From Elusimicrobiota bacterium (GTDB lineage: Bacteria > Elusimicrobiota > Elusimicrobia > UBA1565 > UBA9628), in assembly GCA_023249645.1 (NCBI GenBank), contig JAHFCF010000014.1, forward strand, positions 8,734-72,733: a stretch of DNA of 64,000 bases. The letters are read 5' to 3'. Positions 1 to 64,000 of the stretch are shown here, piece by piece; the first letter of the stretch is position 1, and the number at the start of each line of letters is the position of its first letter. The notes below the pieces were generated by a model. It was given only the letters and a program-made list of their open reading frames with translations, had not been told where the DNA came from and did not search any database. The position numbers were made by a program, and so were the translations under genes.

Positions 1-602
1 CGAGACAGCATGGGGCGATAGGAAAAACGTTCTTCCCCATAAATAGACCAGTCCGGAAACGGAAGGACATCGAGATTGTCCACCAGGCCCTTGACGGACA
101 CCACCCCCGCAAAATCCTCGATATCCGATTCCATGAGGATTTTTTCAGGCTCTCCGTTGATCACCCAATCGAAGTGCTGGCTGATCAGATCGGGAAACAC
201 GGTCGCCAGGGATCCCAGCGCGCCGAAACGCGTCGAGGGGAATTCGCGTCTTAAAAAATCGACGATCGCCAGTTCGCTGCGATAACCCACCAGGGCGGGG
301 TTGAAGACGATGATCCCCGGCTGAGGCGCGATCTGGGAGATGCGGGAGAGGATCCGGCCGTGGTCCGTTTGGGAAAAGACCCTCAGATATTGAACCCGAT
401 GTCCCTTGTTCTTGAGGATCGCCGCCGCATAGGGCAACACGATCGACGGCAAAACAACGGTTTGGCCTTTCAGCCATTCCAGGATTTTCGCGCGCCAGGA
501 ATGACCGATCATCGTGCGGGAGCCGAGCCCGCTGTTGACATCCTTGTTGACGACGCCGCCGTCGTTGTGGATCACGTCTAAGATCAGGATGTCGCTGGCC
601 AT
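1..602 (-). CDS. B12-binding-domain radical SAM protein, N-terminal part (3' end lies beyond the window start)
   Basis: My own translation of the minus strand from ATG 602..600 gives MASDILILDVIHNDGGVVNKDVNSGLGSRTMIGHSWRAKILEWLKGQTVVLPSIVLPYAAAILKNKGHRVQYL...VLPFPDWSIYGEERFSYRPMLS, open down to base 3. The pattern, including LPFPDW, is typical of the cobalamin-binding N-domain that precedes the CxxxCxxC core. The Cys motif itself lies outside the window. It is not in the ORF track because it has no stop inside the window. Confidence 0.55.
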   Translation of the reverse strand, partial: MASDILILDVIHNDGGVVNKDVNSGLGSRTMIGHSWRAKILEWLKGQTVVLPSIVLPYAAAILKNKGHRVQYLRVFSQTDHGRILSRISQIAPQPGIIVFNPALVGYRSELAIVDFLRREFPSTRFGALGSLATVFPDLISQHFDWVINGEPEKILMESDIEDFAGVVSVKGLVDNLDVLPFPDWSIYGEERFSYRPMLS

Positions 603-609
603 GGACCCC

Positions 610-1155
610 TCAGGCTTGGCCGAGGATCCAAGCCGCGGCCGCCGGGAGGTCCGCGCAAGTCCTGTGCGGCCGCGCGCGGTAACGGCCGTCCCTGCCTCCC
701 TTGCCCGTGCGAACCAGGATGGCCGTACAGCCGGCGCGGCGGCCGGTCAGAACATCCGTGGTGGAATCCCCCACGAAATAGCTCCGCTTCAAATCCAAGG
801 TAAAGCGCTGCTGGGCCTGGCGCAGCATGCCCAAAGCCGGCTTGCGGCACGAGCAGCCATCGCTCGGAAGATGGGGACAGACATAGAGCGCGTCGAGCTT
901 CGCCCCCCCTTGGGCTACAAATCTTCTCATCACGGCATGTATCCGCCGAAGGGACGTCAAGGTCAAATAACCGCGGCCAACGCCGGACTGATTGGTCACC
1001 ACCACGACCTTGAACCCCGCCTTTCTCAAGCGGGCGATGGCCCGCGCCGCCCCCGCAATGAGCTTGAGCTGGCTGGCACGGCGCAGGTAGTCGACTTCCT
1101 GGATGATGACCCCGTCGCGGTCGAGGAAAACGGCGCGGCGGGCTCTACCTTCCAC
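610..1155 (-). CDS. gmhB: D-glycero-D-manno-heptose 1,7-bisphosphate phosphatase (HAD, GmhB type)
   Basis: It has the HAD motif I VFLDRDGV, the VVVTNQSGVGRG motif, the Zn/Cys motif CPHLPSDGCSCRKP and the motif FVGDSTTD. I chose the GTG start at 1155 (cac on the plus strand at 1153-1155) because the ORF-track start 1251 would overlap gmhA by about 100 nt. Confidence 0.8.
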   Translation of the reverse strand: MEGRARRAVFLDRDGVIIQEVDYLRRASQLKLIAGAARAIARLRKAGFKVVVVTNQSGVGRGYLTLTSLRRIHAVMRRFVAQGGAKLDALYVCPHLPSDGCSCRKPALGMLRQAQQRFTLDLKRSYFVGDSTTDVLTGRRAGCTAILVRTGKGGRDGRYRARPHRTCADLPAAAAWILGQA

Positions 1156-1768
1156 GGCGCTGATGCAGAAAGAATGTGAGGATGTGGCTGATCGACAGAT
1201 GCAGATCCTCGACGACGCCGTAGTGCTCCGAGGGCACGATAACGGGGACATCGACGAGAGCCTTGAGCTTGCCCCCGTCGAAACCCAGAAGCGCCGCGGT
1301 CTTGGCCCTCTTTGCTCGAGCGAACATGGCGGCCTTGATGAGGTTGACCGAGTTGCCGCTGCCGCTGATGAAGATCACCACATCGCCCGGCTCCAGGAGA
1401 TTTTTCAGCTGCTGGACGAAGATGTCGTCGAAAGTGTGGTCGTTGGACATGGCCGTGATGAAGGCCGTGTTCTCGGAGAGCGAGAGACACTTCAAGGGGC
1501 GGTGGCCCGGCCGAGAAGCCGTCTTTGAGAAATCCACGGCGATGCTGGCCGCGGTGGCGGCGGAGCCCCCATTGCCCATGACGAAGACATGCCTGCCCCG
1601 GCGCTCGGCCTCGAGCAGGAGGTCCGCCAGGCGTGCCACGGCATCCAGATCCAAGGCCTCCCACTGGGCCACCTCCTGAGAGCGGTACCAGCGGGCAAAG
1701 CTCCGGAGGTCCTGGCCCCCGGGCCCCGCGGGACGGAAACGACCGGGCATCGTTCCTTTTATCTTCAT
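1145..1768 (-). CDS. gmhA: SIS-domain phosphoheptose isomerase
   Basis: It has the motifs VFVMGNGGSAATAASIAVDF and VVIFISGSGNSVNLIKA, the C-terminal VPSEHYGVVEDLHLSISH segment, the right size (207 aa) and sits directly upstream of gmhB. Confidence 0.75.
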   Translation of the reverse strand: MKIKGTMPGRFRPAGPGGQDLRSFARWYRSQEVAQWEALDLDAVARLADLLLEAERRGRHVFVMGNGGSAATAASIAVDFSKTASRPGHRPLKCLSLSENTAFITAMSNDHTFDDIFVQQLKNLLEPGDVVIFISGSGNSVNLIKAAMFARAKRAKTAALLGFDGGKLKALVDVPVIVPSEHYGVVEDLHLSISHILTFFLHQRRGR

Positions 1769-1798
1769 AGGTTTTTCTGTGAACAGAATAGCAAAAGC

Positions 1799-4366
1799 TC
1801 AGCGTCTCGAGGGGATGATCTCATACCCAGTGTACGGAACGGCTAAGACCGCGCCCGGCGGCGGCGGCGCAACGGCTTTCAGCCTCCCGGCCGCCTTCGC
1901 CTTCTGGTAAAGGACCGAGAGGTTGTTCTTGGCCTGCTGGAAATCGTGATTGAGGGTGAGGGCCCGCAGATAGGCTTGTTCCGATTCTTGCCAGCGGTCG
2001 AGCAGAAAATAGGCGTTGGCCAGATTGGTGTAAGCCTCGGCGGTCTCGTGCCGATGGACGAAGCGCCCCTCGGGAGCCGGGAGATAAGTTTGATAGGCCA
2101 GGATCGTGGTCCTGAGGAATTTCTTCTCCATCAGGCCGGGCTCCACGGCGCAGCGGGGAGCGGTGATGGACATCTCGTAGGTCCGCGCCGCCTTCTCGAA
2201 ATATCCCCGCGCCTCGGCCGCTCGGCCATGCTCCTGGGCGGCCTGCCCCCGCATCATGTAGATCTGCCCGATGCGGGTGTAGTTCGCCTCGAAGACGGGA
2301 TCGATCGCCTGGTACATGTAGAACCGCGTCAGGGCCTTCTCGAGGAAGGCGTCCGCCTCCTCGGGATGGCCGTGACTCAGGGCCCACTCCGCCCGGCGCA
2401 TGTGCAGGTTGCCGACCTGGTGATGCATCTGGACATAGTTCGGAGCCAGCTTCCGCACATATTCATAGGAGTCCAGGGCGCGTTCATAGTCGTCGCGCGG
2501 CTGACCGTCCGCGTCGCCCCAGCCCGGGTTGTACACCTTGTTCATGTCGAAGCGGTCATTGTAGACGTTGCCCATGAAATACATGGACATGGCGAAATTT
2601 GGATTGAGCTTCTTGACCTGAAGATAATGGGAGAGCGCCTCGTCCCATTTCCTCTCCTTGGAGAAATAAATGGCGACGTTGTGATGCACGTCCGCCTTGA
2701 AATAGCCCCAGAACTGATACAGCGGCCAGAGCATGGCCAAGATCGCCAGGGCCACGCCCGGCTTCGCCGAGAGCTGGACCAGCCGCGCCAGTATGCCCCC
2801 CAGGCAGACGACGCACCCGATGAAGACCGCCCAGGAGATCCACCACTGCAGGGACTCCCCTCCCACCAGAGGCATCGGCCCCTGGAGCGTTGAGAATTCC
2901 TTGAGCAGCAAGAAGGAGACATACCCCAGAGCGCCCCAGGCCGCCAACCGCGCCGGCCAGAGCAGGAACTCCGCCATCGGCCCCCAGGCCGAGACCCCCG
3001 GCACCGGCGCTGTCCCCTTGGCCTGCGACGCTTCGCGCAGATCGTGGAGCTCATAGAGGGCCTGGCCGCGGGCCAGGTTGACGATCATCCCGGAGAGGAG
3101 CCCGAGATAGACGCCCGAAGACACGAAACGCAGACTCACATCGAAGAAATTGTGCCCGAGCATGCCCATGAAGGCGATCATGTATCCCACCAAGTCGTAG
3201 GCGCGCGGCGGCGCGCGACCGTCCTTGGTCGAGCCCAGCGCGATGAGCTGCCCCAGGGAGCGGAACCCAACGACCAGGGTGCTGAGCACCAGCCAGATGA
3301 AGACCCCGAAGCCGAGGATCCCGTTGTCCATCAGCTCCTCGAGGTATTCGTCCTCGGCGTGGTCGGTCTCGGTGTTGTGCTTGCCCTCGATATGGAAGAT
3401 GGGAGGCCGGCGGAAGGCGGGATAGACCGGCGGGAAACTTCCGATGCCCGTCCCCAGGAAGGGCTGGGTCCTGATCATCTCCCAGGTCGCCTCCCAGGTG
3501 AAGAGCCTGAAATTGATGGACACGAGGCGTCCCTGCAGGTCCTTGGCCACATAACCGACGAAGCCCAGAACGCCGGCCACCGCGACGCCCAGCACGAAGC
3601 GCCGCGCCGGCGCCACCAGGGTCTTGAAATAGACGAGGGCGACGGCCCCCAGCATGAAGATGACCAGAGCGAAGCCCAGCCACGCGCCCTTGGTCCCTGT
3701 CGCGATCAGGTCCACGAGGAGCATCCCCATCAGCGGCAGAAGGCTCCAGCGCCGGGTCTTGACGTACTGCGTCAGCAGGATGGGGAAGATGATGACGAGG
3801 AAATCCGCGAAGAAGTTGGGGTTGCCGTAGGTGGAGAAGATGCGCTCGCCGAAAGCCCCGCGCCAGACGAAGGGGTCGATGCCCAGGCCCACCCCGTGGG
3901 GGAACCACCGCGTGTCCGCCCACTGCACGAAGCCATAGCCCACGGCGATCCAAGCCGTGACAATGAGGATCTTGGTCAGACGCTCGGCGGCCTCGGCATC
4001 GAACTCATAGATGACGATGAGCGCCGCGGTCATGAAGAAGAAATGCCTGAGGAAGAAATCCACGCTGGCCATGTGGTAAGGGGCATGCCAGAACGAGAGG
4101 ATGCCCACCAGGAGATACGCCAAGAAAGGGGAGAGGCAGACGAGGTCGGCCTTATTGAAGGCGACGCGCCCGGCCTCGAGCAGACGCGCCACCCAGAGGG
4201 CCAAGAGAACGACGCCTCCCATCTGCATGATGGTGATCTTGACTTGAGCGGAATCGTAAGTGCGCAGATAGAACAGGGAGGAGATCAGACAGTAAAGGAT
4301 GGGCAGCCACCAGACCAGAGCCCGGTGGGCGAAATCCTCAGCCCCGGCGGCCTTGCGTTCAACCAT
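1799..4366 (-). CDS. O-antigen-ligase-like (Wzy_C) polytopic membrane protein with a C-terminal TPR domain
   Basis: The 855-aa protein has about 10 TM segments in the N-terminal 550 aa, with a TGTKGAWLGF segment and a GTGIGSFPPVY...HNTETDHAEDEYLEELMDNG loop of the Wzy_C type. The C-terminal 300 aa are repeated Y/A/L-rich TPR-like units (ALSHYLQVKKLNPNF, ALDSYEYVRKLAPNY, AEAYTNLANAYF). Confidence 0.7.
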   Translation of the reverse strand: MVERKAAGAEDFAHRALVWWLPILYCLISSLFYLRTYDSAQVKITIMQMGGVVLLALWVARLLEAGRVAFNKADLVCLSPFLAYLLVGILSFWHAPYHMASVDFFLRHFFFMTAALIVIYEFDAEAAERLTKILIVTAWIAVGYGFVQWADTRWFPHGVGLGIDPFVWRGAFGERIFSTYGNPNFFADFLVIIFPILLTQYVKTRRWSLLPLMGMLLVDLIATGTKGAWLGFALVIFMLGAVALVYFKTLVAPARRFVLGVAVAGVLGFVGYVAKDLQGRLVSINFRLFTWEATWEMIRTQPFLGTGIGSFPPVYPAFRRPPIFHIEGKHNTETDHAEDEYLEELMDNGILGFGVFIWLVLSTLVVGFRSLGQLIALGSTKDGRAPPRAYDLVGYMIAFMGMLGHNFFDVSLRFVSSGVYLGLLSGMIVNLARGQALYELHDLREASQAKGTAPVPGVSAWGPMAEFLLWPARLAAWGALGYVSFLLLKEFSTLQGPMPLVGGESLQWWISWAVFIGCVVCLGGILARLVQLSAKPGVALAILAMLWPLYQFWGYFKADVHHNVAIYFSKERKWDEALSHYLQVKKLNPNFAMSMYFMGNVYNDRFDMNKVYNPGWGDADGQPRDDYERALDSYEYVRKLAPNYVQMHHQVGNLHMRRAEWALSHGHPEEADAFLEKALTRFYMYQAIDPVFEANYTRIGQIYMMRGQAAQEHGRAAEARGYFEKAARTYEMSITAPRCAVEPGLMEKKFLRTTILAYQTYLPAPEGRFVHRHETAEAYTNLANAYFLLDRWQESEQAYLRALTLNHDFQQAKNNLSVLYQKAKAAGRLKAVAPPPPGAVLAVPYTGYEIIPSRR

Positions 4367-5564
4367 GAACGGCTATTCTATATTTTTCCGGCATCCAGTG
4401 GTCTAGAGCATGGGCGGCATAGAGGATCACGATCGGCATCAGCGGCAGGCGGTAGCGGATGATCGCCCAGAACAGCATATAGACCACGGTCACCGATAAG
4501 AGCGTCGCATTGAAAATATCCGTTTCCGGATACCGGCGGCCGGCCCAGAACAACCCGAGAAGCCCCAGGGGGATGATCCAGCCATCCGAGAGAAGGCTGA
4601 GCCAGAAGATCAGCCGATAATCATGCGCATAGGGACGCGGGTAGGGATAGAGCCGCCACATCTTCAGGCCGCTGCCCAGGAACGTGCCCGCCGAGGCGAA
4701 CGGATGGCGGACCAGGAAGTCCGCGGCCGCCCGGTAGAAGAATCGGTCCCGCTCCGCTTCCGGAAGACGGGACGCCTGCAGCATGACGGGGTCGCTCTTG
4801 TCGATCACCAACTCTTCCGGGGTCCCGGCCACATCATTGGGGATCAAGAGCCCGACGTAGAGATGGGCCCCGCTGCCGCTCATCCCCGTGCCCCAGCGGC
4901 CGAAGACGTGGTGGTTGCGCAGCGGCCAGAGCGCGTAGATCCCGAGGAAAACGGCCAGAAAGAGGCCCGCCCCGCGGCGCTGGCCCCTCCACCAGACGGC
5001 TCCCGCCGCGGCTAGTCCCGCCGGCAAAAAAACAGAATTGGTCAAAGGGCACAGAGCCCAGACAGCCGCGGCCGAGACGAAACGCCCTGCTGAGGGCGCC
5101 CGGCAGGCGCGGATGAGGAGCCAGAGACCGCCGGTCAGCAGGAAGGTCTGAAAGGTCTCTCGTTCCAGAGTGCCGGCGTAGAAAATGAACTGCGGATAGA
5201 GCGCGGCGATGGCCGTGGCGATCCACGCAGTCGGACGTCCGAAGACAGCGGCCCCGATGAGGAAGATCAGGATGAGGGTCGCCGCCCCCAAGAGGCAGTT
5301 GAGCGCCTGCGCGGCCCGGTAGCTGGGGCCGGTGATATGATAGAGCCCGGCCAAAAGCAGAGGATAGCCCGGCTCCCGCACGGCCGTCGGGTGTCCGGAG
5401 GGATCCGACAGACGACCATATTGAAGCAGGCTCTCGGCCAGGGTCTCGTAGCAGTTGATGTCCGGGATGCTGCCCCCCGGTCCCCATTGCGGGAAGCGCC
5501 AGGCGTAGGCCGCCCGCAGGGAGAGCCCCACAAGAAGAAGGAGGATCAATCGGCTAATCTTCAT
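4359..5564 (-). CDS. GT-C fold glycosyltransferase, family 39 / ArnT-PMT_2-like
   Basis: Starting from MKISRLILLLLVGLSLRAAYAW it is polytopic (about 9 TM), with GYPLLLAGLY and a periplasmic C-terminal tail. I set the start to ATG 5564 (the M at residue 49 of the track ORF), which overlaps the upstream stop by 11 nt. Confidence 0.6.
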   Translation of the reverse strand: MKISRLILLLLVGLSLRAAYAWRFPQWGPGGSIPDINCYETLAESLLQYGRLSDPSGHPTAVREPGYPLLLAGLYHITGPSYRAAQALNCLLGAATLILIFLIGAAVFGRPTAWIATAIAALYPQFIFYAGTLERETFQTFLLTGGLWLLIRACRAPSAGRFVSAAAVWALCPLTNSVFLPAGLAAAGAVWWRGQRRGAGLFLAVFLGIYALWPLRNHHVFGRWGTGMSGSGAHLYVGLLIPNDVAGTPEELVIDKSDPVMLQASRLPEAERDRFFYRAAADFLVRHPFASAGTFLGSGLKMWRLYPYPRPYAHDYRLIFWLSLLSDGWIIPLGLLGLFWAGRRYPETDIFNATLLSVTVVYMLFWAIIRYRLPLMPIVILYAAHALDHWMPEKYRIAVHG

Positions 5565-7314
5565 GGCGCAGGCGATAGATCGCAATGAGGGGATTGGCCG
5601 TCGTCGAAGTCTCATCGATGCGCACCCACGGGACCAGGTAGGCGCGTTCAAAGAGAACCACCGAGGCATAGCGCGAGAGGTTGGGCTCCAGGAGCGGCCG
5701 GTCATCATAGTCCGGCGCGACCACGGCCAGGAACTCGGGCAGCTGGGCCGCGGGCAGGTTGCCGAAGAGTCTGGGCTCGATGAATCTCATCGCGTAACGG
5801 TCATAGCGGAAATAAGGGGCGTTGGAAGGCTGCGGCAGGCGCAGCAGGCCGATGGAGGAGCCGGCGGGGACATGCGATTCGATCCACTCCCCTGAGCGGA
5901 CATGCGTGGACAACGGCGTCGCGTCGATATGGAAGTTGTAGGAATAGGTCACCCCCTGCAGGGCCAGGTTGGCCAGGACCAGGATGAGCCCCCCCGCCAG
6001 CCACGGGCGCGCACGGGAGTCGCGCTGGATCAGCATGACCGCCACATGAGAGGCGAGCAGCGCTCCGACCCCCAACCAGACCAGGCCATACCGGACCTGC
6101 CTGGTCGTGACGACATTGCCCATGAGACTGGTGGCCGCCAGCCCGAAGACGAAGGCGCACAGGCACAGGAGCAGAGCGGGCTCGCGCCGGCCCCGCCGCA
6201 AGGCCCAGAGCGCGCCGGCCAGCATCAGAACCAGCACGGGACTGGTCACGGAATGGCGCAGAGGATTCCAGAGGAATAGAAATGGATGCGTGAAGTCCAC
6301 GGTCGAGAAGCCCCGCAAGACGTTCATCTCCGCCAGAACCTCATGGGATGCGAGGAGCCAATAAGGGTTCGTAAGGAAAAAAGCGCCGATGCTGCACACG
6401 GCCGCCACGGCCAGACCACGCGCCTGCGGACCGGTGGCCCCCCGGCCGCAGGCCAGGCGCAGGACGCAGGCCGCTGCCACGATCAAGCAGACAGGCCATC
6501 CTTGGAGGAAGGCGCCGACCGTCAGCCCGGAGACGGCTCCGGCCGCGGCATAGTTCCACAGCCCCCCCTTTTCCAGGATGTCCGCGCTCAAGTCCAAAGT
6601 CAAAAGCGCCAGAAAAGACCAGACCGTATGGTTCTTGAGCACATGCGCCTGGATGATGGCCGCGGGGCACAGCGCAAACATAAGGCCCGCCAGCGCCCCG
6701 GTCCGCCAGCCCAGATGACGCCGACCGATGCGCAGCAGCATCAGCACGCAGCCCACGAAGGCCAAGACCGACAAGAGCCGGCCTGCGAGATAGAGGGATG
6801 CCATCTTCGCCGGGGCCTGCAGGTAGGGCAAGAGAGAGGAGTGCAGGGATATCCTCCCGACCTCGGCAGCCAGCGCCAGCCAAGCGCCCAAGACATAGAG
6901 GTGCGCTCCGCCATAGGTGAAGAAGTGCGGATTCAATTGCAGACGCCCAGGGCGCATGCGCGAGAGGGCGAGCAGATAGCTCTGCTCGTCTTCATGGGCC
7001 GACCTGACATGGAAGGAGCGGATGGAGTTCACCAGCAAGGCAGGCGCCGCCGTCCAGCCAGGCTCGACACTCTGGATTCCCGTGAAGGAGGCGCCGGCAT
7101 CGGGGTTCAGCATCAGGTTGGATCCCAGGCGCTGATGCATCTGCGTCCAGGAATCCGACAGTTCCTGAAGCGAGGCCTGCGTCTCGAAGCCGGGAGCAAG
7201 GATGCGGGCGAGGCGCTCCTGACTCGGCAGGCCCCAACGGATCCCCCAAAGCCCCAGCGCGAGGGCGCACGCCGCCAAGAGGAACCGCACCATCCTCGGC
7301 TCTTGTTCACGCAT
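5554..7314 (-). CDS. Large GT-C fold membrane glycosyltransferase (ArnT/PMT-like)
   Basis: The 586-aa polytopic protein carries, in its first extracytoplasmic loop, AHEDEQSYLLALSRM, which resembles the DE..Y....EM acidic motif of ArnT/PMT enzymes. An alternative start is the M at residue 8. Confidence 0.5.
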   Translation of the reverse strand: MREQEPRMVRFLLAACALALGLWGIRWGLPSQERLARILAPGFETQASLQELSDSWTQMHQRLGSNLMLNPDAGASFTGIQSVEPGWTAAPALLVNSIRSFHVRSAHEDEQSYLLALSRMRPGRLQLNPHFFTYGGAHLYVLGAWLALAAEVGRISLHSSLLPYLQAPAKMASLYLAGRLLSVLAFVGCVLMLLRIGRRHLGWRTGALAGLMFALCPAAIIQAHVLKNHTVWSFLALLTLDLSADILEKGGLWNYAAAGAVSGLTVGAFLQGWPVCLIVAAACVLRLACGRGATGPQARGLAVAAVCSIGAFFLTNPYWLLASHEVLAEMNVLRGFSTVDFTHPFLFLWNPLRHSVTSPVLVLMLAGALWALRRGRREPALLLCLCAFVFGLAATSLMGNVVTTRQVRYGLVWLGVGALLASHVAVMLIQRDSRARPWLAGGLILVLANLALQGVTYSYNFHIDATPLSTHVRSGEWIESHVPAGSSIGLLRLPQPSNAPYFRYDRYAMRFIEPRLFGNLPAAQLPEFLAVVAPDYDDRPLLEPNLSRYASVVLFERAYLVPWVRIDETSTTANPLIAIYRLRHED

Positions 7315-8017
7315 GGGCGTCTGGGCCCTTGCGCCCCACCATCAGGATAGACATACCGATCGGAGGACCGATCCATCTTTCCAGGCGGTCCAGCCAGGGC
7401 ACCAGGCGGTCGAACAGACGCACCTGCCCGACAGGCGGGTACTTGCGGCGCAGAAGGGCGCCGTTGACGAACCAGCCGAGGATGCCCGTCATATTGAAGG
7501 AATGCGCGTGCTCCACCGAGAACCCGGCCGCCTCGAGCTTCGCTTGGAGACCCGCGCGATCATAGCGCCGGAAATGTCCCCCGTAGCGATCCAGCTTATT
7601 GAAAAGCCACGGGCAGTCCGGGACGATGAGCACGACCCGCCCCCCCGGCTCCAGGAGGGCATGGAAATTCCGCAGGGCCGCAACGTCCTCCTCGATATGT
7701 TCCAGGACGTTCATGCAGAGCACCGTGTCGAATCTCCGGTCTCCCAGAAGCGGCGCCAAAGAAGCGCTCGCATCGGCCTGGAAGATCTCCAGGCGCTCGC
7801 GTCCCTGATAGCGGCGGCGAGCCAGGGCAAGGAATTCCTCCACCAGCTCGATGCCCACCACCCGCTCGCAGCGCTGAAGCAACCGCTCGGTGAATTGCCC
7901 CATGCCCATACCCACTTCCAGGACCCGCCGGCCCAGGAAGGGCTCCACGCGGCTGAAGATCAGGTCGTTGAAATGAGGGGCCTCGGAAAGCGTCTGGAGA
8001 TGGACCAGCTCGGTCAT
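7307..8017 (-). CDS. Class I SAM-dependent methyltransferase
   Basis: It has the motif I VLEVGMGMGQFT and the motif II FDTVLCMNVLEHI, followed by LEPGGRVVLIVP. The ATG at 8017 forms an ATGA overlap with the stop of the upstream GT2. Confidence 0.75.
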   Translation of the reverse strand: MTELVHLQTLSEAPHFNDLIFSRVEPFLGRRVLEVGMGMGQFTERLLQRCERVVGIELVEEFLALARRRYQGRERLEIFQADASASLAPLLGDRRFDTVLCMNVLEHIEEDVAALRNFHALLEPGGRVVLIVPDCPWLFNKLDRYGGHFRRYDRAGLQAKLEAAGFSVEHAHSFNMTGILGWFVNGALLRRKYPPVGQVRLFDRLVPWLDRLERWIGPPIGMSILMVGRKGPDAHA

Positions 8018-8697
8018 CGCTCCCACCAGAGCTGGATCATCGTGATGACATAGCTCAGAGAGAACGTCAGCAGCTTGGCCTTGGACCTGCCGTGGCCTCG
8101 GGGGATATAGTGATAGGGGATCTCCAGGATGCGCCGGCCTCCGCCGTGAAGCCGCACGATCAACTCCGCGACCACGTCATAGTAGCGCGCCGAGCAATGG
8201 ATCCCTCGCAGGGCCTCGGCCCGGTAAAGCCTAAAGCCCCCGGAGATGTCCGTCAAGGGGACTGACAGGAATCGGGCATAGGTCCAGTTGAGCAGGCGGC
8301 TCATGAGCCGGCGCAGCCAGGGGCGCCCGTCCTCGCCTCCCGGCAGATAACGGGAACCCATGACCACGTCGTAGTCGTTGCGCCGGCGCCAGAACTCGTG
8401 GAAGATCTCGAGAGGATGGGAGGAATCCGCATCCACGCAGAGGATGAAGCGGCCCTGGGCCGCTGCCAGACCCTGCAGGTAGGCGTTCGCATAGCCGGGC
8501 TTATCCTGCAGGATCACGCGGGCTCCGGCCTCTCGCGCCACCTCCAGCGTCCCGTCCGTGGATCCCCCGTCGACGATCAGAAGCTCGAAGCGTTCCGCCT
8601 GGGGCGAGAGGAGGGGCTCGACTCTCCGCAGAAAATTCTTCAGCGACTCGACTTCGTTGAGGGTGAGGGTCAGGACTGTCAGTTCCGGCGGAGTCAT
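8014..8697 (-). CDS. GT2 glycosyltransferase, polyprenol-phosphate sugar synthase type (DPM1/ArnC/GtrB-like)
   Basis: It has LTVLTLTLNEVESL, LLIVDGGSTDGT and CVDADSSHP (the DxD region), a size of about 227 aa and no TM tail. An ATGA overlap joins it to the upstream gene. Confidence 0.7.
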   Translation of the reverse strand: MTPPELTVLTLTLNEVESLKNFLRRVEPLLSPQAERFELLIVDGGSTDGTLEVAREAGARVILQDKPGYANAYLQGLAAAQGRFILCVDADSSHPLEIFHEFWRRRNDYDVVMGSRYLPGGEDGRPWLRRLMSRLLNWTYARFLSVPLTDISGGFRLYRAEALRGIHCSARYYDVVAELIVRLHGGGRRILEIPYHYIPRGHGRSKAKLLTFSLSYVITMIQLWWER

Positions 8698-9071
8698 GCA
8701 GCCAGGGGGCGGACCAGGCGGAAGGTATCCGCCTCGTAATTGCGGCCGTGACGCGGTCCATGAGAGATGGCGAGAAAGGTCGAGGCCCTCAAGGAAACGA
8801 TGGCGTGCGCCTCTCCCGGCGGGCTCATCGCGAGATCCCCCGGGCCCAGGATGGCCGAACGAACCTTGCCTGTCCCTTTGCGGGAGAGATAGCGCACCCG
8901 GCCGCTGAGCACATACAGATACTGGGTCGTCTTCTTGTGGGAGTGATTGCCGCGCACCACGCCCTTCTTGGAGATGATCAGGGTGATGGCGTCGAGCGCC
9001 ACGCCGTCAAGGATGTCGCGGATGCTCCCGCGCGCGTCCTTAAAAGAGATCTGCGTCCTCACCATTTTCAT
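8694..9071 (-). CDS. Cupin-fold NDP-sugar 3,4-ketoisomerase-like protein (FdtA/WxcM C-terminal type)
   Basis: The 125-aa protein has FKDARGSI....VRGNHSHKKTTQYLYVLSGRV...PPGEAHA, which is a His-containing cupin signature. Confidence 0.55.
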   Translation of the reverse strand: MKMVRTQISFKDARGSIRDILDGVALDAITLIISKKGVVRGNHSHKKTTQYLYVLSGRVRYLSRKGTGKVRSAILGPGDLAMSPPGEAHAIVSLRASTFLAISHGPRHGRNYEADTFRLVRPLAA

Positions 9072-9077
9072 CGGAGT

Positions 9078-10301
9078 TCAGGAGACGATGCGGGGCGAGG
9101 GGATGGGGATGATGAATCTCCCGCCCGCGCGGCGGTAGTCCTTGAGATTGGCGATGATCTCGCCGGCGAAGTTCCAGGCCAGAAGCAGCGCATAATCGGG
9201 CTTTTGGCGCAGGAGTTCAGAGTCTGGCAGAACGGGGATGTGCTCGCCAGGAGTGAAGCGGCCGATCTTCAGGGCGGCCTTCTCCGTCACGAAATCCAGG
9301 ACATCGCGGGTGATCTTGCAGTAATTGAGCAAGGTCATCCCCTTGGCCGGGGCGCTCACGGCCACGATGCTCTTGCCCTGCTGCTTGAGCTTGAAGAGCA
9401 GGCCCTGCAGGTCCTCGCGGTTCTTGCGCACCGCCCCCGCGAATCGTCTCAAGACTTTCTCCGTGTGGAGGCCGAAATCCTTCTCCGCCTTCAGGCACCG
9501 GGCCACCTCGGGGGTGAGCTTGTGCCTCCCGGGGCGGCCGACGAAGACCCGGAAGGAGCCGCCATGGATGGTCTGCTTGTGCACGTCGAAGACCTCCATC
9601 CCGAACCGGCGGAAGAACGAAACGAGGGGCTTGAGCGAAAGATACGAGAGATGCTCGTGATAGATCGTGTCGTACTCCAGATTCTTGACGAGGTCGAGGA
9701 AGTGAGGGGACTCCAGGATGAAGACTCCGTCGTCCGCCAACAGACCGTCGAGACCCTTCATCAGATCATCCAGGTCGTCGATATGGGCGAAACAATTGGA
9801 GGCCGTGGCGACCGAGACCTTCCCATGACTCGCCTTGATCTCTCGCGCCAGATCGGCGCTGAAGAACTCGTTGAGGGTGGGGATCCCGTTCTTCTCAGCG
9901 ATCCTCACGATATTGGCGGCTGGGTCCACGCCAAGGATCCGGGTGCCCTGCGCCTTGAAATTGGCCAGCAGGACGCCGACATTGCTCCCGATGTCCAGGA
10001 CCAAGGACTTCTCGCCCAGGCCGAAGCGCCGCGTCACTTCGGCGGCGAAGCGGGCGAAATGCTCCCGCCCGGTCTGCGTGGTCGAAGCCTCATAGGGATA
10101 ATCATGCCGATAGAGGATCTCGGGCGAGACGACATAGCCCAGCTGGCACTGGCCGCAGGAACGGCACAGATAGAGTTCAAGAGGGTAGTAGTTCCTCGGA
10201 TAGGCGAGCTGCTCCTTGCGCAGGAACTCGTCGGCCGGGGGCATGAAGCCGAGGTCCAGGAACTGAAAAAGGTCTTCTCCCTTGCACAGACGGCAGATCA
10301 T
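9078..10301 (-). CDS. NDP-hexose C-methyltransferase family protein (Zn-ribbon + SAM methyltransferase + C-terminal C-methyltransferase domain; TylCIII-like)
   Basis: The N-terminus has CRLC...CRSCGQCQL, followed by the SAM motif VLDIGSNVGVLL, then HEHLSYLS and the C-terminal AWNFAGEII. I remember this three-part layout from sugar C3-methyltransferases. Confidence 0.65.
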   Translation of the reverse strand: MICRLCKGEDLFQFLDLGFMPPADEFLRKEQLAYPRNYYPLELYLCRSCGQCQLGYVVSPEILYRHDYPYEASTTQTGREHFARFAAEVTRRFGLGEKSLVLDIGSNVGVLLANFKAQGTRILGVDPAANIVRIAEKNGIPTLNEFFSADLAREIKASHGKVSVATASNCFAHIDDLDDLMKGLDGLLADDGVFILESPHFLDLVKNLEYDTIYHEHLSYLSLKPLVSFFRRFGMEVFDVHKQTIHGGSFRVFVGRPGRHKLTPEVARCLKAEKDFGLHTEKVLRRFAGAVRKNREDLQGLLFKLKQQGKSIVAVSAPAKGMTLLNYCKITRDVLDFVTEKAALKIGRFTPGEHIPVLPDSELLRQKPDYALLLAWNFAGEIIANLKDYRRAGGRFIIPIPSPRIVS

Positions 10302-10334
10302 GGGGGTAATATATAATTTTCGCGCCGGCCGCCG

Positions 10335-11030
10335 CTAGGAAAGCATCCGGCCCGTGGATCGGGCCAAATCCACGAAGGCTTGCGCCACCGCCGCGGGGGT
10401 CTTGAGCGTTGCGGGGTCCTCCTGCGGGAACGCCGCGGCCCGCATCGCTGTTCCGGTCGCCCGGGGATTGATCGTATAGACCCGGATGCCGCTCTCACGG
10501 CATTCCTCGGCGAATACCTGGGACATCCCTTCCAGACCGAATTTGCTGGCTGTGTAGGGACCCCAGCCCGAGCGGGCCGCACGCCCTCGTCCAGAGGAGA
10601 CATTGATCACGCAGCCGCTCCGGCGGACGAGCATGGCGGCCTTGAGGACCTCCCGCGTGACGAGAAAGGGCCCCGTGAGATTCACGCGCAGGGTCTCTTC
10701 CCAATCCTGCTCGCGCACGTCCGCAAGGGGGCCGCTAGGGCCCAGAATCCCGGCGTTATTGACGAGGATATCGATGCGTCCGAAACGCTTCAAGCCCTGG
10801 GCGACGAGATCCCGTACCGCCGAGGAAGAGCCCACGTCGCAGGCCAGCGCCAGCACGCGGGCGCCCGCCTGGCCGCACTCTTGGGCAACCTCGTCGAGTT
10901 CGCCCTGGGTTCGACTGCACAAGATGAGATCCGCCCCCTCCTTGGCGTAGGCGAGCGCCACCGCGCGCCCGATGCCTCGGCCCGCGCCGGTGATCAGGGC
11001 GGTCTGGCCGGCCAGCGATTTCGCAGCCAT
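10335..11030 (-). CDS. Classical short-chain dehydrogenase/reductase
   Basis: It has TGAGRGIGRA, NNAG, and S...YTASK. The ATG at 11030 (residue 167 of the track ORF) is preceded by the SD-like GAGGGGGG. The longer track ORF would overlap asnB. Confidence 0.8.
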   Translation of the reverse strand: MAAKSLAGQTALITGAGRGIGRAVALAYAKEGADLILCSRTQGELDEVAQECGQAGARVLALACDVGSSSAVRDLVAQGLKRFGRIDILVNNAGILGPSGPLADVREQDWEETLRVNLTGPFLVTREVLKAAMLVRRSGCVINVSSGRGRAARSGWGPYTASKFGLEGMSQVFAEECRESGIRVYTINPRATGTAMRAAAFPQEDPATLKTPAAVAQAFVDLARSTGRMLS

Positions 11031-11049
11031 GGATCCCCCCTCTTTTTTC

Positions 11050-12936
11050 CTAGCAGTTCTCATGCCACAGCTCCAGCATGAGAAGCGCCCAGAGACGGTA
11101 GCCATGGTCCCGACCGCCGCTCTGATGCTCCGCCCAGATCTGACGAAGAGCCGCGGGCTCGAAATAATCGCGCGCCAGGGCTTTCGAGGATAAGACGTGC
11201 TCCTCCCAATAGACCTTGAGCGGCCCGCGGAACCACGTTCCCAGCGGGATGCCGAAGCCCATCTTTCCCCGGTTGAAGATGCGGGGAGGGAGCTTGTCGC
11301 GGAAGGCCTCCTTGAGCAGCCATTTATGGCCGCGCAGGCCCTTGAGCTTCCAGTCGCCGGGCATGCGAAAGACCATTTCGACGAATTCGTGGTCGAGGAA
11401 GGGCGAGCGCCCCTCCAGGGAATTGGCCATGGCCGCGATGTCCATCTTGGCCATGAGGCATTCCGGCAGATAGGTCTTGAAGTCCACATAGAGAAGGCGG
11501 TTGACGAAGTCCTCCTGCGGGCAGGCATCGAAGGCTTGGGCCAGATATCCCTGCGCCGAGCCCTTCCCCTCGCCGAGCCGCGCGAGGAAGCGCTGGGTGT
11601 AGAGACCCTCCTTGTCCTCTTCCGAAAAGTAGCCGACCATCTTGAGATGGCGCTTGGGCAGGTCCGTGAAGAGGGCGGAGCGCAAGAAGCGCTTCAATCG
11701 CCAGTTGAAGCTGTACGGCGCGCGCCACTCCGGCAGGAACTCGGCCGCTGATTGCAGGGCCGCGCGGCCAGGGCCGGGCAGGGCGTCGAAGTAACGCGCC
11801 AGCTTCATGGCGAAATACCGGATGTAGCCGGCGAAATTCTCGTCGCCCCCGTCGCCGTTCAAGGCCACGGTCACGAAGCGCCGCGTCTCGCGCGCCACGT
11901 AGTAGGAGGGCAGAGCCGAAGCGTCGGCGTAGGGCTCGCCGTAGTGCCACGCCAGCTTGGGGAGCACGTCGGCCATCTCGGGCTTGACCACGAATTCCGT
12001 GTGGTCGCAGCCGTAGCGCCGCGCCACTTCCTGGGCGAAATGCAGTTCCGAGAACTCGGCCTCCTCGAAGCCGATGGAGAAGGTCTTGACCGGGCGCTCG
12101 GACATCTCGCTCATCAAGGCCACGATGATGGAGGAGTCGATGCCTCCGGAGAGGAAGGCGCCCAAGGGCACGTCGGAGATCAGGCGCAGGCGCACGGCTT
12201 CGCGCAGCTTGGAGGCGACCATCTCCTTGGCGGTCTCGAAATCAGCCGTGAGCGGCGCCTGTCCCAGAGGAAGGTCCCAATAGCGTTCGATGACCGCGCG
12301 GCCCTTGTGATAGGTCAGGGTGTGCCCGGGCTCGAGCTTCTTGACCTGGCGATAGATGGTCTTGGGAGAAGGGATGTATTGGAGGGACAGATAGAGGTCG
12401 ATGGCCTCCGGGTCGATGTCGCGGGAGATCCCCGGCCAGACGAACAGCGAGCGCAGCTCCGAAGCGAAGGCCAGACAGCCCGCCTGCTCCGTGTAGACCA
12501 AGGGCTTCTTGCCGATGCGGTCGCGGGCCAGGAAGAGGCGCTCTTCGGCCTTGTCCCAGATGGCGATGGCGAACATGCCGCGCAGACGGCGCACGCAGCC
12601 GGCCCCCATCCTTTCATACAGGGCCAGGATCACTTCGGTATCGGTCTTGGTGCGGAACTGAACGCCTGCGGCGCTGAGTTCTGCCCGCAACTCAAGGAAA
12701 TTGTAGATCTCGCCGTTGAAGACGATGGTGTAGCGGCCGTCCGGCGAGGAGATGGGCTGGTGGCCGGTGGAGAGATCGATGATGGCCAGCCGACGCATGG
12801 CCAGGCCCGCCGGGCCGTCCGTGAAGAAGCCCTCGTCATCCGGGCCGCGGTGGGTGAGGAGGTCGTTGGCTTTTTTGAGCAGCGCCCGGTCCGGCGTTCC
12901 CCCATCTTTATAAACGATGCCGCAGATGCCGCACAT
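11050..12936 (-). CDS. asnB: Asparagine synthase (glutamine-hydrolysing), AsnB/WbpS-type amidotransferase
   Basis: The N-terminus is MCGICGIV (a class-II GATase needs Cys2, so the start is ATG 12936, not the track GTG 12942). It also has the SGGIDSS PP-loop, and the whole 628 aa is AsnB-like. Confidence 0.85.
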   Translation of the reverse strand: MCGICGIVYKDGGTPDRALLKKANDLLTHRGPDDEGFFTDGPAGLAMRRLAIIDLSTGHQPISSPDGRYTIVFNGEIYNFLELRAELSAAGVQFRTKTDTEVILALYERMGAGCVRRLRGMFAIAIWDKAEERLFLARDRIGKKPLVYTEQAGCLAFASELRSLFVWPGISRDIDPEAIDLYLSLQYIPSPKTIYRQVKKLEPGHTLTYHKGRAVIERYWDLPLGQAPLTADFETAKEMVASKLREAVRLRLISDVPLGAFLSGGIDSSIIVALMSEMSERPVKTFSIGFEEAEFSELHFAQEVARRYGCDHTEFVVKPEMADVLPKLAWHYGEPYADASALPSYYVARETRRFVTVALNGDGGDENFAGYIRYFAMKLARYFDALPGPGRAALQSAAEFLPEWRAPYSFNWRLKRFLRSALFTDLPKRHLKMVGYFSEEDKEGLYTQRFLARLGEGKGSAQGYLAQAFDACPQEDFVNRLLYVDFKTYLPECLMAKMDIAAMANSLEGRSPFLDHEFVEMVFRMPGDWKLKGLRGHKWLLKEAFRDKLPPRIFNRGKMGFGIPLGTWFRGPLKVYWEEHVLSSKALARDYFEPAALRQIWAEHQSGGRDHGYRLWALLMLELWHENC

Positions 12937-12942
12937 GGGCAC

Positions 12943-12972
12943 ATCATACGAAGAATCTGCAAGGACCTACAA
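12943..12972 (-). promoter_or_regulatory. Candidate sigma70-type promoter of the asnB operon
   Basis: On the minus strand there is a -35 TTGTAG (12972..12967), an 18-nt spacer and a -10 TATGAT (12948..12943). The ATG at 12936 lies 7 nt after the -10, so the transcript may be leaderless. Confidence 0.3.
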
Positions 12973-13021
12973 TCTCCTAGGCCCAATGCCACCGGCATTC
13001 TGGGACTAAAGACCCAGAGGG

Positions 13022-14935
13022 TTGGAAACGCCAGTTATTATAATATCGAGAGTGCTATCATTCATTCTTTTACTGCATCTCCTGGCTGCCAATCCCCTGG
13101 CTGCGGCGCCGGCCACGGACATGCCTCCGGCCTTCCAAGCCGTTCTCAAGAATCATTCCCTCAACGCCGACCAGCTCAAGACTCTCGGCTTCGTGATCCA
13201 GAACAAACGCTGCCTGCGGCTGGACACATCGGGCCAGCCCATGGAACCTGCTTTGAGCCCGTCACAGCTCGATGCTCTGCTCACCGCTTTCTTCCCCCGC
13301 AAGAAGATCCAAAAAAATACAGCAATCCCCGATCTTAAACTCTCTTCCAACGCAGCCCCAGAGCTCTCCACGCTTTATGACGGCCGAAAGAAGACAGCTG
13401 CTTCAACGCCGGTCCGTGTCAGCCCCGCGTCCGGCCGCAACCCCTCCCTGCTGGCCCTGCCGACCGCAGCGTCCAGGACTCCTTGGCGGGAGCCTGTCTT
13501 CGATCCCTCCTGGCGACCCATCGCCAAGGCCCTTTGGAGCCGCCGATATTCCGCCAGAGGCCTCAAGGCGCTCAGCCGCCGATTCTCTATCGATGAAAAC
13601 GCTCCCACCGGCCTCTCGGCAGACTCTCCCGAAGCCTTGCGCCTGCTCACCCTGGCCCTGCACGAGAATAAGGGGCACCCCAAGGCCCTAACGGAGGAAC
13701 TGCGTTGGCAGCTCGTCCGCATCGCCGACCTCAAAGACGAGCAGAAACTGCTCCTGGCCCAAAAGATCATCAGCCCCCGGACCGTCTATGTGATGCTCAG
13801 CCGCAAATTCGCCTCGCACAGCATGGAATCAAGACTCTTGTTTTGGCATATGCAGGCGCTGCTGCACGACTCCGGCCGGACGATCACGGATTTCATCGCT
13901 GAGGAAGACCCAAAAAACCATTTTGCCCAGGTCTTTCTTCTGCGCGCCCAGGCCTACGATGTCCTGATCCCGTACCTGCGGGAGAACCCCGCAGAGGCCG
14001 CGACCGTCGTGCCCCTCCTCTTCCCCGCCCAACGCCCCCAAGACATCCGCCGCTATGCCTCCCAGCTCGAAGGCCTCATGCCCCAGCTCTCACCCCAAAG
14101 ACGCGACTCCCGGGCCCTTGAGAATTTCATCCAAGCGCTGGAAAAAGAAGCGACGGAGAACCCCGGGGCCGCGGCGCGGCGCATCGCTCTCTTTCTCAAG
14201 GTCAACGAGTCCCTCCTGCCGGCCAAGGATAAGCCGCGGATCGACAGCCTCGCGCAATCCCTTCCCCCCGATCTTCTGCGGCAGATCGGCGGGTCCCCCC
14301 AAGCACCCTATGACTCCTGGCCCAAGGACCGCTGGACCTTCTCCTTTCATTTCGCCAGCACGGACAACTACAAATCTTGGCTCTCGACCTTCCAAGCCCG
14401 CGGCTATGAGCTCACACCCCCGTCCATCAACAAGGCCCTGGCTGTGGCCAAGAACTTCGACGGCCTCAAGGTTACGCTGGCGGCTACGCTCTACCCCGGA
14501 GATAAGGAAGGTTTTCTGCGCGGCTCAGAAAAGAATCGGTTCCTTGCGGCGGTTTCGCGCGACCTGAGAGATCCCCAGGTTCAGGGGGTCATCCTGCGCA
14601 ACCACGCCCAGTTCCCGCTCGTGAATCTGGTCAAAAAAGGCATCACCCCCGGTAAATTCGTCATGGACGGCAGCTGCCGCAGCGCCTGGGACCTGCAGCG
14701 CCTGCGGCGCCTGTGCCCGTCGTGCAGCTTCATCCTCAACACCGGGACCGGCTACGCGCAGACCAACACCAAGACCTTCATCCCTCTCGTCGAAGGCCTG
14801 GCGCGGCACGCAACCTGGGAAGAGATCGGCCGTTCCCTGCCCAAAAGCTCGACGCGCATCCAGGGCCCGTGGACCCCGTCTTTCACGGGAGCTTTGCGGG
14901 CGCTGGAAGAGAACGAGAAAGACTCGCCCCCATAA
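13022..14935 (+). CDS. Hypothetical secreted protein (637 aa), no family recognised
   Basis: The ORF is long and unbroken with coding-like composition and the N-terminal signal-like segment RVLSFILLLHLLAANPLAAAPA. The track start is TTG and is uncertain. Confidence 0.6.
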   Translation: METPVIIISRVLSFILLLHLLAANPLAAAPATDMPPAFQAVLKNHSLNADQLKTLGFVIQNKRCLRLDTSGQPMEPALSPSQLDALLTAFFPRKKIQKNTAIPDLKLSSNAAPELSTLYDGRKKTAASTPVRVSPASGRNPSLLALPTAASRTPWREPVFDPSWRPIAKALWSRRYSARGLKALSRRFSIDENAPTGLSADSPEALRLLTLALHENKGHPKALTEELRWQLVRIADLKDEQKLLLAQKIISPRTVYVMLSRKFASHSMESRLLFWHMQALLHDSGRTITDFIAEEDPKNHFAQVFLLRAQAYDVLIPYLRENPAEAATVVPLLFPAQRPQDIRRYASQLEGLMPQLSPQRRDSRALENFIQALEKEATENPGAAARRIALFLKVNESLLPAKDKPRIDSLAQSLPPDLLRQIGGSPQAPYDSWPKDRWTFSFHFASTDNYKSWLSTFQARGYELTPPSINKALAVAKNFDGLKVTLAATLYPGDKEGFLRGSEKNRFLAAVSRDLRDPQVQGVILRNHAQFPLVNLVKKGITPGKFVMDGSCRSAWDLQRLRRLCPSCSFILNTGTGYAQTNTKTFIPLVEGLARHATWEEIGRSLPKSSTRIQGPWTPSFTGALRALEENEKDSPP

Positions 14936-14947
14936 GCTGCTTTGTTA

Positions 14948-15000
14948 AATTTTGCGTCTAAGCAAAATTAGACATGTAAATATTTGCTTTGAGGCAAATA
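14948..15000. promoter_or_regulatory. Two operator-like palindromes, TTTGC-N6-GCAAA type
   Basis: The first is aattttgc-gtctaa-gcaaaatt (14948-14969). The second is tatttgc-tttgag-gcaaata (14981-15000). Their centres are 32 bp apart, in the AT-rich gap just upstream of the AAA+ gene ATG at 15019. Confidence 0.4.
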
Positions 15001-15018
15001 ATTACATATCATGTCCCT

Positions 15019-16191
15019 ATGCTTAAACAACGCTACTTGACCGCCCCGATCGTGGAGGACCTCGCCCAAAAGATGGTGTTCATCGGCGGTCCTCGCCAAG
15101 TTGGGAAAACGACCATGGCCAAGACCCTGATAGCGGCGCACTTCAAGGAATCCGCCTGCTTCAACTGGGACAAGAAGCAGGAACGCCGCCAAATCATGGC
15201 TGGACAATGGCCGGGAAACGCCGAGCTGATCATCCTGGATGAACTGCATAAATTCAAGGGGTGGAAAAGATTCATCAAGGGCGAATACGACACGCTCAAA
15301 GACAAGTACAAGTTCATCGTCACAGGAAGCTCTCGTCTGGACATTTATCGCAAGGGCGGCGACTCCCTCCAAGGCCGATATCATTATTACCGCCTGCATC
15401 CATTCTCCATCGCGGAAATGACGCATGCGGACAACCGGATAGAGCCGTTCAAGGAACTTCCCGTCGGGCCGACGCACAACGGCGCTGAGCTCGACCTTTT
15501 GGAGAAATTCGGCGGCTTTCCGGAGCCACTGTTCTCGCAGGACGAGCGCACGCTGCGCCGCTGGCACAACGAGCGCAACGAACGGCTTTTCCGCGAGGAC
15601 ATCCGCGATATCGAAGTGATCCGGGATTTAAGCGGCATGAAACTTTTAAGCGATATGCTGTCCACGAAAGTCGGATCGCTTCTTTCCATCAACAGCATCA
15701 GGGAAGACATGGCGGTCAGCCACCGGGCCGCTTCCCGCTGGCTCGATATCCTGGAGACGTTCTATTATCATTTCCGGATACATCCTTACGCGCGAACGCC
15801 GTTTCGCGCGCTGAAGAAGGAGCCCAAGCTCTACCTTTGGGACTGGTCGGAGGTGGCCGACGAGCCGGCGCGCTTCGAGAACCTCGTCGCCTCTCACCTT
15901 CTCAAGCTCGTGCATTGGCTGCATGACCGCGAGGGCCACAAGGCCGGGCTCTACTTCCTGCGCGACTCGGCGAAGAATGAAGTGGATTTTCTGGTCACTG
16001 TGGACGAGAAGCCCTGGTTCGCCGTAGAGGCCAAAATGCAAGACGAGGAAGTGTCGCCCACCCTGAGGTCTTTCCAGGAACGAATCAAAATCCCCTTCGC
16101 TTATCAGGTCCTGAGGAAAAAGGGCATTGATAAATCCGTGCGCGGTGTCCGGGTCATCTCGGCCGACAAGTTGCTCGGGGCGCTGGTCTAA
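15019..16191 (+). CDS. AAA+ ATPase with a C-terminal PD-(D/E)xK-like domain (AAA_14 + DUF4143 architecture)
   Basis: It has the Walker A GGPRQVGKTT, the Walker B LIILDELH, and a C-terminal EVDFLVTVDEKPWFAVEAKMQ segment (a D...ExK nuclease-like motif). I set the start at MLKQRY. Confidence 0.7.
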   Translation: MLKQRYLTAPIVEDLAQKMVFIGGPRQVGKTTMAKTLIAAHFKESACFNWDKKQERRQIMAGQWPGNAELIILDELHKFKGWKRFIKGEYDTLKDKYKFIVTGSSRLDIYRKGGDSLQGRYHYYRLHPFSIAEMTHADNRIEPFKELPVGPTHNGAELDLLEKFGGFPEPLFSQDERTLRRWHNERNERLFREDIRDIEVIRDLSGMKLLSDMLSTKVGSLLSINSIREDMAVSHRAASRWLDILETFYYHFRIHPYARTPFRALKKEPKLYLWDWSEVADEPARFENLVASHLLKLVHWLHDREGHKAGLYFLRDSAKNEVDFLVTVDEKPWFAVEAKMQDEEVSPTLRSFQERIKIPFAYQVLRKKGIDKSVRGVRVISADKLLGALV

Positions 16192-17306
16192 AGTCTGTAG
16201 AGTTTTTCATAGCTCTGCGCCACAAGTTCCAAGGAATACGTCTGGACCACCCTGTCTCGTGCGGCCATGCCCATGCGTTCAGCCAAGCCAGGCTCTAAAA
16301 CAAATCGCTCCAGATTCTTCTCCAAAGCTCTTCCATCTTGAGGATCGAACAGGAGGCCTGTTGTTCCCTCTTCGACAGCCTCGGCCGTGCCGCCGACTCG
16401 GCTGCCCAGGACAGGCAAGCCTGAAGCCATAGCCTCAAGAAGAGCGTTGGACAAACCCTCGGAAATTGACGGAAGGATGAACACGTCCGCTGCCGCGTAG
16501 GCCTGCTGGATATCCTCCATCGGTGGCAGAATAAGAATCCGCGAGCTCGACAAAGCTCTGAGCTTGGATTCTTCCGGCCCCTGACCCACAAGCGCCACGA
16601 AACTGGAACCGTTTTTCGACTGAGACCAGATCCTCAAAAACCAATCCAACCGCTTTTCTGGAGAAAATCTCCCTACATAAAGGAAGGCCAGGCCCTCGGG
16701 CCAGCCCAGTTTTTGGCGCAGAGCCTTCTTCTCCTCAGAGGAAACAGGATGATAGCGGGCCGTGTCCACGCCGTTGGGCTGCACGACCACCGGCACGGTT
16801 CCTAGGACCTGCGCGCACTCCTGGGCCACATCATGAGTCACGGCCACGAATTGAGGCTTCAGCCAGAACAAAATGCTCAATTTCAATCGTCCGCTGAAAG
16901 AATTTCTGGACGCGGCCAACTCGCCGATGCCCCGGCCTCCGCCAAGCTTGAGGAGCACGCGCTTGCCCAACAACCGGCCGACCAGAACCGCGGGCAAGGC
17001 AGGCGACCCCGCGAGATGGACATGCACGACCGAGTACTGCGCTGATCTTCTCAACAACCACAGACCCAGCGACAGCATGAAGGTCAGCGCATTGATGAAT
17101 CCCGTGCCCGCGCACCAAAGCCTCTCCACGGGCACGCCGCGGACTTCGTCTCGTGCCGGAAGCCCGCCGACTCTCCTGGTGAACACGCGCACGGCGACTC
17201 CTCGACGCTTCAGGGCCACGGAAAGCTCCAGGGCCTGCTTCTCGGCCCCTCCCACGTAGGGATGGAAGTTCGCGCTGACCATGATCACGGAAAGTGGATA
17301 GCTCAT
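16188..17306 (-). CDS. GT4 (GT-B fold) glycosyltransferase
   Basis: It has the N-terminal GGAEKQALELSVAL segment and the C-terminal ILPSISEGLSNALLEAMASGLPVL (the EX7E motif). Confidence 0.8.
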   Translation of the reverse strand: MSYPLSVIMVSANFHPYVGGAEKQALELSVALKRRGVAVRVFTRRVGGLPARDEVRGVPVERLWCAGTGFINALTFMLSLGLWLLRRSAQYSVVHVHLAGSPALPAVLVGRLLGKRVLLKLGGGRGIGELAASRNSFSGRLKLSILFWLKPQFVAVTHDVAQECAQVLGTVPVVVQPNGVDTARYHPVSSEEKKALRQKLGWPEGLAFLYVGRFSPEKRLDWFLRIWSQSKNGSSFVALVGQGPEESKLRALSSSRILILPPMEDIQQAYAAADVFILPSISEGLSNALLEAMASGLPVLGSRVGGTAEAVEEGTTGLLFDPQDGRALEKNLERFVLEPGLAERMGMAARDRVVQTYSLELVAQSYEKLYRL

Positions 17307-18310
17307 GTCTGTTTCCTTCGGCCCAAGATCCCCGGCTTGGGTACCAAGCCGTGCGGGAGAACCTTGAGAATGTCATAACCGGCTTCCACGAACCAGGCCG
17401 ACAACTCTTCCTTCGTGTGATGAAACTGGAACGGCGGCGAGAGCCAATCGAAATCCTCGATGAGCCGGACCTTGAAATCCGTCTCCACGGAAAAAGTGAG
17501 ATATTTCAGCCCCGGCACCGCCCCCAGCGCGGCCAACGGATAGCATAAGGCGTAAGTCACAGCCAACGGAAGCCTCGTCGTGAAAAAACGCAGGCTGTCG
17601 CTGATGAGCTGGCGGATGGCGACGATCAGCCATGCCAAGCGGCGATGTCGGCCGATCCCGCCGCGGCCCGGCCGCAAGGGATTGGTCGCAAAATCCTTAA
17701 AGCGTCCTGCCTTGCCATAGAGCCAGACGCTCAAGAGCCCCCCCGGCTTGACCAACGGCGCCAGGGCGCGAAAAGCCTGGCGAGTGTCAGGCGTGTGATG
17801 CAGGACGCCGTGACTGTAGACCATGTCAAAGGAATCTTTTTTAAAAGGCGGCCTCAGGAGATCTCCTTGGACCACATGCAGATGGGGATCGCTGCGCGCC
17901 GCTTGCATGAGCCGATCAAGACTCTCGGAAAGATCCAGGGCCACGACCTCCGCTCCCCAGGCGCGCACCACCAGAGAATAGCGCCCCATGCCGCAGCCCG
18001 CATCTAAAACCAGCTTCCCCTGAAAATCCCGCGCCGAGAGCTGGCTCTCTTCCAGGAAAACCGCCCGATCCTCCGGCCGGCTGCCGGGATAGCGCGTCCA
18101 CTCCCACGAGAAACTTTCTTGCGTCCTGGAAAGGATCTCCCTGTTCTCTCTCAATCGCGGGATCCCGGCCGTGATCGGATATGCCCGGCTACAAACAGCG
18201 CAGACCAGAGCTCCTTCTTCGATCTCGCTGCCCCGTTGCATCTTGATGTCCAGACGCAGCGGCCCGGCGCAGCAAGGCGAAGCCAGTCTCTCCAAAAGAG
18301 AGGATTTCAT
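17303..18310 (-). CDS. SAM-dependent methyltransferase with an N-terminal Trm112-like zinc-ribbon
   Basis: It has LASPCCAGPL....CAVCSRAYPITAGIPRL, followed by VLDAGCGMGRYS and FDMVYSHGVLHH. Confidence 0.7.
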   Translation of the reverse strand: MKSSLLERLASPCCAGPLRLDIKMQRGSEIEEGALVCAVCSRAYPITAGIPRLRENREILSRTQESFSWEWTRYPGSRPEDRAVFLEESQLSARDFQGKLVLDAGCGMGRYSLVVRAWGAEVVALDLSESLDRLMQAARSDPHLHVVQGDLLRPPFKKDSFDMVYSHGVLHHTPDTRQAFRALAPLVKPGGLLSVWLYGKAGRFKDFATNPLRPGRGGIGRHRRLAWLIVAIRQLISDSLRFFTTRLPLAVTYALCYPLAALGAVPGLKYLTFSVETDFKVRLIEDFDWLSPPFQFHHTKEELSAWFVEAGYDILKVLPHGLVPKPGILGRRKQT

Positions 18311-19305
18311 AGAAGACTGTCCTTACCCTTCTCCAAGGATTCCCGCAGACCTCCCAAGGAAAGGCCCTCGCGGTAAAGGAAGACCAGACCGATCCCGGTC
18401 ACGAGGAGATAGGTGAGGATGTGGATGAAAAGAGCGTAGGCGAAAGCCTCATGCACAGTAGCGCCCATGTCTATGAGGATGCTTTTCACCACCGCCTCGA
18501 ATGTGCCGATGGAGCCCGGCGCCGCGGGGATGGAAGAAGCGGCGCCCGCCCAGGCGAGAACCAGGATGGAACGCGGATAGTCGATGATCCCTTCCAATCC
18601 CAGGGCAAAGGCCCCCAGCCAAAAAACGGCTGCGTCAACGACCCAGAGTCCCAGGCTCAATCCCAAGACCGGGAAGAAGGCTCGCGGCCTGCGCAACACC
18701 GCGGCGCCAAGCGCCAGATGTTCCACGATCTCGTGCAGCTTGGGCCAGAGCCGCAGGCTCCTTTCCACCCAGCCGCCCGGCTCCATGGTCCTCTCGGCCA
18801 AAATCAAGAAGAGCAGCCCCGCGACCACCGCGATGAGCGCAAAGATCCCCGTGTGACGCAGACCTGCCGGCACCAGGCCCGGGAGCATGGAGGCGGCCGC
18901 GACGAAGAGGGTCAGCAGGGTCGCCAGGTCGAGCGTCCTCTCGACGACGATGCTGGCCAGGGTCGTGGCCACGGGAATCTTCAATGCCCTGGCAGCCAGG
19001 ACGGCGCGCAGGAGCTCTCCCAGGCGGGCGAAAAGAAGGTTATTGACAGCCATGCCGATGGCCGAGAACCGGAACATGTCTCCCAGGGGAGCGGCCACGG
19101 CACGAGAGAGCAGTATCCTCCAGCGCCAGGCGCGGATGGAAATGTCCAAAAGCCCGACGATGAGGATAATCGGGATCAGCCACTGCCAGCGCACCAGGAC
19201 CAAGACCCGGCCCAATTCAGAGAACTCCACATTGTGCAGGGCCCACCACAGGCAGGCGGCCGTCAGGGCCACAGCTGCCGCTAAAGAAAGTCCCCTGCGG
19301 CTCAT
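18307..19305 (-). CDS. Flippase-like membrane protein (MprF transmembrane-region / UPF0104 type)
   Basis: Starting from MSRRGLSLAAAV it has about 8 TM segments and the motif ISIRAWRWRILL. The ATG at 19305 overlaps the upstream stop (ATGA). Confidence 0.55.
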   Translation of the reverse strand: MSRRGLSLAAAVALTAACLWWALHNVEFSELGRVLVLVRWQWLIPIILIVGLLDISIRAWRWRILLSRAVAAPLGDMFRFSAIGMAVNNLLFARLGELLRAVLAARALKIPVATTLASIVVERTLDLATLLTLFVAAASMLPGLVPAGLRHTGIFALIAVVAGLLFLILAERTMEPGGWVERSLRLWPKLHEIVEHLALGAAVLRRPRAFFPVLGLSLGLWVVDAAVFWLGAFALGLEGIIDYPRSILVLAWAGAASSIPAAPGSIGTFEAVVKSILIDMGATVHEAFAYALFIHILTYLLVTGIGLVFLYREGLSLGGLRESLEKGKDSLL

Positions 19306-21128
19306 AGCGCTCCTCGAAGTTCCCGTCTCCAGACAGCCAGCCAGATCAGCCAGGCGGCAAAAGCCGCCGAGATTCCCCAGGCCCAGCAGACCGGCTGGAA
19401 ATCCAAGACCAGGCTCTCCAGTACCCCTGGACTTCGTTGCGGCAGACGCACGGCCTGGAAGTATCCCCAGGGCTCCAGCGCGACCTGGACGCCCCCCAGC
19501 CACGCGCGCCAGCCGGGATAGGATGGCACGCTGACCACCAGGCGGTCCGCATCCCACGGAGCGATCCCTTCCACGCGCCAACGCTCGGGCCGCGGAAGTC
19601 CGATGGAAACCCCGCTCTTCAAGGGCCGCTGCAAGCCCCGCGCGAAATAGGCCAGGGGCTGCGCTCCGGCATTGGGTACAAGCTCCCCGGAGGCGCTCAG
19701 CCGATAGGCCACGCCGGCGCTGAGCATCTCGGCGCTGTCCGCCCGGCGCGCGTAGGTCCGGCTGCCATCCGCCGCCGGCCGGCCTTCGCTGGAAGAGACA
19801 AAAGCCGGATAGCCGGCCAGATAAAAAGCGTCATAGCCATTGACGTTCATGGCCCGATACAGCATGGCCTTGTCGGGATTGGCCAGGTCCGGATCCGTCA
19901 ATATCCGCAGCGGCTTGCCGCCGACGACGCGCGCGAGCTGCGGGTTAAAAGCGAGATAGGACGAGGCGCTCTGCGGGGCCACCGCGCGGCGCCCCCAAGC
20001 CAAGAGTTCGACGCACACAGCCATCAAGACAAAAGCTTTGAGAACCGGTCGGAGCCTGGGAGTCCAACACCTAGCAGCGCTGCCCGCCGCCAGGATCAAT
20101 CCCCATAATGATAAAAACAGCCACCGCGCCGGCACTCGCAAGAAATCCATGACCATCGGATGCCTCGAGCCGCAGGCCAAGACCAGCCCCAGGACGAATA
20201 AGCCGCCGGCTCGCCAAGCCCCGGCCGCCAACAGCCCGGCCGCTGCAGCCAAAAGTCCGGTCCAACCGATGAACAGGCCGCAACTCTCAAAAAAAACAGA
20301 CGGAAAGTCTCGGAACGTCCCGTCCCAGGGATTTCCCAAGACATTGGGCGAAAAAACCGTCAGAAGAGATTGCCCTCCGGCTCTGTAGGCCTCCGCAAAA
20401 GCCTGCGGCCAATCCCGGCGCACGGACAAACCCAAGAATTGCCAGGTCATAGGCCACTGCATGGAGGCCAAAGCCGCAGCGCCCAGGCCCTCGCCGACGA
20501 ACCGCGCCAGCAGCCGACGACGCTCGCGCTGCGACAAGGCCCAGACGAACATTCCCGCGCCATTGATGCACAAGAATTGCGGATGCCCTGAAAGGAACTG
20601 CAGGGCCCAGGACGCAGCCAGAAGCCCGCGCCATGGGGAGAGGAAAGCCAGCCAGCACCAAGGCGCCCAGGAGAGGGCGGCCAGCAGCGTGGGGATTCCC
20701 GCAGCGATCCGGTAAAGAAGAAAAGGCGAGAAGGCGTAGAGACACATGGTAAAGGCGGCGGCGCTGGATCTCAAGCCTTCGCGCCGCGCCAGAAGCAGCA
20801 TGCCCAGGATCCCCCAGAGCCAATGAAAGGCCATGTCCCAGGTCAGGGCCAAGGTCAAAGGCAGGACTGCGGACAACGCTGAGACGGGATAGAAAAGAGC
20901 TGTTTGGGGATTGGCCGCGATGGGCAGGCCGCAGAAGATGTAGGGATTCCAAAACGGCAGACGCCCCGCCTCCAGAGAGCTGACCGCCAGATGCCTCAGG
21001 GGATAATGATAAGCATAGAGGTCGCCGAAGTTGGCCAGCGTCCAGCCGGGAAGGAGCACGGCCGGAAACATCAGTGCCAAGACCAGCGCTGTGAAAAAGG
21101 CGAAAAAAATAAAATCCCTGGACCTCAT
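19302..21128 (-). CDS. YfhO-like GT-C membrane glycosyltransferase
   Basis: The N-terminus has GDLYAYHYPLRHLAVSSLEAGRLPFWNPYIFCGLPIAANPQTALFYP, the characteristic YfhO opening. It is polytopic with a periplasmic C-terminal domain. Confidence 0.55.
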   Translation of the reverse strand: MRSRDFIFFAFFTALVLALMFPAVLLPGWTLANFGDLYAYHYPLRHLAVSSLEAGRLPFWNPYIFCGLPIAANPQTALFYPVSALSAVLPLTLALTWDMAFHWLWGILGMLLLARREGLRSSAAAFTMCLYAFSPFLLYRIAAGIPTLLAALSWAPWCWLAFLSPWRGLLAASWALQFLSGHPQFLCINGAGMFVWALSQRERRRLLARFVGEGLGAAALASMQWPMTWQFLGLSVRRDWPQAFAEAYRAGGQSLLTVFSPNVLGNPWDGTFRDFPSVFFESCGLFIGWTGLLAAAAGLLAAGAWRAGGLFVLGLVLACGSRHPMVMDFLRVPARWLFLSLWGLILAAGSAARCWTPRLRPVLKAFVLMAVCVELLAWGRRAVAPQSASSYLAFNPQLARVVGGKPLRILTDPDLANPDKAMLYRAMNVNGYDAFYLAGYPAFVSSSEGRPAADGSRTYARRADSAEMLSAGVAYRLSASGELVPNAGAQPLAYFARGLQRPLKSGVSIGLPRPERWRVEGIAPWDADRLVVSVPSYPGWRAWLGGVQVALEPWGYFQAVRLPQRSPGVLESLVLDFQPVCWAWGISAAFAAWLIWLAVWRRELRGAL

Positions 21129-23062
21129 GGCCGGAGGGCCCGATTATACCAATATACTCCCAAGCCCATCAGGGACATGAGGGTCAGCAGCAGTCCCGCG
21201 CGCCAGGAATCGGGGTCATAGAAAAAACGCAGCCGCCAAGGCCCGGCCGGCACGCGGACTTTCTCAAAGGCCCCCCAGGCAGGAAGGACATCGACAGGCC
21301 GAGACCTCCCCCCGGTTTCCAGGAACGCCTTCCAGCCAGGGAATCGGGGTTCGGCGATGAAGACCCAGCCCTCGGATCGGCCGGAGATCTCGTAGCGGTC
21401 CTCGCGGGACCATGTCAAAGCCAGCGGCTGCGCGCCAGAGGGCAACGGCTGCGTCGGCAGTCCCGCGGGCAGATCCTCCCCGCCTTCTGCATCCAGAGAC
21501 CAAGCCAGAGAAGCCGGTCCTTGCAGGCGATAGACATCCCAAAGGGTCCTGCCCTCCCCATGCGCCAGCTTCGGCGGGATATCCACGGGATCGCGCGTCA
21601 GCAAAAACCGCACCCCGGCTCCTGGCAAAAAGAGCGCGGCCCGCTGTGCCGAGGGCTGGCGATAAAGGAAATCCATGAACTCATAGGTCGGACGAGGAAC
21701 CAGGGGCTCGCCGAAATTCGCGGCCGCTCGCAGGTGGAAGGGCTCGTTGCTCAGGCCATAGAGCCGACCCTTCCAGTCGGAAACGCCGAACCCGGAGCCG
21801 TTTTCCAGGGCCAGAGGAGACACCAGGTAGCGCAACCCCGAAGAGTCCGCCTGCAGGCGGCGCACCAGAGGACCGGCCTGCGTGAAGATCGCGCGTTCGG
21901 CCAGGGGCACAGCGCCCCAGGCATAGAAGAGAAGCTCCCCAGCCAGGGCGGCCAACGCCCAGCAGCGCCAGGCAGTCCGGAACCGTGAAAATCCTGCGGC
22001 CACGAGAATGGCTGCCACAGGCCAACCCAAATAAGAGAGATTGCCTGGGTAACGGACCAAGCGCGCCAAGCCGGCATGCGCCCAGAGAGCGCGGGAGATC
22101 GTCGAGGAATCTCCCAGGATCAGGAGGAAGACCATGCCCAGAAGCAGCGCCAGGCCCGCGGCCCGTCGCCGATCGAGCGTGCACAGCCCCCAGGCCGCGG
22201 CTAAGGCGCCGATGCAGCCGATATGGTTGGATCGATACCAGTCCACGGCCGGGTTGAAACGCTCGCTTCCGAACAGAAGCGGGCTCACCCAGCGCGCTAG
22301 ATCGCGCCAGCCGTTGCTGAAACGCAAGGCCTCCTCCAGCCCCACGCCGACGCTGCGCCGCGAGAGGGCCAGAAGCTCGACGCCCAGGATCAGCTGACAG
22401 GCGGCCAGCGCCATCGCCCCGAGACCGGCGAGCAGCCATCCTCCCACGCCGCCCCCTTCCCCTCGGGATAAGAGGATGCTCAGGGCCCACACCAGGGCCG
22501 CGCCGCCGATCAGAAAAGGAGGATAGCCGGCCAGGAAAACGGCGGCGAGAGCCAACGACAGGAGCGCCGGCTGGTGAAAGAACAGCAGGAGCATCGGCAA
22601 CAGACTCAGCACCGACAGATGATTCAGAAAGGACATGCGGCTCAATAGGCCCCCGCCCAGCGCATAGACGGCCGCTCCTGCCAGAGCCGCCGACGGCTTC
22701 AGCCGCAGGGATCTCAGCCAGAGGAACATCAAACAACCGGCCAGCCAATAATGGAAGCCCTGAAAAATGGCCGCGGCCGTTGAGAAGCCGAAGCAATAAA
22801 ACGGGATCTCCCCGGGATAAAAAACAGCCCTCTGCATGTTGGCCGCCATCGGCATCCCGAAATAGAGTTCCGGGGTCCACAGGGGAAGCCGTCCGGATTG
22901 CAGCCGCTGCGCCGTGGAGGCAAGCCAGGGATGATGCAGATAGGTCAGGTCGCCCCAGAAGGGCGTCAGTCCCCGCAGCCAGATCGGACCAAAGAGCACA
23001 AAAACAAGAAAGACAAAAACTCCGGCGCCCGCGGCTTCCGCAGGGACCCTCTCTTGATTCAT
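21125..23062 (-). CDS. YfhO-like GT-C membrane glycosyltransferase (paralogue of the neighbouring gene)
   Basis: It has GDLTYLHHPWLASTAQRLQSGRLPLWTPELYFGMPMAANMQRAVFYP and the same architecture as 19302-21128. Confidence 0.55.
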   Translation of the reverse strand: MNQERVPAEAAGAGVFVFLVFVLFGPIWLRGLTPFWGDLTYLHHPWLASTAQRLQSGRLPLWTPELYFGMPMAANMQRAVFYPGEIPFYCFGFSTAAAIFQGFHYWLAGCLMFLWLRSLRLKPSAALAGAAVYALGGGLLSRMSFLNHLSVLSLLPMLLLFFHQPALLSLALAAVFLAGYPPFLIGGAALVWALSILLSRGEGGGVGGWLLAGLGAMALAACQLILGVELLALSRRSVGVGLEEALRFSNGWRDLARWVSPLLFGSERFNPAVDWYRSNHIGCIGALAAAWGLCTLDRRRAAGLALLLGMVFLLILGDSSTISRALWAHAGLARLVRYPGNLSYLGWPVAAILVAAGFSRFRTAWRCWALAALAGELLFYAWGAVPLAERAIFTQAGPLVRRLQADSSGLRYLVSPLALENGSGFGVSDWKGRLYGLSNEPFHLRAAANFGEPLVPRPTYEFMDFLYRQPSAQRAALFLPGAGVRFLLTRDPVDIPPKLAHGEGRTLWDVYRLQGPASLAWSLDAEGGEDLPAGLPTQPLPSGAQPLALTWSREDRYEISGRSEGWVFIAEPRFPGWKAFLETGGRSRPVDVLPAWGAFEKVRVPAGPWRLRFFYDPDSWRAGLLLTLMSLMGLGVYWYNRALRP

Positions 23063-24519
23063 GATCCCTTGAACCCCGGAGAAGTCGCGGCCGCCCGACG
23101 GCGGGCGTCCTGCGCCAGATCGTCGCGGCCGAGCTCCTGATACGCGTTCTCAAGAAGAAGCCAGGTCGATGCTCGATAGGGATTGCCGGCCACGGCGTGT
23201 TCAAAATCCGCCGCCGCTGACCACAGTCTAGACCCTCCCCCGCCCCGATGGGCTTGGATAAGCTCGATCTCTCCGGAGAGTCTTGCCGTCTCGGGATGAT
23301 CGCAGAGTTGAGAGGACCTCTCTAAAACCGCCTGGGCCGCCGTCAGGGGCTGGGACGCCAGCACCATCTCCGCCGCTCGGATGCGCAGCCTTTCCGCCTG
23401 CCACGGACTGAAGACCTTCCATCCCGCCCAACCGCAGAGTCCCACGGCCAATGCCAGAGCCGGCAGCTTCCAACGCACAGGCACGCAGACCACGCGTTGC
23501 TGGGAGACCAGTGAAGACCCCAGTCCATAGCAGAACAGCCAGAAGATCGCCGGGAAGGAAAGACTGCAATCCCAGAGGGATTGCACCAGGACGGCGATGA
23601 GGCCGACGTGTTTGAGGCCTCTGTCTTGGCGCCGCAATAAAAATACGATTCCTCCCAGCCAAACCGCGAGAAAAGGAATGCCTTGTTCAGCCGCTGTTTC
23701 CAAATAATACTGGTGCGCGTACAGGCTGCCTAACGGCCGGGATGGGTTGATGTAGGCTGCGGAAACATAGGCAAAGGTCCCCGGGCCGAAGCCCGAGCAC
23801 GGATGCGCCCACGCCATGCGAGCCGCCGACTGCCACCAGAGCCAGCGGCTCCAGACATCGTGGCTCCCCCACTTGAGGACGATGATCGCCAAAGCCGCGG
23901 CTCCGGCTCCCGCAGTGAGCGCCCGCCAGGCCCAACCCGGGCGCCGAAGGAGCAGCAGGCTCGCGGCCAGGCCCAGCCAAGCGCCGGCGCTCCTGGTCCA
24001 TGCCAGACAGAGGATCAAAAGACCGCACAGAAGCCAATCGCCTCCCGAGGCGGCCAAGGCCAGAAAGAGGAGCAGGGCGCCGGCAAAGGCGTTCTCATTG
24101 ACCAGGCTGGAGGCAGGCTGAGGATGGCCGAAAGCCTGATGCTGATAAACCGCCAACAAGGCCGTCAGCCAAGCGGCAGCGCGGATGGCACGCTCAAACT
24201 GTCCGCGCTGCTCCGACGGCATCATGGACGCGGCCAGGATCGTCCCTAGTCCCGCCATCCCTGCGAACCAAGAAGGCCAGGCATAGGCCGGCAGGGGACT
24301 GACGCCAGCCGCCGCAGCGCTCAAGAGGGCCAAGCCGACGGTCCAAGACAGGAGACCGCCTGCCGGCAGGGGGACGGAACCTCCGGCGATGCGTCGGCAC
24401 AGCCAGAGCAGCGCTGCGGCCAGAGCCGCCAGCTCTAGGAGGGAACGCGCCCACAGCTCCCAAGCCCCCTGGAGTAGAGGTCCCAGGACCACCAGCGGCG
24501 CCAGCAGGATGGCCAGCAC
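23059..24519 (-). CDS. Wzy_C-domain protein (O-antigen ligase / O-oligosaccharyltransferase family) with a short TPR-like tail
   Basis: It has WTRSAGAWLGLAASLLL and GFGPGTF...YAHQYYLETAAEQGIPFL (the Wzy_C loop with a conserved His). The C-terminal part has NPYRASTWLLLENAYQELG. Confidence 0.65.
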   Translation of the reverse strand: MLAILLAPLVVLGPLLQGAWELWARSLLELAALAAALLWLCRRIAGGSVPLPAGGLLSWTVGLALLSAAAAGVSPLPAYAWPSWFAGMAGLGTILAASMMPSEQRGQFERAIRAAAWLTALLAVYQHQAFGHPQPASSLVNENAFAGALLLFLALAASGGDWLLCGLLILCLAWTRSAGAWLGLAASLLLLRRPGWAWRALTAGAGAAALAIIVLKWGSHDVWSRWLWWQSAARMAWAHPCSGFGPGTFAYVSAAYINPSRPLGSLYAHQYYLETAAEQGIPFLAVWLGGIVFLLRRQDRGLKHVGLIAVLVQSLWDCSLSFPAIFWLFCYGLGSSLVSQQRVVCVPVRWKLPALALAVGLCGWAGWKVFSPWQAERLRIRAAEMVLASQPLTAAQAVLERSSQLCDHPETARLSGEIELIQAHRGGGGSRLWSAAADFEHAVAGNPYRASTWLLLENAYQELGRDDLAQDARRRAAATSPGFKGS

Positions 24520-24526
24520 GGGGCCG

Positions 24527-26362
24527 TCAGTCCGGCATGATCTGGGGCGTCACGAAGATGAGAAGCTCCGAGCGCGTATGAGTCACGGATTTGCTGCGGA
24601 AAAGCCAGCCCAGGATCGGGATGTCTCCCAAGATGGGAACCTTGCTGTCCGTGTTGCTGGCCGAATCGCTGATGAGCCCGCCGATGACGATGGTCTCGCC
24701 GTCCTTGACCAGGACCGTGGTCTGGGCCGTGCGCGAATCAATGCCCGGAGCTCCAGTCGAGCTGGTCGGTGCGACAGCCGACGGCTGGCTGACGTTCGGA
24801 TTGATGTTGAGCGTGATGCGGCCGTCCGCGTTGATGGTCGGCGTCACGGTCAGCTGGATGCCTAGGGGGACATAGGTGACAGACTGGGAGACCACACCGT
24901 TGGAGGTAGCATTCGACGTCGTGTAGGGATACTGCGTGATGACGTTGATATTGGCCGGCTGGTTGTTGAGTGTGGCGATCTTCGGGTTTGAGAGGACCTT
25001 GACCTTCCCGGCTGTCGCCGCCGCGGTCAGGGTCATGTTGAGGATGTAATTGTTGGTGATGCGGCCCAGGGTCAGGGCGCCGAAGACATTGGAGGCCGGG
25101 AGATTGACGCCCGTGCCCTGCCCCGCGGCTCCTGTGGGCAAAAAGGCGCTGTTGCTGCCGGGAGCCAGCTGGCTGGCGGCTGTTCCAACAAGATTCGAAA
25201 TGGGATTGGTCGCGGTCACCCCCGCCGGGCTGCCCAGCAGCGTGGTCCCCTGCTTGCCGAAGGCCTTGCCCTGATCGGCGGAATAATAGTTCCACTGGAT
25301 GCCGGCGCTCAGGCTGTTGCTCAGACCGACCTCGACGAGCTTGGCCTCGATCAAGACCTGCTTGGGCCTCACGTCGAGCTGGGCGATGAGTCTCTCGGTC
25401 GCCATCATGCCGTCGAGCGATTCGGTCACGATGATGGCGTTGGTCTTGCTATCCGCCGACGCGGTCCCCGTGCGGCCCTCGGCCGTGCGCACGGAGTTGA
25501 CCTCCGCCACGAGCTCGGTCGCCTTGCTGTAGTTGAGAGGGATCACCTTGGTGATGGTGGAGGACGCGGTGCGTTCCCTGGCCAGCTGCGCCGGGGTCAA
25601 GAGGCGCAGGATGTTGTCACCCACCTGCGTGGTCACCAGCCCGCTCATAGCCAGGATGGTCCGGAAGGCCTCGGGAAAGGGCACGTCGGCCAGATGCAGA
25701 GTCAGCGGCGGCATCGACGCGACGTCGGGGCCATGGATGATGTTGATGCGCGCCTTGGCCGCGAGCAGCTTGATGACGTCGATGAGGTCCGTGTTGTCGA
25801 AATCCAAGGTCACCAGGTCCTTGGGCAGCCGCGCCATGATGTCCCCATGACCGGCGAGGGGGGGTAAAGACACCGGGGCCTGCGCCCGAGCCGGCTTCGG
25901 GGAGATCCGGGGTTTGGCGGCGGAGGCGGCAGTCGCGGCCGGCCCTCCTGCCGCGTCCACCAGCTCGACGAGGAGGTCGTTGCCGGACTGTTTGAGCCGA
26001 TAGCCGGCCATGGCATTCAAATCCATGACCACGCGGGAGACCATGCGGGGGGAGCGCTGGAACTGGGAGGTGCGCACGCGCTTGAGGTACTTGCCCTGAC
26101 CGAGGACGTCGCCCGTTTTCACCGCGTTCTGCGCGTCGAAGATCTCGACGACCAGTCGGGGCGGCCGGCTCGTCAGAAAGCCGTTGTACGGCACCGCCGC
26201 GCTCAGACGGATGGCCACGGTGTCCGGCCCGACGGAAACGCTCTGCACCTCCGCTCGGGTGGGAGCTTCCCCCTTCGCCTCAACGGCAAAAGCCGGGGGA
26301 CACACCAAGGCGCCCGCCATCGCGATGGCGATCGCTCTTTTCCCCAATTCCATTGTCATCAT
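24527..26362 (-). CDS. pilQ: Type IV pilus secretin
   Basis: It has a signal peptide, an AMIN-like domain (VAIRLSAAVPYNGFLTSRPPRLVVEIFDA) and the secretin C-terminus GETIVIGGLI....VPILGDIPILGWLFRS....ELLIFVTPQI. I set the start to the M at residue 25 of the track ORF. Confidence 0.85.
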   Translation of the reverse strand: MMTMELGKRAIAIAMAGALVCPPAFAVEAKGEAPTRAEVQSVSVGPDTVAIRLSAAVPYNGFLTSRPPRLVVEIFDAQNAVKTGDVLGQGKYLKRVRTSQFQRSPRMVSRVVMDLNAMAGYRLKQSGNDLLVELVDAAGGPAATAASAAKPRISPKPARAQAPVSLPPLAGHGDIMARLPKDLVTLDFDNTDLIDVIKLLAAKARINIIHGPDVASMPPLTLHLADVPFPEAFRTILAMSGLVTTQVGDNILRLLTPAQLARERTASSTITKVIPLNYSKATELVAEVNSVRTAEGRTGTASADSKTNAIIVTESLDGMMATERLIAQLDVRPKQVLIEAKLVEVGLSNSLSAGIQWNYYSADQGKAFGKQGTTLLGSPAGVTATNPISNLVGTAASQLAPGSNSAFLPTGAAGQGTGVNLPASNVFGALTLGRITNNYILNMTLTAAATAGKVKVLSNPKIATLNNQPANINVITQYPYTTSNATSNGVVSQSVTYVPLGIQLTVTPTINADGRITLNINPNVSQPSAVAPTSSTGAPGIDSRTAQTTVLVKDGETIVIGGLISDSASNTDSKVPILGDIPILGWLFRSKSVTHTRSELLIFVTPQIMPD

Positions 26363-26387
26363 AGGATTCCCCCGCTCTGGATAGCCC

Positions 26388-26840
26388 TCAGCCCGCCTCT
26401 TCAGACCCGAGACGAAAAACCTGCACATCTCCATCCGCGGCCGTCAGGGCGGCCGACTTCGTCTTGATGTTCATGGATCCGCTGATGCCGGGAACGGCCT
26501 TGCCCTTCTCGTCATAGAGACGCCCCTGGCGCAGGAGGAAGCTGGCGCCCGTCTCCTCCTCGGCGAAAAGGGCGAACTCCGATGAAGCATCCTTCATCAC
26601 GGCACGCAGAGAGAGCTTGTGGATGCTGAAAGCCGCGAGACTGAAGGGACGGGACTCCCCGCGCTGGGACCCCCATCGCCCGAAGGGATCGCGCAGGCGG
26701 TCGACCCCATACAGGCTGGAGATGGTCGCCGCGCTCGAAACCTGGACGCTCGAGGCAGGCGCCGCCGCCATGGAACCAGCCGCCCAGGCCCGGACTGCGA
26801 GCATCGCCACCATCCATGGCCCCAGCATCGTCTGGTTCAT
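26388..26840 (-). CDS. pilP: Pilus assembly protein PilP-like
   Basis: It is 150 aa with a signal/anchor, the RDPF motif, a C-terminal beta-rich domain and sits between pilO and pilQ. Confidence 0.55.
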   Translation of the reverse strand: MNQTMLGPWMVAMLAVRAWAAGSMAAAPASSVQVSSAATISSLYGVDRLRDPFGRWGSQRGESRPFSLAAFSIHKLSLRAVMKDASSEFALFAEEETGASFLLRQGRLYDEKGKAVPGISGSMNIKTKSAALTAADGDVQVFRLGSEEAG

Positions 26841-27385
26841 CCCCCTTTATACTGATAAGCCACCAGCTCAAAAGTCGCCTGCATCTCCCCGGAGGCCTCT
26901 GCCTCCTCGGAATAGATCACATTGTAGACGTTATAAAGCCTCGGTTCCAGGGCCAGGGCCGCGAAGAACTTCCCGATGCTGTGGAAGGAGCCATGCACGA
27001 CGACCGGAAAATGAAGCTCGATGAAATACTGCTGGTCTTTGCTGCCCCCCGGAGAGAAGCTATGCAGCGTCACGCGCTGCCGGACCCCGATCTTCCCCAG
27101 AGCCACCAGGATGTCCGGGACGAACTTGGCCTTGGGCAGGCGCTGCTCCGATTCGATCTTGCGCGCATTCAGGCTGGCCAAGCGCTTTTCCAGCTGAGGC
27201 AGACGGTTGGCCTGGCTTTGAGCCGAGTCGATCTCCTTGTCCAGAGACTCGATCTTCGCCTGGATCTCGGCCGTCCTCTGCAGGACCGGCAGCCAAAAGA
27301 ATTGAGCTCCGCAAAAGAGGAGCGCGGCCAGGCCGACGGCTCCGGCGGCGATGACCTGCTGTTCCTTCGTCAACTGGAGTGTCAT
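26837..27385 (-). CDS. pilO: Type IV pilus inner-membrane alignment protein PilO
   Basis: It has a single N-terminal TM segment, a coiled coil (IQAKIESLDKEIDSAQSQ) and a ferredoxin-like C-terminus, and sits in the pilO position. Confidence 0.7.
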   Translation of the reverse strand: MTLQLTKEQQVIAAGAVGLAALLFCGAQFFWLPVLQRTAEIQAKIESLDKEIDSAQSQANRLPQLEKRLASLNARKIESEQRLPKAKFVPDILVALGKIGVRQRVTLHSFSPGGSKDQQYFIELHFPVVVHGSFHSIGKFFAALALEPRLYNVYNVIYSEEAEASGEMQATFELVAYQYKGG

Positions 27386-27392
27386 GGACGTT

Positions 27393-27950
27393 TCACCCCG
27401 CTGGGACGTAGGATGCCGTCAGGGTAAAGACCCGCGGCATTCCTTCCGCCCCCTCATCCACGGTCATGGGACCCAGTTCGATCCCTGAAAAATGTCGGGA
27501 TTCCTCGAGGCGCCGCACCCACGCGGCGATGTCCTCATTGGTGCGCGCACGGGCCGAGACGTTCATCTTGACAGGGGATCCTCCCCCCCCGTTCGTCGTC
27601 ATGGAAATGACCCGCACCCCTCCCGGGGCGCTCCGAACGAAATCAGACATGAACAGAGGATAGGCCCGGCGCCCCTTGTCGAGGTCCTCGATCACCCGCA
27701 GGCGCGCCTGGAGGGCTGCCGCCAAACTCTCCGCCTCCTTGACCTTCAACACGACGGCGGCCAATCGGCTGGCCTCGGCCTGCCGCGCGACCAAGAGGCT
27801 CTCCATCCGCTGGAGCCGGATCCCGAGAACCGCCGAAAAGACCACCAGGGCCACCAGCAGCGCCGCCGCGGCCACGCTGAGGCGCCACATCCTCTGTTTC
27901 TGGCGCCACTGAACCAGAAGCTCCTGAGGGACCAGGTTGATCTTGATCAT
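27393..27950 (-). CDS. pilN: Type IV pilus alignment protein PilN
   Basis: The N-terminus is MIKINLVPQE (the INLLP motif), followed by a TM segment and a coiled coil. Confidence 0.75.
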   Translation of the reverse strand: MIKINLVPQELLVQWRQKQRMWRLSVAAAALLVALVVFSAVLGIRLQRMESLLVARQAEASRLAAVVLKVKEAESLAAALQARLRVIEDLDKGRRAYPLFMSDFVRSAPGGVRVISMTTNGGGGSPVKMNVSARARTNEDIAAWVRRLEESRHFSGIELGPMTVDEGAEGMPRVFTLTASYVPAG

Positions 27951-27956
27951 CGGGGA

Positions 27957-29099
27957 TCAGTCTCCGTAGCGCCGCAGGGCCAGGCCCGCGGCCACGGCAA
28001 AAGCAGGAGCCATGGCCGCCGGCAGGTCCGCCGGGGGACGCTGAAGGAATGCGAACGGATCGACGATGGACACGGGGACCTTGAGCTCCACGCTCAGGTG
28101 TTCGGCCAGATGAGGCAGTTTCGCCGTCCCGCCGGAAAGCAGGACCTGTCCGATGGTCCTCTCCGAGCCTTGCGAAAGGTAAAAATCCACCGAGCGCCGC
28201 AGCTCGGCGACCAGGTCCTTGATCACGGCGGCCAGCGCCTGGGACACGCCCAAGATCTCATGGCTGCCCGCCTTTAAGGCCTGCTCCGTCTGCGCGGCAT
28301 CCAGGACCAGACCATGGGCTCGTTTGAGCTCCTCGGCCTTGGCCGCGTCGACCTGCAGGGCCTTCATGACCGCCTTGGTCAGCGTCCCCCCGGAAATGAA
28401 GATGTCGCGCACAACGCGCGTCACGCCGTTCTCCATGACGGAAAAATTCGTCACGGAATGGCCGATATTGAGACAGAGGATCGCTCCCCCCGGGGTCGCG
28501 GGCCCTCTCCTCTTCTCATAGACATTCTCAAGGGCGAAGGAATCCACATCGATGATGGCCGGGTTCAGACCCGCGTTCTGCAGGATCTCCAAGCGCGCCG
28601 AAACCAGCTCTTTTTTGGCCGCCACCAGGACCAGTTCCGTCTTTTTCTGCCCCTCTTCCATCGCCTCGCCGAGCACATGGAATCCGAGCTGGACCTCGTT
28701 GATGTCGAAGGGGATGAAAGGCTCGGCCTCGGTGGCCAGGACCGCGGCGATCTCGCTGGGGGCCAGACGCGGAAACTTCACATAGCGCACGATGACGGAA
28801 TTCCCGGACAGAGAGGTCGCCGACTCCTTGAGTCCGATGCCGTTCTCTGCGATGAAGGCCCGCAAGACATCCGTCGCCCGAGCCTTGCGCTCCTCCGCGC
28901 TGGCCTCTGGCCCCAGACCCAAGGGCAGATAGCCCCACGCCTTGAGCATCGGAATTCCCTTCTCGGCGGCCATGAGGACGACCTTGACCGCATAGCTGCC
29001 GATGTCCACGCCCAGGACATGGCGCGGCCTCGCGAGGGCGCTGGTCAGCCCCTTCAACCCCTGGAGTCGTTCTTTGATTTTATCAAGCATCTGAGCCAT
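27957..29099 (-). CDS. pilM: Type IV pilus assembly protein PilM (actin-like ATPase fold)
   Basis: It has VLGVDIGSYAVKVV, LNIGHSVTNF and LLSGGTAKLPHL. I chose the ATG at 29099 because the track start 29195 is the TTG of the predicted -35 box. Confidence 0.85.
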   Translation of the reverse strand: MAQMLDKIKERLQGLKGLTSALARPRHVLGVDIGSYAVKVVLMAAEKGIPMLKAWGYLPLGLGPEASAEERKARATDVLRAFIAENGIGLKESATSLSGNSVIVRYVKFPRLAPSEIAAVLATEAEPFIPFDINEVQLGFHVLGEAMEEGQKKTELVLVAAKKELVSARLEILQNAGLNPAIIDVDSFALENVYEKRRGPATPGGAILCLNIGHSVTNFSVMENGVTRVVRDIFISGGTLTKAVMKALQVDAAKAEELKRAHGLVLDAAQTEQALKAGSHEILGVSQALAAVIKDLVAELRRSVDFYLSQGSERTIGQVLLSGGTAKLPHLAEHLSVELKVPVSIVDPFAFLQRPPADLPAAMAPAFAVAAGLALRRYGD

Positions 29100-29166
29100 A
29101 AAAAAAAGCCGCCGCTCCCGCCACGGACAAGACCCATGGACCGGAGCACTCGGCGCAAGACACCCA

Positions 29167-29195
29167 GTTATAACAGGAATCCATTCTCTTGTCAA
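29167..29195 (-). promoter_or_regulatory. Candidate sigma70-type promoter of the pilM operon
   Basis: On the minus strand there is a -35 TTGACA (29195..29190), an exact 17-nt spacer and a -10 TATAAC (29172..29167), about 68 nt upstream of the pilM ATG. Confidence 0.5.
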
Positions 29196-29311
29196 GACCT
29201 TTAGTCATTGTCATTATAAAGAATCAATATCAAAAATAAATCAACGCCCGAACAGGAGGCTTTGGAGGCGCTTTTGTGGCAGCATTCTACAATATAGTAC
29301 AATGACAAAAC

Positions 29312-30673
29312 ATGGACGCGATCCTCTTTGATTTCGGCGGGACTTTGGATTCGGACGCCCTCCCTTGGATCGACCGCTTTGATCGTCTTTATGCGCAGGC
29401 CGGCCTGGCTCCGGACCGCACCCGGTTCGACCGGGCCTTTTACGATTCGGATGACAATCTGCCCGCACGGTTCCGCCTGCAGGGCCTCTCCCTGCAAGAA
29501 ACCCTGACCCTCCAGGTACGCTGTGTCTTGAATTCTCTGGCTCCCCAGCGCGTCGAGCAAACCGGTCCGATCGTGCAGGCATTCCTCGCTGAAAGCCGCG
29601 CCTCTTTCCGGCGCGTTCGCCCGGTCTTGGAGAGGCTCTCGCGCCGCTATCGCCTGGGCGTTGTGTCCAATTTCTATGGCAACCTTGACAGCGTCCTGGC
29701 CTCGGAGGGACTGCGCGACCTCTTTGCCGTCGTGATCGATTCCGGGGTCGTGGGCGCGACCAAGCCCGACCCCGCCATCTTCCAGGCCGCCCTCCAAGCC
29801 CTCGGGACCTCCCCGAAGAACACCCTCATGGTCGGGGACTCCCTGGCAAGGGACATGCGCGGAGCCGAAGCCTTGGGCATGCCTCACCTCTGGATCGCAG
29901 ACCTCTCCAAGCCTGCCTGCTGCCATCAGGCCCTGCGGGCAGCGTCCGTGGCGGACCTGGAAAAAGCGCTTGCGCCCCTGCGGGTCGGCATCATCGCCGC
30001 CGGAGAAGGCTCGCGGCTTCAATCCAGCCATCCCGAGACCATCAAGCCCCTGATCCCGATCCATGGCCGCCCTCTGTGCCACTGGATCGTCGATTCTCTC
30101 CGGGGAGCCGGGGCAACGGATTTCACCATCCTCTTCAATGCCAAAGGGCGTCAAGCGCCGGACAGCCTGCGAACGGCATTCCCCGATCTCCGATTTTCCT
30201 TCCTGGAGCGAGACACCGCCTCCTCTTGGGAAAGCTTCCGTTTGGTCGCCTCGACCCTGGCGCAAACCGAGGGGGACTTCCTCATCAGCACGGTCGACGC
30301 CCTGGTTCCTCCCTCTGCAATCCGACGCTTCGTTCAAGAAGCGCGCCGCAGCGGCGCGTCCGCCGCGCTGGCGATCACTTCCTTCATCGATGATGAGAAG
30401 CCCCTGTGGGCCGACGTGAGCCATGGCCGCGTCACCGCCTTGGGGGCGCAGGCGCGCCAGAAGACCCACGCGACCTGCGGCCTCTACTATATGACCGCTG
30501 AAGCGGTCCAGACATTCCCTTCCGCTGAGAAGTACGGCTCGCTGCGAGAATACCTATCCTCACTTGTCTGCGCAGGCCAGACCGCCGGCATCGTCCTGGC
30601 CAAGACCTTGGACGTGGACCGGCCCGAGGACGTGCGCCAGGCCGAGGCCTTTGTCACCGCGCTGAGGAGCTAG
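29312..30673 (+). CDS. Fusion protein: N-terminal HAD-IA hydrolase + C-terminal sugar/alcohol-phosphate nucleotidyltransferase
   Basis: The HAD half has LFDFGGTL (motif I), VVSNF (motif II), K at GATKPD, and VGDSLARD (motif IV). The nucleotidyltransferase half (from about residue 225) has GIIAAGEGSRL....KPLIPIHGRPL, the GxGxRL signature. Confidence 0.7.
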   Translation: MDAILFDFGGTLDSDALPWIDRFDRLYAQAGLAPDRTRFDRAFYDSDDNLPARFRLQGLSLQETLTLQVRCVLNSLAPQRVEQTGPIVQAFLAESRASFRRVRPVLERLSRRYRLGVVSNFYGNLDSVLASEGLRDLFAVVIDSGVVGATKPDPAIFQAALQALGTSPKNTLMVGDSLARDMRGAEALGMPHLWIADLSKPACCHQALRAASVADLEKALAPLRVGIIAAGEGSRLQSSHPETIKPLIPIHGRPLCHWIVDSLRGAGATDFTILFNAKGRQAPDSLRTAFPDLRFSFLERDTASSWESFRLVASTLAQTEGDFLISTVDALVPPSAIRRFVQEARRSGASAALAITSFIDDEKPLWADVSHGRVTALGAQARQKTHATCGLYYMTAEAVQTFPSAEKYGSLREYLSSLVCAGQTAGIVLAKTLDVDRPEDVRQAEAFVTALRS

Positions 30674-30678
30674 CCCGC

Positions 30679-31527
30679 ATGGTCTCCTGCCTGGGCATCT
30701 TCCGAGAATTGACGAACTCCCCGAACCGGGAAAGCGACGACGCCCTCATCCTCAAGGCGGTCATGGACCAGCTCGGGATCTATAAGACCCACACGCAGAC
30801 CATGACCCCGGAAGAGGCGGACACCGCGGATTTGAGCTCCTGGGACATGATCGTGCCCATGTGCGAATCCTACCCGCGCTTGCGTCGACTGGCCGCGCTG
30901 AGACGGTCCCAGAACGTCGTGATGGTCAACCCTCCCGAGTCGGTCCTGGCGTGCTACCGCCTGGCCATGATCGAGGCTTTCTCTCATGACCCCAGCATCC
31001 TCATCCCTCACACGGAGACGCGCACGATCCAGGGCTCGGCCCAGATGCGCCCGCCGGCCTTCGACATCGCCAACGGCCTCTGGGTCAAGAGGGGAGACGT
31101 GCACAACACCTGCTCCCACGACGTGGTCTACGCTCAGGACTGGTCCGAGGTGGAGGCCATCCGCCAGGACTTCGCGGGCCGCGAGATATCCTCCTTGGTC
31201 CTGCAGCAGCACGTCGACGGGGACCTGGTCAAGTTCTACGGCGTGGGGCCCGGCCGCTGGTTCACCTACTTCTACCACGATCCAGCCACGGCGCGGAAGA
31301 TCCCCTTCGACATCGACATCCTCGCGGCCATGGCCGCAGCCGGGGCCTCTGCCTTGAAGCTCGAGGTCTTCGGCGGAGACGCCATCATCACGCCCTCGGG
31401 GCGTCTGTGCCTCATCGACATCAACTCCTGGCCGAGCTTCGCCCGCGTGCGCGCGGAAGCGGCCATCCAGATCGCCTGGCAGCTGCGCACGAGACTCAAA
31501 ACCCTGCAAGCCGTGAGGAAACCCTGA
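30679..31527 (+). CDS. ATP-grasp fold protein, ITPK1 (inositol-phosphate kinase)-like by motif
   Basis: WVKRGDVHNTCSHDVV, LVLQQHVDGDLVKFYGVG and VFGGDAIITPSGRLCLIDINSWPSF mirror, as I remember them, the ITPK1 segments CKTRVAHGTNSHEMA, VVQNFINHNAVLYKVFVVG and LFGIDIIIN....VIDINAFPGY. A generic ATP-grasp ligase cannot be excluded. Confidence 0.45.
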   Translation: MVSCLGIFRELTNSPNRESDDALILKAVMDQLGIYKTHTQTMTPEEADTADLSSWDMIVPMCESYPRLRRLAALRRSQNVVMVNPPESVLACYRLAMIEAFSHDPSILIPHTETRTIQGSAQMRPPAFDIANGLWVKRGDVHNTCSHDVVYAQDWSEVEAIRQDFAGREISSLVLQQHVDGDLVKFYGVGPGRWFTYFYHDPATARKIPFDIDILAAMAAAGASALKLEVFGGDAIITPSGRLCLIDINSWPSFARVRAEAAIQIAWQLRTRLKTLQAVRKP

Positions 31528-31529
31528 CC

Positions 31530-32885
31530 ATGCCACCATCCACGAACGCTCCCTCCAAGACCTTCCGTTACGCCCCGGGACCGAAGTCCAAGGCCCTCTT
31601 CGACGAGGAGCAAAAGAACATCGCTCCCGGCCTGCAGACCATCGCCCTCTACTCCCAGATCGCTCTCGAAAGCGGCCACGGCCGATATCTGCGCGACCTC
31701 GACGGCAAGGAGTATCTCGACTTCGTCGCCGGCATCGGCGTGGCTTCTTTGGGCTACTCCCACCCGGACTTCGTGCGCATCGTCTCCGAGCAATTGGCCA
31801 AGGTGTCCGTGGGCAGCTTCACCACGCCCCACCGGGCCTCCTTCGTCAAGACCCTGTCCACGATCACGCCCAAGGGTCTCGACCGCATCCAACTCTATTC
31901 CTCCGGGGCCGAGGCCGTGGAAGCGGCCGTGCGGCTGGCCAAGAGCCGGACCAAGAAATACGAGCTCGTCGGCTTCTGGGGGGGCTTCCATGGCAAGACG
32001 GGCGGCATCCTTCCGGTCTTGGGCGACAGCTTCAAGCACGACTTGGGGCCTCTCATGCCCGGTCTGTATCTGGCGCCCTATCCGAACCAGGACCATTGTC
32101 CCTTCGGAACGCAGGGTGAGCACGACTGCGCGGCCCACTGTCTGAGTTTCCTGCGCGAACTCTTGAAGCGCTCGACGGCCGGAGCTCTGGCCGCCATCAT
32201 CGCGGAGCCCATCCAAGGCACGGCCGGCAACGTCATCCCGGCCAAGGGCTTCCTCAAGGGCCTGCGAGCCCTCACTCAGGAGATGGGCGCCCTTCTCATT
32301 TCGGATGAGATGATCACGGGCTTCGGCCGCACCGGCCAATGGTGGGGCTGCGACCACGAAGGCATCACCCCGGACATCCTGACCGTGGGCAAGGGCCTGG
32401 GAGGGGGTTTCCCGGTCTCGGGCGTCATCACCTCGACGGAGATCGCCCAGTCCAAGCCCTGGGGCAACCCCAGCGGCTCCTCTTCGAGCTACGGCGGAAA
32501 TCCCCTGGCCTCGGCGGCCTGCGACGCGGCCCTTCAGATCCTCATCAAGGAAAAACTAGTGGAGAATTCCCGCCGGGTCGGGGCCAAGCTGCTCAAAAGC
32601 CTCCAGGAACTCAAGCTCCGATCCCCCCTCATCGGCCTGGTGCGCGGCCGGGGTCTCATGATCGGCGTGGAGCTGGTCAACCCCAAGACGAACAAGCCCC
32701 TCGAATCCCCGCTCTGCCGGGAGCTCTTCGAGGAATGCCTCACCCGCGGCCTGTTGACCATGTCCTACAATGCCGCTCTGCGCATCAACCCGCCCTTGAG
32801 CATCACCGAAGAAGAAGCGATGGCGGGCGTTGAGATCTTCACAGCGGCGCTCACGGCCGTGGCCTCCAGGCACGACCTCCGCTGA
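31530..32885 (+). CDS. Class-III (omega) PLP aminotransferase
   Basis: It has SSGAEAVEAAVRLAK, AEPIQGTAGNV, LISDEMITGFGRTGQWW and TVGKGLGGGFPVSG (the Schiff-base Lys). Confidence 0.8.
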   Translation: MPPSTNAPSKTFRYAPGPKSKALFDEEQKNIAPGLQTIALYSQIALESGHGRYLRDLDGKEYLDFVAGIGVASLGYSHPDFVRIVSEQLAKVSVGSFTTPHRASFVKTLSTITPKGLDRIQLYSSGAEAVEAAVRLAKSRTKKYELVGFWGGFHGKTGGILPVLGDSFKHDLGPLMPGLYLAPYPNQDHCPFGTQGEHDCAAHCLSFLRELLKRSTAGALAAIIAEPIQGTAGNVIPAKGFLKGLRALTQEMGALLISDEMITGFGRTGQWWGCDHEGITPDILTVGKGLGGGFPVSGVITSTEIAQSKPWGNPSGSSSSYGGNPLASAACDAALQILIKEKLVENSRRVGAKLLKSLQELKLRSPLIGLVRGRGLMIGVELVNPKTNKPLESPLCRELFEECLTRGLLTMSYNAALRINPPLSITEEEAMAGVEIFTAALTAVASRHDLR

Positions 32886-33910
32886 TGAGACTGCGCGGGG
32901 CCCTCATCGGATTCGGACAGGTGGCGCAGAACGCGCATGTCCCGGCTTTTCACAGCTCCGAAGACGTTGAGATCGTCGCCGTGGCCGACACCGCGCCCGC
33001 CCTGCGGGCTCAAGCGGCCCAAGCCTTCCCCGGAGCCAAGACCTATGCCTCGTTGAAGGACCTGCTGGCCGGCGAGAAGCGCTTGGATTTCGTGGACCTG
33101 GCCACGCCTCCATGGCTGCATGGCGCCCAAGCGTTGGAAGCTTTGGAACAGGACCTTCATGTCCTTTGCGAGAAGCCCCTGACCCTGGATGTCTCGCAAC
33201 TGCGACAGCTGGCGCAAAGCGCCGCACGCCGAGAGAAAACAGTCTTTACCGTTCATAACTGGGCGTATGCCCCCATCTGGGCCAAGGCCCAAGAGCTCCT
33301 CGCGCAAGGAGCCATCGGCGAGCCGCGCCACGCGGAGCTGCACGTCCTGAGGACCAAGCCGGCGCCCGGCCAGCAGGGAGACTGGCGCATGGACCGCCGC
33401 CTGGCCGGGGGAGGGATCCTGGTCGACCACGGCTGGCACAATCTCTATCTCCTGCGCCGCTGCCTCTTTCCCGCGGGCGCCGCGCAGTCGCCGCTCTTGA
33501 CCAGCGCGGTCCTCCACCGCCCCATGCCGACCGGCGCGGAGGATGAAGCCACTGTTTTTTTCCAGTTTTCGCAAGCGACCGCCCTGGTGCGACTCTCCTG
33601 GCGGGCCTCTTCCCGGTCCAATACGGCTCTCATCCAGGGCTCGACAGGGACCCTGGAACTGCGCGACGATCGCATTCTTTTGAGCTCTGTCGGAAAGCCG
33701 GAACAGACATTCTCCTTCCCCCAGAAGCTCTCCGCCGGCTCGGCTCATCCGGAGTGGTTCTCCGCCATGCTCCCGGATTTCCTCGCCGAGATCCGCGATC
33801 ACCGGCAGCGCGGCCGCAACCTCGCCGAAGCCGGCTTCGTCTTGGACCTCATCACGCGGGCTTATGCTGTTCCAACTCCGGCGCAGCCCCTGGAACAGAT
33901 GGCGGCTTGA
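32885..33910 (+). CDS. Gfo/Idh/MocA family NAD(P)-dependent oxidoreductase
   Basis: It has the Rossmann opening GALIGFGQVAQNAHVPAF and the CEKPL motif. Its ATG shares one base with the upstream TGA. Confidence 0.8.
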   Translation: MRLRGALIGFGQVAQNAHVPAFHSSEDVEIVAVADTAPALRAQAAQAFPGAKTYASLKDLLAGEKRLDFVDLATPPWLHGAQALEALEQDLHVLCEKPLTLDVSQLRQLAQSAARREKTVFTVHNWAYAPIWAKAQELLAQGAIGEPRHAELHVLRTKPAPGQQGDWRMDRRLAGGGILVDHGWHNLYLLRRCLFPAGAAQSPLLTSAVLHRPMPTGAEDEATVFFQFSQATALVRLSWRASSRSNTALIQGSTGTLELRDDRILLSSVGKPEQTFSFPQKLSAGSAHPEWFSAMLPDFLAEIRDHRQRGRNLAEAGFVLDLITRAYAVPTPAQPLEQMAA

Positions 33911-33911
33911 G

Positions 33912-35072
33912 ATGATCGAGAACGCCATCCTGTGGGTCCCCCCGGCTGAGTTTTTACAAAAACCGCGCCGCCTGGGAGGTCTCTCCATCCTGGAGCGCCA
34001 GCTTCACACTTTGAGCCGCGCCGGTCTGCGCCGGGTCTGGATCTCCACGCAAACTCAAGGAAGAACTCCTCAACCACTGCGTCTGCCTCCCGGGCTTGAG
34101 ATCGTTTGGACCGATCACGCGGCAGAAAAACCCGCCACCCCTTATCTGATCGTCTCGGGCGGCCATTTTCTGAGGACCGAGACCCTCTCCCGCATCGCCC
34201 GATTGCCGCTGGCCGGTCCCATCGCCTTTGTGGACGCCGGCCAGAGTTCCGTCATCCAGGCCATCACCGCGCCGTGCGAAGAGGCATCTGCCTGCCGCAA
34301 ACAAGATCTCCCCGAAGACTCCTCATGGGCCATCGCGGGGCCCACCGAAGATGCGGCGGCCCTGGATTGGCTCATGGAGGTCGGCATCAAAAGCCAGGAC
34401 GGCTTCATGGCGCGCCATTTCGACCGGCACATCTCCCTGGCCGTCTCCCGGACGCTCTTGGACACGCCCGTCTCGCCCAACATGATGACTCTGTTCAGCT
34501 GCGCCGTGGGCCTTCTCGGCACGTTCTTCTTCCTGATCCATCGGGAAAAAGCCCATCTGATCGGCGCGGCGCTGGTGTGGCTGCATTCGGTGCTGGACGG
34601 CTGCGACGGAGAGCTGGCTCGCATCCGGTTCCAGGAAAGCCCCTGGGGAGCGCAGATCGATTTCTGGGGGGACAATGTCGTGCACCTCTCCCTGTTCGCC
34701 TGTCTGGCCGTGGGCTTCGCGCGGGCCGACGCCAGCATCGTGCCGCTCGTGGGAGGAGCGATCGCCATGGTAGGCGTCGTCGGCTCAGCCATCCTGGTCC
34801 ACAACCGCAGACAAACATCCCCCACCCAGGCCGCGGCCGCATCTCCCCAGGGACATCCTCCCTGGACGCGCCTGGTGGTGCTCCTGGAACAGCGTGATTT
34901 CATCTACCTGCTCCTGTTCCTCGCCTACTTAAGCTGGTATTATCATTCCCTCCGGTTCACCTACGCCTTCATGTGGGCCGGCGTCGTAGGCACGTTTTTG
35001 TTCTTCACCATGATCAATTACATCGGGAGGTCCAACAGTGAACAAGAATTCCAACCGGATCGCGCCGGCTAA
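33912..35072 (+). CDS. CDP-alcohol phosphotransferase with an N-terminal cytoplasmic nucleotidyltransferase-like (degenerate) domain; DIPPS/AF2299-like architecture
   Basis: It matches D-G-x2-A-R-x8-G-x3-D-x3-D perfectly: DGCDGELAR-IRFQESPW-G-AQI-D-FWG-D. About 6 TM segments follow. The N-terminal 150 aa (ILWVPPAEF..LGGLSILERQLHTL) lack the GxGxR loop. Confidence 0.75.
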   Translation: MIENAILWVPPAEFLQKPRRLGGLSILERQLHTLSRAGLRRVWISTQTQGRTPQPLRLPPGLEIVWTDHAAEKPATPYLIVSGGHFLRTETLSRIARLPLAGPIAFVDAGQSSVIQAITAPCEEASACRKQDLPEDSSWAIAGPTEDAAALDWLMEVGIKSQDGFMARHFDRHISLAVSRTLLDTPVSPNMMTLFSCAVGLLGTFFFLIHREKAHLIGAALVWLHSVLDGCDGELARIRFQESPWGAQIDFWGDNVVHLSLFACLAVGFARADASIVPLVGGAIAMVGVVGSAILVHNRRQTSPTQAAAASPQGHPPWTRLVVLLEQRDFIYLLLFLAYLSWYYHSLRFTYAFMWAGVVGTFLFFTMINYIGRSNSEQEFQPDRAG

Positions 35073-36417
35073 GGGCACGCTGGGAGTCCTGCTGCCCGGC
35101 ATGGGCGCGGTCACGAGCACCTTCATCGCCGGCGTCGCCCTGGCCAAGAAGAACCAGGGACGTCTCATCGGATCGCTGACCCAGATGCAGACCATCCGTC
35201 TGGGCAAGCGCTACGAGCATCGCGCGCCCCTCATCAAGGATTTCGTCCCTCTGACCTCCATCGAGAACCTCGTCTTCGGCGGCTGGGATCTTTTCCCGGA
35301 CAATATGTACGAGGCGGCCATGAAGGCCGGGGTCCTGGAACCCAGGCACCTCGAGCCGATCCGCCGGGAATTAGAATCCATCGTCCCCATGACCGCGGTC
35401 TGGGACAAGACGTATCTCAAGAACCTCAAGGCCACCCATTTCAAGAAGGGCGCAACCAAGCGCAATCTGGCCCAGCAGATCATGGATGACATCGTGGCGT
35501 TCAAGCATCGCTCCGGCGTCGAGCGCCTCGTGATGCTCTGGTGCGGCTCCACCGAGATCCTGCCGCAGGATTCCCCGGTCCACAAGTCCCTCGCTGCTTT
35601 TGAAAAGGGCTTGGACTCCAACCATCCGGCCATCCCGCCGTCCATGATCTACACCTACGCGGCCTTGAAGATGGGCATCCCGTACGCCAACGGCGCGCCC
35701 AACCTCTCGGCGGACACTCCGGCCATGGTGGAACTCGCGGAGAAGACCGGCACGCCCATCATGGGCAAGGACTTCAAGACCGGACAGACCCTGATGAAGA
35801 CCACGATCTCGCCCATGCTCAAGGCGCGCATGCTCGCCCTGCGGGGCTGGTACTCGACCAACATCCTGGGCAACCGCGACGGCGAGGTGCTGGACGATCC
35901 GGGCTCGTTCAAGACCAAGGAAAAGAGCAAGATGTCGGTCCTCGACAGCATCCTCGAGCCCAAGCTCTATCCTCAGCTCTACGGCAAGTACCACCACAAG
36001 GTCCGCATCGACTACTACCCGCCGCGCGGCGACGCCAAGGAAGGCTGGGACAACATCGACATCGCGGGCTGGCTCGACATGCCCATGCAGATCAAGATCA
36101 ACTTCCTCTGCCGCGACTCGATCTTGGCCGCACCCATCGTGCTCGACCTAGTCCTCTTCATGGACCTGGCCAAGCGCGCGGGATTGAAAGGCATCCAGGA
36201 ATGGCTGTCTTTTTACTTCAAGTCCCCCCAATGCCGGGCCGACCTCGGCCCCGAGCACGACATCTTCATCCAGCACTTGAAGCTCAAGAACACCCTGCGT
36301 CTCTTGATGGGCGAGGAAGTCCTGGACCACTCGGGACTCGACTATTACGACCAGGCCAAGGGACTGCCCGCGCCGGCTGCGGCGGCCAAGCCATTGGCCA
36401 AAGGCAAGTCCCGATAG
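35038..36417 (+). CDS. ino1: myo-Inositol-1(3)-phosphate synthase
   Basis: It has LLPGMGAVTSTFIAG (the NAD site), YANGAPNLS and WYSTNILGNRDGEVL. The GTG start at 35038 is preceded by GGGAGG (35025-35030) and overlaps the upstream gene by 35 nt. Confidence 0.9.
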   Translation: MNKNSNRIAPAKGTLGVLLPGMGAVTSTFIAGVALAKKNQGRLIGSLTQMQTIRLGKRYEHRAPLIKDFVPLTSIENLVFGGWDLFPDNMYEAAMKAGVLEPRHLEPIRRELESIVPMTAVWDKTYLKNLKATHFKKGATKRNLAQQIMDDIVAFKHRSGVERLVMLWCGSTEILPQDSPVHKSLAAFEKGLDSNHPAIPPSMIYTYAALKMGIPYANGAPNLSADTPAMVELAEKTGTPIMGKDFKTGQTLMKTTISPMLKARMLALRGWYSTNILGNRDGEVLDDPGSFKTKEKSKMSVLDSILEPKLYPQLYGKYHHKVRIDYYPPRGDAKEGWDNIDIAGWLDMPMQIKINFLCRDSILAAPIVLDLVLFMDLAKRAGLKGIQEWLSFYFKSPQCRADLGPEHDIFIQHLKLKNTLRLLMGEEVLDHSGLDYYDQAKGLPAPAAAAKPLAKGKSR

Positions 36418-36433
36418 CCCATAGAAGGGACCC

Positions 36434-36462
36434 TTGACAAAAACACATACCTGACTTACACT
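36434..36462 (+). promoter_or_regulatory. Candidate sigma70-type promoter of vapBC
   Basis: It has a -35 TTGACA (36434-36439), a 17-nt spacer and a -10 TACACT (36457-36462), 33 nt upstream of the vapB ATG. Confidence 0.4.
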
Positions 36463-36494
36463 ATATTAATCGATAGCTAAATAGTAAGAACCTG

Positions 36495-36704
36495 ATGACC
36501 AAGATAACCGTTTCCACCAAATACCAGGTCGTGATCCCCAAAGAGATCCGCGGCCAAGCGCGCGTGCGTAAGGGCGAGAAATTCATCGCCCTGGTCAAAG
36601 ACGGCGTCATCTCCCTTGTCGCCGAACGCCCCCTGAAGTATCTGCAGGGCTCTTTCAAGGGGATGAAAGCCACCGCCCTGCGCGACAAGCACGACCGCAC
36701 ATGA
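36495..36704 (+). CDS. vapB: AbrB/SpoVT-fold antitoxin (VapB type)
   Basis: The 69-aa protein has KITVSTKYQVVIPKEIR (the swapped-hairpin motif). A 4-nt overlap joins it to the PIN gene. Confidence 0.75.
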   Translation: MTKITVSTKYQVVIPKEIRGQARVRKGEKFIALVKDGVISLVAERPLKYLQGSFKGMKATALRDKHDRT

Positions 36705-37066
36705 TCCTGCTGGATTCTTCCGCTTGGATCGAATTTCTGACCGACGGCCCCGCGGCTCCGCGTATCGCCAAGGAAATGAGCTCCCCTTCACAGATACTCA
36801 CCCCCACTCTGGTTCTTTACGAAGTCTATAAGAAACTCAAGCGCGAACGCGGAGAAGAAGCCGCGTTAAGCGCCGTGGCCCAGCTCAACCAGACCCGCAT
36901 CGTCCCGCTGGATGATTCCCTGGCTCTAGGCGCGGCCGACATCAGCCTTGCCTTCGCTTTGCCCATGGCAGATTCCATCATCGCGGCCACGGCCAAAGTC
37001 CACGAAGCCAAGATACTCACTCTGGACAACGACTTCCGGAAGATTCCCTGGGCCGAAGTTCTCTAA
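36701..37066 (+). CDS. vapC: PIN-domain ribonuclease toxin
   Basis: It has MILLDSSAWIEF (the first acidic residue), ...E..., and MADSIIAATA...LTLDNDF (the distal Asp residues). Confidence 0.8.
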   Translation: MILLDSSAWIEFLTDGPAAPRIAKEMSSPSQILTPTLVLYEVYKKLKRERGEEAALSAVAQLNQTRIVPLDDSLALGAADISLAFALPMADSIIAATAKVHEAKILTLDNDFRKIPWAEVL

Positions 37067-37105
37067 GCATTCGATTTTGTATACTCCTCAAAGCACAAAA
37101 AATTT

Positions 37106-37429
37106 ATGGTAGAGCAAGCTCAAATAAAAACTTTCTGCGCCGCGGTGGCGCATCAATTCCATCCGCGTAAAATCATCCTTTTCGGTTCGTATGCTTATGG
37201 AAAGCCCACCAAGGATTCCGACGTAGACCTGCTGGTGATCATGGACCGGACACGGTATCACGGCGAACGGATATCCCTTCGGATAAGACAGGCCGTTCCA
37301 GCGGGATTCCCTCTTGATCTGCTTGTGCGGACGCCCAAATTCATTGCTCAGCGGATGGCTTGGGACGATTCTTTTACGCGGGAAATCATGGCCCGAGGCA
37401 AGGTGCTGTATGAAACCTCTCACGCGTGA
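37106..37429 (+). CDS. Minimal nucleotidyltransferase (MNT), partner of the HEPN protein
   Basis: It has the pol-beta-type motif LFGSYAYGKPTKDSDVDLLV. Confidence 0.75.
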   Translation: MVEQAQIKTFCAAVAHQFHPRKIILFGSYAYGKPTKDSDVDLLVIMDRTRYHGERISLRIRQAVPAGFPLDLLVRTPKFIAQRMAWDDSFTREIMARGKVLYETSHA

Positions 37430-37793
37430 ATGGCTGGAGAAGGCCGAAGGGGATTTCCTGGTCGCCAGCCAAATCATGCGGAGCAGTCGGCGCGTTCATG
37501 ACGCCGCGTGTTTCCACTGCCAACAGACGATAGAGAAGTATTTTAAAGCCCGGCTCTGCCAGGCGGGCGTGGCCTTCCCAAAAACCCACGATTTGGTTGT
37601 CTTGCTGCACCTGGTGCTGCCTGCCGAACCACTGTGGAAGTCCTATGAGCCGGCGGCCAAACGATTGACGGAATATGCAGTGAGCTTCCGCTATCCCGGT
37701 GATAAAGCCACCCAAGCCGAAGCCAAACTGGCCTTGAAATACTGCCGCTCGTTGCGGGGCGAAGTGCGACGTAGTCTGGGAATGAAAGTCTGA
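37410..37793 (+). CDS. HEPN-domain protein
   Basis: Starting from MKPLTREWLEKAEGDF it is all-helical, with HCQQTIEKYFKA and YAVSFRYPG. It overlaps the MNT gene by 20 nt. Confidence 0.7.
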   Translation: MKPLTREWLEKAEGDFLVASQIMRSSRRVHDAACFHCQQTIEKYFKARLCQAGVAFPKTHDLVVLLHLVLPAEPLWKSYEPAAKRLTEYAVSFRYPGDKATQAEAKLALKYCRSLRGEVRRSLGMKV

Positions 37794-37872
37794 TTTATTT
37801 AGAAGCTTAAATTCTTTCACTTATAATAAATTTCGAGAGTTATTTTTCCTCTAAGCATCCGATTTAGTATAA

Positions 37873-40332
37873 TTGCCTGTCGTGACTCGAATCTTCATGA
37901 GCACGCTCCTGGCCGCGGTCCTGGGTTCTCCCGCATTCGCCGAAACCCCCGCGCCCGCATCGACCGGAACCATCCCCTCCGGCCCGCCGGCCATTTCCAC
38001 GACCACACTGCCTGCCCCTGTCATTTCCACGGCCGCCGCACCGGCCTCGGCGGCCCCGGTCCCCCGGCCCTGGGTCCTGGGCGACATCGCCGTGTCCGGC
38101 AGCCAGAACGTGAAGCCCCGCGTCGTCATTGCCCAGACCAAGGCGCGCAAGGGCGACCTCTACGATCGGCCCGACCTCGACCGCGACGTCCAGAGCATCC
38201 TCGGCCTGGGAAATTTCGAGCGCGTGGCCGCGGACATCAGCGTCATGGACAAGCCGGTCCCGGCCCAGTGGCGCAAGGTCGCGGGGGCCGACAAGATGGT
38301 GCGCCTGACCTTCCTCGTCAAGGAAAAGCCCATCGTCAAGAAGATCAAGTTCTCCGGCAACAAGAAGCTCTCGAAAGGCGCGCTGGAAGACGTCCTGACG
38401 CTCAAGGCCAAGGATCCCGTCGACGAGATCAAGCTGCGCGACGACCAGGAAAAACTCCTGACCAAATACCATGAGAAGGGCTTTCTGGACGCCTCGGTTC
38501 TTTATGCGCTGGAAAAGGACACCGCCACCCTGCAGACCACCGTCCAATGGACCATCACGGAAGGCGCCAAGTCCCACATCGAGCGCGTGACGATCGCCGG
38601 GACCACGGTCCTGAAGCCCAAGGCCCTGGCCAAGCTCATGAAGAACCGCGCCAAGGGATGGTTCCGCGCGGGCGTCTACTCGGCCAAGGACCTGCCGGCG
38701 GACGTCAAGACCATCGAGGATCATTACACGAGCCGCGGATTTCTGGACGTCTCCGTCACCACTCCCGCGGTCAGCGTGAGCACGGATAAGACCCAGATCT
38801 TCATCGACATGAGCGTCAGCGAGGGCCGCTCGTACAAATTCGGAGACACCTCCTTTGCCGGGAACACCGTCCTCGTCTCCACGGCGCTGGCCAAGGCACT
38901 GGAGTACCGCCGCGGCCTCATCTTCAACCAGCAGAAATTCGACGAGTCCATCCGATCCATCCAGGAGCTCTACGCGGACCAGGGCCGCCTGCGCGCCCGC
39001 GTGGCGCCGAGCAAGAACTTCAACGCAAAGACCGACCTCATGGACGTCGCCCTGACCATCACCGAAGGTGACATCGTCACCATCGAGCACGTGGACGTCG
39101 AGGGCAACAAGGCCACCAAGACCCACGTCCTGCGCCGGGAGGTGACGGTCAAGCCCGGGCAGGTCTTCTCGCTCTCGCGCCTGCGCAAGAGCCGCGAGCG
39201 CATCATGAACCTGGGCTTTATCGACGACGTGGACGTGGACATCCAGCCCACGCCGGACCCGGACAAAGTCGACATAGGCTTCGACGTGACCGAGGGCAAG
39301 CCCGGCGTCATGAGCGCCGGCGCGGCCTATTCCTCCATCGACGGCCTTATCGGCACCCTCTCTCTGCAGCACATGAACCTTTTCGGCCGCGCCCAGCGGG
39401 CGTCTTTGCAGTGGTCCTTCGGCAAGAGGGTCCAGGACTACTCGGCCAGCTGGACGACGCCCTGGCTGGGCGACTCTCCGACCAGCTTCGGCCTCGACGC
39501 CTTCAACACGCGCCGGATCAGCCCCTACGCATCGAGCCTCAACGCCTACACCCAGAAGCGCACGGGGGCCACCGTCCGCCTCGGGCCGCGCTTCGAGGAA
39601 GACAAGTACCACCTCAACCTCGCCTACACCATCTCGCAGATGTCGGTCCAGAACGTCCAGAACGAGTTCCTGGGCACCCTGTCTCCGGGCACGAGCCTCT
39701 ACTCCTCGTTCTCCGCCGAATTCGCCCGCGACACGCGCGACAACATCTACGACCCCACCCACGGCACCCGCCACGCGATCGGCGCCTCGCTGACGGGAGG
39801 CCCGCTGATGGGCCAGATCAATTTCTTCAAGCCTTCCATCTCGAACGCGGCTTATTTCACGCCGACCACCATCGGCGACGAGGATTGGCCCGTCGTACTC
39901 GGCTTCGCCAACCGCGCCGCCTACGTCACGCCGTTCGGCGCCACCAAGGAGGTGCCGGTCTTCGAGCGCTTCTTCGTAGGCGGCCAAGACACCCTGCGCG
40001 GATACAATCCCACGGGAGAGGCGGGCTACCCCCAAGGAGGCAAGGTCTACGACATCGCCAACATCGAACTCGGAGTGCCTTTGGCGCGGGAACACAAGAA
40101 AAGCATCGTCAAATTCGTGACCTTCTTCGACATCGGCTCGTCCTGGGACCGCACCAAGGACGTCAGTCTGCGCGTCGGCACCGGCGTGCGCGATCTCAAA
40201 ACCGACGCGGGTTTCGGCATCCGCTTCGTCACCCCCGCCTTCCCCATACGCCTGGACTGGGGCTATGGGTTCAACCACCGCCCGGGTGAGAAGCTCTATC
40301 AAATCAACTTCGGAATGGGGAACCTCTTCTAA
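37873..40332 (+). CDS. bamA: Outer-membrane protein assembly factor BamA (POTRA repeats + Omp85 barrel)
   Basis: It has repeated POTRA-like units (I..I.V.G......V), GRSYKFGDTSFAGN, and barrel-end motifs RGY...GE, GGK and DWGYGF. The start is uncertain (TTG 37873, GTG 37882 or ATG 37897). Confidence 0.9.
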   Translation: MPVVTRIFMSTLLAAVLGSPAFAETPAPASTGTIPSGPPAISTTTLPAPVISTAAAPASAAPVPRPWVLGDIAVSGSQNVKPRVVIAQTKARKGDLYDRPDLDRDVQSILGLGNFERVAADISVMDKPVPAQWRKVAGADKMVRLTFLVKEKPIVKKIKFSGNKKLSKGALEDVLTLKAKDPVDEIKLRDDQEKLLTKYHEKGFLDASVLYALEKDTATLQTTVQWTITEGAKSHIERVTIAGTTVLKPKALAKLMKNRAKGWFRAGVYSAKDLPADVKTIEDHYTSRGFLDVSVTTPAVSVSTDKTQIFIDMSVSEGRSYKFGDTSFAGNTVLVSTALAKALEYRRGLIFNQQKFDESIRSIQELYADQGRLRARVAPSKNFNAKTDLMDVALTITEGDIVTIEHVDVEGNKATKTHVLRREVTVKPGQVFSLSRLRKSRERIMNLGFIDDVDVDIQPTPDPDKVDIGFDVTEGKPGVMSAGAAYSSIDGLIGTLSLQHMNLFGRAQRASLQWSFGKRVQDYSASWTTPWLGDSPTSFGLDAFNTRRISPYASSLNAYTQKRTGATVRLGPRFEEDKYHLNLAYTISQMSVQNVQNEFLGTLSPGTSLYSSFSAEFARDTRDNIYDPTHGTRHAIGASLTGGPLMGQINFFKPSISNAAYFTPTTIGDEDWPVVLGFANRAAYVTPFGATKEVPVFERFFVGGQDTLRGYNPTGEAGYPQGGKVYDIANIELGVPLAREHKKSIVKFVTFFDIGSSWDRTKDVSLRVGTGVRDLKTDAGFGIRFVTPAFPIRLDWGYGFNHRPGEKLYQINFGMGNLF

Positions 40333-41129
40333 TGACAACCATCCTATGCGCCATCGCCGTGTTCCTGACCGCCGTGCCTGGACGGGCCATCGAGCTGGCC
40401 CTGGAGGAGAACCGCGCCGAGCGAGGCAGCATCGGATTCGTGGACATGCAGCGCGTCTTCAAACTCTTCCCAGAGACCACCAAGGCCAAGGAAAGCTTCG
40501 AGGAGGCCGTGCGCCAAGCCGAGGAGGAGATCAACCTGCGCAAGGCCAAGATCCTGCGGCTGCGCGCCGAAATCGACGAGCTCAAGGTGGCGCGCGCGGC
40601 GCTGCCGGCGGGGGCAGCGCCCGCCGCTGCCGCGCCCAAAGCTCCCGCGCCGGCGGCGCCCCCCAAAACCGTCGTCCCTCACCTGCCGGGCTTCGAATCC
40701 CCCCTCTCCACAGGGACCGTGGTATCGACCGACACCGTGAACCTCGCGCCCGGCATCCACATCTCCAGCTCCATCCTCAACGCCCCCGCCGTCTCGGCCC
40801 CGGCCGCCCCCGAGATCCACGTCTCCAGCGCCGCTCCGGCTCCCGCGCTCTCCCCCGCCCAGGAACTCGACGAAAAGATCGCGCAGAAATCCCAAGAACT
40901 CGCCCAGACTCAATCCGAGGCTAAGGACCAGCAGGCCGCCGTGGAAGTCAATCTCCTCGACCTGGAAAGCCGCAAATCCGAACTGCTCCTCGGCAAGATC
41001 TACCGCGCCGTGCAGGAGGTCGCCCGACGCGAGGGGGTCGGCGTGGTCGTGGATAAAAGCGCCATCCTCTACGGCCACAATGCCGTGGACCTGACGGAAA
41101 AAGTCCTCAAATATCTGAAGGAAAGTTGA
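40332..41129 (+). CDS. skp: Skp/OmpH-like periplasmic chaperone with a Pro/Ala-rich insertion
   Basis: It sits between bamA and lpxD and has coiled-coil arms ([30 protein letters not shown]; [26 protein letters not shown]). The C-terminus is [13 protein letters not shown]. Confidence 0.65.
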
Positions 41130-41137
41130 GAGCGCCC

Positions 41138-42184
41138 ATGCCCCTGCCTCCATTGAACATGACCGTCGCCCAGATCGCCCAGCTCGTCAATGGCCAGAGC
41201 GAGGGCGAGGAGAAGCTCCTCATCGCCGGAGTCTCCGGACTGGCTGCGGCCGGTCCCGAGGATGTCTCGTTTTTGGGGAACATGAAATATCAGGCGGCCG
41301 CCTCCTCGACGAAGGCCGGCTGCGTGATCCTGCCCGCCGCGGCCCGACAGCTCCCCTGTCCAGCCAAAGCGCGCATCTTCGTGGAGGACCCGCAATACGC
41401 TTTCTCACTCATCCTGGGCGTCCTGGAAAGCCAGAAGCCGAAGATCACGCCGGCCCTCGATCCAGCGGCCCGCATCCACTACCAGGCCAAACTCGGCGCC
41501 AACGTCTCGGTGGGCCCTTTCGCCGTGATCGAGCGCGGGGCTCTCATCGGGGAGGGAAGCGTCATCGGCGCCCAGTGCTTCATCGGGGAGAACGTCCGCA
41601 TCGGCCGCCACTGCCTCATCTATCCCCAGGTCGTCATCCGGGAGGACTGCGTCGTGGGAGACCGCGGCATCCTCCATGCCGGGGTCGTCATCGGCGCCGA
41701 CGGCTATGGTTACTCCACCGACCGCCGCACGGGCGTGCACCGCAAGATCCCGCAGCTCGGCAACGTGGTCATCGAGGAGGATGTGGAGATCGGTGCCAAC
41801 ACGACGATCGACCGCGCCGCGATCGACTCCACCGTCATCGGGGCCGGCACCAAGATCGACAACCTCGTCCAGGTCGGCCACAACTGCCGCATCGGCAAGG
41901 GCTGCCTCATCGTGGCCCAGGTGGCGCTCGCCGGCTCCACCACCCTGGGAAACCATGTGGTCCTCGGCGGGCAGGTAGCCATCGCGGGGCATCTCCATAT
42001 CGGAGACGGCGTCCAGGTCGCCGGGCAGAGCGGCGTCATGTCGGACGTGGAAAAGGGCCAGATCCTCTTCGGCTCGCCGGCCAGGCCTCACCGGGAGGCT
42101 TTGAAGCTGCAAGCCATCTACGGGAAACTCCCTGAGATCTACGCCGCCTTCAAAGAGATGCGCAAGGAAAAATCGGGGTCTTGA
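41138..42184 (+). CDS. lpxD: UDP-3-O-acylglucosamine N-acyltransferase
   Basis: It has the N-terminal uridine-binding domain ([12 protein letters not shown]..), long left-handed beta-helix hexapeptide repeats and a C-terminal helix. The start is ambiguous (41126, 41138 or 41159). Confidence 0.85.
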
Positions 42185-42185
42185 G

Positions 42186-43058
42186 ATGATTCCACAGACG
42201 ACGCTCAAAAAAGAAGTGGTTTTGACGGGGGTGGGGCTCCATACGGGCAACGCCTCGGAGATCATCTTCCGGCCGGCGCCGGCCAACGCCGGGCTGCGCT
42301 TCGTGCGGACCGATCTGCCGGGAGCCCCCAGCGTGCCGGCGCGCCTGGAGTTTGTGGTCACCACCGTGCGCGGGACCAACCTGGCCCGGGGCGAGGCCAA
42401 GGTCCACACTGTCGAGCATGTGCTTTCGGCCTGCACGGGCATCGGGCTGGACAATGCTGACATCTGGGTCTCGGCCAATGAGCCTCCCATCCTCGACGGC
42501 TCCGCTCTTCCGTTCGCCCAAGCCCTGCTCGCGGCTGGCTTGAAGCCCCTCGCCGCGACCAAGCGCTGGCAGCGAATTCCCGAAGAGTTGACTTATTCAG
42601 ACGGACCCGCTCGCTATCGCGCCGTGCCGGCCGACGCTTTTGAGATATCCGCCACCCTCGTCCATAAGCATCCCCTCATGCCGCGCATGTCTTTGACCGT
42701 GAAGATCGACCAGGAGACCTATCTCTCACAGCTCGCTGCGGCCAGGACCTTCTGCTTCGAGCATGAGGTGGCCTACCTGCGCTCCCAGGGCCTGGCGCAG
42801 GGCGGCTCACTGGAAAATGCCATCGTCATCGGCAAGGACCAGTTCCACACCTGCGCCGGGGGCCTGCGCTTCCCCGATGAGTTCGTCCGCCACAAGATCA
42901 TGGATCTCATCGGGGATCTGACCCTGACGGGACGCCCTCTGTTCAAGATCCGCATCGAGGCCGAATGCCTCGGCCACGCGCACAATGTCGAATTCGCCAA
43001 ACGCCTGAACGCCGCCGCAGCAAGCTTGCGCGGCAAAACCGCATCCTCGGAGGCTTAA
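42186..43058 (+). CDS. lpxC: UDP-3-O-acyl-N-acetylglucosamine deacetylase
   Basis: It has GVGLHTG, TVEHVLSA, FCFEHEV and HKIMDLIGDL, and GHAHN. Confidence 0.9.
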   Translation: MIPQTTLKKEVVLTGVGLHTGNASEIIFRPAPANAGLRFVRTDLPGAPSVPARLEFVVTTVRGTNLARGEAKVHTVEHVLSACTGIGLDNADIWVSANEPPILDGSALPFAQALLAAGLKPLAATKRWQRIPEELTYSDGPARYRAVPADAFEISATLVHKHPLMPRMSLTVKIDQETYLSQLAAARTFCFEHEVAYLRSQGLAQGGSLENAIVIGKDQFHTCAGGLRFPDEFVRHKIMDLIGDLTLTGRPLFKIRIEAECLGHAHNVEFAKRLNAAAASLRGKTASSEA

Positions 43059-43529
43059 ATGTCAGAACCGACCTCTGCAGCCAACGCGCCCGTACGGACC
43101 CTGGATCTGGCGGCCATCAAGGCCGCGATCCCGCACAGATACCCATTCCTACTCATCGACAAGGTTGAGGTCTTGGAGGAGGACAAGAAGGCCATTGGGA
43201 CCAAGTGCGTGACCGCCAACGAGCCCTTCTTCACCGGCCATTTCCCAGAGCACCCGGTCATGCCGGGAGTGCTCATCGTGGAGGCCATGGCCCAGACCGC
43301 GGCCGCCATGATGCTTTCCAAACCCGAGAACAAAGGAAAGCTCGGCTACCTCATGGGTGTGGACGGCGCGAAGTTCCGCAAGCCGGTTTTCCCGGGCAGC
43401 GTGCTCAAGTTCCATGTCGAACCCCTGCGCTTGGGCCGCATCGCCAAGTTCCGCGTCGAAGCCTTCGTGGACGGCGTGCTCGCGGCCGAGGCCGAGATCA
43501 TGAGCGCTCTCGTCGATCCGGAGAAATAA
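43059..43529 (+). CDS. fabZ: 3-hydroxyacyl-ACP dehydratase
   Basis: It has IPHRYPFLLIDKV, FFTGHFPEHPVMPGVLIVEAMAQ. Confidence 0.9.
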   Translation: MSEPTSAANAPVRTLDLAAIKAAIPHRYPFLLIDKVEVLEEDKKAIGTKCVTANEPFFTGHFPEHPVMPGVLIVEAMAQTAAAMMLSKPENKGKLGYLMGVDGAKFRKPVFPGSVLKFHVEPLRLGRIAKFRVEAFVDGVLAAEAEIMSALVDPEK

Positions 43530-43531
43530 CC

Positions 43532-44335
43532 ATGGCCATCCACTCCACGGCTGTCATCCATCCCTCAGCACGACTGGATCCATCTGTTGATGTGGGTCCC
43601 TGTGCAGTCATCGGCCAAGACACCGTCATCGGCCCGGGCTGCCGCATCGGACCCCACTGCGTGATCGAGTATGCCACCCTCGGACGCGACAACAAGCTGG
43701 TGGCCTCCTGCTTCGTGGGCACGCCCCCTCAGGACCTCAAATACAAAGGAGAACCCACCCGCCTGGTCATGGGAGACAACAACACGGTGCGCGAAGCCGT
43801 GACCTTGAACCGCGGCACCACGGCCACGGGTGAGACGCGCATCGGTTCAGGCTGCCTCTTCATGACCCAGTCGCACGTGGCGCATGACTGCCGCGTGGGC
43901 AACGGCGTCATCCTCGCCAATTCCACGGCCCTGGCCGGGCATGTGGAGGTCGGCGATTATGCCATCATCTCGGGCCTGGTGGGAGTCCACCAGTTCGCCC
44001 GCATCGGCCGTCTCTCCATGACCGGCGGCGGCTCCATGGTCGGCAAGGACATCATCCCCTTCGGCATGGTCCAGGGAGACCGCGCCACCCTGCGGGGATT
44101 GAACTTCCTAGGCCTGCGCCGCGCGGGCTTCAAACCTCCTACTGTCCGTGCCCTGCGCGAGGCCTATGCCGAACTCTTCTTACGGGGATTGCGTCTGGAG
44201 GAAGCCGTCGCCAAGCTTTCTGCCGCCAATCCCCTGCCGGAGGTCCGTGAGATCCTCGACTTCATCACCTCAGCCAAGCGAGGCATCACCAGACCGGCCG
44301 GCGACTCATCTGAAAAAGAGGAGGTTGAAGCCTGA
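43532..44335 (+). CDS. lpxA: UDP-N-acetylglucosamine O-acyltransferase
   Basis: Starting from MAIHSTAVIHPSARL it has hexapeptide repeats, HVAHDCRVGN and a C-terminal helical domain. The track ORF start 43205 lies inside fabZ. Confidence 0.9.
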   Translation: MAIHSTAVIHPSARLDPSVDVGPCAVIGQDTVIGPGCRIGPHCVIEYATLGRDNKLVASCFVGTPPQDLKYKGEPTRLVMGDNNTVREAVTLNRGTTATGETRIGSGCLFMTQSHVAHDCRVGNGVILANSTALAGHVEVGDYAIISGLVGVHQFARIGRLSMTGGGSMVGKDIIPFGMVQGDRATLRGLNFLGLRRAGFKPPTVRALREAYAELFLRGLRLEEAVAKLSAANPLPEVREILDFITSAKRGITRPAGDSSEKEEVEA

Positions 44336-45159
44336 GCGCGCCACTCGGCCTCATCGCCGGAGCCGGACGCTTCCCGCTGCTCTTCGCGGCAGAGGCCAAG
44401 CGCCAGGGCATCCCCCTGGTGGCCCTGGGCATCAAGGGAGTGACCGACCCTTCCCTGGAACAGTGGACCGGCAAGGTTGAATATTTCCCGTTGGGGCAGA
44501 TCTCCAAGCCCCTCGCTCTGTTCCAGGAAGCCGGAGTGCGCCAAGCGGTCATGGCCGGCAAGGTCCAGCATGCCTCGCTCTTCGGCGGCGTCCTGCCTGA
44601 CTGGCGCGCCATCAAGCTGCTCGCCTCTTTGAAAGACAAGCGCACGGACACGATCCTTAAAGCCGTGGCCGATGAGTTCGCCAAGGAGGGCATCGAGCTT
44701 CTGCCTTCGACCACTTTCCTGACGCACCTCTTGGTCACGCCCGGCCCGATCACACGCCGCCAACCCACAGCCGCGGAAGAGGCCGATATCCTGCTGGGCT
44801 GGGCGGCCGCCAAGGCCGTAGCCGGCTTCGATATCGGCCAGACCGTGGTCGTCAAAGACGGAGCCGTCATCGCGGTGGAAGCCATGGAGGGCACGGACGC
44901 CGCCATCCTGAGGGCGCGCGACATCGCCCGCTCCCACGGCCAACGACCGGATCTGACCGTCGTCAAAGTCGCCAAACCACGCCAGGACATGCGCTTCGAT
45001 GTGCCAGTCCTGGGCCTGGAGAGCCTGGCCGTCTTCGCCGAGGCCGGGGTCTCGGCCGTCGCCATCGAGTCAGGGAGCACCCTCATCTTCGACAAGGACG
45101 AATTCATCCGCAAAGCCGACAGCCAAGGCCTCACCATCATCGGAAAGGAGACTGCATGA
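44332..45159 (+). CDS. lpxI: UDP-2,3-diacylglucosamine pyrophosphatase LpxI (DUF1009)
   Basis: It has LGLIAGAGRFPLLFAAEAKRQGIPLVALGIKG and the C-terminal GQTVVVKDGAVIAVEAMEGTDAAI...FDVPVLG. Only a CTG (44332) is available upstream of the conserved N-terminus (see findings). Confidence 0.7.
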   Translation: MSAPLGLIAGAGRFPLLFAAEAKRQGIPLVALGIKGVTDPSLEQWTGKVEYFPLGQISKPLALFQEAGVRQAVMAGKVQHASLFGGVLPDWRAIKLLASLKDKRTDTILKAVADEFAKEGIELLPSTTFLTHLLVTPGPITRRQPTAAEEADILLGWAAAKAVAGFDIGQTVVVKDGAVIAVEAMEGTDAAILRARDIARSHGQRPDLTVVKVAKPRQDMRFDVPVLGLESLAVFAEAGVSAVAIESGSTLIFDKDEFIRKADSQGLTIIGKETA

Positions 45160-46202
45160 GCCCGGAGCCTCGCGTCAAGATCGCCGTGGTCGGGGCCGGC
45201 AAGATCGGGACCTTGCACGCCAAGGTCCTGGTCAAGACCCCGGATTTCGAGCTCGCCGCCGTCTGCGACACCAACCTGTGGCGGGCGCAGTTCGCGGCCT
45301 GGCAGTGCAACAGCGTCGCCGTGCGCGACTACCGCGACGTCCTGCGCCAATGCGACGCCGTGATCGTGGCCGTGCCCACGCCCCTGCACCTCGAGGTGGG
45401 CCTGGCCGCGCTGCGCGCGGGCAAGCATGTCCTCATCGAGAAGCCTCTGGCCTCCTCGGTGGAGGAGGCCAAGCAGCTCTTGGACGCGGCCGAGGCCAAC
45501 CACGCCGTCCTCATGGTGGGCCACGTCGAACGCTTCAATCCCGCGGTCCTGGAGGCCATCAAGCACATCCGCAGCCCCCGCTTCATCACCGTCGAGCGTC
45601 TCGGGCCGTACGACCCGCGCATGAGCCATATCGGAGTGGTCCTCGACCTCATGATCCATGACCTCGACATCCTCCTCACGCTGGTCGGCTCGCCGGTCGA
45701 GTCTCTGGAAGCCGTGGGCGCGCATCTCTTGAGCCGCCACGAGGACATCGCCAATGTCCGGGTACGCTTCAAGTCCGGCTGCATCGCGGACTTGACCGCG
45801 AGCCGCGTCTCCATCAACAAGAGCCGCAAACTGCGCGTCTTCCAGAAGGATTCCTACATCTCTCTGGACTACGGCAACACGGCGCTCAAGATCTACAGGA
45901 AGAAGACTCCGGTCATCAAGAGCTTGAAGGACATCGAGATCCTGCGGCCCAAGTTCCCCAAGACCGAGCCGCTGCGCAACGAACACCTGCATTTCCTCGA
46001 TTGCATCCGCCACCATCGCAAGCCGTGGCCCAGCGGAGAACATGGCACGGAAGCCCTCAAGCTGGCCCTGCAGATCTCAGAGGAGCTCGAACGCTACGAA
46101 GTCTCCGATTACGTCGGCACGCGCTCGCTCATCCCCTCCTGGGCCCATGACCTGGGCCGCATCGCCAAGACCGTGGGCAAGGACATGCTGCGTGGGGATT
46201 GA
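45156..46202 (+). CDS. Gfo/Idh/MocA oxidoreductase embedded in the lipid A cluster (GnnA-like position)
   Basis: It has IAVVGAGKIGTLHAKV, IEKPL and GHVERFNPA. ATGA overlaps join it to both neighbours. Confidence 0.75.
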   Translation: MSPEPRVKIAVVGAGKIGTLHAKVLVKTPDFELAAVCDTNLWRAQFAAWQCNSVAVRDYRDVLRQCDAVIVAVPTPLHLEVGLAALRAGKHVLIEKPLASSVEEAKQLLDAAEANHAVLMVGHVERFNPAVLEAIKHIRSPRFITVERLGPYDPRMSHIGVVLDLMIHDLDILLTLVGSPVESLEAVGAHLLSRHEDIANVRVRFKSGCIADLTASRVSINKSRKLRVFQKDSYISLDYGNTALKIYRKKTPVIKSLKDIEILRPKFPKTEPLRNEHLHFLDCIRHHRKPWPSGEHGTEALKLALQISEELERYEVSDYVGTRSLIPSWAHDLGRIAKTVGKDMLRGD

Positions 46203-46206
46203 CGGT

Positions 46207-47286
46207 ATGACCATCCTCATCGTGGCCGGCGATCCCTCAGGAGATCTGCACGGCGCGCATCTGGCACGAGAACTTAAAAAGAACGGAGCAAAAATCTCCG
46301 CAATCGGCGGCCCGCTCCTGAAGCAAGAAGCGGACGAATTCATCGAGGACCTCGCCTCCCACGCCATCACCGGCTTCTGGGAGCCGGTCGCCAAGCTGGG
46401 CTTTCTGCTCCGTCTCGGCCTGCGGCTGAAAACTTTCATAGCCGAAAAGAAGCCGTCAGCCGTTGTCTGCATCGACTATTACGGCTTCAACCGCCATGTC
46501 CTGCGCTTTGCCAAGCAAGCCCATGTCCCGGCTTATTACTTCATCAGCCCCCAAGTCTGGGCCAGCCGGCCGGGCCGCATCGCCGTCCTGAAGCAGCTCG
46601 TCCAGAAGATGCTGGTCATCTTCCCTTTCGAGGAAACACTCTATCGCGAAGCGGGCGTGCCTGTCCGCTTCGTGGGGCATCCGCTCCTGGATCTGCTCCC
46701 CCAACCTCAAGCCCAACGCGCCCTGCAACCGCCTTTTTCCATCGGGTTGCTCCCTGGCAGCCGATCGTCGGAAGTCAAAAGACACCTGCCCGTTTTCTTA
46801 GAGGCGCTGGCCCTCATCCAGGCCCGCTTTCCTGGCTCTCAGGCCCTTCTGTTCGCTTCGGCGCACTTGCCGGACGAGGCCTATGCGCCCGCTCTGGGCC
46901 AGGCTGAAATCATCCGGGAGACCGGCTATGAACGCCGGCGCGATCTGGATCTCGTCCTCTCCTCATCCGGCACCGCCACGTTGGAAAACGCTCTGCTCGG
47001 TCTGCCCATGGTCGTCGTCTACAAGATGTCCTGGCTCACCTACGCCATAGCCCGGGCGCTGATCCGGGTGAAGCATATCGCGATGGCCAATCTCTTGGCG
47101 GACAAGGCTCTCGTGCCGGAGCTCATCCAGCAAGACGCCACGCCCCAGCGCGTGGCCCAAGCTGCCATCGAGATCCTCTCCTCTGCGCCCCATCATGCGG
47201 CCATACGCCAGGAACTCCTCTCCTTGCGCCGCGCTCTGGGAGAAAGCGGGGCGGTCCAGCGCGCGGCCCAGGAGATCCTGCGATGA
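46207..47286 (+). CDS. lpxB: Lipid-A-disaccharide synthase
   Basis: It has MTILIVAGDPSGDLHGAHLAREL, YYFISPQVWASRPGR and SGTATLENALLGLPMVVVYK. Confidence 0.9.
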   Translation: MTILIVAGDPSGDLHGAHLARELKKNGAKISAIGGPLLKQEADEFIEDLASHAITGFWEPVAKLGFLLRLGLRLKTFIAEKKPSAVVCIDYYGFNRHVLRFAKQAHVPAYYFISPQVWASRPGRIAVLKQLVQKMLVIFPFEETLYREAGVPVRFVGHPLLDLLPQPQAQRALQPPFSIGLLPGSRSSEVKRHLPVFLEALALIQARFPGSQALLFASAHLPDEAYAPALGQAEIIRETGYERRRDLDLVLSSSGTATLENALLGLPMVVVYKMSWLTYAIARALIRVKHIAMANLLADKALVPELIQQDATPQRVAQAAIEILSSAPHHAAIRQELLSLRRALGESGAVQRAAQEILR

Positions 47287-48734
47287 CCCCCTTGGACAAG
47301 AACCAGCTGGTCGAGAAGTTCAGCGCCTATGCCCCGCATGTGGACACCGCGCTTCTGATCAAGGCCTACGACTTCTCCATCAAGGCGCACGGCGACCAGG
47401 CCCGGGCCTCGGGGGAGGAGTACTTCATCCACTGCCGCTCCGTGGCCACCTCGCTGGTGGACTGGAAGATGGATCTTCCCACGGTCTGCGCGGGACTCCT
47501 GCACGACGTGCTCGAAGATACGCCGGTCACGGCCGCGGCCATGACGGCCGAGTTCGGCGAAGAAATCACGCGCCTGGTCTCAGGCGTGACCAAGCTTGAG
47601 CATTTCCAGTACTCTTCGCGAGACGATGTCCAGGCCGAGAACTGGCGCAAGATGCTCCTGGCCACGGCCCAGGACATCCGCGTCATCATCATCAAGCTCG
47701 CCGACCGCCTGCACAACATGCAGACCCTATCCTACCTGACCGACGAGCAGCAGCAGCGCATCTCTCACGAGACCATCTCCCTTTACGCCCCCCTGGCGCA
47801 CCGCCTGGGGATGTTCCAGCTCAAGGGCCATCTCGAGGATCTGGCCTTCCAGCGCCTCTGGCCCCAGGAATTTAAGGATCTCGAGGCCAAGGTCAACGCC
47901 CAACTCGCCACGCGGGAGGCGACGCTGAAGAAATTCAAGGAGTCCGTGGAAAAAGCCCTGGCCGAGACGCAGCTCCCGCACCGGATCCTCTCACGCTCCA
48001 AGAGTCTCTACTCCATCTACGGAAAAATGCAGCGCCAGGCCAAGCCCTTCGAGGAGATCCAGGACGCCCTGGGCGTGCGCATCATCACGGACAACATCGC
48101 CGACTGCTACGCCCTCCTGGGCACCGTGCACACGCAATTCAAGCCCGTGGCCGGGAGCTTCACGGACTACATCTCGATCCCCAAGATGAACCTCTACCAG
48201 AGCCTGCACACGACCGTCATGGGCCCAGACGGAGAGCTCGTCGAGATCCAGATCCGCACCGAGGAGATGCACCGCACTTCCGAGTACGGCATCGCCGCGC
48301 ACTGGCGCTACAAGATCGGAGAGCACGCCAAGGACGCGCACCTGGAGGAGAAGCTCAATTGGCTGCGGCAATGGATCGAGTGGCTCCAGGATTTAAAGAG
48401 CCCGCGCGAATTCCTGGACAGCCTCAAGACGGACCTCGACCTCCATCAGGTCTTCATCTTCACGCCTGCCGGGGAGGTCAAATCCCTGCCCGCGGGCTCC
48501 ACCCCGCTCGACTTCGCCTTCACCGTGCACACAGCCATCGGCATGGCGTGCGTGGGCGCGCAGGTCAACAACAAGATGGTCAAGCTCGACTACCAGCTCA
48601 AATCCGGCGATATCTGTAAGATCATCACGCGCAAGGGCTCGGTCCCCAAGAAGGACTGGCTCATGTTCGTCAAGACAGCCCGCGCGCGATCCAAGATCAG
48701 AAGCTACCTCCGGGAAAAAGGGATCGTCGCCTAA
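47283..48734 (+). CDS. RelA/SpoT homologue, HD hydrolase + synthetase + TGS only (C-terminally short, 483 aa)
   Basis: It has HCRSVA...AGLLHDVLEDT (the HD domain), YQSLHTTV..LVEIQIRT..M...EYGIAAHWRYK (the synthetase domain) and VFIFTPAGEVKSLPAGSTPLDFAF (the TGS domain). It ends 50 aa after TGS. Confidence 0.85.
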   Translation: MTPLDKNQLVEKFSAYAPHVDTALLIKAYDFSIKAHGDQARASGEEYFIHCRSVATSLVDWKMDLPTVCAGLLHDVLEDTPVTAAAMTAEFGEEITRLVSGVTKLEHFQYSSRDDVQAENWRKMLLATAQDIRVIIIKLADRLHNMQTLSYLTDEQQQRISHETISLYAPLAHRLGMFQLKGHLEDLAFQRLWPQEFKDLEAKVNAQLATREATLKKFKESVEKALAETQLPHRILSRSKSLYSIYGKMQRQAKPFEEIQDALGVRIITDNIADCYALLGTVHTQFKPVAGSFTDYISIPKMNLYQSLHTTVMGPDGELVEIQIRTEEMHRTSEYGIAAHWRYKIGEHAKDAHLEEKLNWLRQWIEWLQDLKSPREFLDSLKTDLDLHQVFIFTPAGEVKSLPAGSTPLDFAFTVHTAIGMACVGAQVNNKMVKLDYQLKSGDICKIITRKGSVPKKDWLMFVKTARARSKIRSYLREKGIVA

Positions 48735-49205
48735 ATGGCACTGCGGCGCGAGCATCTCGACCAATTCGCCAAGTACGCCCTGGCCGGTCTCGTGGCCACT
48801 GCGGTCGATGTGGGCATCTTCTATCTCGTCGCCATCACACTGCTGCCGGCGCTCACGCCCAACGACCCGGTGGCGCGGCTCTTCGGTCTGAGCATCGCCC
48901 CCCTCGCTGAAAACATCCGCTCCTCACACTATGTCTGGGGCAAGGTCATCGCTTTCATGTTCTCGAATCTGGCGTGCTACTGGGTCAACATCCGCTGGGT
49001 CTTCACGCCCGGACGGCACAAGCGGCACGTGGAGATGGCCCTGTTCTTTGCCGTGTCAACGACCAGCTTCGTGCTCGGCACGGCCCTGGGCTGGCTGTTG
49101 ATCCGGACCTCGGGCCTGCCGACGACCTACGCCTACATCGCCAACGGCGCGGCGTCTTTGGCCATCAATTTCGCGGGGCGGAAATTCATCGTGTTCAAGG
49201 GCTGA
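48735..49205 (+). CDS. GtrA-family membrane protein (polyprenol-P-sugar translocation family)
   Basis: It has FAKYALAGLVATAVDVGIFY, 4 TM segments and the C-terminal NFAGRKFIVFKG. Confidence 0.75.
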   Translation: MALRREHLDQFAKYALAGLVATAVDVGIFYLVAITLLPALTPNDPVARLFGLSIAPLAENIRSSHYVWGKVIAFMFSNLACYWVNIRWVFTPGRHKRHVEMALFFAVSTTSFVLGTALGWLLIRTSGLPTTYAYIANGAASLAINFAGRKFIVFKG

Positions 49206-49211
49206 ACCGCT

Positions 49212-49940
49212 TTACTTCGACCCGCCGGCCCAGTCTTGCCGGTCAATATCTCTTTTTGCCAGCGCCAGGCGCAACTCGCTCTGCATGGCCAAGGCCTTGG
49301 GATAGCTCTTCTCCAGGCGCGAGATGCTACCGTCCCGGCTGTCTCCCAATCGGTCTCTGCCGAAGCTCTCGATCTGCGCCCCATAGGCCGCGCGAAAGTG
49401 CCGGATCTCGTCAATGGTTTTGGAAAGCTTCTCGAGCTGCGCCTCTGCCGCAAGATTGTATTTCACGACGCCTGCCGCCACGTCCTTGATGGCGTAAGGC
49501 GGCAGATAGTAGTCGACGTGGGAACACGCCTCGCGCAGCAGAATCTCGGCGATTTGAGGCAGAGTCCTCTCCACAAATTGCTGCGCCAAGATTTTTCTGC
49601 CCTTTTTCGTGCCAAACTCCTTGATCGCTTGCTCTCGAACACTATAGCGCTGGAATGAGCCCATAAAATCCAGCAAAGGCGTGGCTCCCATTCGATATTC
49701 GTTCATCTCCAAATAGGAGGGTCTGTTGAAATCCGCTTCGATCTGCCTGACGATTGTCCCTTCAGGCGAATCAACGAAGCCGTACATGCGCTCACCCCAG
49801 CCGGGGTTGTCCTTCTCAATGGCCGCCATGGGAGTGAGTGTGCCATGGCCCAGGCTCCCTGGCTGGACGACCTGTGCCGCTTGCAGGCAGGGAACGACCG
49901 TCACGATTAAGAAAGCTGCCGTGAACTGCGTCAACTTCAT
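49212..49940 (-). CDS. Hypothetical secreted protein
   Basis: It is 242 aa with the signal-like N-terminus MKLTQFTAAFLIVTVVPCLQAAQ. I recognised no motif. Confidence 0.55.
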   Translation of the reverse strand: MKLTQFTAAFLIVTVVPCLQAAQVVQPGSLGHGTLTPMAAIEKDNPGWGERMYGFVDSPEGTIVRQIEADFNRPSYLEMNEYRMGATPLLDFMGSFQRYSVREQAIKEFGTKKGRKILAQQFVERTLPQIAEILLREACSHVDYYLPPYAIKDVAAGVVKYNLAAEAQLEKLSKTIDEIRHFRAAYGAQIESFGRDRLGDSRDGSISRLEKSYPKALAMQSELRLALAKRDIDRQDWAGGSK

Positions 49941-49991
49941 ACCTTAAGTTTACACCCAAAGCCCACAAAACGCATGGGCCCTTGGGCCCAG

Positions 49992-50008
49992 ATTCGTCTA
50001 GGACGAAT
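49992..50008. promoter_or_regulatory. Perfect 7-3-7 palindrome ATTCGTC-TAG-GACGAAT in a divergent intergenic region
   Basis: I read it directly from the sequence. It lies 24 nt upstream of the ATG at 50032 and next to a second GC palindrome, TGGGCCC-TT-GGGCCCA (49975-49990). Confidence 0.35.
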
Positions 50009-50031
50009 GGCCTATTTGATAAAATAGTCCC

Positions 50032-50796
50032 ATGAAGATCGCGCTGGCGCAAATCGACATGGGTTGGGAAGACAAGAAGGCTGCCAAGGCAAAGATCCTT
50101 TCCTTAATAAGGTCCCTGCCAGCGACAGAACGCCTGGATTGGCTCGTTTTCCCGGAGATGACCCTGTCCGGATTCTCCCTCCATCAGGATCAAGCCACCC
50201 TGGACGCCGCAGATCTCGCCTTCTTCGCTGACCTGGCCCGACAGCACAACACCGCCATCTCTTTCGGCGGTGTGGAGGATGGCCACAACAACCTCATCAC
50301 CATGGACAAAACCGGCCAGATCATCTCCCGGTATTCCAAGACCCACCTCTACTGCTTCGGCCAAGAGCACAAGTCCTACAAACCCGGCTCCACACTCGAG
50401 CGCTTCGCCTTAAATGGACTCTCCATCGCTCCGATCGTCTGCTTCGACCTGCGCTTCCCCTATCTCTTCTGGAATCAAGCCCTTCAAACCGACCTCTTCG
50501 TAGTCATCGCCTCCTGGCCGGCCCGCCGCAGCGAGCATTGGCTGCGCCTTTTGCAGGCGCGCGCCATCGAGAACCAGGCCTATGTCGTGGGCGTCAACCG
50601 CACGGGCCGCGATCCCTCCGTGGAGTACAGCGGCAATTCCATGATCTTCGACCCCTTGGGAAAGCCCCTCCTGGACTGCCAATCCCAGGAAGGCGTGTTC
50701 CTGTGCGAGGCGGATGTGACGCACTCGGGCGTCGTGAAGGTCCGCGACCGCTTTCCCTTCCTTAAGGAGAGGCGGGCGGATCTGCCGTTTGCGTGA
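50032..50796 (+). CDS. Carbon-nitrogen hydrolase (nitrilase superfamily) protein
   Basis: It has MKIALAQID, FPEMTLSGF (the catalytic Glu), K in YSKTHLY, and IVCFDLRFP (the catalytic Cys). Confidence 0.8.
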   Translation: MKIALAQIDMGWEDKKAAKAKILSLIRSLPATERLDWLVFPEMTLSGFSLHQDQATLDAADLAFFADLARQHNTAISFGGVEDGHNNLITMDKTGQIISRYSKTHLYCFGQEHKSYKPGSTLERFALNGLSIAPIVCFDLRFPYLFWNQALQTDLFVVIASWPARRSEHWLRLLQARAIENQAYVVGVNRTGRDPSVEYSGNSMIFDPLGKPLLDCQSQEGVFLCEADVTHSGVVKVRDRFPFLKERRADLPFA

Positions 50797-51370
50797 GCCG
50801 GTTGTAGAAGGCCGCCAGGGCCAGTCCCGCGAAAGGCATGGTGACCAAGGCGCCGATGCCCACGACCAGGATGCCCGACACGCCGATGAGGGCCAAGACG
50901 AGCGAGTAGCCGCAGAACCTGAGCTTCTGCCCGTCCATCAGCGCGGCAGAACGCTGCATCGCTCCCCAGCCGGAAAGCGCCGATTTTGAACGGATGTCAT
51001 CTGCTAGGAGGAACATCGTCTGAGACCACATCAGGCCGAGGATGATGCCGGGGACGACGAGACAGATCACTCCCAAAAGCACCAGGATCGTCATCAGAAG
51101 TCCTGTGACGAAAACCGGGACATAATAGGAAAATCCCTGGAAAATATCAATGAACCGAGGCGTGTCCTGGCCGCGCACGGCAGTGAGCATTAAGAGAAAA
51201 TAGCCCAGAACAAGGTGGGGCCACACAAAGAGGATGACCAGCGGGAACATGTGCGCCACACGCAGAAGGAGCATGTAAACGACAAAGCCGGAGAGGAGGA
51301 CGCCGAAATGCGCCTTGAAGGTCTCGAAGGCGTCGGAAAGGATGTCCTGCAGGCCGAAGTCCTGCGCCAT
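50762..51370 (-). CDS. Hypothetical polytopic membrane protein
   Basis: It is 202 aa with about 5 TM segments and no catalytic motif. Its 3' end overlaps the nitrilase-family gene by 35 nt (convergent). Confidence 0.55.
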   Translation of the reverse strand: MAQDFGLQDILSDAFETFKAHFGVLLSGFVVYMLLLRVAHMFPLVILFVWPHLVLGYFLLMLTAVRGQDTPRFIDIFQGFSYYVPVFVTGLLMTILVLLGVICLVVPGIILGLMWSQTMFLLADDIRSKSALSGWGAMQRSAALMDGQKLRFCGYSLVLALIGVSGILVVGIGALVTMPFAGLALAAFYNRLTQTADPPASP

Positions 51371-51385
51371 GATCGTCCGGCGGCG

Positions 51386-51580
51386 CTATCGCGTCGGCCG
51401 GATGGCGCGTCCGGACTTGATGCAGTCCGTGCACACGTAAGCCATGCGCGTGCGCCCGGCGAGGACGACCTTCTGCCTCTGCAGATTGGGGCGGAAGATC
51501 CGTTTGGAGGCCCGGTTCGAGTGGCTGTAGCTTTTACCCGAGACCGGTCCTTTAGCGCAGATGCTGCACTTGAATGCCAT
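51386..51580 (-). CDS. rpmB: 50S ribosomal protein L28
   Basis: The sequence MAFKCSICAKGPVSGKSYSHSNRASKRIFRPNLQ... is 64 aa long. The track start 51637 is an over-extension. Confidence 0.9.
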   Translation of the reverse strand: MAFKCSICAKGPVSGKSYSHSNRASKRIFRPNLQRQKVVLAGRTRMAYVCTDCIKSGRAIRPTR

Positions 51581-51627
51581 GATTATTCCTTTTAAGACCG
51601 CGGGAAATGTTACAAAATAGGCTTGAG

Positions 51628-53724
51628 ATGAGTCCATCGGACCTCCTGAAAAAGCCTATCCAGTACATCACAGGCGTGGGCCCACGCCGCGCCGAAGCCT
51701 TCCAAAGACTCGACGTTGAAACCGTGGCCGACCTGCTGAACCATTTTCCCAGAGCCTGGCAGGACCGGCGAGAGCCCACGGATCTCTCAGCGCCTGCCAA
51801 CGGCAGCGTCGTGGTGGCCTGCGGGAAGGTCCTGCGAGCCGAGTCGCTGCGCGCGGGACCGCGCATGGTCCTCTTCAAGGCCGTCCTGGACGCGCGCGGC
51901 GCGCCGGTCACCGCCCTGTGGTTCAAGCATGCCAGCCGCACCTATGACGTCTTCGCTTCGTTGAAGCGGGATATCGTGCCCGGCCGGGAGCTCTGGGTCA
52001 TCGGCAGCACCCAGCCGAGCCTCCTGGGCGCGCAAGAGATCCACGTGGAGGAGCACTTCCTGGCGGATGCCCCGCGCGCCGGCGTCCATGTCCGGCGCCT
52101 GGTCCCCCTCTACGGCCTCAGCGCGGGCCTCACCCAGCGTCTCGTGAGGGAAGCCGTCTTCTCCGTCGTGGAAGAAGCCTTTCCCCTGCTGCGCGAAGAC
52201 CTTCCCCCCGCCCTCCTGCGATCCCGCAGACTCCTTGAACATCCGCAGGCTCTACGCGCCATCCATTTCCCCTCCTCGCCGGAGGAACTCGCGTCCGCCC
52301 GCGGCCGGCTGGCCTATGAGGAATTGCTCGTGATGGAGCTGGCCTGGGTCTTGAAGCGCCGACAGATCAAGAACATCGCCAAAGGCTACGGCTATGAGAT
52401 CAAGAAGAACCTCCTAGCGCCGTTCCGGCAGAATCTCGGCTTTCAATTCACCGGCGCGCAGACCCGCGTCATCCATGAGATCTTCAAGGACATGCGCCAC
52501 ACCTCTCCCATGACGCGCCTGCTGCAGGGCGACGTGGGCTCGGGAAAGACCGTTGTGGCGCTCTCGGCTCTGCTCTTGGCCGTCGAGAACGGGTTTCAGG
52601 GCGCCTTCCTGGCTCCCACGGAGATCCTCGCGGACCAGCACCTGGCCACGCTGCGCCACTTCCTGCGCGGTCTCCCGGTCAACATCGCCCTGCTGAGCTC
52701 GCGGGTCAAAGCCAAGGAGCGCTCGGCGATCCTCTCGCGCCTCTACCGCGGAGAGATCGACATCGTGGTGGGCACGCACGCGCTTCTGGAGAGCGCCGTC
52801 CAATTCCCACGCCTGCGCCTGGCCGTCATCGACGAGCAGCACCGCTTCGGCGTGCGCCAGCGCGCCACCCTGCGCCAGAAAAGCCGGATCATGGACCTCT
52901 TGATCATGACCGCCACCCCGATCCCCCGGACCCTGGCCCTGGCGCTCTACGGAGACCTGGACGTCTCCACCCTCGATGAGCTGCCGCCGGGCAAGACCAC
53001 GGCCAAGACCTTCCACGCGCCGCAGGCCGAGGCTCTGGATGCCGTGAAGCGCGAGGTCGCGGCCGGCCGCCAGGCCTATATCGTCTATCCCCTCATCGAG
53101 GAGTCCAGCCTCCTGGACCTGCGGTCGGCCAAAAAGGAGTTCGAGCGCTTACGCGCGGGCCCTCTGGCCGGCCTGGATGTCTCCCTCATCCACGGCGCCA
53201 TGCCCGGCAACCAGAAGACTCGCATCATGAACGCCTTTGCCGCGGGGCAATCCCAAGTCCTGGTCGCCACCCCGGTCATCGAGGTCGGCATCGACGTGCC
53301 CAATGCCACGGTCATGGTCATCCAGAACGCGGACCGCTTCGGTCTGGCCTCTTTGCACCAGCTGCGCGGCCGCATCGGCCGCGGCCGGCTCGCCTCCTCC
53401 TGCTTTCTGGTCGCCGCACCCAAGACGCCGCAGGCCCTCCGGCGCATCGCGACCTTGGTGGGATCCTCGGATGGCTTTCGCATCGGAGAGGAGGACCTCA
53501 AGCTGCGCGGCCCGGGCGAATTCCTCGGAACGGCCCAGCATGGCGAACTTTCGCTCGCCATCGCCGACCTCGTCAAGGACGCGCCGCTCTTGGCCGCGGC
53601 CAGGCAGGACGCGCAAAAACTCCTGGACGAAGATGCTCGGCTCCTGAAGCCCGAGAACGCGGGCCTGCGCGACAAGCTCATCTCGCTCTACCAGAAGAAA
53701 TGGGGATGCGTGGATTTGGCGTAG
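51628..53724 (+). CDS. recG: ATP-dependent DNA helicase RecG
   Basis: It has a wedge domain, the motif I GDVGSGKT, DEQHRFGV, the helicase C-terminal QLHQLRGRIGRG and the TRG motif region. Confidence 0.9.
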   Translation: MSPSDLLKKPIQYITGVGPRRAEAFQRLDVETVADLLNHFPRAWQDRREPTDLSAPANGSVVVACGKVLRAESLRAGPRMVLFKAVLDARGAPVTALWFKHASRTYDVFASLKRDIVPGRELWVIGSTQPSLLGAQEIHVEEHFLADAPRAGVHVRRLVPLYGLSAGLTQRLVREAVFSVVEEAFPLLREDLPPALLRSRRLLEHPQALRAIHFPSSPEELASARGRLAYEELLVMELAWVLKRRQIKNIAKGYGYEIKKNLLAPFRQNLGFQFTGAQTRVIHEIFKDMRHTSPMTRLLQGDVGSGKTVVALSALLLAVENGFQGAFLAPTEILADQHLATLRHFLRGLPVNIALLSSRVKAKERSAILSRLYRGEIDIVVGTHALLESAVQFPRLRLAVIDEQHRFGVRQRATLRQKSRIMDLLIMTATPIPRTLALALYGDLDVSTLDELPPGKTTAKTFHAPQAEALDAVKREVAAGRQAYIVYPLIEESSLLDLRSAKKEFERLRAGPLAGLDVSLIHGAMPGNQKTRIMNAFAAGQSQVLVATPVIEVGIDVPNATVMVIQNADRFGLASLHQLRGRIGRGRLASSCFLVAAPKTPQALRRIATLVGSSDGFRIGEEDLKLRGPGEFLGTAQHGELSLAIADLVKDAPLLAAARQDAQKLLDEDARLLKPENAGLRDKLISLYQKKWGCVDLA

Positions 53725-53756
53725 GCATCCTTGGGCTGTCCTCGCGAATGGGCCGC

Positions 53757-54506
53757 TTATCGAGCGTGTTGGATTTGGATCGATACGGACATGTCGGCGT
53801 CGGTGGGGTGATGGATATGGCCCTCCGGTGTTGGATAGAAGTAGTCATCTCTGATCGAAATCTCTTGTGATTGGGCACTGATATGGGAAAGCTCTACGCA
53901 CTTGTCCTGGAGTTCAGTCTCCCAGAAAAAATAAGCCGGCTGCCGCATGACGACGCAGATTTTCCAGGGATTATCGCTTTGGTGTTTTTTCAGGAAAGCG
54001 TTCAGTTTGGCGCTCTCAATCCTGACTTCGTTTCCTTGGACATCGACTGCCTTATGGGCAGGCACTTCTATAACACTGGAGGATCCCAATGTTTTGTCAA
54101 TCGGCCGGTCCACATCCTGCGACAGACGCCCCAGGATGGGGGTAGGGTTAGGTCCCGCCAGCGTGAATCCGTGCAGTTTCACCTCGAAATAAAATCTGGG
54201 CCCTTGCCCCCAGCGCCCGGGCGCATTGCCGCTGGCAATCCGGTTTAGATTCACCACCAGGACATCGTCCCCCTGAGCCGATTGTACCGCAGCAGGAGCC
54301 TTCCCATTGATTTTTTGGGCAGTGTTTTGCACGGCAGTCCGTGCTGATTGCTCGGCGGTGGATAAAGCGTCCTCCTTGGGCCCGTCGCGCAAGGACTGTT
54401 TTTCGGAGGCCGTCAAAGATAAGTTGTCAGCACGGTTGAGATGCATCCACGCGCCTGCTACCACGATTGCGGGGATTGCGACAAAGCCTAGAAGAATCTT
54501 TTTCAT
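53757..54506 (-). CDS. Hypothetical secreted protein
   Basis: The signal/anchor is MKKILLGFVAIPAIVVAGAW. I recognised no family, and the DNA is visibly more AT-rich than its flanks. Confidence 0.5.
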   Translation of the reverse strand: MKKILLGFVAIPAIVVAGAWMHLNRADNLSLTASEKQSLRDGPKEDALSTAEQSARTAVQNTAQKINGKAPAAVQSAQGDDVLVVNLNRIASGNAPGRWGQGPRFYFEVKLHGFTLAGPNPTPILGRLSQDVDRPIDKTLGSSSVIEVPAHKAVDVQGNEVRIESAKLNAFLKKHQSDNPWKICVVMRQPAYFFWETELQDKCVELSHISAQSQEISIRDDYFYPTPEGHIHHPTDADMSVSIQIQHAR

Positions 54507-54637
54507 CGGCTTCCACCTCACTAACAGCGTGGCGACATCTAAGTATAAGGCCCGCTCCCAATTCTGTCAAGTGTTGCGTTTTCCCTTTGGCCTGCTTAGG
54601 CCTTGAATTTTTTCCTTTTCGGGGCTACACTTCTCTG

Positions 54638-55798
54638 GTGCGCACGCTGATCCTCGTCACCGCCCTCTTGGGCCTCCACTCTCTGTGTGCGGCCAACATC
54701 ACCATTACAATTCAGCCCCCTGCCGACATCGACATAACCGACTCCTCTTTCGAGGACAGTAAGGCTGCGGTTGCTGAGTGTGTCAATTCACCCCTCTGCT
54801 TGGCAAACAAAAAGCAGCATTCGATCACCTGCACCGGCGACGAAAAGAAGCTGGTCACGCACTTTTGTCAGCGAAGAATGCGGGCCTCTTTGGCCAAACT
54901 ATGGAAAAACAAGGTGTCGGTCCAGATCCAGAACTCCTCTTCCGCTCCGGGCCCCGGCACTGCACAACCTGCGATCCATCCGAAACTGCAAGGCAACTTC
55001 AAGGCTCCGGCAGCCGCACTCAGCAGGTTGCCCACACAGCAGCAGGTGTGTTATGACAATAACACCCGCCCCCAAGCACTCATCGTGAAGGAGCGTCCCG
55101 CAGCCCCCGTGCTCGGCACACGACAGGCTCAACATGCCGACGTCCCCACGGCGCCGGCCAAAAAAGGATTCAAGCCCAAGCCGGTGCCCCTCCCGTTGGC
55201 AAAGACCGCCCCAGAACAGCTCTTGAACCAAGATGCGGAACGCCAATGGGTGACCGAGGTCCTCTGTGGAGAAACCTGCACTCTGCGCCCAAGTTTGAAA
55301 GACCCCCACGGACCGGACACCCTCTCCAACTATGATCTCAAATCTCTCCGCAAATTGACGCAAGCCCGCGTAGAGATGGCAAAAATCATCTTGGCTTTGG
55401 GGCGACGTCCTAACAGCGACAGACAAAAACTGACCGAGCACGTTCTCGCTCGACCCCAAAAATTGCCGTCTTTGGCCGCGTGCCAGAAAAAACCGGGTCT
55501 CTTGTGGCTGAGAGCCAGCATTACAGTCGCGGCCAAAGAAGCTTTCGTTCATCCCAAAGATGTTGGCCATCGCGATCACTATGTCAATGGACCTCCGGCT
55601 GGGCCCAACGAGCACCCTGCGACCAATGCACATCACCAAGCCGTCCCGGCACACAACAACCCAGACATCACTGCGGATTGGCCGTATGATTATGAAGGAG
55701 ACATCGACAAGTCCTACTGCCAATTGCGCAATGGTCGCTACCACAATCGAAAGGAATGCATTTATTTTTATAAAAGCAGGATATGGAAAAAAACTTAA
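54638..55798 (+). CDS. Hypothetical Cys-containing secreted protein
   Basis: It starts at a GTG with VRTLILVTALLGLHSLCAAN. It has about 12 Cys, a Pro/Ala/Lys-rich middle part and a His-rich C-terminal part. I recognised no family, and the start is uncertain. Confidence 0.45.
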   Translation: MRTLILVTALLGLHSLCAANITITIQPPADIDITDSSFEDSKAAVAECVNSPLCLANKKQHSITCTGDEKKLVTHFCQRRMRASLAKLWKNKVSVQIQNSSSAPGPGTAQPAIHPKLQGNFKAPAAALSRLPTQQQVCYDNNTRPQALIVKERPAAPVLGTRQAQHADVPTAPAKKGFKPKPVPLPLAKTAPEQLLNQDAERQWVTEVLCGETCTLRPSLKDPHGPDTLSNYDLKSLRKLTQARVEMAKIILALGRRPNSDRQKLTEHVLARPQKLPSLAACQKKPGLLWLRASITVAAKEAFVHPKDVGHRDHYVNGPPAGPNEHPATNAHHQAVPAHNNPDITADWPYDYEGDIDKSYCQLRNGRYHNRKECIYFYKSRIWKKT

Positions 55799-56067
55799 TG
55801 CCCGGCTATAAGATGCTGCGCTGGATGGGCATTGCCGCAGGGCTTTTGACCCTCTACTTCGTTGCCTACGGCCTCTCCCCGCGCCAACCGGCCGTCAACA
55901 TGGCCTATTTCGTTTATTCAGAAGACGCGGACATCGAAGACTTCTGCTATTACTTCTTCATGCCCGCCTACGACGCCCATAAAGCCGCCTGGACCGCCCT
56001 TCATCGCCCCTTCACCCGCCACAGCTGGGACCGGCCAGAACTGCCGCCAGAGATCTTCGCCGAGTGA
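55798..56067 (+). CDS. Small hypothetical membrane protein
   Basis: A TAATG junction joins it to the upstream gene, and it has one TM segment (WMGIAAGLLTLYFVAYGL). Confidence 0.4.
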   Translation: MPGYKMLRWMGIAAGLLTLYFVAYGLSPRQPAVNMAYFVYSEDADIEDFCYYFFMPAYDAHKAAWTALHRPFTRHSWDRPELPPEIFAE

Positions 56068-56091
56068 CGAAATGCTTAAATATATCTCACC

Positions 56092-56928
56092 ATGCGCGCG
56101 GGCATACTCGCTGCTTTAATCGCCGTGCCGAGCCTCGCCTTCGCCCAAGAAGTGCAGCGTGAAGAGCTCTTCATCCTCGGCTGGAACGACGCCTGCTCCG
56201 TGGCCGTCGCCCATTACGGCTACAGCGCTCTAGCCCAAGACCCGGTCTTCGCCCGCATCGGGGCGCTCACCATCGCGCCGGGACAGCAATCTGCTAAGGC
56301 CGCTTGGGCCGCTGATTGGTCCGGTGACAATACCTGGCGATCCTCTGAAGCGGACAAGCTCCGCCGCGAGCTGGCCGTTTCCCACAACCAAGCCGGTTTC
56401 CCGGAAACCATCCAGGTCTCCCATCCCTCCAGCCGCGCGGTCCTTGACGACATCCTGCGCTCCACGCAGACCTTTCATCTGCGCCTGAATGCCGGCTGGC
56501 CGTCCCCGCCCTGGCGCCTGGGCCAGATCCATTACTCCCCACTCGGGAGCTGCGGGCTCTTCATCTTCGTCAATGACCGCGCTCCGAAGCCTGTGTACAG
56601 CTACGTGCTCGCGCGCCTCTACAATCCCGGAGCGAGGATCACGCGCAGCCACGCGCACTCCGCCAAGTCCCAGCTCCTCTTGGAGGCCGGCGACCTGCCC
56701 GACGCCCTGAAGGAAGCCGCCGTCGCCGCCCAGATGGCACCCCTGCAGGCTCCGGCGCGCTATCATCACGCGGTCCTGCTCTGCCTCTCCGGCAGCCTCG
56801 CCGAAGCCGAAGAGGAGCTGGTCGAGGCGATCACGCTCGATGCGCGGTATAAGAGCCAAGCGCGGACGGACAAGAATCTCGAAAGCCTCTGGTCTTCTCG
56901 ACGCTTCCAGGAGATCACGAAGCGCTGA
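56092..56928 (+). CDS. Hypothetical secreted protein with a TPR-like C-terminus
   Basis: The signal peptide is MRAGILAALIAVPSLAFAQE. The C-terminal part, ALKEAAVAAQMAPLQAPARYHHAVLLCLSGSLAEAEEELVEAITLD, is TPR-like. Confidence 0.5.
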   Translation: MRAGILAALIAVPSLAFAQEVQREELFILGWNDACSVAVAHYGYSALAQDPVFARIGALTIAPGQQSAKAAWAADWSGDNTWRSSEADKLRRELAVSHNQAGFPETIQVSHPSSRAVLDDILRSTQTFHLRLNAGWPSPPWRLGQIHYSPLGSCGLFIFVNDRAPKPVYSYVLARLYNPGARITRSHAHSAKSQLLLEAGDLPDALKEAAVAAQMAPLQAPARYHHAVLLCLSGSLAEAEEELVEAITLDARYKSQARTDKNLESLWSSRRFQEITKR

Positions 56929-56929
56929 T

Positions 56930-60208
<3,279 letters not shown>

Positions 60209-60216
60209 AGTAACTC

Positions 60217-60705
60217 ATGGCCCAGATCGCCATCTACCCCGGAAGCTTCGACCCTCTGACCAAGGGACATCTCGACATCATCCAGCGCGCGGCCCGCATC
60301 TTCGACCATGTCATCGTGGCCGTATCCAACAACCCCGCCAAAAAACCTTTCTTCAGCCTGGCCGAGCGCATCCAGATGGCGGAACTCGTCATCCGCGACA
60401 TCCCCAACGCGGATGTGGACACCTATTCCGGCCTCTTGGTGGACTACCTCAAGGCGCGCAAGGCCCGCATCCTCATCCGCGGCCTGCGCGTGGTCTCGGA
60501 CATGGACTACGAGTTCCAGATCGCCTCCTTCAACCGCCGCATGTACAAGGAAGTCGAAACCGTATTCCTGATGCCCGACGAGCAATACACCTATTTCGCC
60601 TCCTCTTTGGTCAAGGAAGTGTGCCGGCGCGGAGCTCCGGCAGAGACCTTCGTGCCGGCTCCCATCGCACGCCTGCTGCGCAAGAGATTCAGTCCCAAGA
60701 AATAG
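60217..60705 (+). CDS. coaD: Phosphopantetheine adenylyltransferase
   Basis: It has IAIYPGSFDPLTKGHLDII and the ISSSLVKE-like SSLVKEV. Confidence 0.9.
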   Translation: MAQIAIYPGSFDPLTKGHLDIIQRAARIFDHVIVAVSNNPAKKPFFSLAERIQMAELVIRDIPNADVDTYSGLLVDYLKARKARILIRGLRVVSDMDYEFQIASFNRRMYKEVETVFLMPDEQYTYFASSLVKEVCRRGAPAETFVPAPIARLLRKRFSPKK

Positions 60706-60708
60706 CCC

Positions 60709-61473
60709 TTGAACAGACAGTTCCTGTCTTTTCTCACGGCCCTGGGCATCGCTCTGTTCCTGGTCGCCGGCATCCTGGCGCTGCGCACCTACCAGCGCGG
60801 CATCACCATCAATTTGGGCGACGACACGCTTCCCGCCCTGCCTCCGCCGCCTCTGGCCCTCGCACAGCCGCAGAAGAAGGAACTGCTGCCTTCGGACGCG
60901 GATATCCAGCGGGTGGCCACGAGCGAGGATCGCGACCCGGATCCGTCCGCCAGCTTTTTCGGGCCTCGCCTGGGCGCGCCGGGATCCCGCCTGCGCAGCG
61001 CCGAAGCCCTGAGGGAATTGATGCGCCTGAGGCAAAATGTCGAGGTGGATAAAAAACCCTCGGTCCCGTTGGAGGGAAAGACCGTCCCCGTTCTGGCCCA
61101 ACCAGAGCCGGGGGGCGCTGCTGTGGACAACGAAGCGTCCCCATGGTCCGGGCCCTATGCCAGCGGAGAGGCAGGGACTCTCGTGATCACGGACCCAGAC
61201 TCCTGGGCCCGGTCCTGGCGCCGCGTGTCCGCGCATGCGCATCCTGTGGTGGATTTCAAGGATCAGCAGATCGTCGCGGTCTTCCTCGGCTATCGCTCCG
61301 GCGGAGGATTCCGCGTCGAGATCTCCTCGGCCGTGCGCATGGACGCCGCGGCCATGACCGTGTTTTGGAAAGAGGTCCCCTCCTCCCCCGTGAAGGATGG
61401 CGCGACATCCCCCTTCGCCATGCGCCAGATGCCCAGGACCTCCCTGCCTGTCCGCTTCGAGCAACTCCCCTGA
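60709..61473 (+). CDS. Membrane-anchored protein with a PrcB-C-terminal-like domain
   Basis: It starts at a TTG with an N-terminal TM segment. The C-terminal part, LVITDPDSWARSW....VDFKDQQIVAVFLGYRSGGGFRVEISS, matches my recollection of the PrcB_C pattern (vDFs...vvavflG.r.tgGy.v.i). Confidence 0.45.
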   Translation: MNRQFLSFLTALGIALFLVAGILALRTYQRGITINLGDDTLPALPPPPLALAQPQKKELLPSDADIQRVATSEDRDPDPSASFFGPRLGAPGSRLRSAEALRELMRLRQNVEVDKKPSVPLEGKTVPVLAQPEPGGAAVDNEASPWSGPYASGEAGTLVITDPDSWARSWRRVSAHAHPVVDFKDQQIVAVFLGYRSGGGFRVEISSAVRMDAAAMTVFWKEVPSSPVKDGATSPFAMRQMPRTSLPVRFEQLP

Positions 61474-61590
61474 GCTCGCTCGCATATCCTTATAGGCCTT
61501 AAGTCCTAGCTACCTCTAGGTCCTTTATCTCAAGAAAAATAGGTCCAAAGACCTAGCCCCGCCGACAAAGGCCCATGGTAATATTGCCGC

Positions 61591-62328
61591 ATGAAAGCCT
61601 TCGCTCTCTGCCTGCTCCTCTGGGCAGGACCAGCCGGCGCGGCTTTCCAAGCGGTCACCCTTCCGGCACCCTCCCATCCCCTGATCCGCGTGCTCGCGAT
61701 CGGGGCGAACACGTCGGGCGCGATGAATGTCCTTCCCGAAGCTCTGCAGAAACAGTCCGGCACGATGTCCGAACTCGCGCTGATCAATCTGGGCGAATAC
61801 ACCGAAGGCATCGCCAACGAACGGGAGATGCTCGTCATCGGACACGAAACAGGAGTCATCGTGCTGCCGAGAACAGTCGTCCCGGGCGACGTCGCCAAAC
61901 ACGTGTCACTGGCCAACGACGGCCAACCCGCACGCTACTTCCCAATAACAGAAACGGCGATCAAGGATGCGCTGCAGCATCTGAGCAACTCAACACCCGC
62001 CCAAGCATACCAACAGCTCTTAGAAGAATGCATCAAGACGAGCGCGGACTGCGGCGCACTCCCAGAGGACGCGGCAGGGGCCAGCGCCTCTCGCAGGACG
62101 AGTTCTCTCAAACGGGGAGACAAGGCGATGATCCGCATCGTCGATGCCGGACGCACCACCTATAAGGAAACCCAAGTGATGCGCGTTTTCAATAGCCATG
62201 TCTGGGAAGCCGGCAGCGCGGAGCCTTACGATCGCACCACGGGGCAATGGACCGGGAACAACTGGAACCCGGGTGTCACGCGGTATCTGGAACCGATCCC
62301 TGAGGGCGGCATCCCCCCGAACCAGTAG
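61591..62328 (+). CDS. Hypothetical secreted protein
   Basis: The signal peptide is MKAFALCLLLWAGPAGAAFQ. I recognised no family. Confidence 0.5.
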   Translation: MKAFALCLLLWAGPAGAAFQAVTLPAPSHPLIRVLAIGANTSGAMNVLPEALQKQSGTMSELALINLGEYTEGIANEREMLVIGHETGVIVLPRTVVPGDVAKHVSLANDGQPARYFPITETAIKDALQHLSNSTPAQAYQQLLEECIKTSADCGALPEDAAGASASRRTSSLKRGDKAMIRIVDAGRTTYKETQVMRVFNSHVWEAGSAEPYDRTTGQWTGNNWNPGVTRYLEPIPEGGIPPNQ

Positions 62329-62333
62329 TCTCT

Positions 62334-63626
62334 CTAGGCCCGGCGTCGGACCTTCAAGGTCAGGCTCTCCACGGAATCGATCCGGACCTCACTGCCCGCC
62401 GGAATAGTGCCTTCTAAAGACTCGGCGCGCCAAAGCTCCCCGCTCAGCGTCACCTGTCCTCGCGGAGACAGATCCTCCACAACCACCGCCACCTGGCCAG
62501 CCAATCCCTCGGCCCCGGCCTTGGAGCGGCGAGCGAAGACTCTCGTGGCGATGGCCAACAGGGCCGTGACCAGGACCGCCAAGGTGCCCACCGTGCTCCC
62601 GAGCACGCTCCAGGAAATCCGCAGGCCGCCTCCGGACTCCCTAAACAGCATCATGGCCCCCAAGAGGATGGCTGCGGTGCCGCTCAAGGCCAGCAGGCCA
62701 TAGCTGGCGATCTTGATCTCCACCACATACAAGAGGAAGCCCACCAGCATCAAAAGGACGCCAGCGAAGCTGGCCGATAGAGTCTGAAAGGAATAAAAAG
62801 CCAAGATCAAAGAGACCGCTCCCACGATGCCCGGCAAAATGAGTCCCGGACTATAGAGCTCGATCAAAAGCCCCGAGACCCCCAAGGTCATCAGGATCAT
62901 GGCGATGTTCGGATCCGAGACCGCGGCAAGGAATTTCTGGCGGTTGGTCATGGGAAAGCGGACGAGCTCCGCTCCCCGAGTGCGAAGGGTCAGTCTGGGG
63001 AAATCCGGGAGCCTTCGGCCATCAACGGCCGCGAGCAGTTCGTCGAGGCTTTTAGCCTCCAGATCGACCACATGGGAACGCACGGCCTCGGCGGACACGA
63101 TCGAAGTGCTTCGCGTCACTCCTTCAGCGGCCCAAGAGGTGTTGCGGCCGCGGCGCGCGGCGATAGCCTGCAGATACGCGCTCGCATCCTGGACGATCTT
63201 TCCTTCCATGACCGCGTCCGGCTTGTCTTTGCCGCCTCCCACCCCCGGCATGGTCCCGATGGACACGGGATGCGCCGCGCCGATATTGGTGCCTGGCGTC
63301 ATGGCCGCGATATGCGCCGCCATCGTGATGAAAACCCCGGCCGAGGCGGCCCGCGCCCCCGCGGGAGAGACATAGACGATGACCGGAACCTCGGAGGCGA
63401 GGATCGCCTTGACGATCTGCCTCATGGACAAGTCCAGCCCACCCGGCGTGTCGAGCTCGATGACCAGGGCCGAGACATGCTGCGCCGCCGCGGCAGAGAC
63501 CGCTCCCTCCAGATATTCCGCGGCCGCCGGATTGATGATCCCGCAATAGGTCGCCACCAAGACCCGGGGCGCTGGCGCGGCCCAAGAAAAACCAGACAGA
63601 AGAAGCGTCAGCAGCCAACTCGTCAT
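62334..63626 (-). CDS. nfeD: NfeD-family membrane-bound ClpP-class serine protease
   Basis: It has the periplasmic ClpP-like domain (LDTPGGL, AASAGVFI), about 5 TM segments and a C-terminal OB-fold NfeD domain (GQVTLSGELWRA). Confidence 0.8.
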   Translation of the reverse strand: MTSWLLTLLLSGFSWAAPAPRVLVATYCGIINPAAAEYLEGAVSAAAAQHVSALVIELDTPGGLDLSMRQIVKAILASEVPVIVYVSPAGARAASAGVFITMAAHIAAMTPGTNIGAAHPVSIGTMPGVGGGKDKPDAVMEGKIVQDASAYLQAIAARRGRNTSWAAEGVTRSTSIVSAEAVRSHVVDLEAKSLDELLAAVDGRRLPDFPRLTLRTRGAELVRFPMTNRQKFLAAVSDPNIAMILMTLGVSGLLIELYSPGLILPGIVGAVSLILAFYSFQTLSASFAGVLLMLVGFLLYVVEIKIASYGLLALSGTAAILLGAMMLFRESGGGLRISWSVLGSTVGTLAVLVTALLAIATRVFARRSKAGAEGLAGQVAVVVEDLSPRGQVTLSGELWRAESLEGTIPAGSEVRIDSVESLTLKVRRRA

Positions 63627-63636
63627 AGCGCCTCCA

Positions 63637-64000
63637 TCACTGGACCGTCTTCATGCGCGAGGGCGGCCAATACACGAGCCAGGCCTTCCCCTTAAGATAT
63701 TTCTCCTCCACCGGGCCCCAATAGCGCGAATCACAGGAACGGTCGCGATTGTCGCCCATGACGAAATAGGCGTGCGGCGGCACGGTCACCGGGCCGAAAT
63801 AATCCTTCTGGATGTCCTGGAGTTCCCGGTCCAAGGCATGGCTCTGCCAGATCTCCTGATAACGCTGCGGCGAGAGCTCGTGCGCGTGGACCGACTCGGG
63901 CTGGCGCCGCGTGCCGTCCAAGTACTGCGCGTAATTCTCGTCGCTCTGCTCATGCCCGTTCAGGAAGACCCGGCCCGCGCTGACCTGGATCCGATCGCCC
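63637..64000 (-). CDS. lepB: Signal peptidase I, C-terminal part (5' end beyond the window)
   Basis: My own translation continues upstream of the track ORF: [23 protein letters not shown]...[23 protein letters not shown]. This includes the box D/E motifs GDNR..S.DSR. Confidence 0.85.

Follow-up and report, generated by a model that had tools for sequence, protein, structure and literature searches.

A conserved Elusimicrobiota operon predicted to encode a CDP-cyclitol pathway to a probably aminated inositol phosphodiester

Introduction

Solutes of the di-myo-inositol-phosphate (DIP) type are known from (hyper)thermophiles, and the DIP pathway of hyperthermophiles consists of myo-inositol-3-phosphate synthase (MIPS), IPCT, DIPPS and a phosphatase. 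In aminocyclitol, rhizopine and kanosamine routes (StrI/StsC, IdhA/MosB and NtdC/NtdA/NtdB), a ring CHOH is turned into CH-NH2 by a Gfo/Idh/MocA dehydrogenase and then a PLP aminotransferase; the NtdABC kanosamine route adds a HAD phosphatase and acts on a sugar phosphate. Further, Heaver et al. (2022) described in Bacteroides (Phocaeicola) vulgatus and Prevotella a predicted 'alternative inositol lipid cluster' in which MIPS is encoded alongside a protein with an NTP-transferase domain, a CDP-alcohol phosphotransferase and a HAD hydrolase, often with an LPG-synthase-like gene nearby, and Bacteroidota strains with this cluster produce inositol sphingolipids (PMC9246714).

We analysed a window of 64,000 nt (the whole stretch of DNA examined) from contig JAHFCF010000014.1 of an Elusimicrobiota bacterium, where one operon shares with the alternative inositol lipid cluster the combination of MIPS, nucleotidyltransferase, CDP-alcohol transferase and HAD. 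In contrast, the alternative cluster, which is itself only predicted, has no dehydrogenase or aminotransferase, and no ATP-grasp enzyme is mentioned in its description (PMC9246714). The initial annotation of this DNA had proposed that no described pathway contains the operon's full enzyme set; a literature search for a characterised pathway with that set found none, but the core has a precedent in the predicted B. vulgatus/Prevotella cluster (PMC9246714).

Results

The operon occupies positions 29312-36417 on the + strand and, according to ORF calls, Pfam and an AlphaFold model, consists of six genes encoding seven enzyme modules: HAD, MobA-type nucleotidyltransferase, ATP-grasp, class-III aminotransferase, Gfo/Idh/MocA dehydrogenase, CDP-alcohol phosphotransferase and MIPS. 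Its features are as follows.

29189..29311, + strand: AT-rich divergent intergenic region (116-bp gap) separating minus-strand pilM from the operon's first gene
29312..30673, + strand: HAD-nucleotidyltransferase fusion, 453 aa (Pfam Hydrolase 74 bits, NTP_transf_3 45 bits)
30679..31527, + strand: ATP-grasp enzyme of an undescribed subfamily, 282 aa (AlphaFold fold, pLDDT 90; Foldseek)
31530..32885, + strand: class-III (GabT/ArgD-like) PLP aminotransferase, 451 aa (Pfam Aminotran_3 342 bits)
32885..33910, + strand: Gfo/Idh/MocA NAD(P) dehydrogenase, 341 aa (Pfam GFO_IDH_MocA and C-terminal domains)
33912..35072, + strand: AF2299/DIPPS-like CDP-alcohol phosphotransferase, 386 aa (Pfam, PDB profile search, AF2, Foldseek)
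35038..36417, + strand: MIPS, 459 aa (Pfam NAD_binding_5 317 bits, Inos-1-P_synth 115 bits)

The family calls made at first reading were borne out, by Pfam for HAD plus NTP_transf_3, Aminotran_3, GFO_IDH_MocA, CDP-OH_P_transf and MIPS and by the AlphaFold model for the ATP-grasp protein, and the coordinates confirm the spacing given then for the six genes. In particular, a 5-nt gap separates the fusion gene from the ATP-grasp gene and a 2-nt gap the latter from the aminotransferase gene, whose start (ATG 31530) is preceded by GAGGAA and lies within a maximal ORF beginning earlier, at GTG 31407; the aminotransferase and dehydrogenase genes overlap by 1 nt (TGATG), a 1-nt gap precedes the transferase gene, and the MIPS gene, with a GTG start downstream of GGGAGG, overlaps the transferase gene by 35 nt, as in relatives L001 and L003. 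The intergenic region contains three sigma-70-like hexamer matches (29189-29303), which are consensus matches only, and a search for terminator-like sites inside the operon found none of note. The flanks are also as first described, with a divergent pilus/glycan operon (PilM/secretin/Wzy_C) upstream and bamA-lpx genes (BamA/OmpH/LpxD) downstream.

Across 49 Elusimicrobiota species-level loci with enough flanking sequence, 42 have all seven modules in identical order, so the arrangement is not due to chance; its position beside bamA-skp-lpxD-lpxC is likewise conserved. MIPS is the most conserved gene of the operon (71-84% identity across Elusimicrobiota), and the ATP-grasp enzyme is encoded in 225 species genomes. 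In 68 relatives the HAD and nucleotidyltransferase are encoded by two genes, and 7 have the fusion, making the six-gene form, which is correct here, clade-specific and not a general count. The names of related MAGs point to groundwater, palsa and other ambient-temperature samples.

The seven modules recur in an Acidobacteriota-type lineage, in L085 and the P0393 contig (with a cluster-mate named Thermoanaerobaculia), where an LPG_synthase_TM gene and dxs-ispH come before and MacA/MacB/OEP after the cluster; in L086, the genes are embedded in a hopanoid/isoprenoid lipid locus. Another cluster, the Bacteroidota-type locus L087, was likened to the B. vulgatus locus by gene content and source names (Bacteroidaceae, Prevotella). 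It contains GRASP-HAD, MIPS, a BT_1527-like gene, an NTP transferase and a CDP-OH transferase, with no aminotransferase or dehydrogenase, and its proteins include counterparts homologous to HAD (32%), NTP transferase (28%), ATP-grasp (33%) and MIPS (51%) of the window; the window's transferase has no match at E 1e-5 to the shorter L087 transferase (318 aa). Both cluster types have D-[FY]-G-G-T-L-D as the HAD motif. Moreover, the HAD of relatives is fused either to the CDP-OH transferase or to LPG_synthase_TM, two integral membrane proteins, the second being a member of the MprF flippase-domain family. Judged by gene content, the operon has a five-enzyme core (MIPS, HAD, ATP-grasp, nucleotidyltransferase and CDP-alcohol transferase) in common with Bacteroidota clusters of a type predicted to make inositol lipids, and the dehydrogenase/aminotransferase pair comes on top of this core and marks out an 'amino' version in Elusimicrobiota, the Acidobacteriota-type lineage and others.

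The N-terminal half of the fusion protein (aa 1-~215) is a HAD-IA hydrolase domain, HDHD3/REG-2-like, with motif I DFGGT. The C-terminal half (aa ~220-453) is a MobA-like nucleotidyltransferase domain in which the GxGxR...K motif is present; it aligns to the entire IPCT domain of NF041135 (E 3.5e-7) and is probably a cytidylyltransferase for a cyclitol phosphate. In the HAD motif D-[FY]-G-G-T, Gly replaces the general-acid Asp+2 in 73 of 73 orthologues, which would be unusual for a phosphomonoesterase and makes its assignment as 'the phosphatase' uncertain.

The transferase consists of an N-domain (aa 1-~160), a juxtamembrane helix and six TM helices (AF2 pLDDT 84), and its motif D229xxDGxxARx8GxxxDxxxD254 is complete and invariant. 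Profile searches against the PDB matched AF2299 (E 2.5e-31), IPCT-DIPPS (3e-16) and PIPS (1e-9 to 1e-11), and Foldseek gave a full-length match to AF2299 (TM 0.68/0.77), the DIP pathway paralogue that is the best match in both sequence and structure. As a CDP-alcohol phosphotransferase it shares with DIPPS and AF2299 six TM helices and an N-terminal domain of nucleotidyltransferase fold, and like the DIP pathway the operon has MIPS and a cytidylyltransferase-type enzyme. Unlike that pathway, the N-domain is degenerate and has lost GxGxR, the nucleotidyltransferase is separate, and there are three extra enzymes. The four DIP activities mapped here at first reading hold as families, but the HAD is an uncertain phosphatase and the transferase scores 76 bits against the DIPPS equivalog cut-off of 580.

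Discussion

The operon may encode a CDP-cyclitol pathway to a phosphodiester-linked, probably aminated inositol (inosamine-type), most likely serving as the polar head group of an envelope lipid; we give this reading about an even chance. It is suggested by the enzyme families and their intact catalytic motifs, the conserved module order and the fusions of modules to each other. MIPS would convert glucose-6-phosphate to inositol-3-phosphate, and the dehydrogenase and aminotransferase would turn one ring CHOH into CH-NH2 via a keto-cyclitol, with either dephosphorylated, free inositol or the phosphate ester as substrate. The ATP-grasp enzyme, as a kinase, would provide the phosphate for the cytidylyltransferase, and the MobA-type nucleotidyltransferase would form the CDP-cyclitol. 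The AF2299-like membrane transferase would then make the phosphodiester, releasing CMP, with the HAD stripping leftover phosphate either early, from the MIPS product, or finally, from the transferase product. The initial guess of an inositol or inosamine phosphodiester, as solute or lipid head group, stands in this general form. If the pathway is as proposed, its product would be a kind of inositol phosphodiester without prior description, and its core corresponds to the predicted inositol-lipid pathway of common gut Bacteroidota.

The strongest competing explanation, which we consider possible but doubtful, is that the product is a soluble compatible solute resembling DIP or GPI, such as a zwitterionic inosamine-inositol phosphate. 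A CDP-cyclitol would serve as donor and a cyclitol phosphate as acceptor, and the HAD would then dephosphorylate the resulting compound. The transferase itself argues for a solute: its best solved relatives, AF2299 and DIPPS, are non-lipid enzymes, and a six-TM architecture goes with soluble acceptors, the lipid-acceptor CPT/CEPT enzymes having 3-4 extra helices (PMC4634129). Its donor region, JM1-TM3, is ~60% identical to that of AF2299, whose small hydrophilic pocket binds CDP-glycerol, and the alignment places the RD of DIPPS at the invariant TM5 residues Arg328-Asp329. Further, at the variant locus L044/L042 the ATP-grasp, transferase and MIPS genes adjoin a universal stress protein and a MarR-like regulator. 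Against a lipid product, no LPG_synthase_TM gene was found near the Elusimicrobiota operons. However, a lipid head group appears the more likely product because the HAD is fused to two membrane proteins in relatives, the analogous cluster is found in Bacteroidota that produce inositol sphingolipids, L086 is a lipid locus and the operon neighbours bamA-skp-lpxD-lpxC; flippase-like, MacAB-OEP exporter and hopanoid/isoprenoid genes flank related clusters, and the ambient-temperature origin of the related MAGs does not match the thermophilic sources of DIP-type solutes.

The 282-aa ATP-grasp protein has no Pfam or NCBIfam match above threshold. Its family is large (272 clusters at E<=1e-30), and its members are fused as NTP transferase+ATP-grasp (six clusters), HAD+NTP+ATP-grasp, ATP-grasp+CDP-OH transferase and ATP-grasp+HAD, and occur in L087, L090 and L044, which have neither aminotransferase nor dehydrogenase; these patterns make it a core enzyme of the predicted pathway and not one of the inosamine branch, against the initial annotation, which had set it apart from the DIP-type module. 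Kinases and nucleotidyltransferases that catalyse consecutive steps are commonly paired by fusion (HldE, FKP, LicC/LicA). The PDB sequence matches are ITPKs only, weak, with ITPK4/ITPK1 best (E 0.018-0.26), and the aligned ITPKs share the ATP-grasp fold and the G-x-D...D-x-N-x-x-P metal-binding region. ATP-grasp ligases usually carry E-x-N instead. ITPK1 also uses G6P-derived Ins(3)P as a substrate for phosphorylation (PMC6900528). The enzyme is most likely a kinase that phosphorylates inositol, inosamine or inositol phosphate ahead of the cytidylyltransferase.

It is less probable, and in our view unlikely, that this enzyme is an amide ligase acylating the inosamine amine (e.g. with an amino acid), giving an N-acyl-inosamine phosphodiester. 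Such activity would fit the top Foldseek matches, where ArgX/LysX, DcsG, Ddl and RimK ligases are mixed with ITPK1 and PPIP5K2 and ligase folds match equally well, the weak Pfam matches to YheCD and RimK (17 and 12 of 30 members) and the name 'RimK-type ligase' that some sources give to relatives; weak matches to Ins134_P3_kin occur in 8 of the 30, and similarity to ITPK1-type kinases is under every family threshold (Ins134_P3_kin 11.5 bits, threshold 23). The presence of the family in clusters without an amine-forming pair, the fusion of the ATP-grasp to the nucleotidyltransferase in at least six clusters, and the D-x-N motif speak against acylation.

For the remaining pair, catalytic residues are conserved (aminotransferase Schiff-base Lys288; dehydrogenase EKP and D-x3-H motifs), but substrates cannot be assigned from sequence. 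The dehydrogenase, whose PDB neighbours include scyllo-inositol DH 5ya8, may act on inositol or inositol phosphate by oxidising a ring hydroxyl, and the aminotransferase (nearest PDB entry 7vno, 254 bits) may aminate the keto-cyclitol. The enzyme families named at first reading hold, but with respect to the classical inosamine route invoked there the aminotransferase is class III (GabT/ArgD-like), not DegT/DnrJ/EryC1 as in the scyllo-inosose and other aminocyclitol, rhizopine and kanosamine routes; unlike in aminocyclitol routes, CDP activation and a membrane transferase accompany the pair, with no other antibiotic-pathway genes in the operon. That the two are instead a GnnA/GnnB-like amino-sugar pair (lipid A/LPS), or ArgD/GabT-type housekeeping passengers beside a plain inositol-phosphodiester module, would agree with the operon lying directly upstream of bamA-skp-lpxD-lpxC, with sub-cut-off NCBIfam scores (UDP-GlcNAc 3-dehydrogenase 65 against iolG 64 bits, both far under; best aminotransferase models acetylornithine/GABA aminotransferases) and with L082/L083, where HAD-NTP-GRASP-AT3-GFO stay together and MIPS and the transferase are not nearby, but is very improbable given that GnnB is DegT-type, that no lpx genes lie near the L085, P0393 contig and L088 clusters, and that the pair keeps its place between ATP-grasp and CDP-alcohol transferase in these clusters as in Elusimicrobiota, with tight coupling (1-nt overlap, 1-2-nt gaps) conserved.

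Organization of the operon

The six-gene, plus-strand operon at 29312-36417 proposed in the initial annotation was confirmed together with its coordinates and junctions. From 5′ to 3′, gaps of 5, 2 and 1 nt separate genes 1 and 2, 2 and 3, and 4 and 5, respectively, while genes 3 and 4 overlap by 1 nt (TGATG) and genes 5 and 6 by 35 nt. Shine-Dalgarno-like motifs stand before gene 2 (GAGGAG), gene 3 (GAGGAA) and gene 6 (GGGAGG). Promoter-like hexamers are confined to the 116-bp AT-rich gap between the operon and the divergent pilM, no convincing terminator was found inside 29312-36417, and the 64-kb window has no tRNA or Rfam matches.

Genes and domains of the operon
29312-30673, plus strand: HAD and nucleotidyltransferase fusion, 453 aa
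29312-29960, plus strand: HAD domain of the fusion, motif I D-[FY]-G-G-T-L-D
30679-31527, plus strand: ATP-grasp protein, 282 aa
31530-32885, plus strand: class-III aminotransferase, 451 aa
32885-33910, plus strand: Gfo/Idh/MocA dehydrogenase, 341 aa
33912-35072, plus strand: CDP-alcohol phosphotransferase (hereafter transferase), 386 aa
35038-36417, plus strand: myo-inositol-phosphate synthase (MIPS), 459 aa, GTG start

Conservation within Elusimicrobiota

The nearest homologues carry Elusimicrobiota source names, which assigns the window to that phylum. When each species was represented by one genome, the ATP-grasp protein was found in 225 genomes, nearly all of them Elusimicrobiota. Gene order, which had been proposed as a check in relatives, is conserved: in a tblastn search of 80 fetched loci, 42 of the 49 with enough flank keep the seven modules in window order, with median identities from 44% (transferase) to 77% (MIPS). 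In 68 loci, separate genes encode the HAD and the nucleotidyltransferase; a fusion of the two is limited to the clade of the window and two further loci. The flanks are likewise conserved, with pilMNO-secretin-Wzy_C upstream and bamA-ompH-lpxD-lpxC downstream; no LPG_synthase_TM homologue occurs in the window or in the Elusimicrobiota loci. The operon is real, is conserved and does not correspond to a characterised pathway. The view that no characterised pathway has this enzyme set held in the literature searched, where nothing relevant was found on Elusimicrobia with inositol, on inosamine in phospholipid headgroups or polar lipids, on CDP-inositol joined to ATP-grasp, or on MIPS together with CDP-alcohol, aminotransferase and ATP-grasp.

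Two related Elusimicrobiota MAGs contain a variant arrangement (L044 7392-11032 and L042 2381-7808), in the order of a minus-strand MarR-like gene, ATP-grasp, universal stress protein, dienelactone hydrolase, CDP-alcohol transferase and MIPS, with no HAD, NTP transferase, aminotransferase or dehydrogenase nearby. Locus L044 is in the same MAG as a full cluster (L034), which would make it a second copy unless the bin is mixed. At two further loci with about 47% ATP-grasp identity (L082, named Elusimicrobiaceae, and L083), the HAD, NTP, ATP-grasp, aminotransferase and dehydrogenase modules stand together beside pilM. In L083, a UbiE-type methyltransferase and unknown genes follow where the transferase and MIPS would be expected; these two must be located elsewhere or missing.

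Assignment of the pathway enzymes

Profile-HMM searches bore out the Pfam families expected for genes 1, 3, 4, 5 and 6; none of the six proteins reached NCBIfam equivalog level. MIPS is present and intact (Pfam 317 and 115 bits), with its catalytic-region residues kept in 49 orthologues. Gene 1 joins a HAD domain (Pfam Hydrolase, 74 bits) to NTP_transf_3, and a PDB sequence search with the fusion returned generic neighbours only. Its MobA-like domain has GxGxR...K and aligns to the IPCT domain at E 3.5e-7, and by this alignment it is predicted to be a candidate CTP:inositol-1-phosphate cytidylyltransferase. As a candidate for the phosphomonoesterase of di-myo-inositol-phosphate synthesis, the HAD domain is atypical: it retains the nucleophile Asp7, Ser119, Lys151 and Asp176, and motif I has Gly in place of the usual Asp+2 general acid in 73/73 orthologues. 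The entire motif is kept in the same 73 Elusimicrobiota orthologues and in three homologues from elsewhere (L085, L086 and P0386), and its Gly at Asp+2 is common to Elusimicrobiota, Bacteroidota and an Acidobacteriota-type lineage. In subfamily, the domain resembles HDHD3/REG-2.

The transferase contains CDP-OH_P_transf over residues 188-362 (Pfam), with a complete signature (D229xxD232G233xxA236R237x8G246xxxD250xxxD254) that is invariant in 32 relatives. In a profile search of PDB sequences, it matched AF2299, the Archaeoglobus fulgidus CDP-alcohol phosphotransferase of solved structure, at E 2.5e-31 with ~60% identity from the juxtamembrane helix to TM3, AfIPCT-DIPPS at E 3e-16, and PIP synthases at E 1e-9 to 1e-11. 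It is nearer to AF2299 than to di-myo-inositol-phosphate synthase (DIPPS), and identity with the latter failed at equivalog level (76 bits on the IPCT/DIPPS model NF041135; cut-off 580). Six TM helices are present in the structural model (pLDDT 84), which superposes on AF2299 (4o6m) over its full length (Foldseek, TM 0.68/0.77), while the N-domain alone matches RmlA, MurU and IspD. By the superposition and these matches, the extra N-domain reported in the initial annotation is a nucleotidyltransferase-fold domain that has lost GxGxR, as in AF2299. The signature, the six TM helices and the N-terminal cytidylyltransferase-like domain together place the protein among AF2299-like class I CDP-alcohol phosphotransferases.

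Genes 3 and 4 are an Aminotran_3 (class III) aminotransferase (Pfam, 342 bits), whose best NCBIfam models are acetylornithine/GABA-type and all under cut-off, and a GFO_IDH_MocA dehydrogenase with C-terminal domains (Pfam) and the EKP and D-x3-H motifs. The dehydrogenase scores 64-65 bits with both IolG (cut-off 355) and UDP-GlcNAc 3-dehydrogenase, and PDB sequence searches with either protein gave generic neighbours only. The standard conversion of a ring CHOH to CH-NH2 uses a Gfo/Idh/MocA dehydrogenase and then an aminotransferase, with precedents on inositol (StrI/StsC, IdhA/MosB) and on glucose-6-phosphate (NtdC/NtdA, with the HAD NtdB). Given this chemistry and the MIPS in the operon, the natural reading is that the pair would make an inosamine-type product. 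However, the classical scyllo-inosamine route (StrI/StsC, IdhA/MosB) uses a DegT/DnrJ/EryC1 aminotransferase, whereas the operon's enzyme is class III.

The ATP-grasp protein

Gene 2 had no match above threshold in Pfam or NCBIfam, and its AlphaFold model (pLDDT 90) has a clear ATP-grasp fold. Foldseek matches include ZmITPK1, StITPK1 and PPIP5K2, and they do not separate kinase from ligase. The fold carries D...D-x-N metal ligands of ITPK type: D234, D247 and N249 are invariant in 129 family members and align with ITPK1/ITPK4. PDB sequence matches are exclusively to ITPKs, but weak (E 0.018-0.26). When 30 members were scanned at E<=10, they gave mixed weak matches to YheCD, RimK and Ins134_P3_kin; ITPK membership by PF05770 failed, at 11.5 bits against a gathering score of 23, with a weak match in only 8/30 members.

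When 1.84 billion cluster representatives were searched in full with the family HMM, 272 clusters passed E<=1e-30 and 755 passed E<=1e-10. Six clusters have an NTP_transf_3 and ATP-grasp fusion, and further fusions combine HAD, NTP and ATP-grasp; ATP-grasp, N-domain and CDP-OH transferase; or ATP-grasp and HAD. Kinases and pyrophosphorylases of consecutive steps are similarly paired in HldE, FKP and LicC/LicA, and the recurrent fusion matches such pairs, so that the ATP-grasp protein most likely works beside the nucleotidyltransferase. The NTP fusion pattern, the weak but exclusive ITPK matches and the common D-x-N motif favour a kinase. For comparison, ITPK1 phosphorylates MIPS-derived Ins(3)P (PMC6900528).

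Because the protein also occurs without the amination genes, we take it for a core pathway enzyme and not for an acylase of the amine. An amino-group-carrier pathway (LysX/LysW/LysJ-type), raised by ArgX/LysX structural matches and the ArgD/LysJ-like aminotransferase, was rejected: LysW, LysZ and LysY are absent, and the ATP-grasp is also found without the aminotransferase. A phosphonate (PntC/AEP) pathway, raised by a Foldseek match to 6pd2, was dismissed for lack of a PEP mutase.

Related clusters in other phyla

The dehydrogenase/aminotransferase pair adjoins the ATP-grasp wherever it is present, including at two loci (L088, L089) where these three are kept together, and by its distribution it appears to be an optional module. 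One locus (L085) and the contig of P0393, whose cluster-mate carries the name Thermoanaerobaculia, encode dxs, ispH, LPG_synthase_TM, HAD and NTP(-)ATP-grasp, followed by aminotransferase, dehydrogenase, transferase, MIPS and MacA/MacB/OEP. Two Bacteroidota-type loci (L087, L090) encode the ATP-grasp as a fusion, either ATP-grasp-HAD or NTP-ATP-grasp; it is accompanied by MIPS, NTP transferase, transferase and a BT_1527-like gene, and the cluster contains no aminotransferase or dehydrogenase. Bacteroidales metagenomes commonly contain ATP-grasp-HAD proteins, in clusters of up to 1592 members. The operon's HAD type is also fused to the CDP-alcohol transferase (source names Prevotella, Paramuribaculum) and to LPG_synthase_TM (PF03706, the MprF flippase-domain family); these fusions to membrane proteins suggest that the HAD would act on the transferase product at the membrane.

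A single metagenomic contig (L086 1-17969) has two versions of the module flanking dxs-ispH, one with the aminotransferase and the other without it and having an ATP-grasp/transferase fusion. They adjoin squalene-hopene cyclase, hpnH-like radical SAM, hpnG-like and SQS_PSY genes, which suggests a link of the module to hopanoid or isoprenoid lipid loci.

For Bacteroides vulgatus and Prevotella, Heaver et al. 2022 described a putative "alternative inositol lipid cluster" formed by MIPS, a CDP-alcohol phosphatidyltransferase, a HAD hydrolase and a protein with an NTP-transferase domain, often near LPG-synthase-like and BT_1527-like genes; a transferase-HAD fusion was noted, strains with the cluster make inositol sphingolipids, and an ATP-grasp domain is not mentioned (PMC9246714). 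The operon has the same core, with MIPS, NTP transferase, CDP-alcohol phosphotransferase and HAD co-located; the ATP-grasp and the dehydrogenase/aminotransferase pair go beyond the cluster as described. With L087 as the Bacteroidota-type locus of comparison, the operon's HAD, NTP transferase, ATP-grasp and MIPS are 28-51% identical to their counterparts, and the transferase has no match at 1e-5. The ATP-grasp is also part of Bacteroidota-type clusters, and it bears on the question of inositol-lipid synthesis in gut Bacteroidota.

Nature of the product

The operon is best filed with CDP-alcohol/inositol phosphodiester systems, as a variant, of which the ATP-grasp is a newly recognised component; its likely product, an aminocyclitol phosphodiester, would be a new class. 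We infer every step of the pathway chemistry. The principal alternative to a lipid head group is a soluble product, for which the AF2299/DIPPS-like, six-TM nature of the transferase is the main argument. AF2299 and DIPPS do not process lipids, and six-TM CDP-alcohol phosphotransferases have soluble acceptors, whereas lipid-acceptor enzymes have three or four additional helices (Clarke et al. 2015, PMC4634129). The variant locus, in which module genes neighbour a MarR-like gene and one for a universal stress protein, points the same way. In contrast, a lipid is favoured by the HAD/LPG_synthase_TM and HAD/transferase fusions, by the neighbouring flippase-like, MacAB-OEP and hopanoid/isoprenoid genes, by the lipids that Bacteroidota with the analogous cluster produce, and by the conserved position beside bamA-lpx. 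We consider a lipid the likelier product.

More tentatively, and with the balance somewhat against the whole of it, Elusimicrobiota, the Acidobacteriota-type lineage and other phyla may make an undescribed class of aminocyclitol (inosamine) phospholipids or phospho-conjugates. The route would be Kennedy-like and run through CDP-inosamine; its kinase would be a new bacterial ITPK-like ATP-grasp family and also the missing enzyme of the Prevotella/Phocaeicola vulgatus human-gut inositol-lipid pathway. If so, bacterial membranes or envelopes would have a new kind of component in the zwitterionic aminocyclitol head group, which most of a poorly known phylum (225 species genomes) would share with at least one other phylum. 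Further, the 272 clusters would represent a bacterial cyclitol or cyclitol-phosphate kinase, extending to bacteria an ITPK-type chemistry hitherto described in eukaryotes and Asgard archaea. Inositol-lipid synthesis in gut Bacteroidota without B. thetaiotaomicron-type genes would become directly testable through a concrete five-enzyme model, in which the fusion proteins show adjacent steps.

Other features of the locus

Minus-strand ORFs at 29201-30469, 30670-31539, 31272-32357 and 32765-33988 (289-422 aa) lie antisense to the operon genes. Their translations are Arg/Gly/Ala-rich, as those of non-coding frames in 63% GC DNA would be, and they are very likely not genes. Downstream, a low-GC insertion (0.556) at 36495-37793 separates the MIPS stop from bamA and contains two toxin-antitoxin pairs.

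Toxin-antitoxin genes of the insertion
36495-36704: MazE/AbrB-type antitoxin, pair 1
36701-37066: PIN toxin, partner of the MazE/AbrB-type antitoxin
37106-37429: MNT nucleotidyltransferase, pair 2
within 37314-37793: HEPN protein, partner of the MNT nucleotidyltransferase

The insertion is missing in relatives, in which bamA starts about 80-120 nt after MIPS.

Follow-up and report, generated by a model that had tools for sequence, protein, structure and literature searches.

The question raised by this locus is what function can be assigned to a protein of 282 amino acids encoded within an operon that ends with a myo-inositol-1-phosphate synthase (MIPS) gene. The window, i.e. the whole stretch of 64,000 nucleotides that was analysed, comes from an uncultured groundwater Elusimicrobiota genome. 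An earlier note, made from the sequence alone, had recognized an ATP-grasp protein with motifs of eukaryotic ITPK1 and proposed a bacterial inositol-phosphate kinase. In silico analysis of the operon and its surroundings revealed the following features:

29189..29303, forward strand: three sigma-70-like promoter matches (consensus matches only), between the divergent pilM and the operon.
29312..30673, forward strand: fused HAD-family phosphatase (residues 1 to about 215) and MobA-like nucleotidyltransferase (residues about 221-453); Pfam Hydrolase 1.9e-20, HAD_2 4e-16, NTP_transf_3 2.1e-11.
30679..31527, forward strand: ATP-grasp protein of an unnamed family, 282 aa, a proposed cyclitol or cyclitol-phosphate kinase (homologues, AF2 model, Foldseek).
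31530..32885, forward strand: class-III (omega) aminotransferase; Pfam Aminotran_3 9e-102.
32885..33910, forward strand: Gfo/Idh/MocA oxidoreductase resembling inositol 2-dehydrogenase or sugar 3-dehydrogenase; Pfam GFO_IDH_MocA 1.9e-21, C3 domain 2.2e-20.
33864..35072, forward strand: membrane CDP-alcohol phosphotransferase, AF2299/DIPPS-like, start codon uncertain; Pfam CDP-OH_P_transf 8.9e-13, DIPPS half of NF041135 2.5e-21.
35038..36417, forward strand: MIPS, the last gene of the operon; Pfam NAD_binding_5 2.9e-94, Inos-1-P_synth 2e-33.

The open reading frame 30679..31527 on the forward strand is a real gene. A Shine-Dalgarno sequence (GAGGAG) lies 9 nt before its ATG, and 2 nt separate its stop codon from the ATG of the following gene. 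An antisense frame of 289 aa at 30670-31539 was dismissed as a product of high G+C content, as was an upstream extension of the aminotransferase to GTG 31407; the true start of the latter gene is ATG 31530, with GAGGA upstream, and its relatives are called at 444-451 aa. The region 28900-37000 contains five sigma-70-like matches against 1.3 expected. The search for RNA data on co-transcription recovered the sequence only in three groundwater metagenome DNA runs. MIPS, which the earlier note had placed next to the ATP-grasp gene, is located four genes (about 3.5 kb) downstream, within the same operon.

The gene directly upstream encodes a genuine fusion and not a frameshift artefact, because the same HAD-nucleotidyltransferase protein, of 453 or 460 aa, is found on two independent contigs of close relatives; in more distant Elusimicrobiota the two parts are separate genes. 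The nucleotidyltransferase half weakly resembles the IPCT part of NF041135 (3.5e-7) and is closest in the PDB to 4y7t and 4jd0, both named there 'Nucleotidyl transferase', which we take to be MurU and the T. maritima IPCT, respectively. The oxidoreductase matches the NCBIfam models of iolG (1.2e-17) and UDP-GlcNAc 3-dehydrogenase (7e-18), in both cases under the cut-offs. The CDP-alcohol phosphotransferase possesses a cytosolic N-terminal domain of about 165 aa, and its PDB matches are AF2299 (2.4e-22), the A. fulgidus IPCT/DIPPS (3.2e-11) and PIP synthases (2e-7 to 7e-4). A gene for LPG_synthase_TM (MprF flippase-type) is present near the operon in Elusimicrobiota.

According to its predicted structure, the 282-aa protein is a member of the ATP-grasp superfamily, with a three-domain alpha/beta fold and nucleotide-binding domains, as the earlier note had supposed. 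The AF2 model (pLDDT 90.1, pTM 0.86) predicts a compact, soluble, three-domain enzyme. Comparison of this model with the PDB by Foldseek gave 703 matches at E<=1e-3; the 50 of them that were listed are all ATP-grasp enzymes, with a probability of 1.0 and TM-scores of 0.6-0.74. The probability likewise reaches 1.0 for ArgX/LysX, PPIP5K2, ITPK1 and RimK. LysX and ArgX are the top matches among the 50 of 703 listed, with the best TM-scores (0.71-0.74), and the maize ITPK1 structures reach 0.63-0.66 by query length and 0.66-0.69 by target length. The fold gives no separation of kinases from ligases: ArgX/LysX, PPIP5K2, ITPK1, RimK, DcsG and Ddl fall within about two orders of magnitude of each other.

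Judged by sequence, the protein is a member of a distinct, large and previously unnamed ATP-grasp family. Its homologues number 2162 at 90% clustering, with 1009 representatives at 50% clustering, and database names for them are only "hypothetical" or "RimK-type" (at JGI, 'glutathione synthase/RimK-type ligase-like'). The residues R9, D21, R94, K137, K185, Y187, D234, D247 and N249 were found without exception in all 115 diverse members compared; of these residues, the ATP/Mg-binding set K137, K185, D234, D247 and N249 pairs with its equivalents in ITPK1 and RimK, and the only further basic ones, beside the ATP ligands to be expected, are R9 and R94. Characteristic of the family are an N-terminal motif that is invariant and peculiar to it, G-[IV]-x-R-E-x2-[FY]-S-P...D, and a loop after K137 of the form K-R-G-D-x-H-[AST]-x4-D-V. 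Single-sequence or narrow-profile searches retrieved from Pfam only PF05770 (E 0.22), from NCBIfam rimK_fam (E 0.037) and, as the best PDB match, ITPK4 (E 0.23 or 0.016), and thus gave no assignment. A Pfam scan of 41 close members yielded sub-threshold matches throughout: YheCD in 22, RimK in 15, Ins134_P3_kin in 13 and TTL in 4.

The three segments in which the earlier note saw a likeness to ITPK1 are WVKRGDVHNTCSHDVV (residues 135-150), LVLQQHVDGDLVKFYGVG (173-190) and VFGGDAIITPSGRLCLIDINSWPSF (230-254), and their pairing with ITPK1 was reproduced. When a profile of 115 family members was aligned by hhalign with one built from genuine vertebrate ITPK1 sequences (probability 90%, E 1.4e-6, 233 columns), K137 paired with K157, H142 with H162, T144 with T164, S146 with S166, H147 with H167, Q176 with Q188, K185 with K199, D234 with D281, D247 with D295 and N249 with N297. 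The Mg ligands D ... D-x-N and the K199-type lysine are thus an ITPK feature that is present and invariant in the family, and the loop after the first lysine, which contains a histidine and is not glycine-rich, aligns with K-T-R-V-A-H-G-T-N-S-H-E-M of ITPK1. The likeness did not prove specific to ITPK1: RimK scores at least equally well, and T144, S146 and H147 are, on the residue counts, not conserved in the family. Position 144 is T in 29 of the 115 members, position 146 mostly P, K, A or R, and position 147 mostly E, G or D, with H outside the five commonest residues. The window residues S146-H147 align to S166-H167, the latter being in human ITPK1 what we take to be the substrate-phosphate-binding histidine, yet this histidine is variable among the 115 members. 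By these alignments the motif resemblance is mostly generic ATP-grasp chemistry, which does not tell ITPK1 from RimK-type ligases.

Profile searches point in the same direction. The protein scores 11.5 bits against PF05770, under the gathering cut-off of 23; among the 41 close members the best E is 0.02, and the best score seen for a fusion protein is 17.6 bits. The N-terminal ITPK domain PF17927, carried by all retrieved ITPK1 proteins, gave no match at E<=1 in the window protein and none at E<=10 in the 41 close members. The PDB profile search matched AtITPK4 (E 1.9e-7) and the human and Entamoeba ITPK1 (about 2.5e-4), and HMMER alignments to the ITPK structures are restricted to the C-terminal Mg-binding part. 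The ITPK1 insert 205-227 is absent from the family in the hhalign alignment. On this profile evidence the protein is not an ITPK-family member, although it has in common with ITPK1 and ITPK4 the ATP-grasp fold, both lysines, the Mg ligands and an inositol-related context.

The comparison with RimK, LysX and ArgX is equally two-sided. These ligases show the best overall profile and fold similarity, a similar size (280-300 aa) and the same three-domain layout. In the PDB profile search PsnB (4.8e-8, the best match) and RimK (7e-6) align over nearly the full length; in hhalign E. coli RimK reaches 95% with a score of 59, against 79.5% and a score of 44 for a single ITPK1. The earlier note would have given up its proposal had ligases been the best matches with no significant ITPK1 score; PsnB, RimK and ArgX/LysX are indeed the best, and ITPK is also significant. 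In contrast to the ligases, the family has no G-[ST]-x-G-x-G loop: hhalign places K-R-G-D-V-H-N-T-C-S-H-D-V of the window protein opposite the K-L-V-E-G-T-Q-G-I-G-V loop of RimK. It also places I-D-I-N opposite M-E-V-N, so that the family shows D-x-N and not the E-x-N of RimK and PsnB. The scores stay far under the cut-offs, with 13.4 bits for TIGR00768 (RimK family) against 143.4 and weak PF08443 matches (best E 0.002) in 15 of the 41 close members. No carrier protein or peptide substrate is found in the family context, and clusters without an amine-forming enzyme occur.

The genomic context of the family is more informative. In at least 595 species genomes the ATP-grasp gene lies directly after, or is fused to, the gene of a MobA-like nucleotidyltransferase, and genes for a HAD phosphatase and a CDP-alcohol phosphotransferase lie close by, usually together with that of MIPS. 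For the 49 gene copies flanked by 4.5 kb or more of sequence on each side, partners on the same strand within 4.5 kb were the nucleotidyltransferase (42/49), HAD (44/49) and the CDP-alcohol transferase (40/49); the gene directly upstream is usually the nucleotidyltransferase. Fusions were sought among the 150 representatives listed, of which ten long ones were scanned. They comprise (i) NTP_transf_3 with ATP-grasp in six of the ten (P0128, P0137, P0200, P0207, P0218, P0220); (ii) HAD, NTP_transf_3 and ATP-grasp (P0122); (iii) ATP-grasp with CDP-OH_P_transf (P0145); (iv) ATP-grasp with HAD (P0255). Since fusions exist between nearly all partners, the order of the steps is not fixed by them.

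The dehydrogenase and the class-III aminotransferase belong to the cluster in most phyla, and the family is found both with and without this pair. Clusters without it occur in Bacteroidales, in Thermoanaerobaculia and as a second acidobacterial cluster. The Bacteroidales order is nucleotidyltransferase, ATP-grasp, CDP-OH transferase, LPG_synthase_TM and HAD, with MIPS nearby; the second acidobacterial cluster consists of HAD, ATP-grasp and CDP-OH transferase and has no nucleotidyltransferase of its own, and at several such acidobacterial loci another cluster, with a nucleotidyltransferase, lies within about 10 kb. No residue was found at 85% or more in the members with an aminotransferase in the cluster (63) and rare in those without it (25), or the reverse. 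The two groups tend to differ at positions 141, 145, 146 and 200, an instance being F-Y-H versus F-Y-P (the latter in Bacteroidales and the second acidobacterial paralogue); each group contains exceptions, and the differences may be phylogenetic in origin. The partners are without exception inositol enzymes (MIPS; the DIPPS/PIPS/AF2299-like transferase), and the ATP-grasp family belongs to the core of a widespread bacterial gene cluster devoted to CDP-activated head groups of the inositol type. The soluble higher inositol phosphates suggested in the earlier note find no counterpart here: nothing indicates an InsPn pathway, the partners all point towards a head group activated with CDP, and the neighbourhood survey contained no further InsP kinases or phosphatases among the conserved partners.

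The substrate of a nucleotidyltransferase is a phosphate ester, and pairs of a kinase and a nucleotidyltransferase, such as LicA/LicC, AmgK/MurU and HldE, are a standard design. In C. jejuni, Cj1418, an ATP-grasp-containing L-glutamine kinase, pairs with the MobA-like cytidylyltransferase Cj1416. In Cj1418/Cj1416, LicA/LicC and AmgK/MurU the phosphate ester (or amidate) is supplied by an ATP-dependent kinase to an adjacent NTP_transf_3-type enzyme, which yields the CDP or UDP derivative; the substrates are different, and the analogy is a functional one only. Because the adjoining and repeatedly fused nucleotidyltransferase needs a phosphorylated substrate, the ATP-grasp protein may be a cyclitol or cyclitol-phosphate kinase feeding the cytidylyltransferase. 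We give this reading an even chance; chemistry, substrate, step order and product are what we infer. A kinase acting on an inositol-derived substrate, as the earlier note had it, therefore still is the best reading, on the ground of gene context and not of motifs. The D-x-N Mg ligand and the non-glycine-rich loop, common to ATP-grasp inositol kinases and not to RimK, also appear to favour it, whereas it speaks against it that, overall, ligases resemble the protein in sequence and fold at least as closely as ITPK1 does. Phosphorylation of an inosamine intermediate, likewise mentioned in the earlier note, is compatible with the data and is not the whole story, because clusters without an aminotransferase carry the family too. 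From these clusters it also follows that the substrate of the family need not be an amine, as a carboxylate-amine ligase would require.

In the proposed mechanism the ATP-grasp enzyme would phosphorylate a ring hydroxyl of a cyclitol, the adjacent nucleotidyltransferase would convert the phospho-cyclitol to a CDP-cyclitol, and the membrane phosphotransferase would pass it on to a lipid alcohol. Two routes can be drawn. In the one, MIPS would produce Ins-3-P and HAD would free myo-inositol, which the dehydrogenase and aminotransferase, where present, would turn into inosamine; the ATP-grasp enzyme would then re-phosphorylate, possibly at D-1 as in normal inositol lipids, ahead of the cytidylyltransferase and phosphotransferase. 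In the other, the ATP-grasp enzyme would put a second phosphate on Ins-3-P, the bisphosphate would be CMP-activated and transferred, and HAD would remove the leftover phosphate, as in the PIP, PGP and DIPP pathways. A stereochemical need for the kinase may lie in the D-3 phosphate delivered by MIPS as against the D-1 linkage in lipids. For the Elusimicrobiota operon, the predicted final product is a phospholipid with an aminocyclitol (inosamine) or a related head group.

A related known system is the IPCT/DIPPS pathway to di-myo-inositol phosphate, together with A. fulgidus AF2299: the CDP-alcohol transferase of the window is nearest AF2299 and then DIPPS, a weak match links its nucleotidyltransferase to IPCT, the operon includes MIPS, and the phosphatase could strip a leftover phosphate. 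The operon differs in its ATP-grasp enzyme, dehydrogenase and aminotransferase, which known DIP clusters do without, and the hosts of the family are mesophilic groundwater, soil and gut bacteria, not hyperthermophiles. In known producers of di-myo-inositol phosphate the cytidylyltransferase takes the MIPS product directly; as they manage without a kinase, a kinase is not chemically required.

Three other explanations have to be weighed. The protein could be a ligase of the RimK/LysX/PsnB type, which would convert a carboxylate to its acyl phosphate and couple this to the amine of an inosamine or a hydroxyl of inositol, giving for example an aminoacylated head group flipped by an MprF-like protein. 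The best profile and fold matches and the JGI label agree with this, the amine-making aminotransferase is the next gene in the window, and LPG_synthase_TM is encoded within the Bacteroidales cluster and, in Elusimicrobiota, close to the operon. Nevertheless we regard it as unlikely. The family is equally present in clusters lacking the aminotransferase or dehydrogenase, the glycine-rich loop and E-x-N of RimK are missing and the TIGR00768 score is low, the product of a ligase would not feed a nucleotidyltransferase, the nearest partner and the one most frequently fused, and no gene of the minimal cluster supplies or suggests a carboxylate, nor is a carboxylate-bearing substrate evident there.

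A kinase could also act late, on the lipid-bound or transferred head group, to give a PIP-like lipid, with HAD as its antagonist or as the next step. The intact ATP/Mg site, the fusions to the CDP-alcohol transferase (P0145) and HAD (P0255) and the second acidobacterial cluster without its own nucleotidyltransferase would suit such an enzyme. Set against them are the predicted compact soluble three-domain structure, in which no membrane-binding segment was seen, the soluble nucleotidyltransferase as the dominant neighbour and fusion partner, and the nucleotidyltransferase cluster within about 10 kb of several acidobacterial loci, which together leave this explanation improbable. Very slight indeed is the chance that the protein is a true ITPK-type kinase making soluble InsP2-InsP6 from the MIPS product. 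It could draw on the significant matches to AtITPK4 and to human and Entamoeba ITPK1, on the hhalign result with its paired catalytic residues, and on the activity of ITPK1, which is known to phosphorylate Ins-3-P (PMC6900528). Against it stand the sub-threshold PF05770 and missing PF17927 matches, the variable H167 equivalent, the lost insert, and the few invariant basic residues (R9, R94), unlike a polyphosphate pocket. In addition, the N-terminal motif is the family's own, and the conserved partners, all enzymes of head-group activation and transfer, point to one phosphorylation feeding a cytidylyltransferase and not to polyphosphate synthesis.

The preferred reading, a cyclitol kinase ahead of the cytidylyltransferase, bears on an 'alternative' inositol-lipid cluster of the Bacteroides vulgatus type described by Heaver et al. 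2022, in which the NTP transferase was proposed to use inositol phosphate directly and which was also attributed to many Prevotella (PMC9246714). All four domains of that cluster definition are present in the window operon (29312-36417), and family members from many phyla, Bacteroidales among them, are surrounded by this set as well. In the Phocaeicola and Bacteroides loci an ATP-grasp homologue is situated between the NTP transferase and the phosphatidyltransferase, a position which fits the gap between BVU_RS13095 and BVU_RS13105. The ATP-grasp gene goes unmentioned in PMC9246714, where the term 'ATP-grasp' does not occur and the proposed pathway is itself a hypothesis. In contrast to that cluster, the window operon adds the dehydrogenase and class-III aminotransferase and fuses HAD to the nucleotidyltransferase. 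When the literature on bacterial inositol-lipid clusters was searched for an inositol kinase, an inosamine lipid or an ATP-grasp enzyme, no paper other than Heaver et al. 2022 turned up.

A wider proposal is advanced tentatively, as the less probable outcome: the family may be a new class of bacterial ATP-grasp cyclitol kinases that supplies a missing obligatory Kennedy-type step, leading to inositol lipids in Bacteroidales and, through the additional dehydrogenase and aminotransferase, to an aminocyclitol phospholipid of the phosphatidyl-inosamine type in Elusimicrobiota, Methylomirabilota, Acidobacteriota, Verrucomicrobiota and others; to our knowledge, the latter lipid class has not been described so far. 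In that case, ATP-grasp inositol kinases would not be limited to eukaryotes and archaea.

Should the protein be a ligase instead, it would reveal a head-group acylation that nobody has sought. If the kinase reading is true, the 'alternative' inositol-lipid pathway of the abundant gut Bacteroidales (Phocaeicola vulgatus) misses a step as now drawn, and the gene that separates the NTP transferase from the phosphatidyltransferase is a direct target for knockout and assay. A family that is 'hypothetical' in hundreds of species would gain a function, and its kinship to eukaryotic ITPK and PPIP5K would become testable. The seven-gene version of the cluster would then predict a new aminocyclitol head group in several little-studied phyla, with consequences for the charge of membranes, for lipid biomarkers in the environment and for lipid signalling between host and microbe.

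The 282-residue ATP-grasp protein encoded at 30679-31527 (+), here called X, is the product of the second of six closely spaced genes (29312-36417). The ATG of X is preceded at a distance of 9 nt by a GAGGAG Shine-Dalgarno sequence and lies 6 nt past the stop codon of the upstream gene, while 2 nt separate its TGA (31525-31527) from the ATG of the next gene. Promoter-like sites are present in the intergenic region upstream of the operon, and terminator-like matches across the scanned region were not commoner than in shuffled sequence. The sequence is present in groundwater metagenome DNA runs, and a search for RNA data found none.

Genes of the operon, in order
29312-30673, +: HAD phosphatase fused to a MobA-like nucleotidyltransferase, 453 aa
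30679-31527, +: X, ATP-grasp protein
third gene, +: class-III aminotransferase
fourth gene, +: Gfo/Idh/MocA oxidoreductase
fifth gene, +: CDP-alcohol phosphotransferase
sixth gene, +: myo-inositol-1-phosphate synthase (MIPS)

An antisense ORF spanning all of X (30670-31539, -, 289 aa) and an extension of the aminotransferase ORF into X (31407-31529, +) were rejected as mechanical ORFs typical of 64% G+C DNA. The fusion of HAD and nucleotidyltransferase is regarded as genuine, because two related contigs carry it as well (453 and 460 aa in the close relatives); in more distant Elusimicrobiota (loci L001 and L003) the two are overlapping genes. The CDP-alcohol phosphotransferase, similar in overall layout to A. 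fulgidus AF2299, carries at its N-terminus a cytosolic domain of some 165 residues (33864-34360). This domain matches NTP_transf_3 only faintly (E 0.12) and may be a degenerate cytidylyltransferase domain.

The closest homologues of X are found in Elusimicrobiota metagenome-assembled genomes, and its homologues number 2162 when clustered at 90%. Representatives clustered at 50% identity were searched exhaustively with a profile, giving 1009 relatives at E<=1e-3 (281 at E<=1e-30), and a pattern scan with one genome per species found a relative in at least 595 species. The hosts include Methylomirabilota/Rokubacteria, Acidobacteriota, Thermoanaerobaculia, deltaproteobacterial lineages, Verrucomicrobiota, Ignavibacteria, Bacteroidales (Bacteroides, Phocaeicola, Muribaculaceae), Sphingobacterium and Elusimicrobiota. 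In an alignment of 115 members, 26-53% identical to the window protein, the residues R9, D21, R94, K137, G181, K185, Y187, G232, G233, D234, D247, N249 and P252 are invariant. X is very probably an active enzyme, since the expected ATP-binding lysines and Mg triad are among them. Bacteroidales and Sphingobacterium members (L057, L058, L062, L070, L073, L077-L079, L082-L084) contain about 13 inserted residues (consensus x-H-S-K-F-G-L-E-x-I-N-G) after the F-Y-P motif, some 200 residues in, which none of the other loci shown in the same alignment has; a similar H-S-K-[FY]-G-L-E-x-x-N-G insertion is present in a few unnamed family representatives (alignment A2).

The earlier note had described X as an ATP-grasp protein with ITPK1-like motifs next to MIPS, possibly an inositol-phosphate kinase. 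The two genes do share an operon, but are not neighbours. All three ITPK1-like segments quoted there are present in X, and the residue pairing was reproduced exactly when real ITPK1 proteins were retrieved and thirteen of them, once aligned, were compared, profile against profile, with the 115-member alignment (probability 90%, E 1.4e-6, 233 columns): K137-K157, H142-H162, T144-T164, S146-S166, H147-H167, Q176-Q188, K185-K199, D234-D281, D247-D295 and N249-N297. Assignment to the ITPK1 family failed, and the resemblance is considered non-specific for the following reasons: (i) the PF05770 score is 11.5 bits, below the threshold of 23, and a Pfam scan detected no ITPK N-terminal domain; (ii) the family profile, aligned by HMMER to ITPK structures, matches them in the C-terminal Mg-binding part only, whereas with PsnB and RimK nearly the whole ATP-grasp region is covered (E-values: PsnB 4.8e-8, AtITPK4 1.9e-7, P. 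aeruginosa RimK 7e-6, human ITPK1 2.5e-4); (iii) among single-sequence controls, E. coli RimK scores as well as ITPK1 or better (hhalign 95%, score 59, against 79.5%, score 44; HMMER 22.9 against 22.6 bits), with GshB (77%, score 42, over only 44 columns; 14.5 bits) and DdlB (10%, score 28; 2.5 bits) below them; (iv) T144, S146 and H147 are confined to the Elusimicrobiota subgroup and lack conservation across the family. In structure, the AlphaFold2 model of X is confident (pLDDT 90.1, pTM 0.86) and its PDB neighbours are all ATP-grasp enzymes; LysX/ArgX give the best TM-scores (0.71-0.74), above those of maize ITPK1 (0.63-0.66 by query length, 0.66-0.69 by target length). The original observation is real but largely generic.

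By the same comparisons X founds a separate ATP-grasp family, about equally far from RimK-type ligases and ITPKs. Its overall similarity favours the ligases slightly, and two local features lean towards inositol kinases. X shares a D-x-N second Mg ligand with ITPK1 and ITPK4, in contrast to E-x-N in RimK and PsnB. The segment following K137, K-R-G-D-x-H-[AST]-x4-D-V, resembles the ITPK1 loop K-T-R-V-A-H-G-T-N-S-H-E-M, and the glycine-rich G-T-Q-G-I-G-V loop of RimK is absent.

The most informative evidence on X comes from its gene surroundings. When homologues of the operon's six proteins were mapped across 84 loci, the full set (HAD, nucleotidyltransferase, X, aminotransferase, oxidoreductase, CDP-alcohol transferase and MIPS) recurred in most phyla, usually in the window order. 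Forty-nine X copies had 4.5 kb or more of flanking sequence on both sides; among these, partners on the same strand within 4.5 kb were HAD (44 copies), nucleotidyltransferase (42), CDP-alcohol transferase (40), oxidoreductase (33) and aminotransferase (31). The gene immediately upstream is usually the nucleotidyltransferase, and fusions join X to three of the partners (nucleotidyltransferase, HAD and CDP-alcohol transferase), in the combinations nucleotidyltransferase + X (six of ten long representatives scanned), HAD + nucleotidyltransferase + X, X + CDP-alcohol transferase, and X + HAD. X also occurs in clusters lacking aminotransferase and oxidoreductase.

Clusters without aminotransferase and oxidoreductase
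Thermoanaerobaculia: HAD, nucleotidyltransferase, X, CDP-alcohol transferase, MIPS
second acidobacterial cluster: HAD, X, CDP-alcohol transferase
Bacteroidales: nucleotidyltransferase, X, CDP-alcohol transferase, LPG_synthase_TM, HAD; MIPS nearby in most

When X members from aminotransferase-containing clusters were compared with those from clusters lacking this gene, no residue cleanly marking specificity emerged. Seven Acidobacteriota loci (L024, L036, L041, L045, L060, L061, L065) carry two paralogues about 7-9 kb apart, X1 with nucleotidyltransferase, aminotransferase, oxidoreductase, CDP-OH transferase and MIPS, and X2 with HAD and another CDP-OH transferase; in X2 the loop diverges (W-x-K-Q-A-T-E-H-K-T versus W-x-K-R-G-D-V-H-A-T) and F-Y-P replaces F-Y-H. 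This pair suggests two head groups sharing one nucleotidyltransferase and one HAD. At L005, L011, L012, L014, L026, L029, L032 and L066 the long MIPS is replaced by a shorter ORF, mostly of about 1.1-1.2 kb, matching window MIPS weakly (E 1e-6 to 1e-12), which may represent an alternative form of MIPS or some other NAD-dependent cyclase. Bordering the Phocaeicola cluster at L078 are genes for a PdxA-family dehydrogenase on the upstream side and for an MFS transporter on the downstream side (8179-9276, 13525-14745).

An untested 'alternative' inositol-lipid pathway has been proposed for Bacteroides vulgatus and Prevotella (Heaver et al. 2022, PMC9246714), comprising the NTP transferase BVU_RS13095, the CDP-alcohol phosphatidyltransferase BVU_RS13105, the HAD hydrolase BVU_RS13115 and MIPS, with no mention of an ATP-grasp protein. 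The locus tags skipped there fit the Phocaeicola and Bacteroides loci mapped here, in which X lies between NTP transferase and phosphatidyltransferase, and an MprF-flippase-like protein between phosphatidyltransferase and HAD. From gene order and spacing, we infer an X homologue between BVU_RS13095 and BVU_RS13105. The Bacteroidales and Sphingobacterium homologues are named 'hypothetical protein' at NCBI, and literature searches for such an ATP-grasp enzyme or lipid found no other description.

The best matches of the window CDP-alcohol transferase are A. fulgidus AF2299 (2.4e-22), DIPPS of the di-myo-inositol phosphate (DIP) pathway (3e-11) and PIP synthases. The nucleotidyltransferase weakly matches PDB entries 4y7t and 4jd0, each titled only 'Nucleotidyl transferase' and presumably MurU and the DIP-pathway enzyme IPCT of T. 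maritima, respectively. These matches point to inositol head-group activation and transfer as the probable chemistry of the operon. Since the substrate of the nucleotidyltransferase must be a phosphate ester, and X, a small soluble ATP-grasp enzyme, is tied to it in hundreds of species, X would most simply be a kinase making that ester. A cyclitol or cyclitol-phosphate kinase feeding the cytidylyltransferase is given about an even chance. The earlier idea of a kinase acting on an inositol or inosamine substrate survives on independent gene context, not through the ITPK1 motifs; the suggested formation of soluble inositol polyphosphates is not supported.

Two routes use each gene once. In route A, MIPS and then HAD would yield free inositol, converted to inosamine where dehydrogenase and aminotransferase are present; X would form the phospho-cyclitol and the nucleotidyltransferase the CDP-cyclitol, for transfer to a lipid alcohol. 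In route D, X would phosphorylate Ins-3-P to a bisphosphate, which would be CMP-activated and transferred, HAD stripping the leftover phosphate. MIPS phosphorylates what becomes the D-3 position, and inositol lipids are linked via D-1. A kinase step might thus be needed because direct conversion of the MIPS product to CDP-inositol would give the 'wrong' linkage. A weakness of the kinase reading is that known DIP pathways work without one.

A head-group ligase would agree with the slight lean of overall similarity, but is unlikely, as X is present independently of any amine-forming enzyme and no carboxylate substrate is in sight. A kinase acting late, on the lipid head group, is less probable still. 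A true ITPK-type polyphosphate kinase is highly improbable given the sub-threshold PF05770 match and the undetected N-terminal domain. The remaining probability falls to functions not considered here.

A membrane-lipid fate is suggested, not shown, by the flippase-like gene of the Bacteroidales cluster and by the LPG_synthase_TM, GT4 glycosyltransferase, methyltransferase and Wzy_C genes that precede the window operon on the other strand.

Genes flanking the operon
16188-17306, -: GT4 glycosyltransferase
17303-18310, -: methyltransferase with Trm112p-like N-terminus
18307-19581, -: LPG_synthase_TM (MprF flippase-type) protein
19302-21128 and 21125-23062, -: two large proteins, no Pfam match
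23059-24519, -: Wzy_C protein
36701-37066: PIN-domain protein, toxin-antitoxin-type, between MIPS and bamA
37106-37429: nucleotidyltransferase, toxin-antitoxin-type, overlapping the HEPN gene
37314-37793: HEPN protein, toxin-antitoxin-type

The genes at 16188-24519 (-) may perform later steps (glycosylation, methylation, flipping) on the same lipid. Three of them, for the glycosyltransferase, LPG_synthase_TM and Wzy_C, abut the inositol operon in a 91%-identical relative, without the pil genes between. On the other side, G+C falls to 0.556 at 36477-37793, and the toxin-antitoxin-type genes there look like a local insertion, because related Elusimicrobiota loci have at most one small gene between MIPS and bamA.

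The dehydrogenase and aminotransferase pair predicts an aminocyclitol head group for the window operon, and the seven-gene version of the cluster likewise predicts an aminocyclitol lipid head group, which to our knowledge has not been described. X itself stands for an enzyme family that is large but unnamed, and its gene has been overlooked in a pathway that others have proposed for major gut bacteria.
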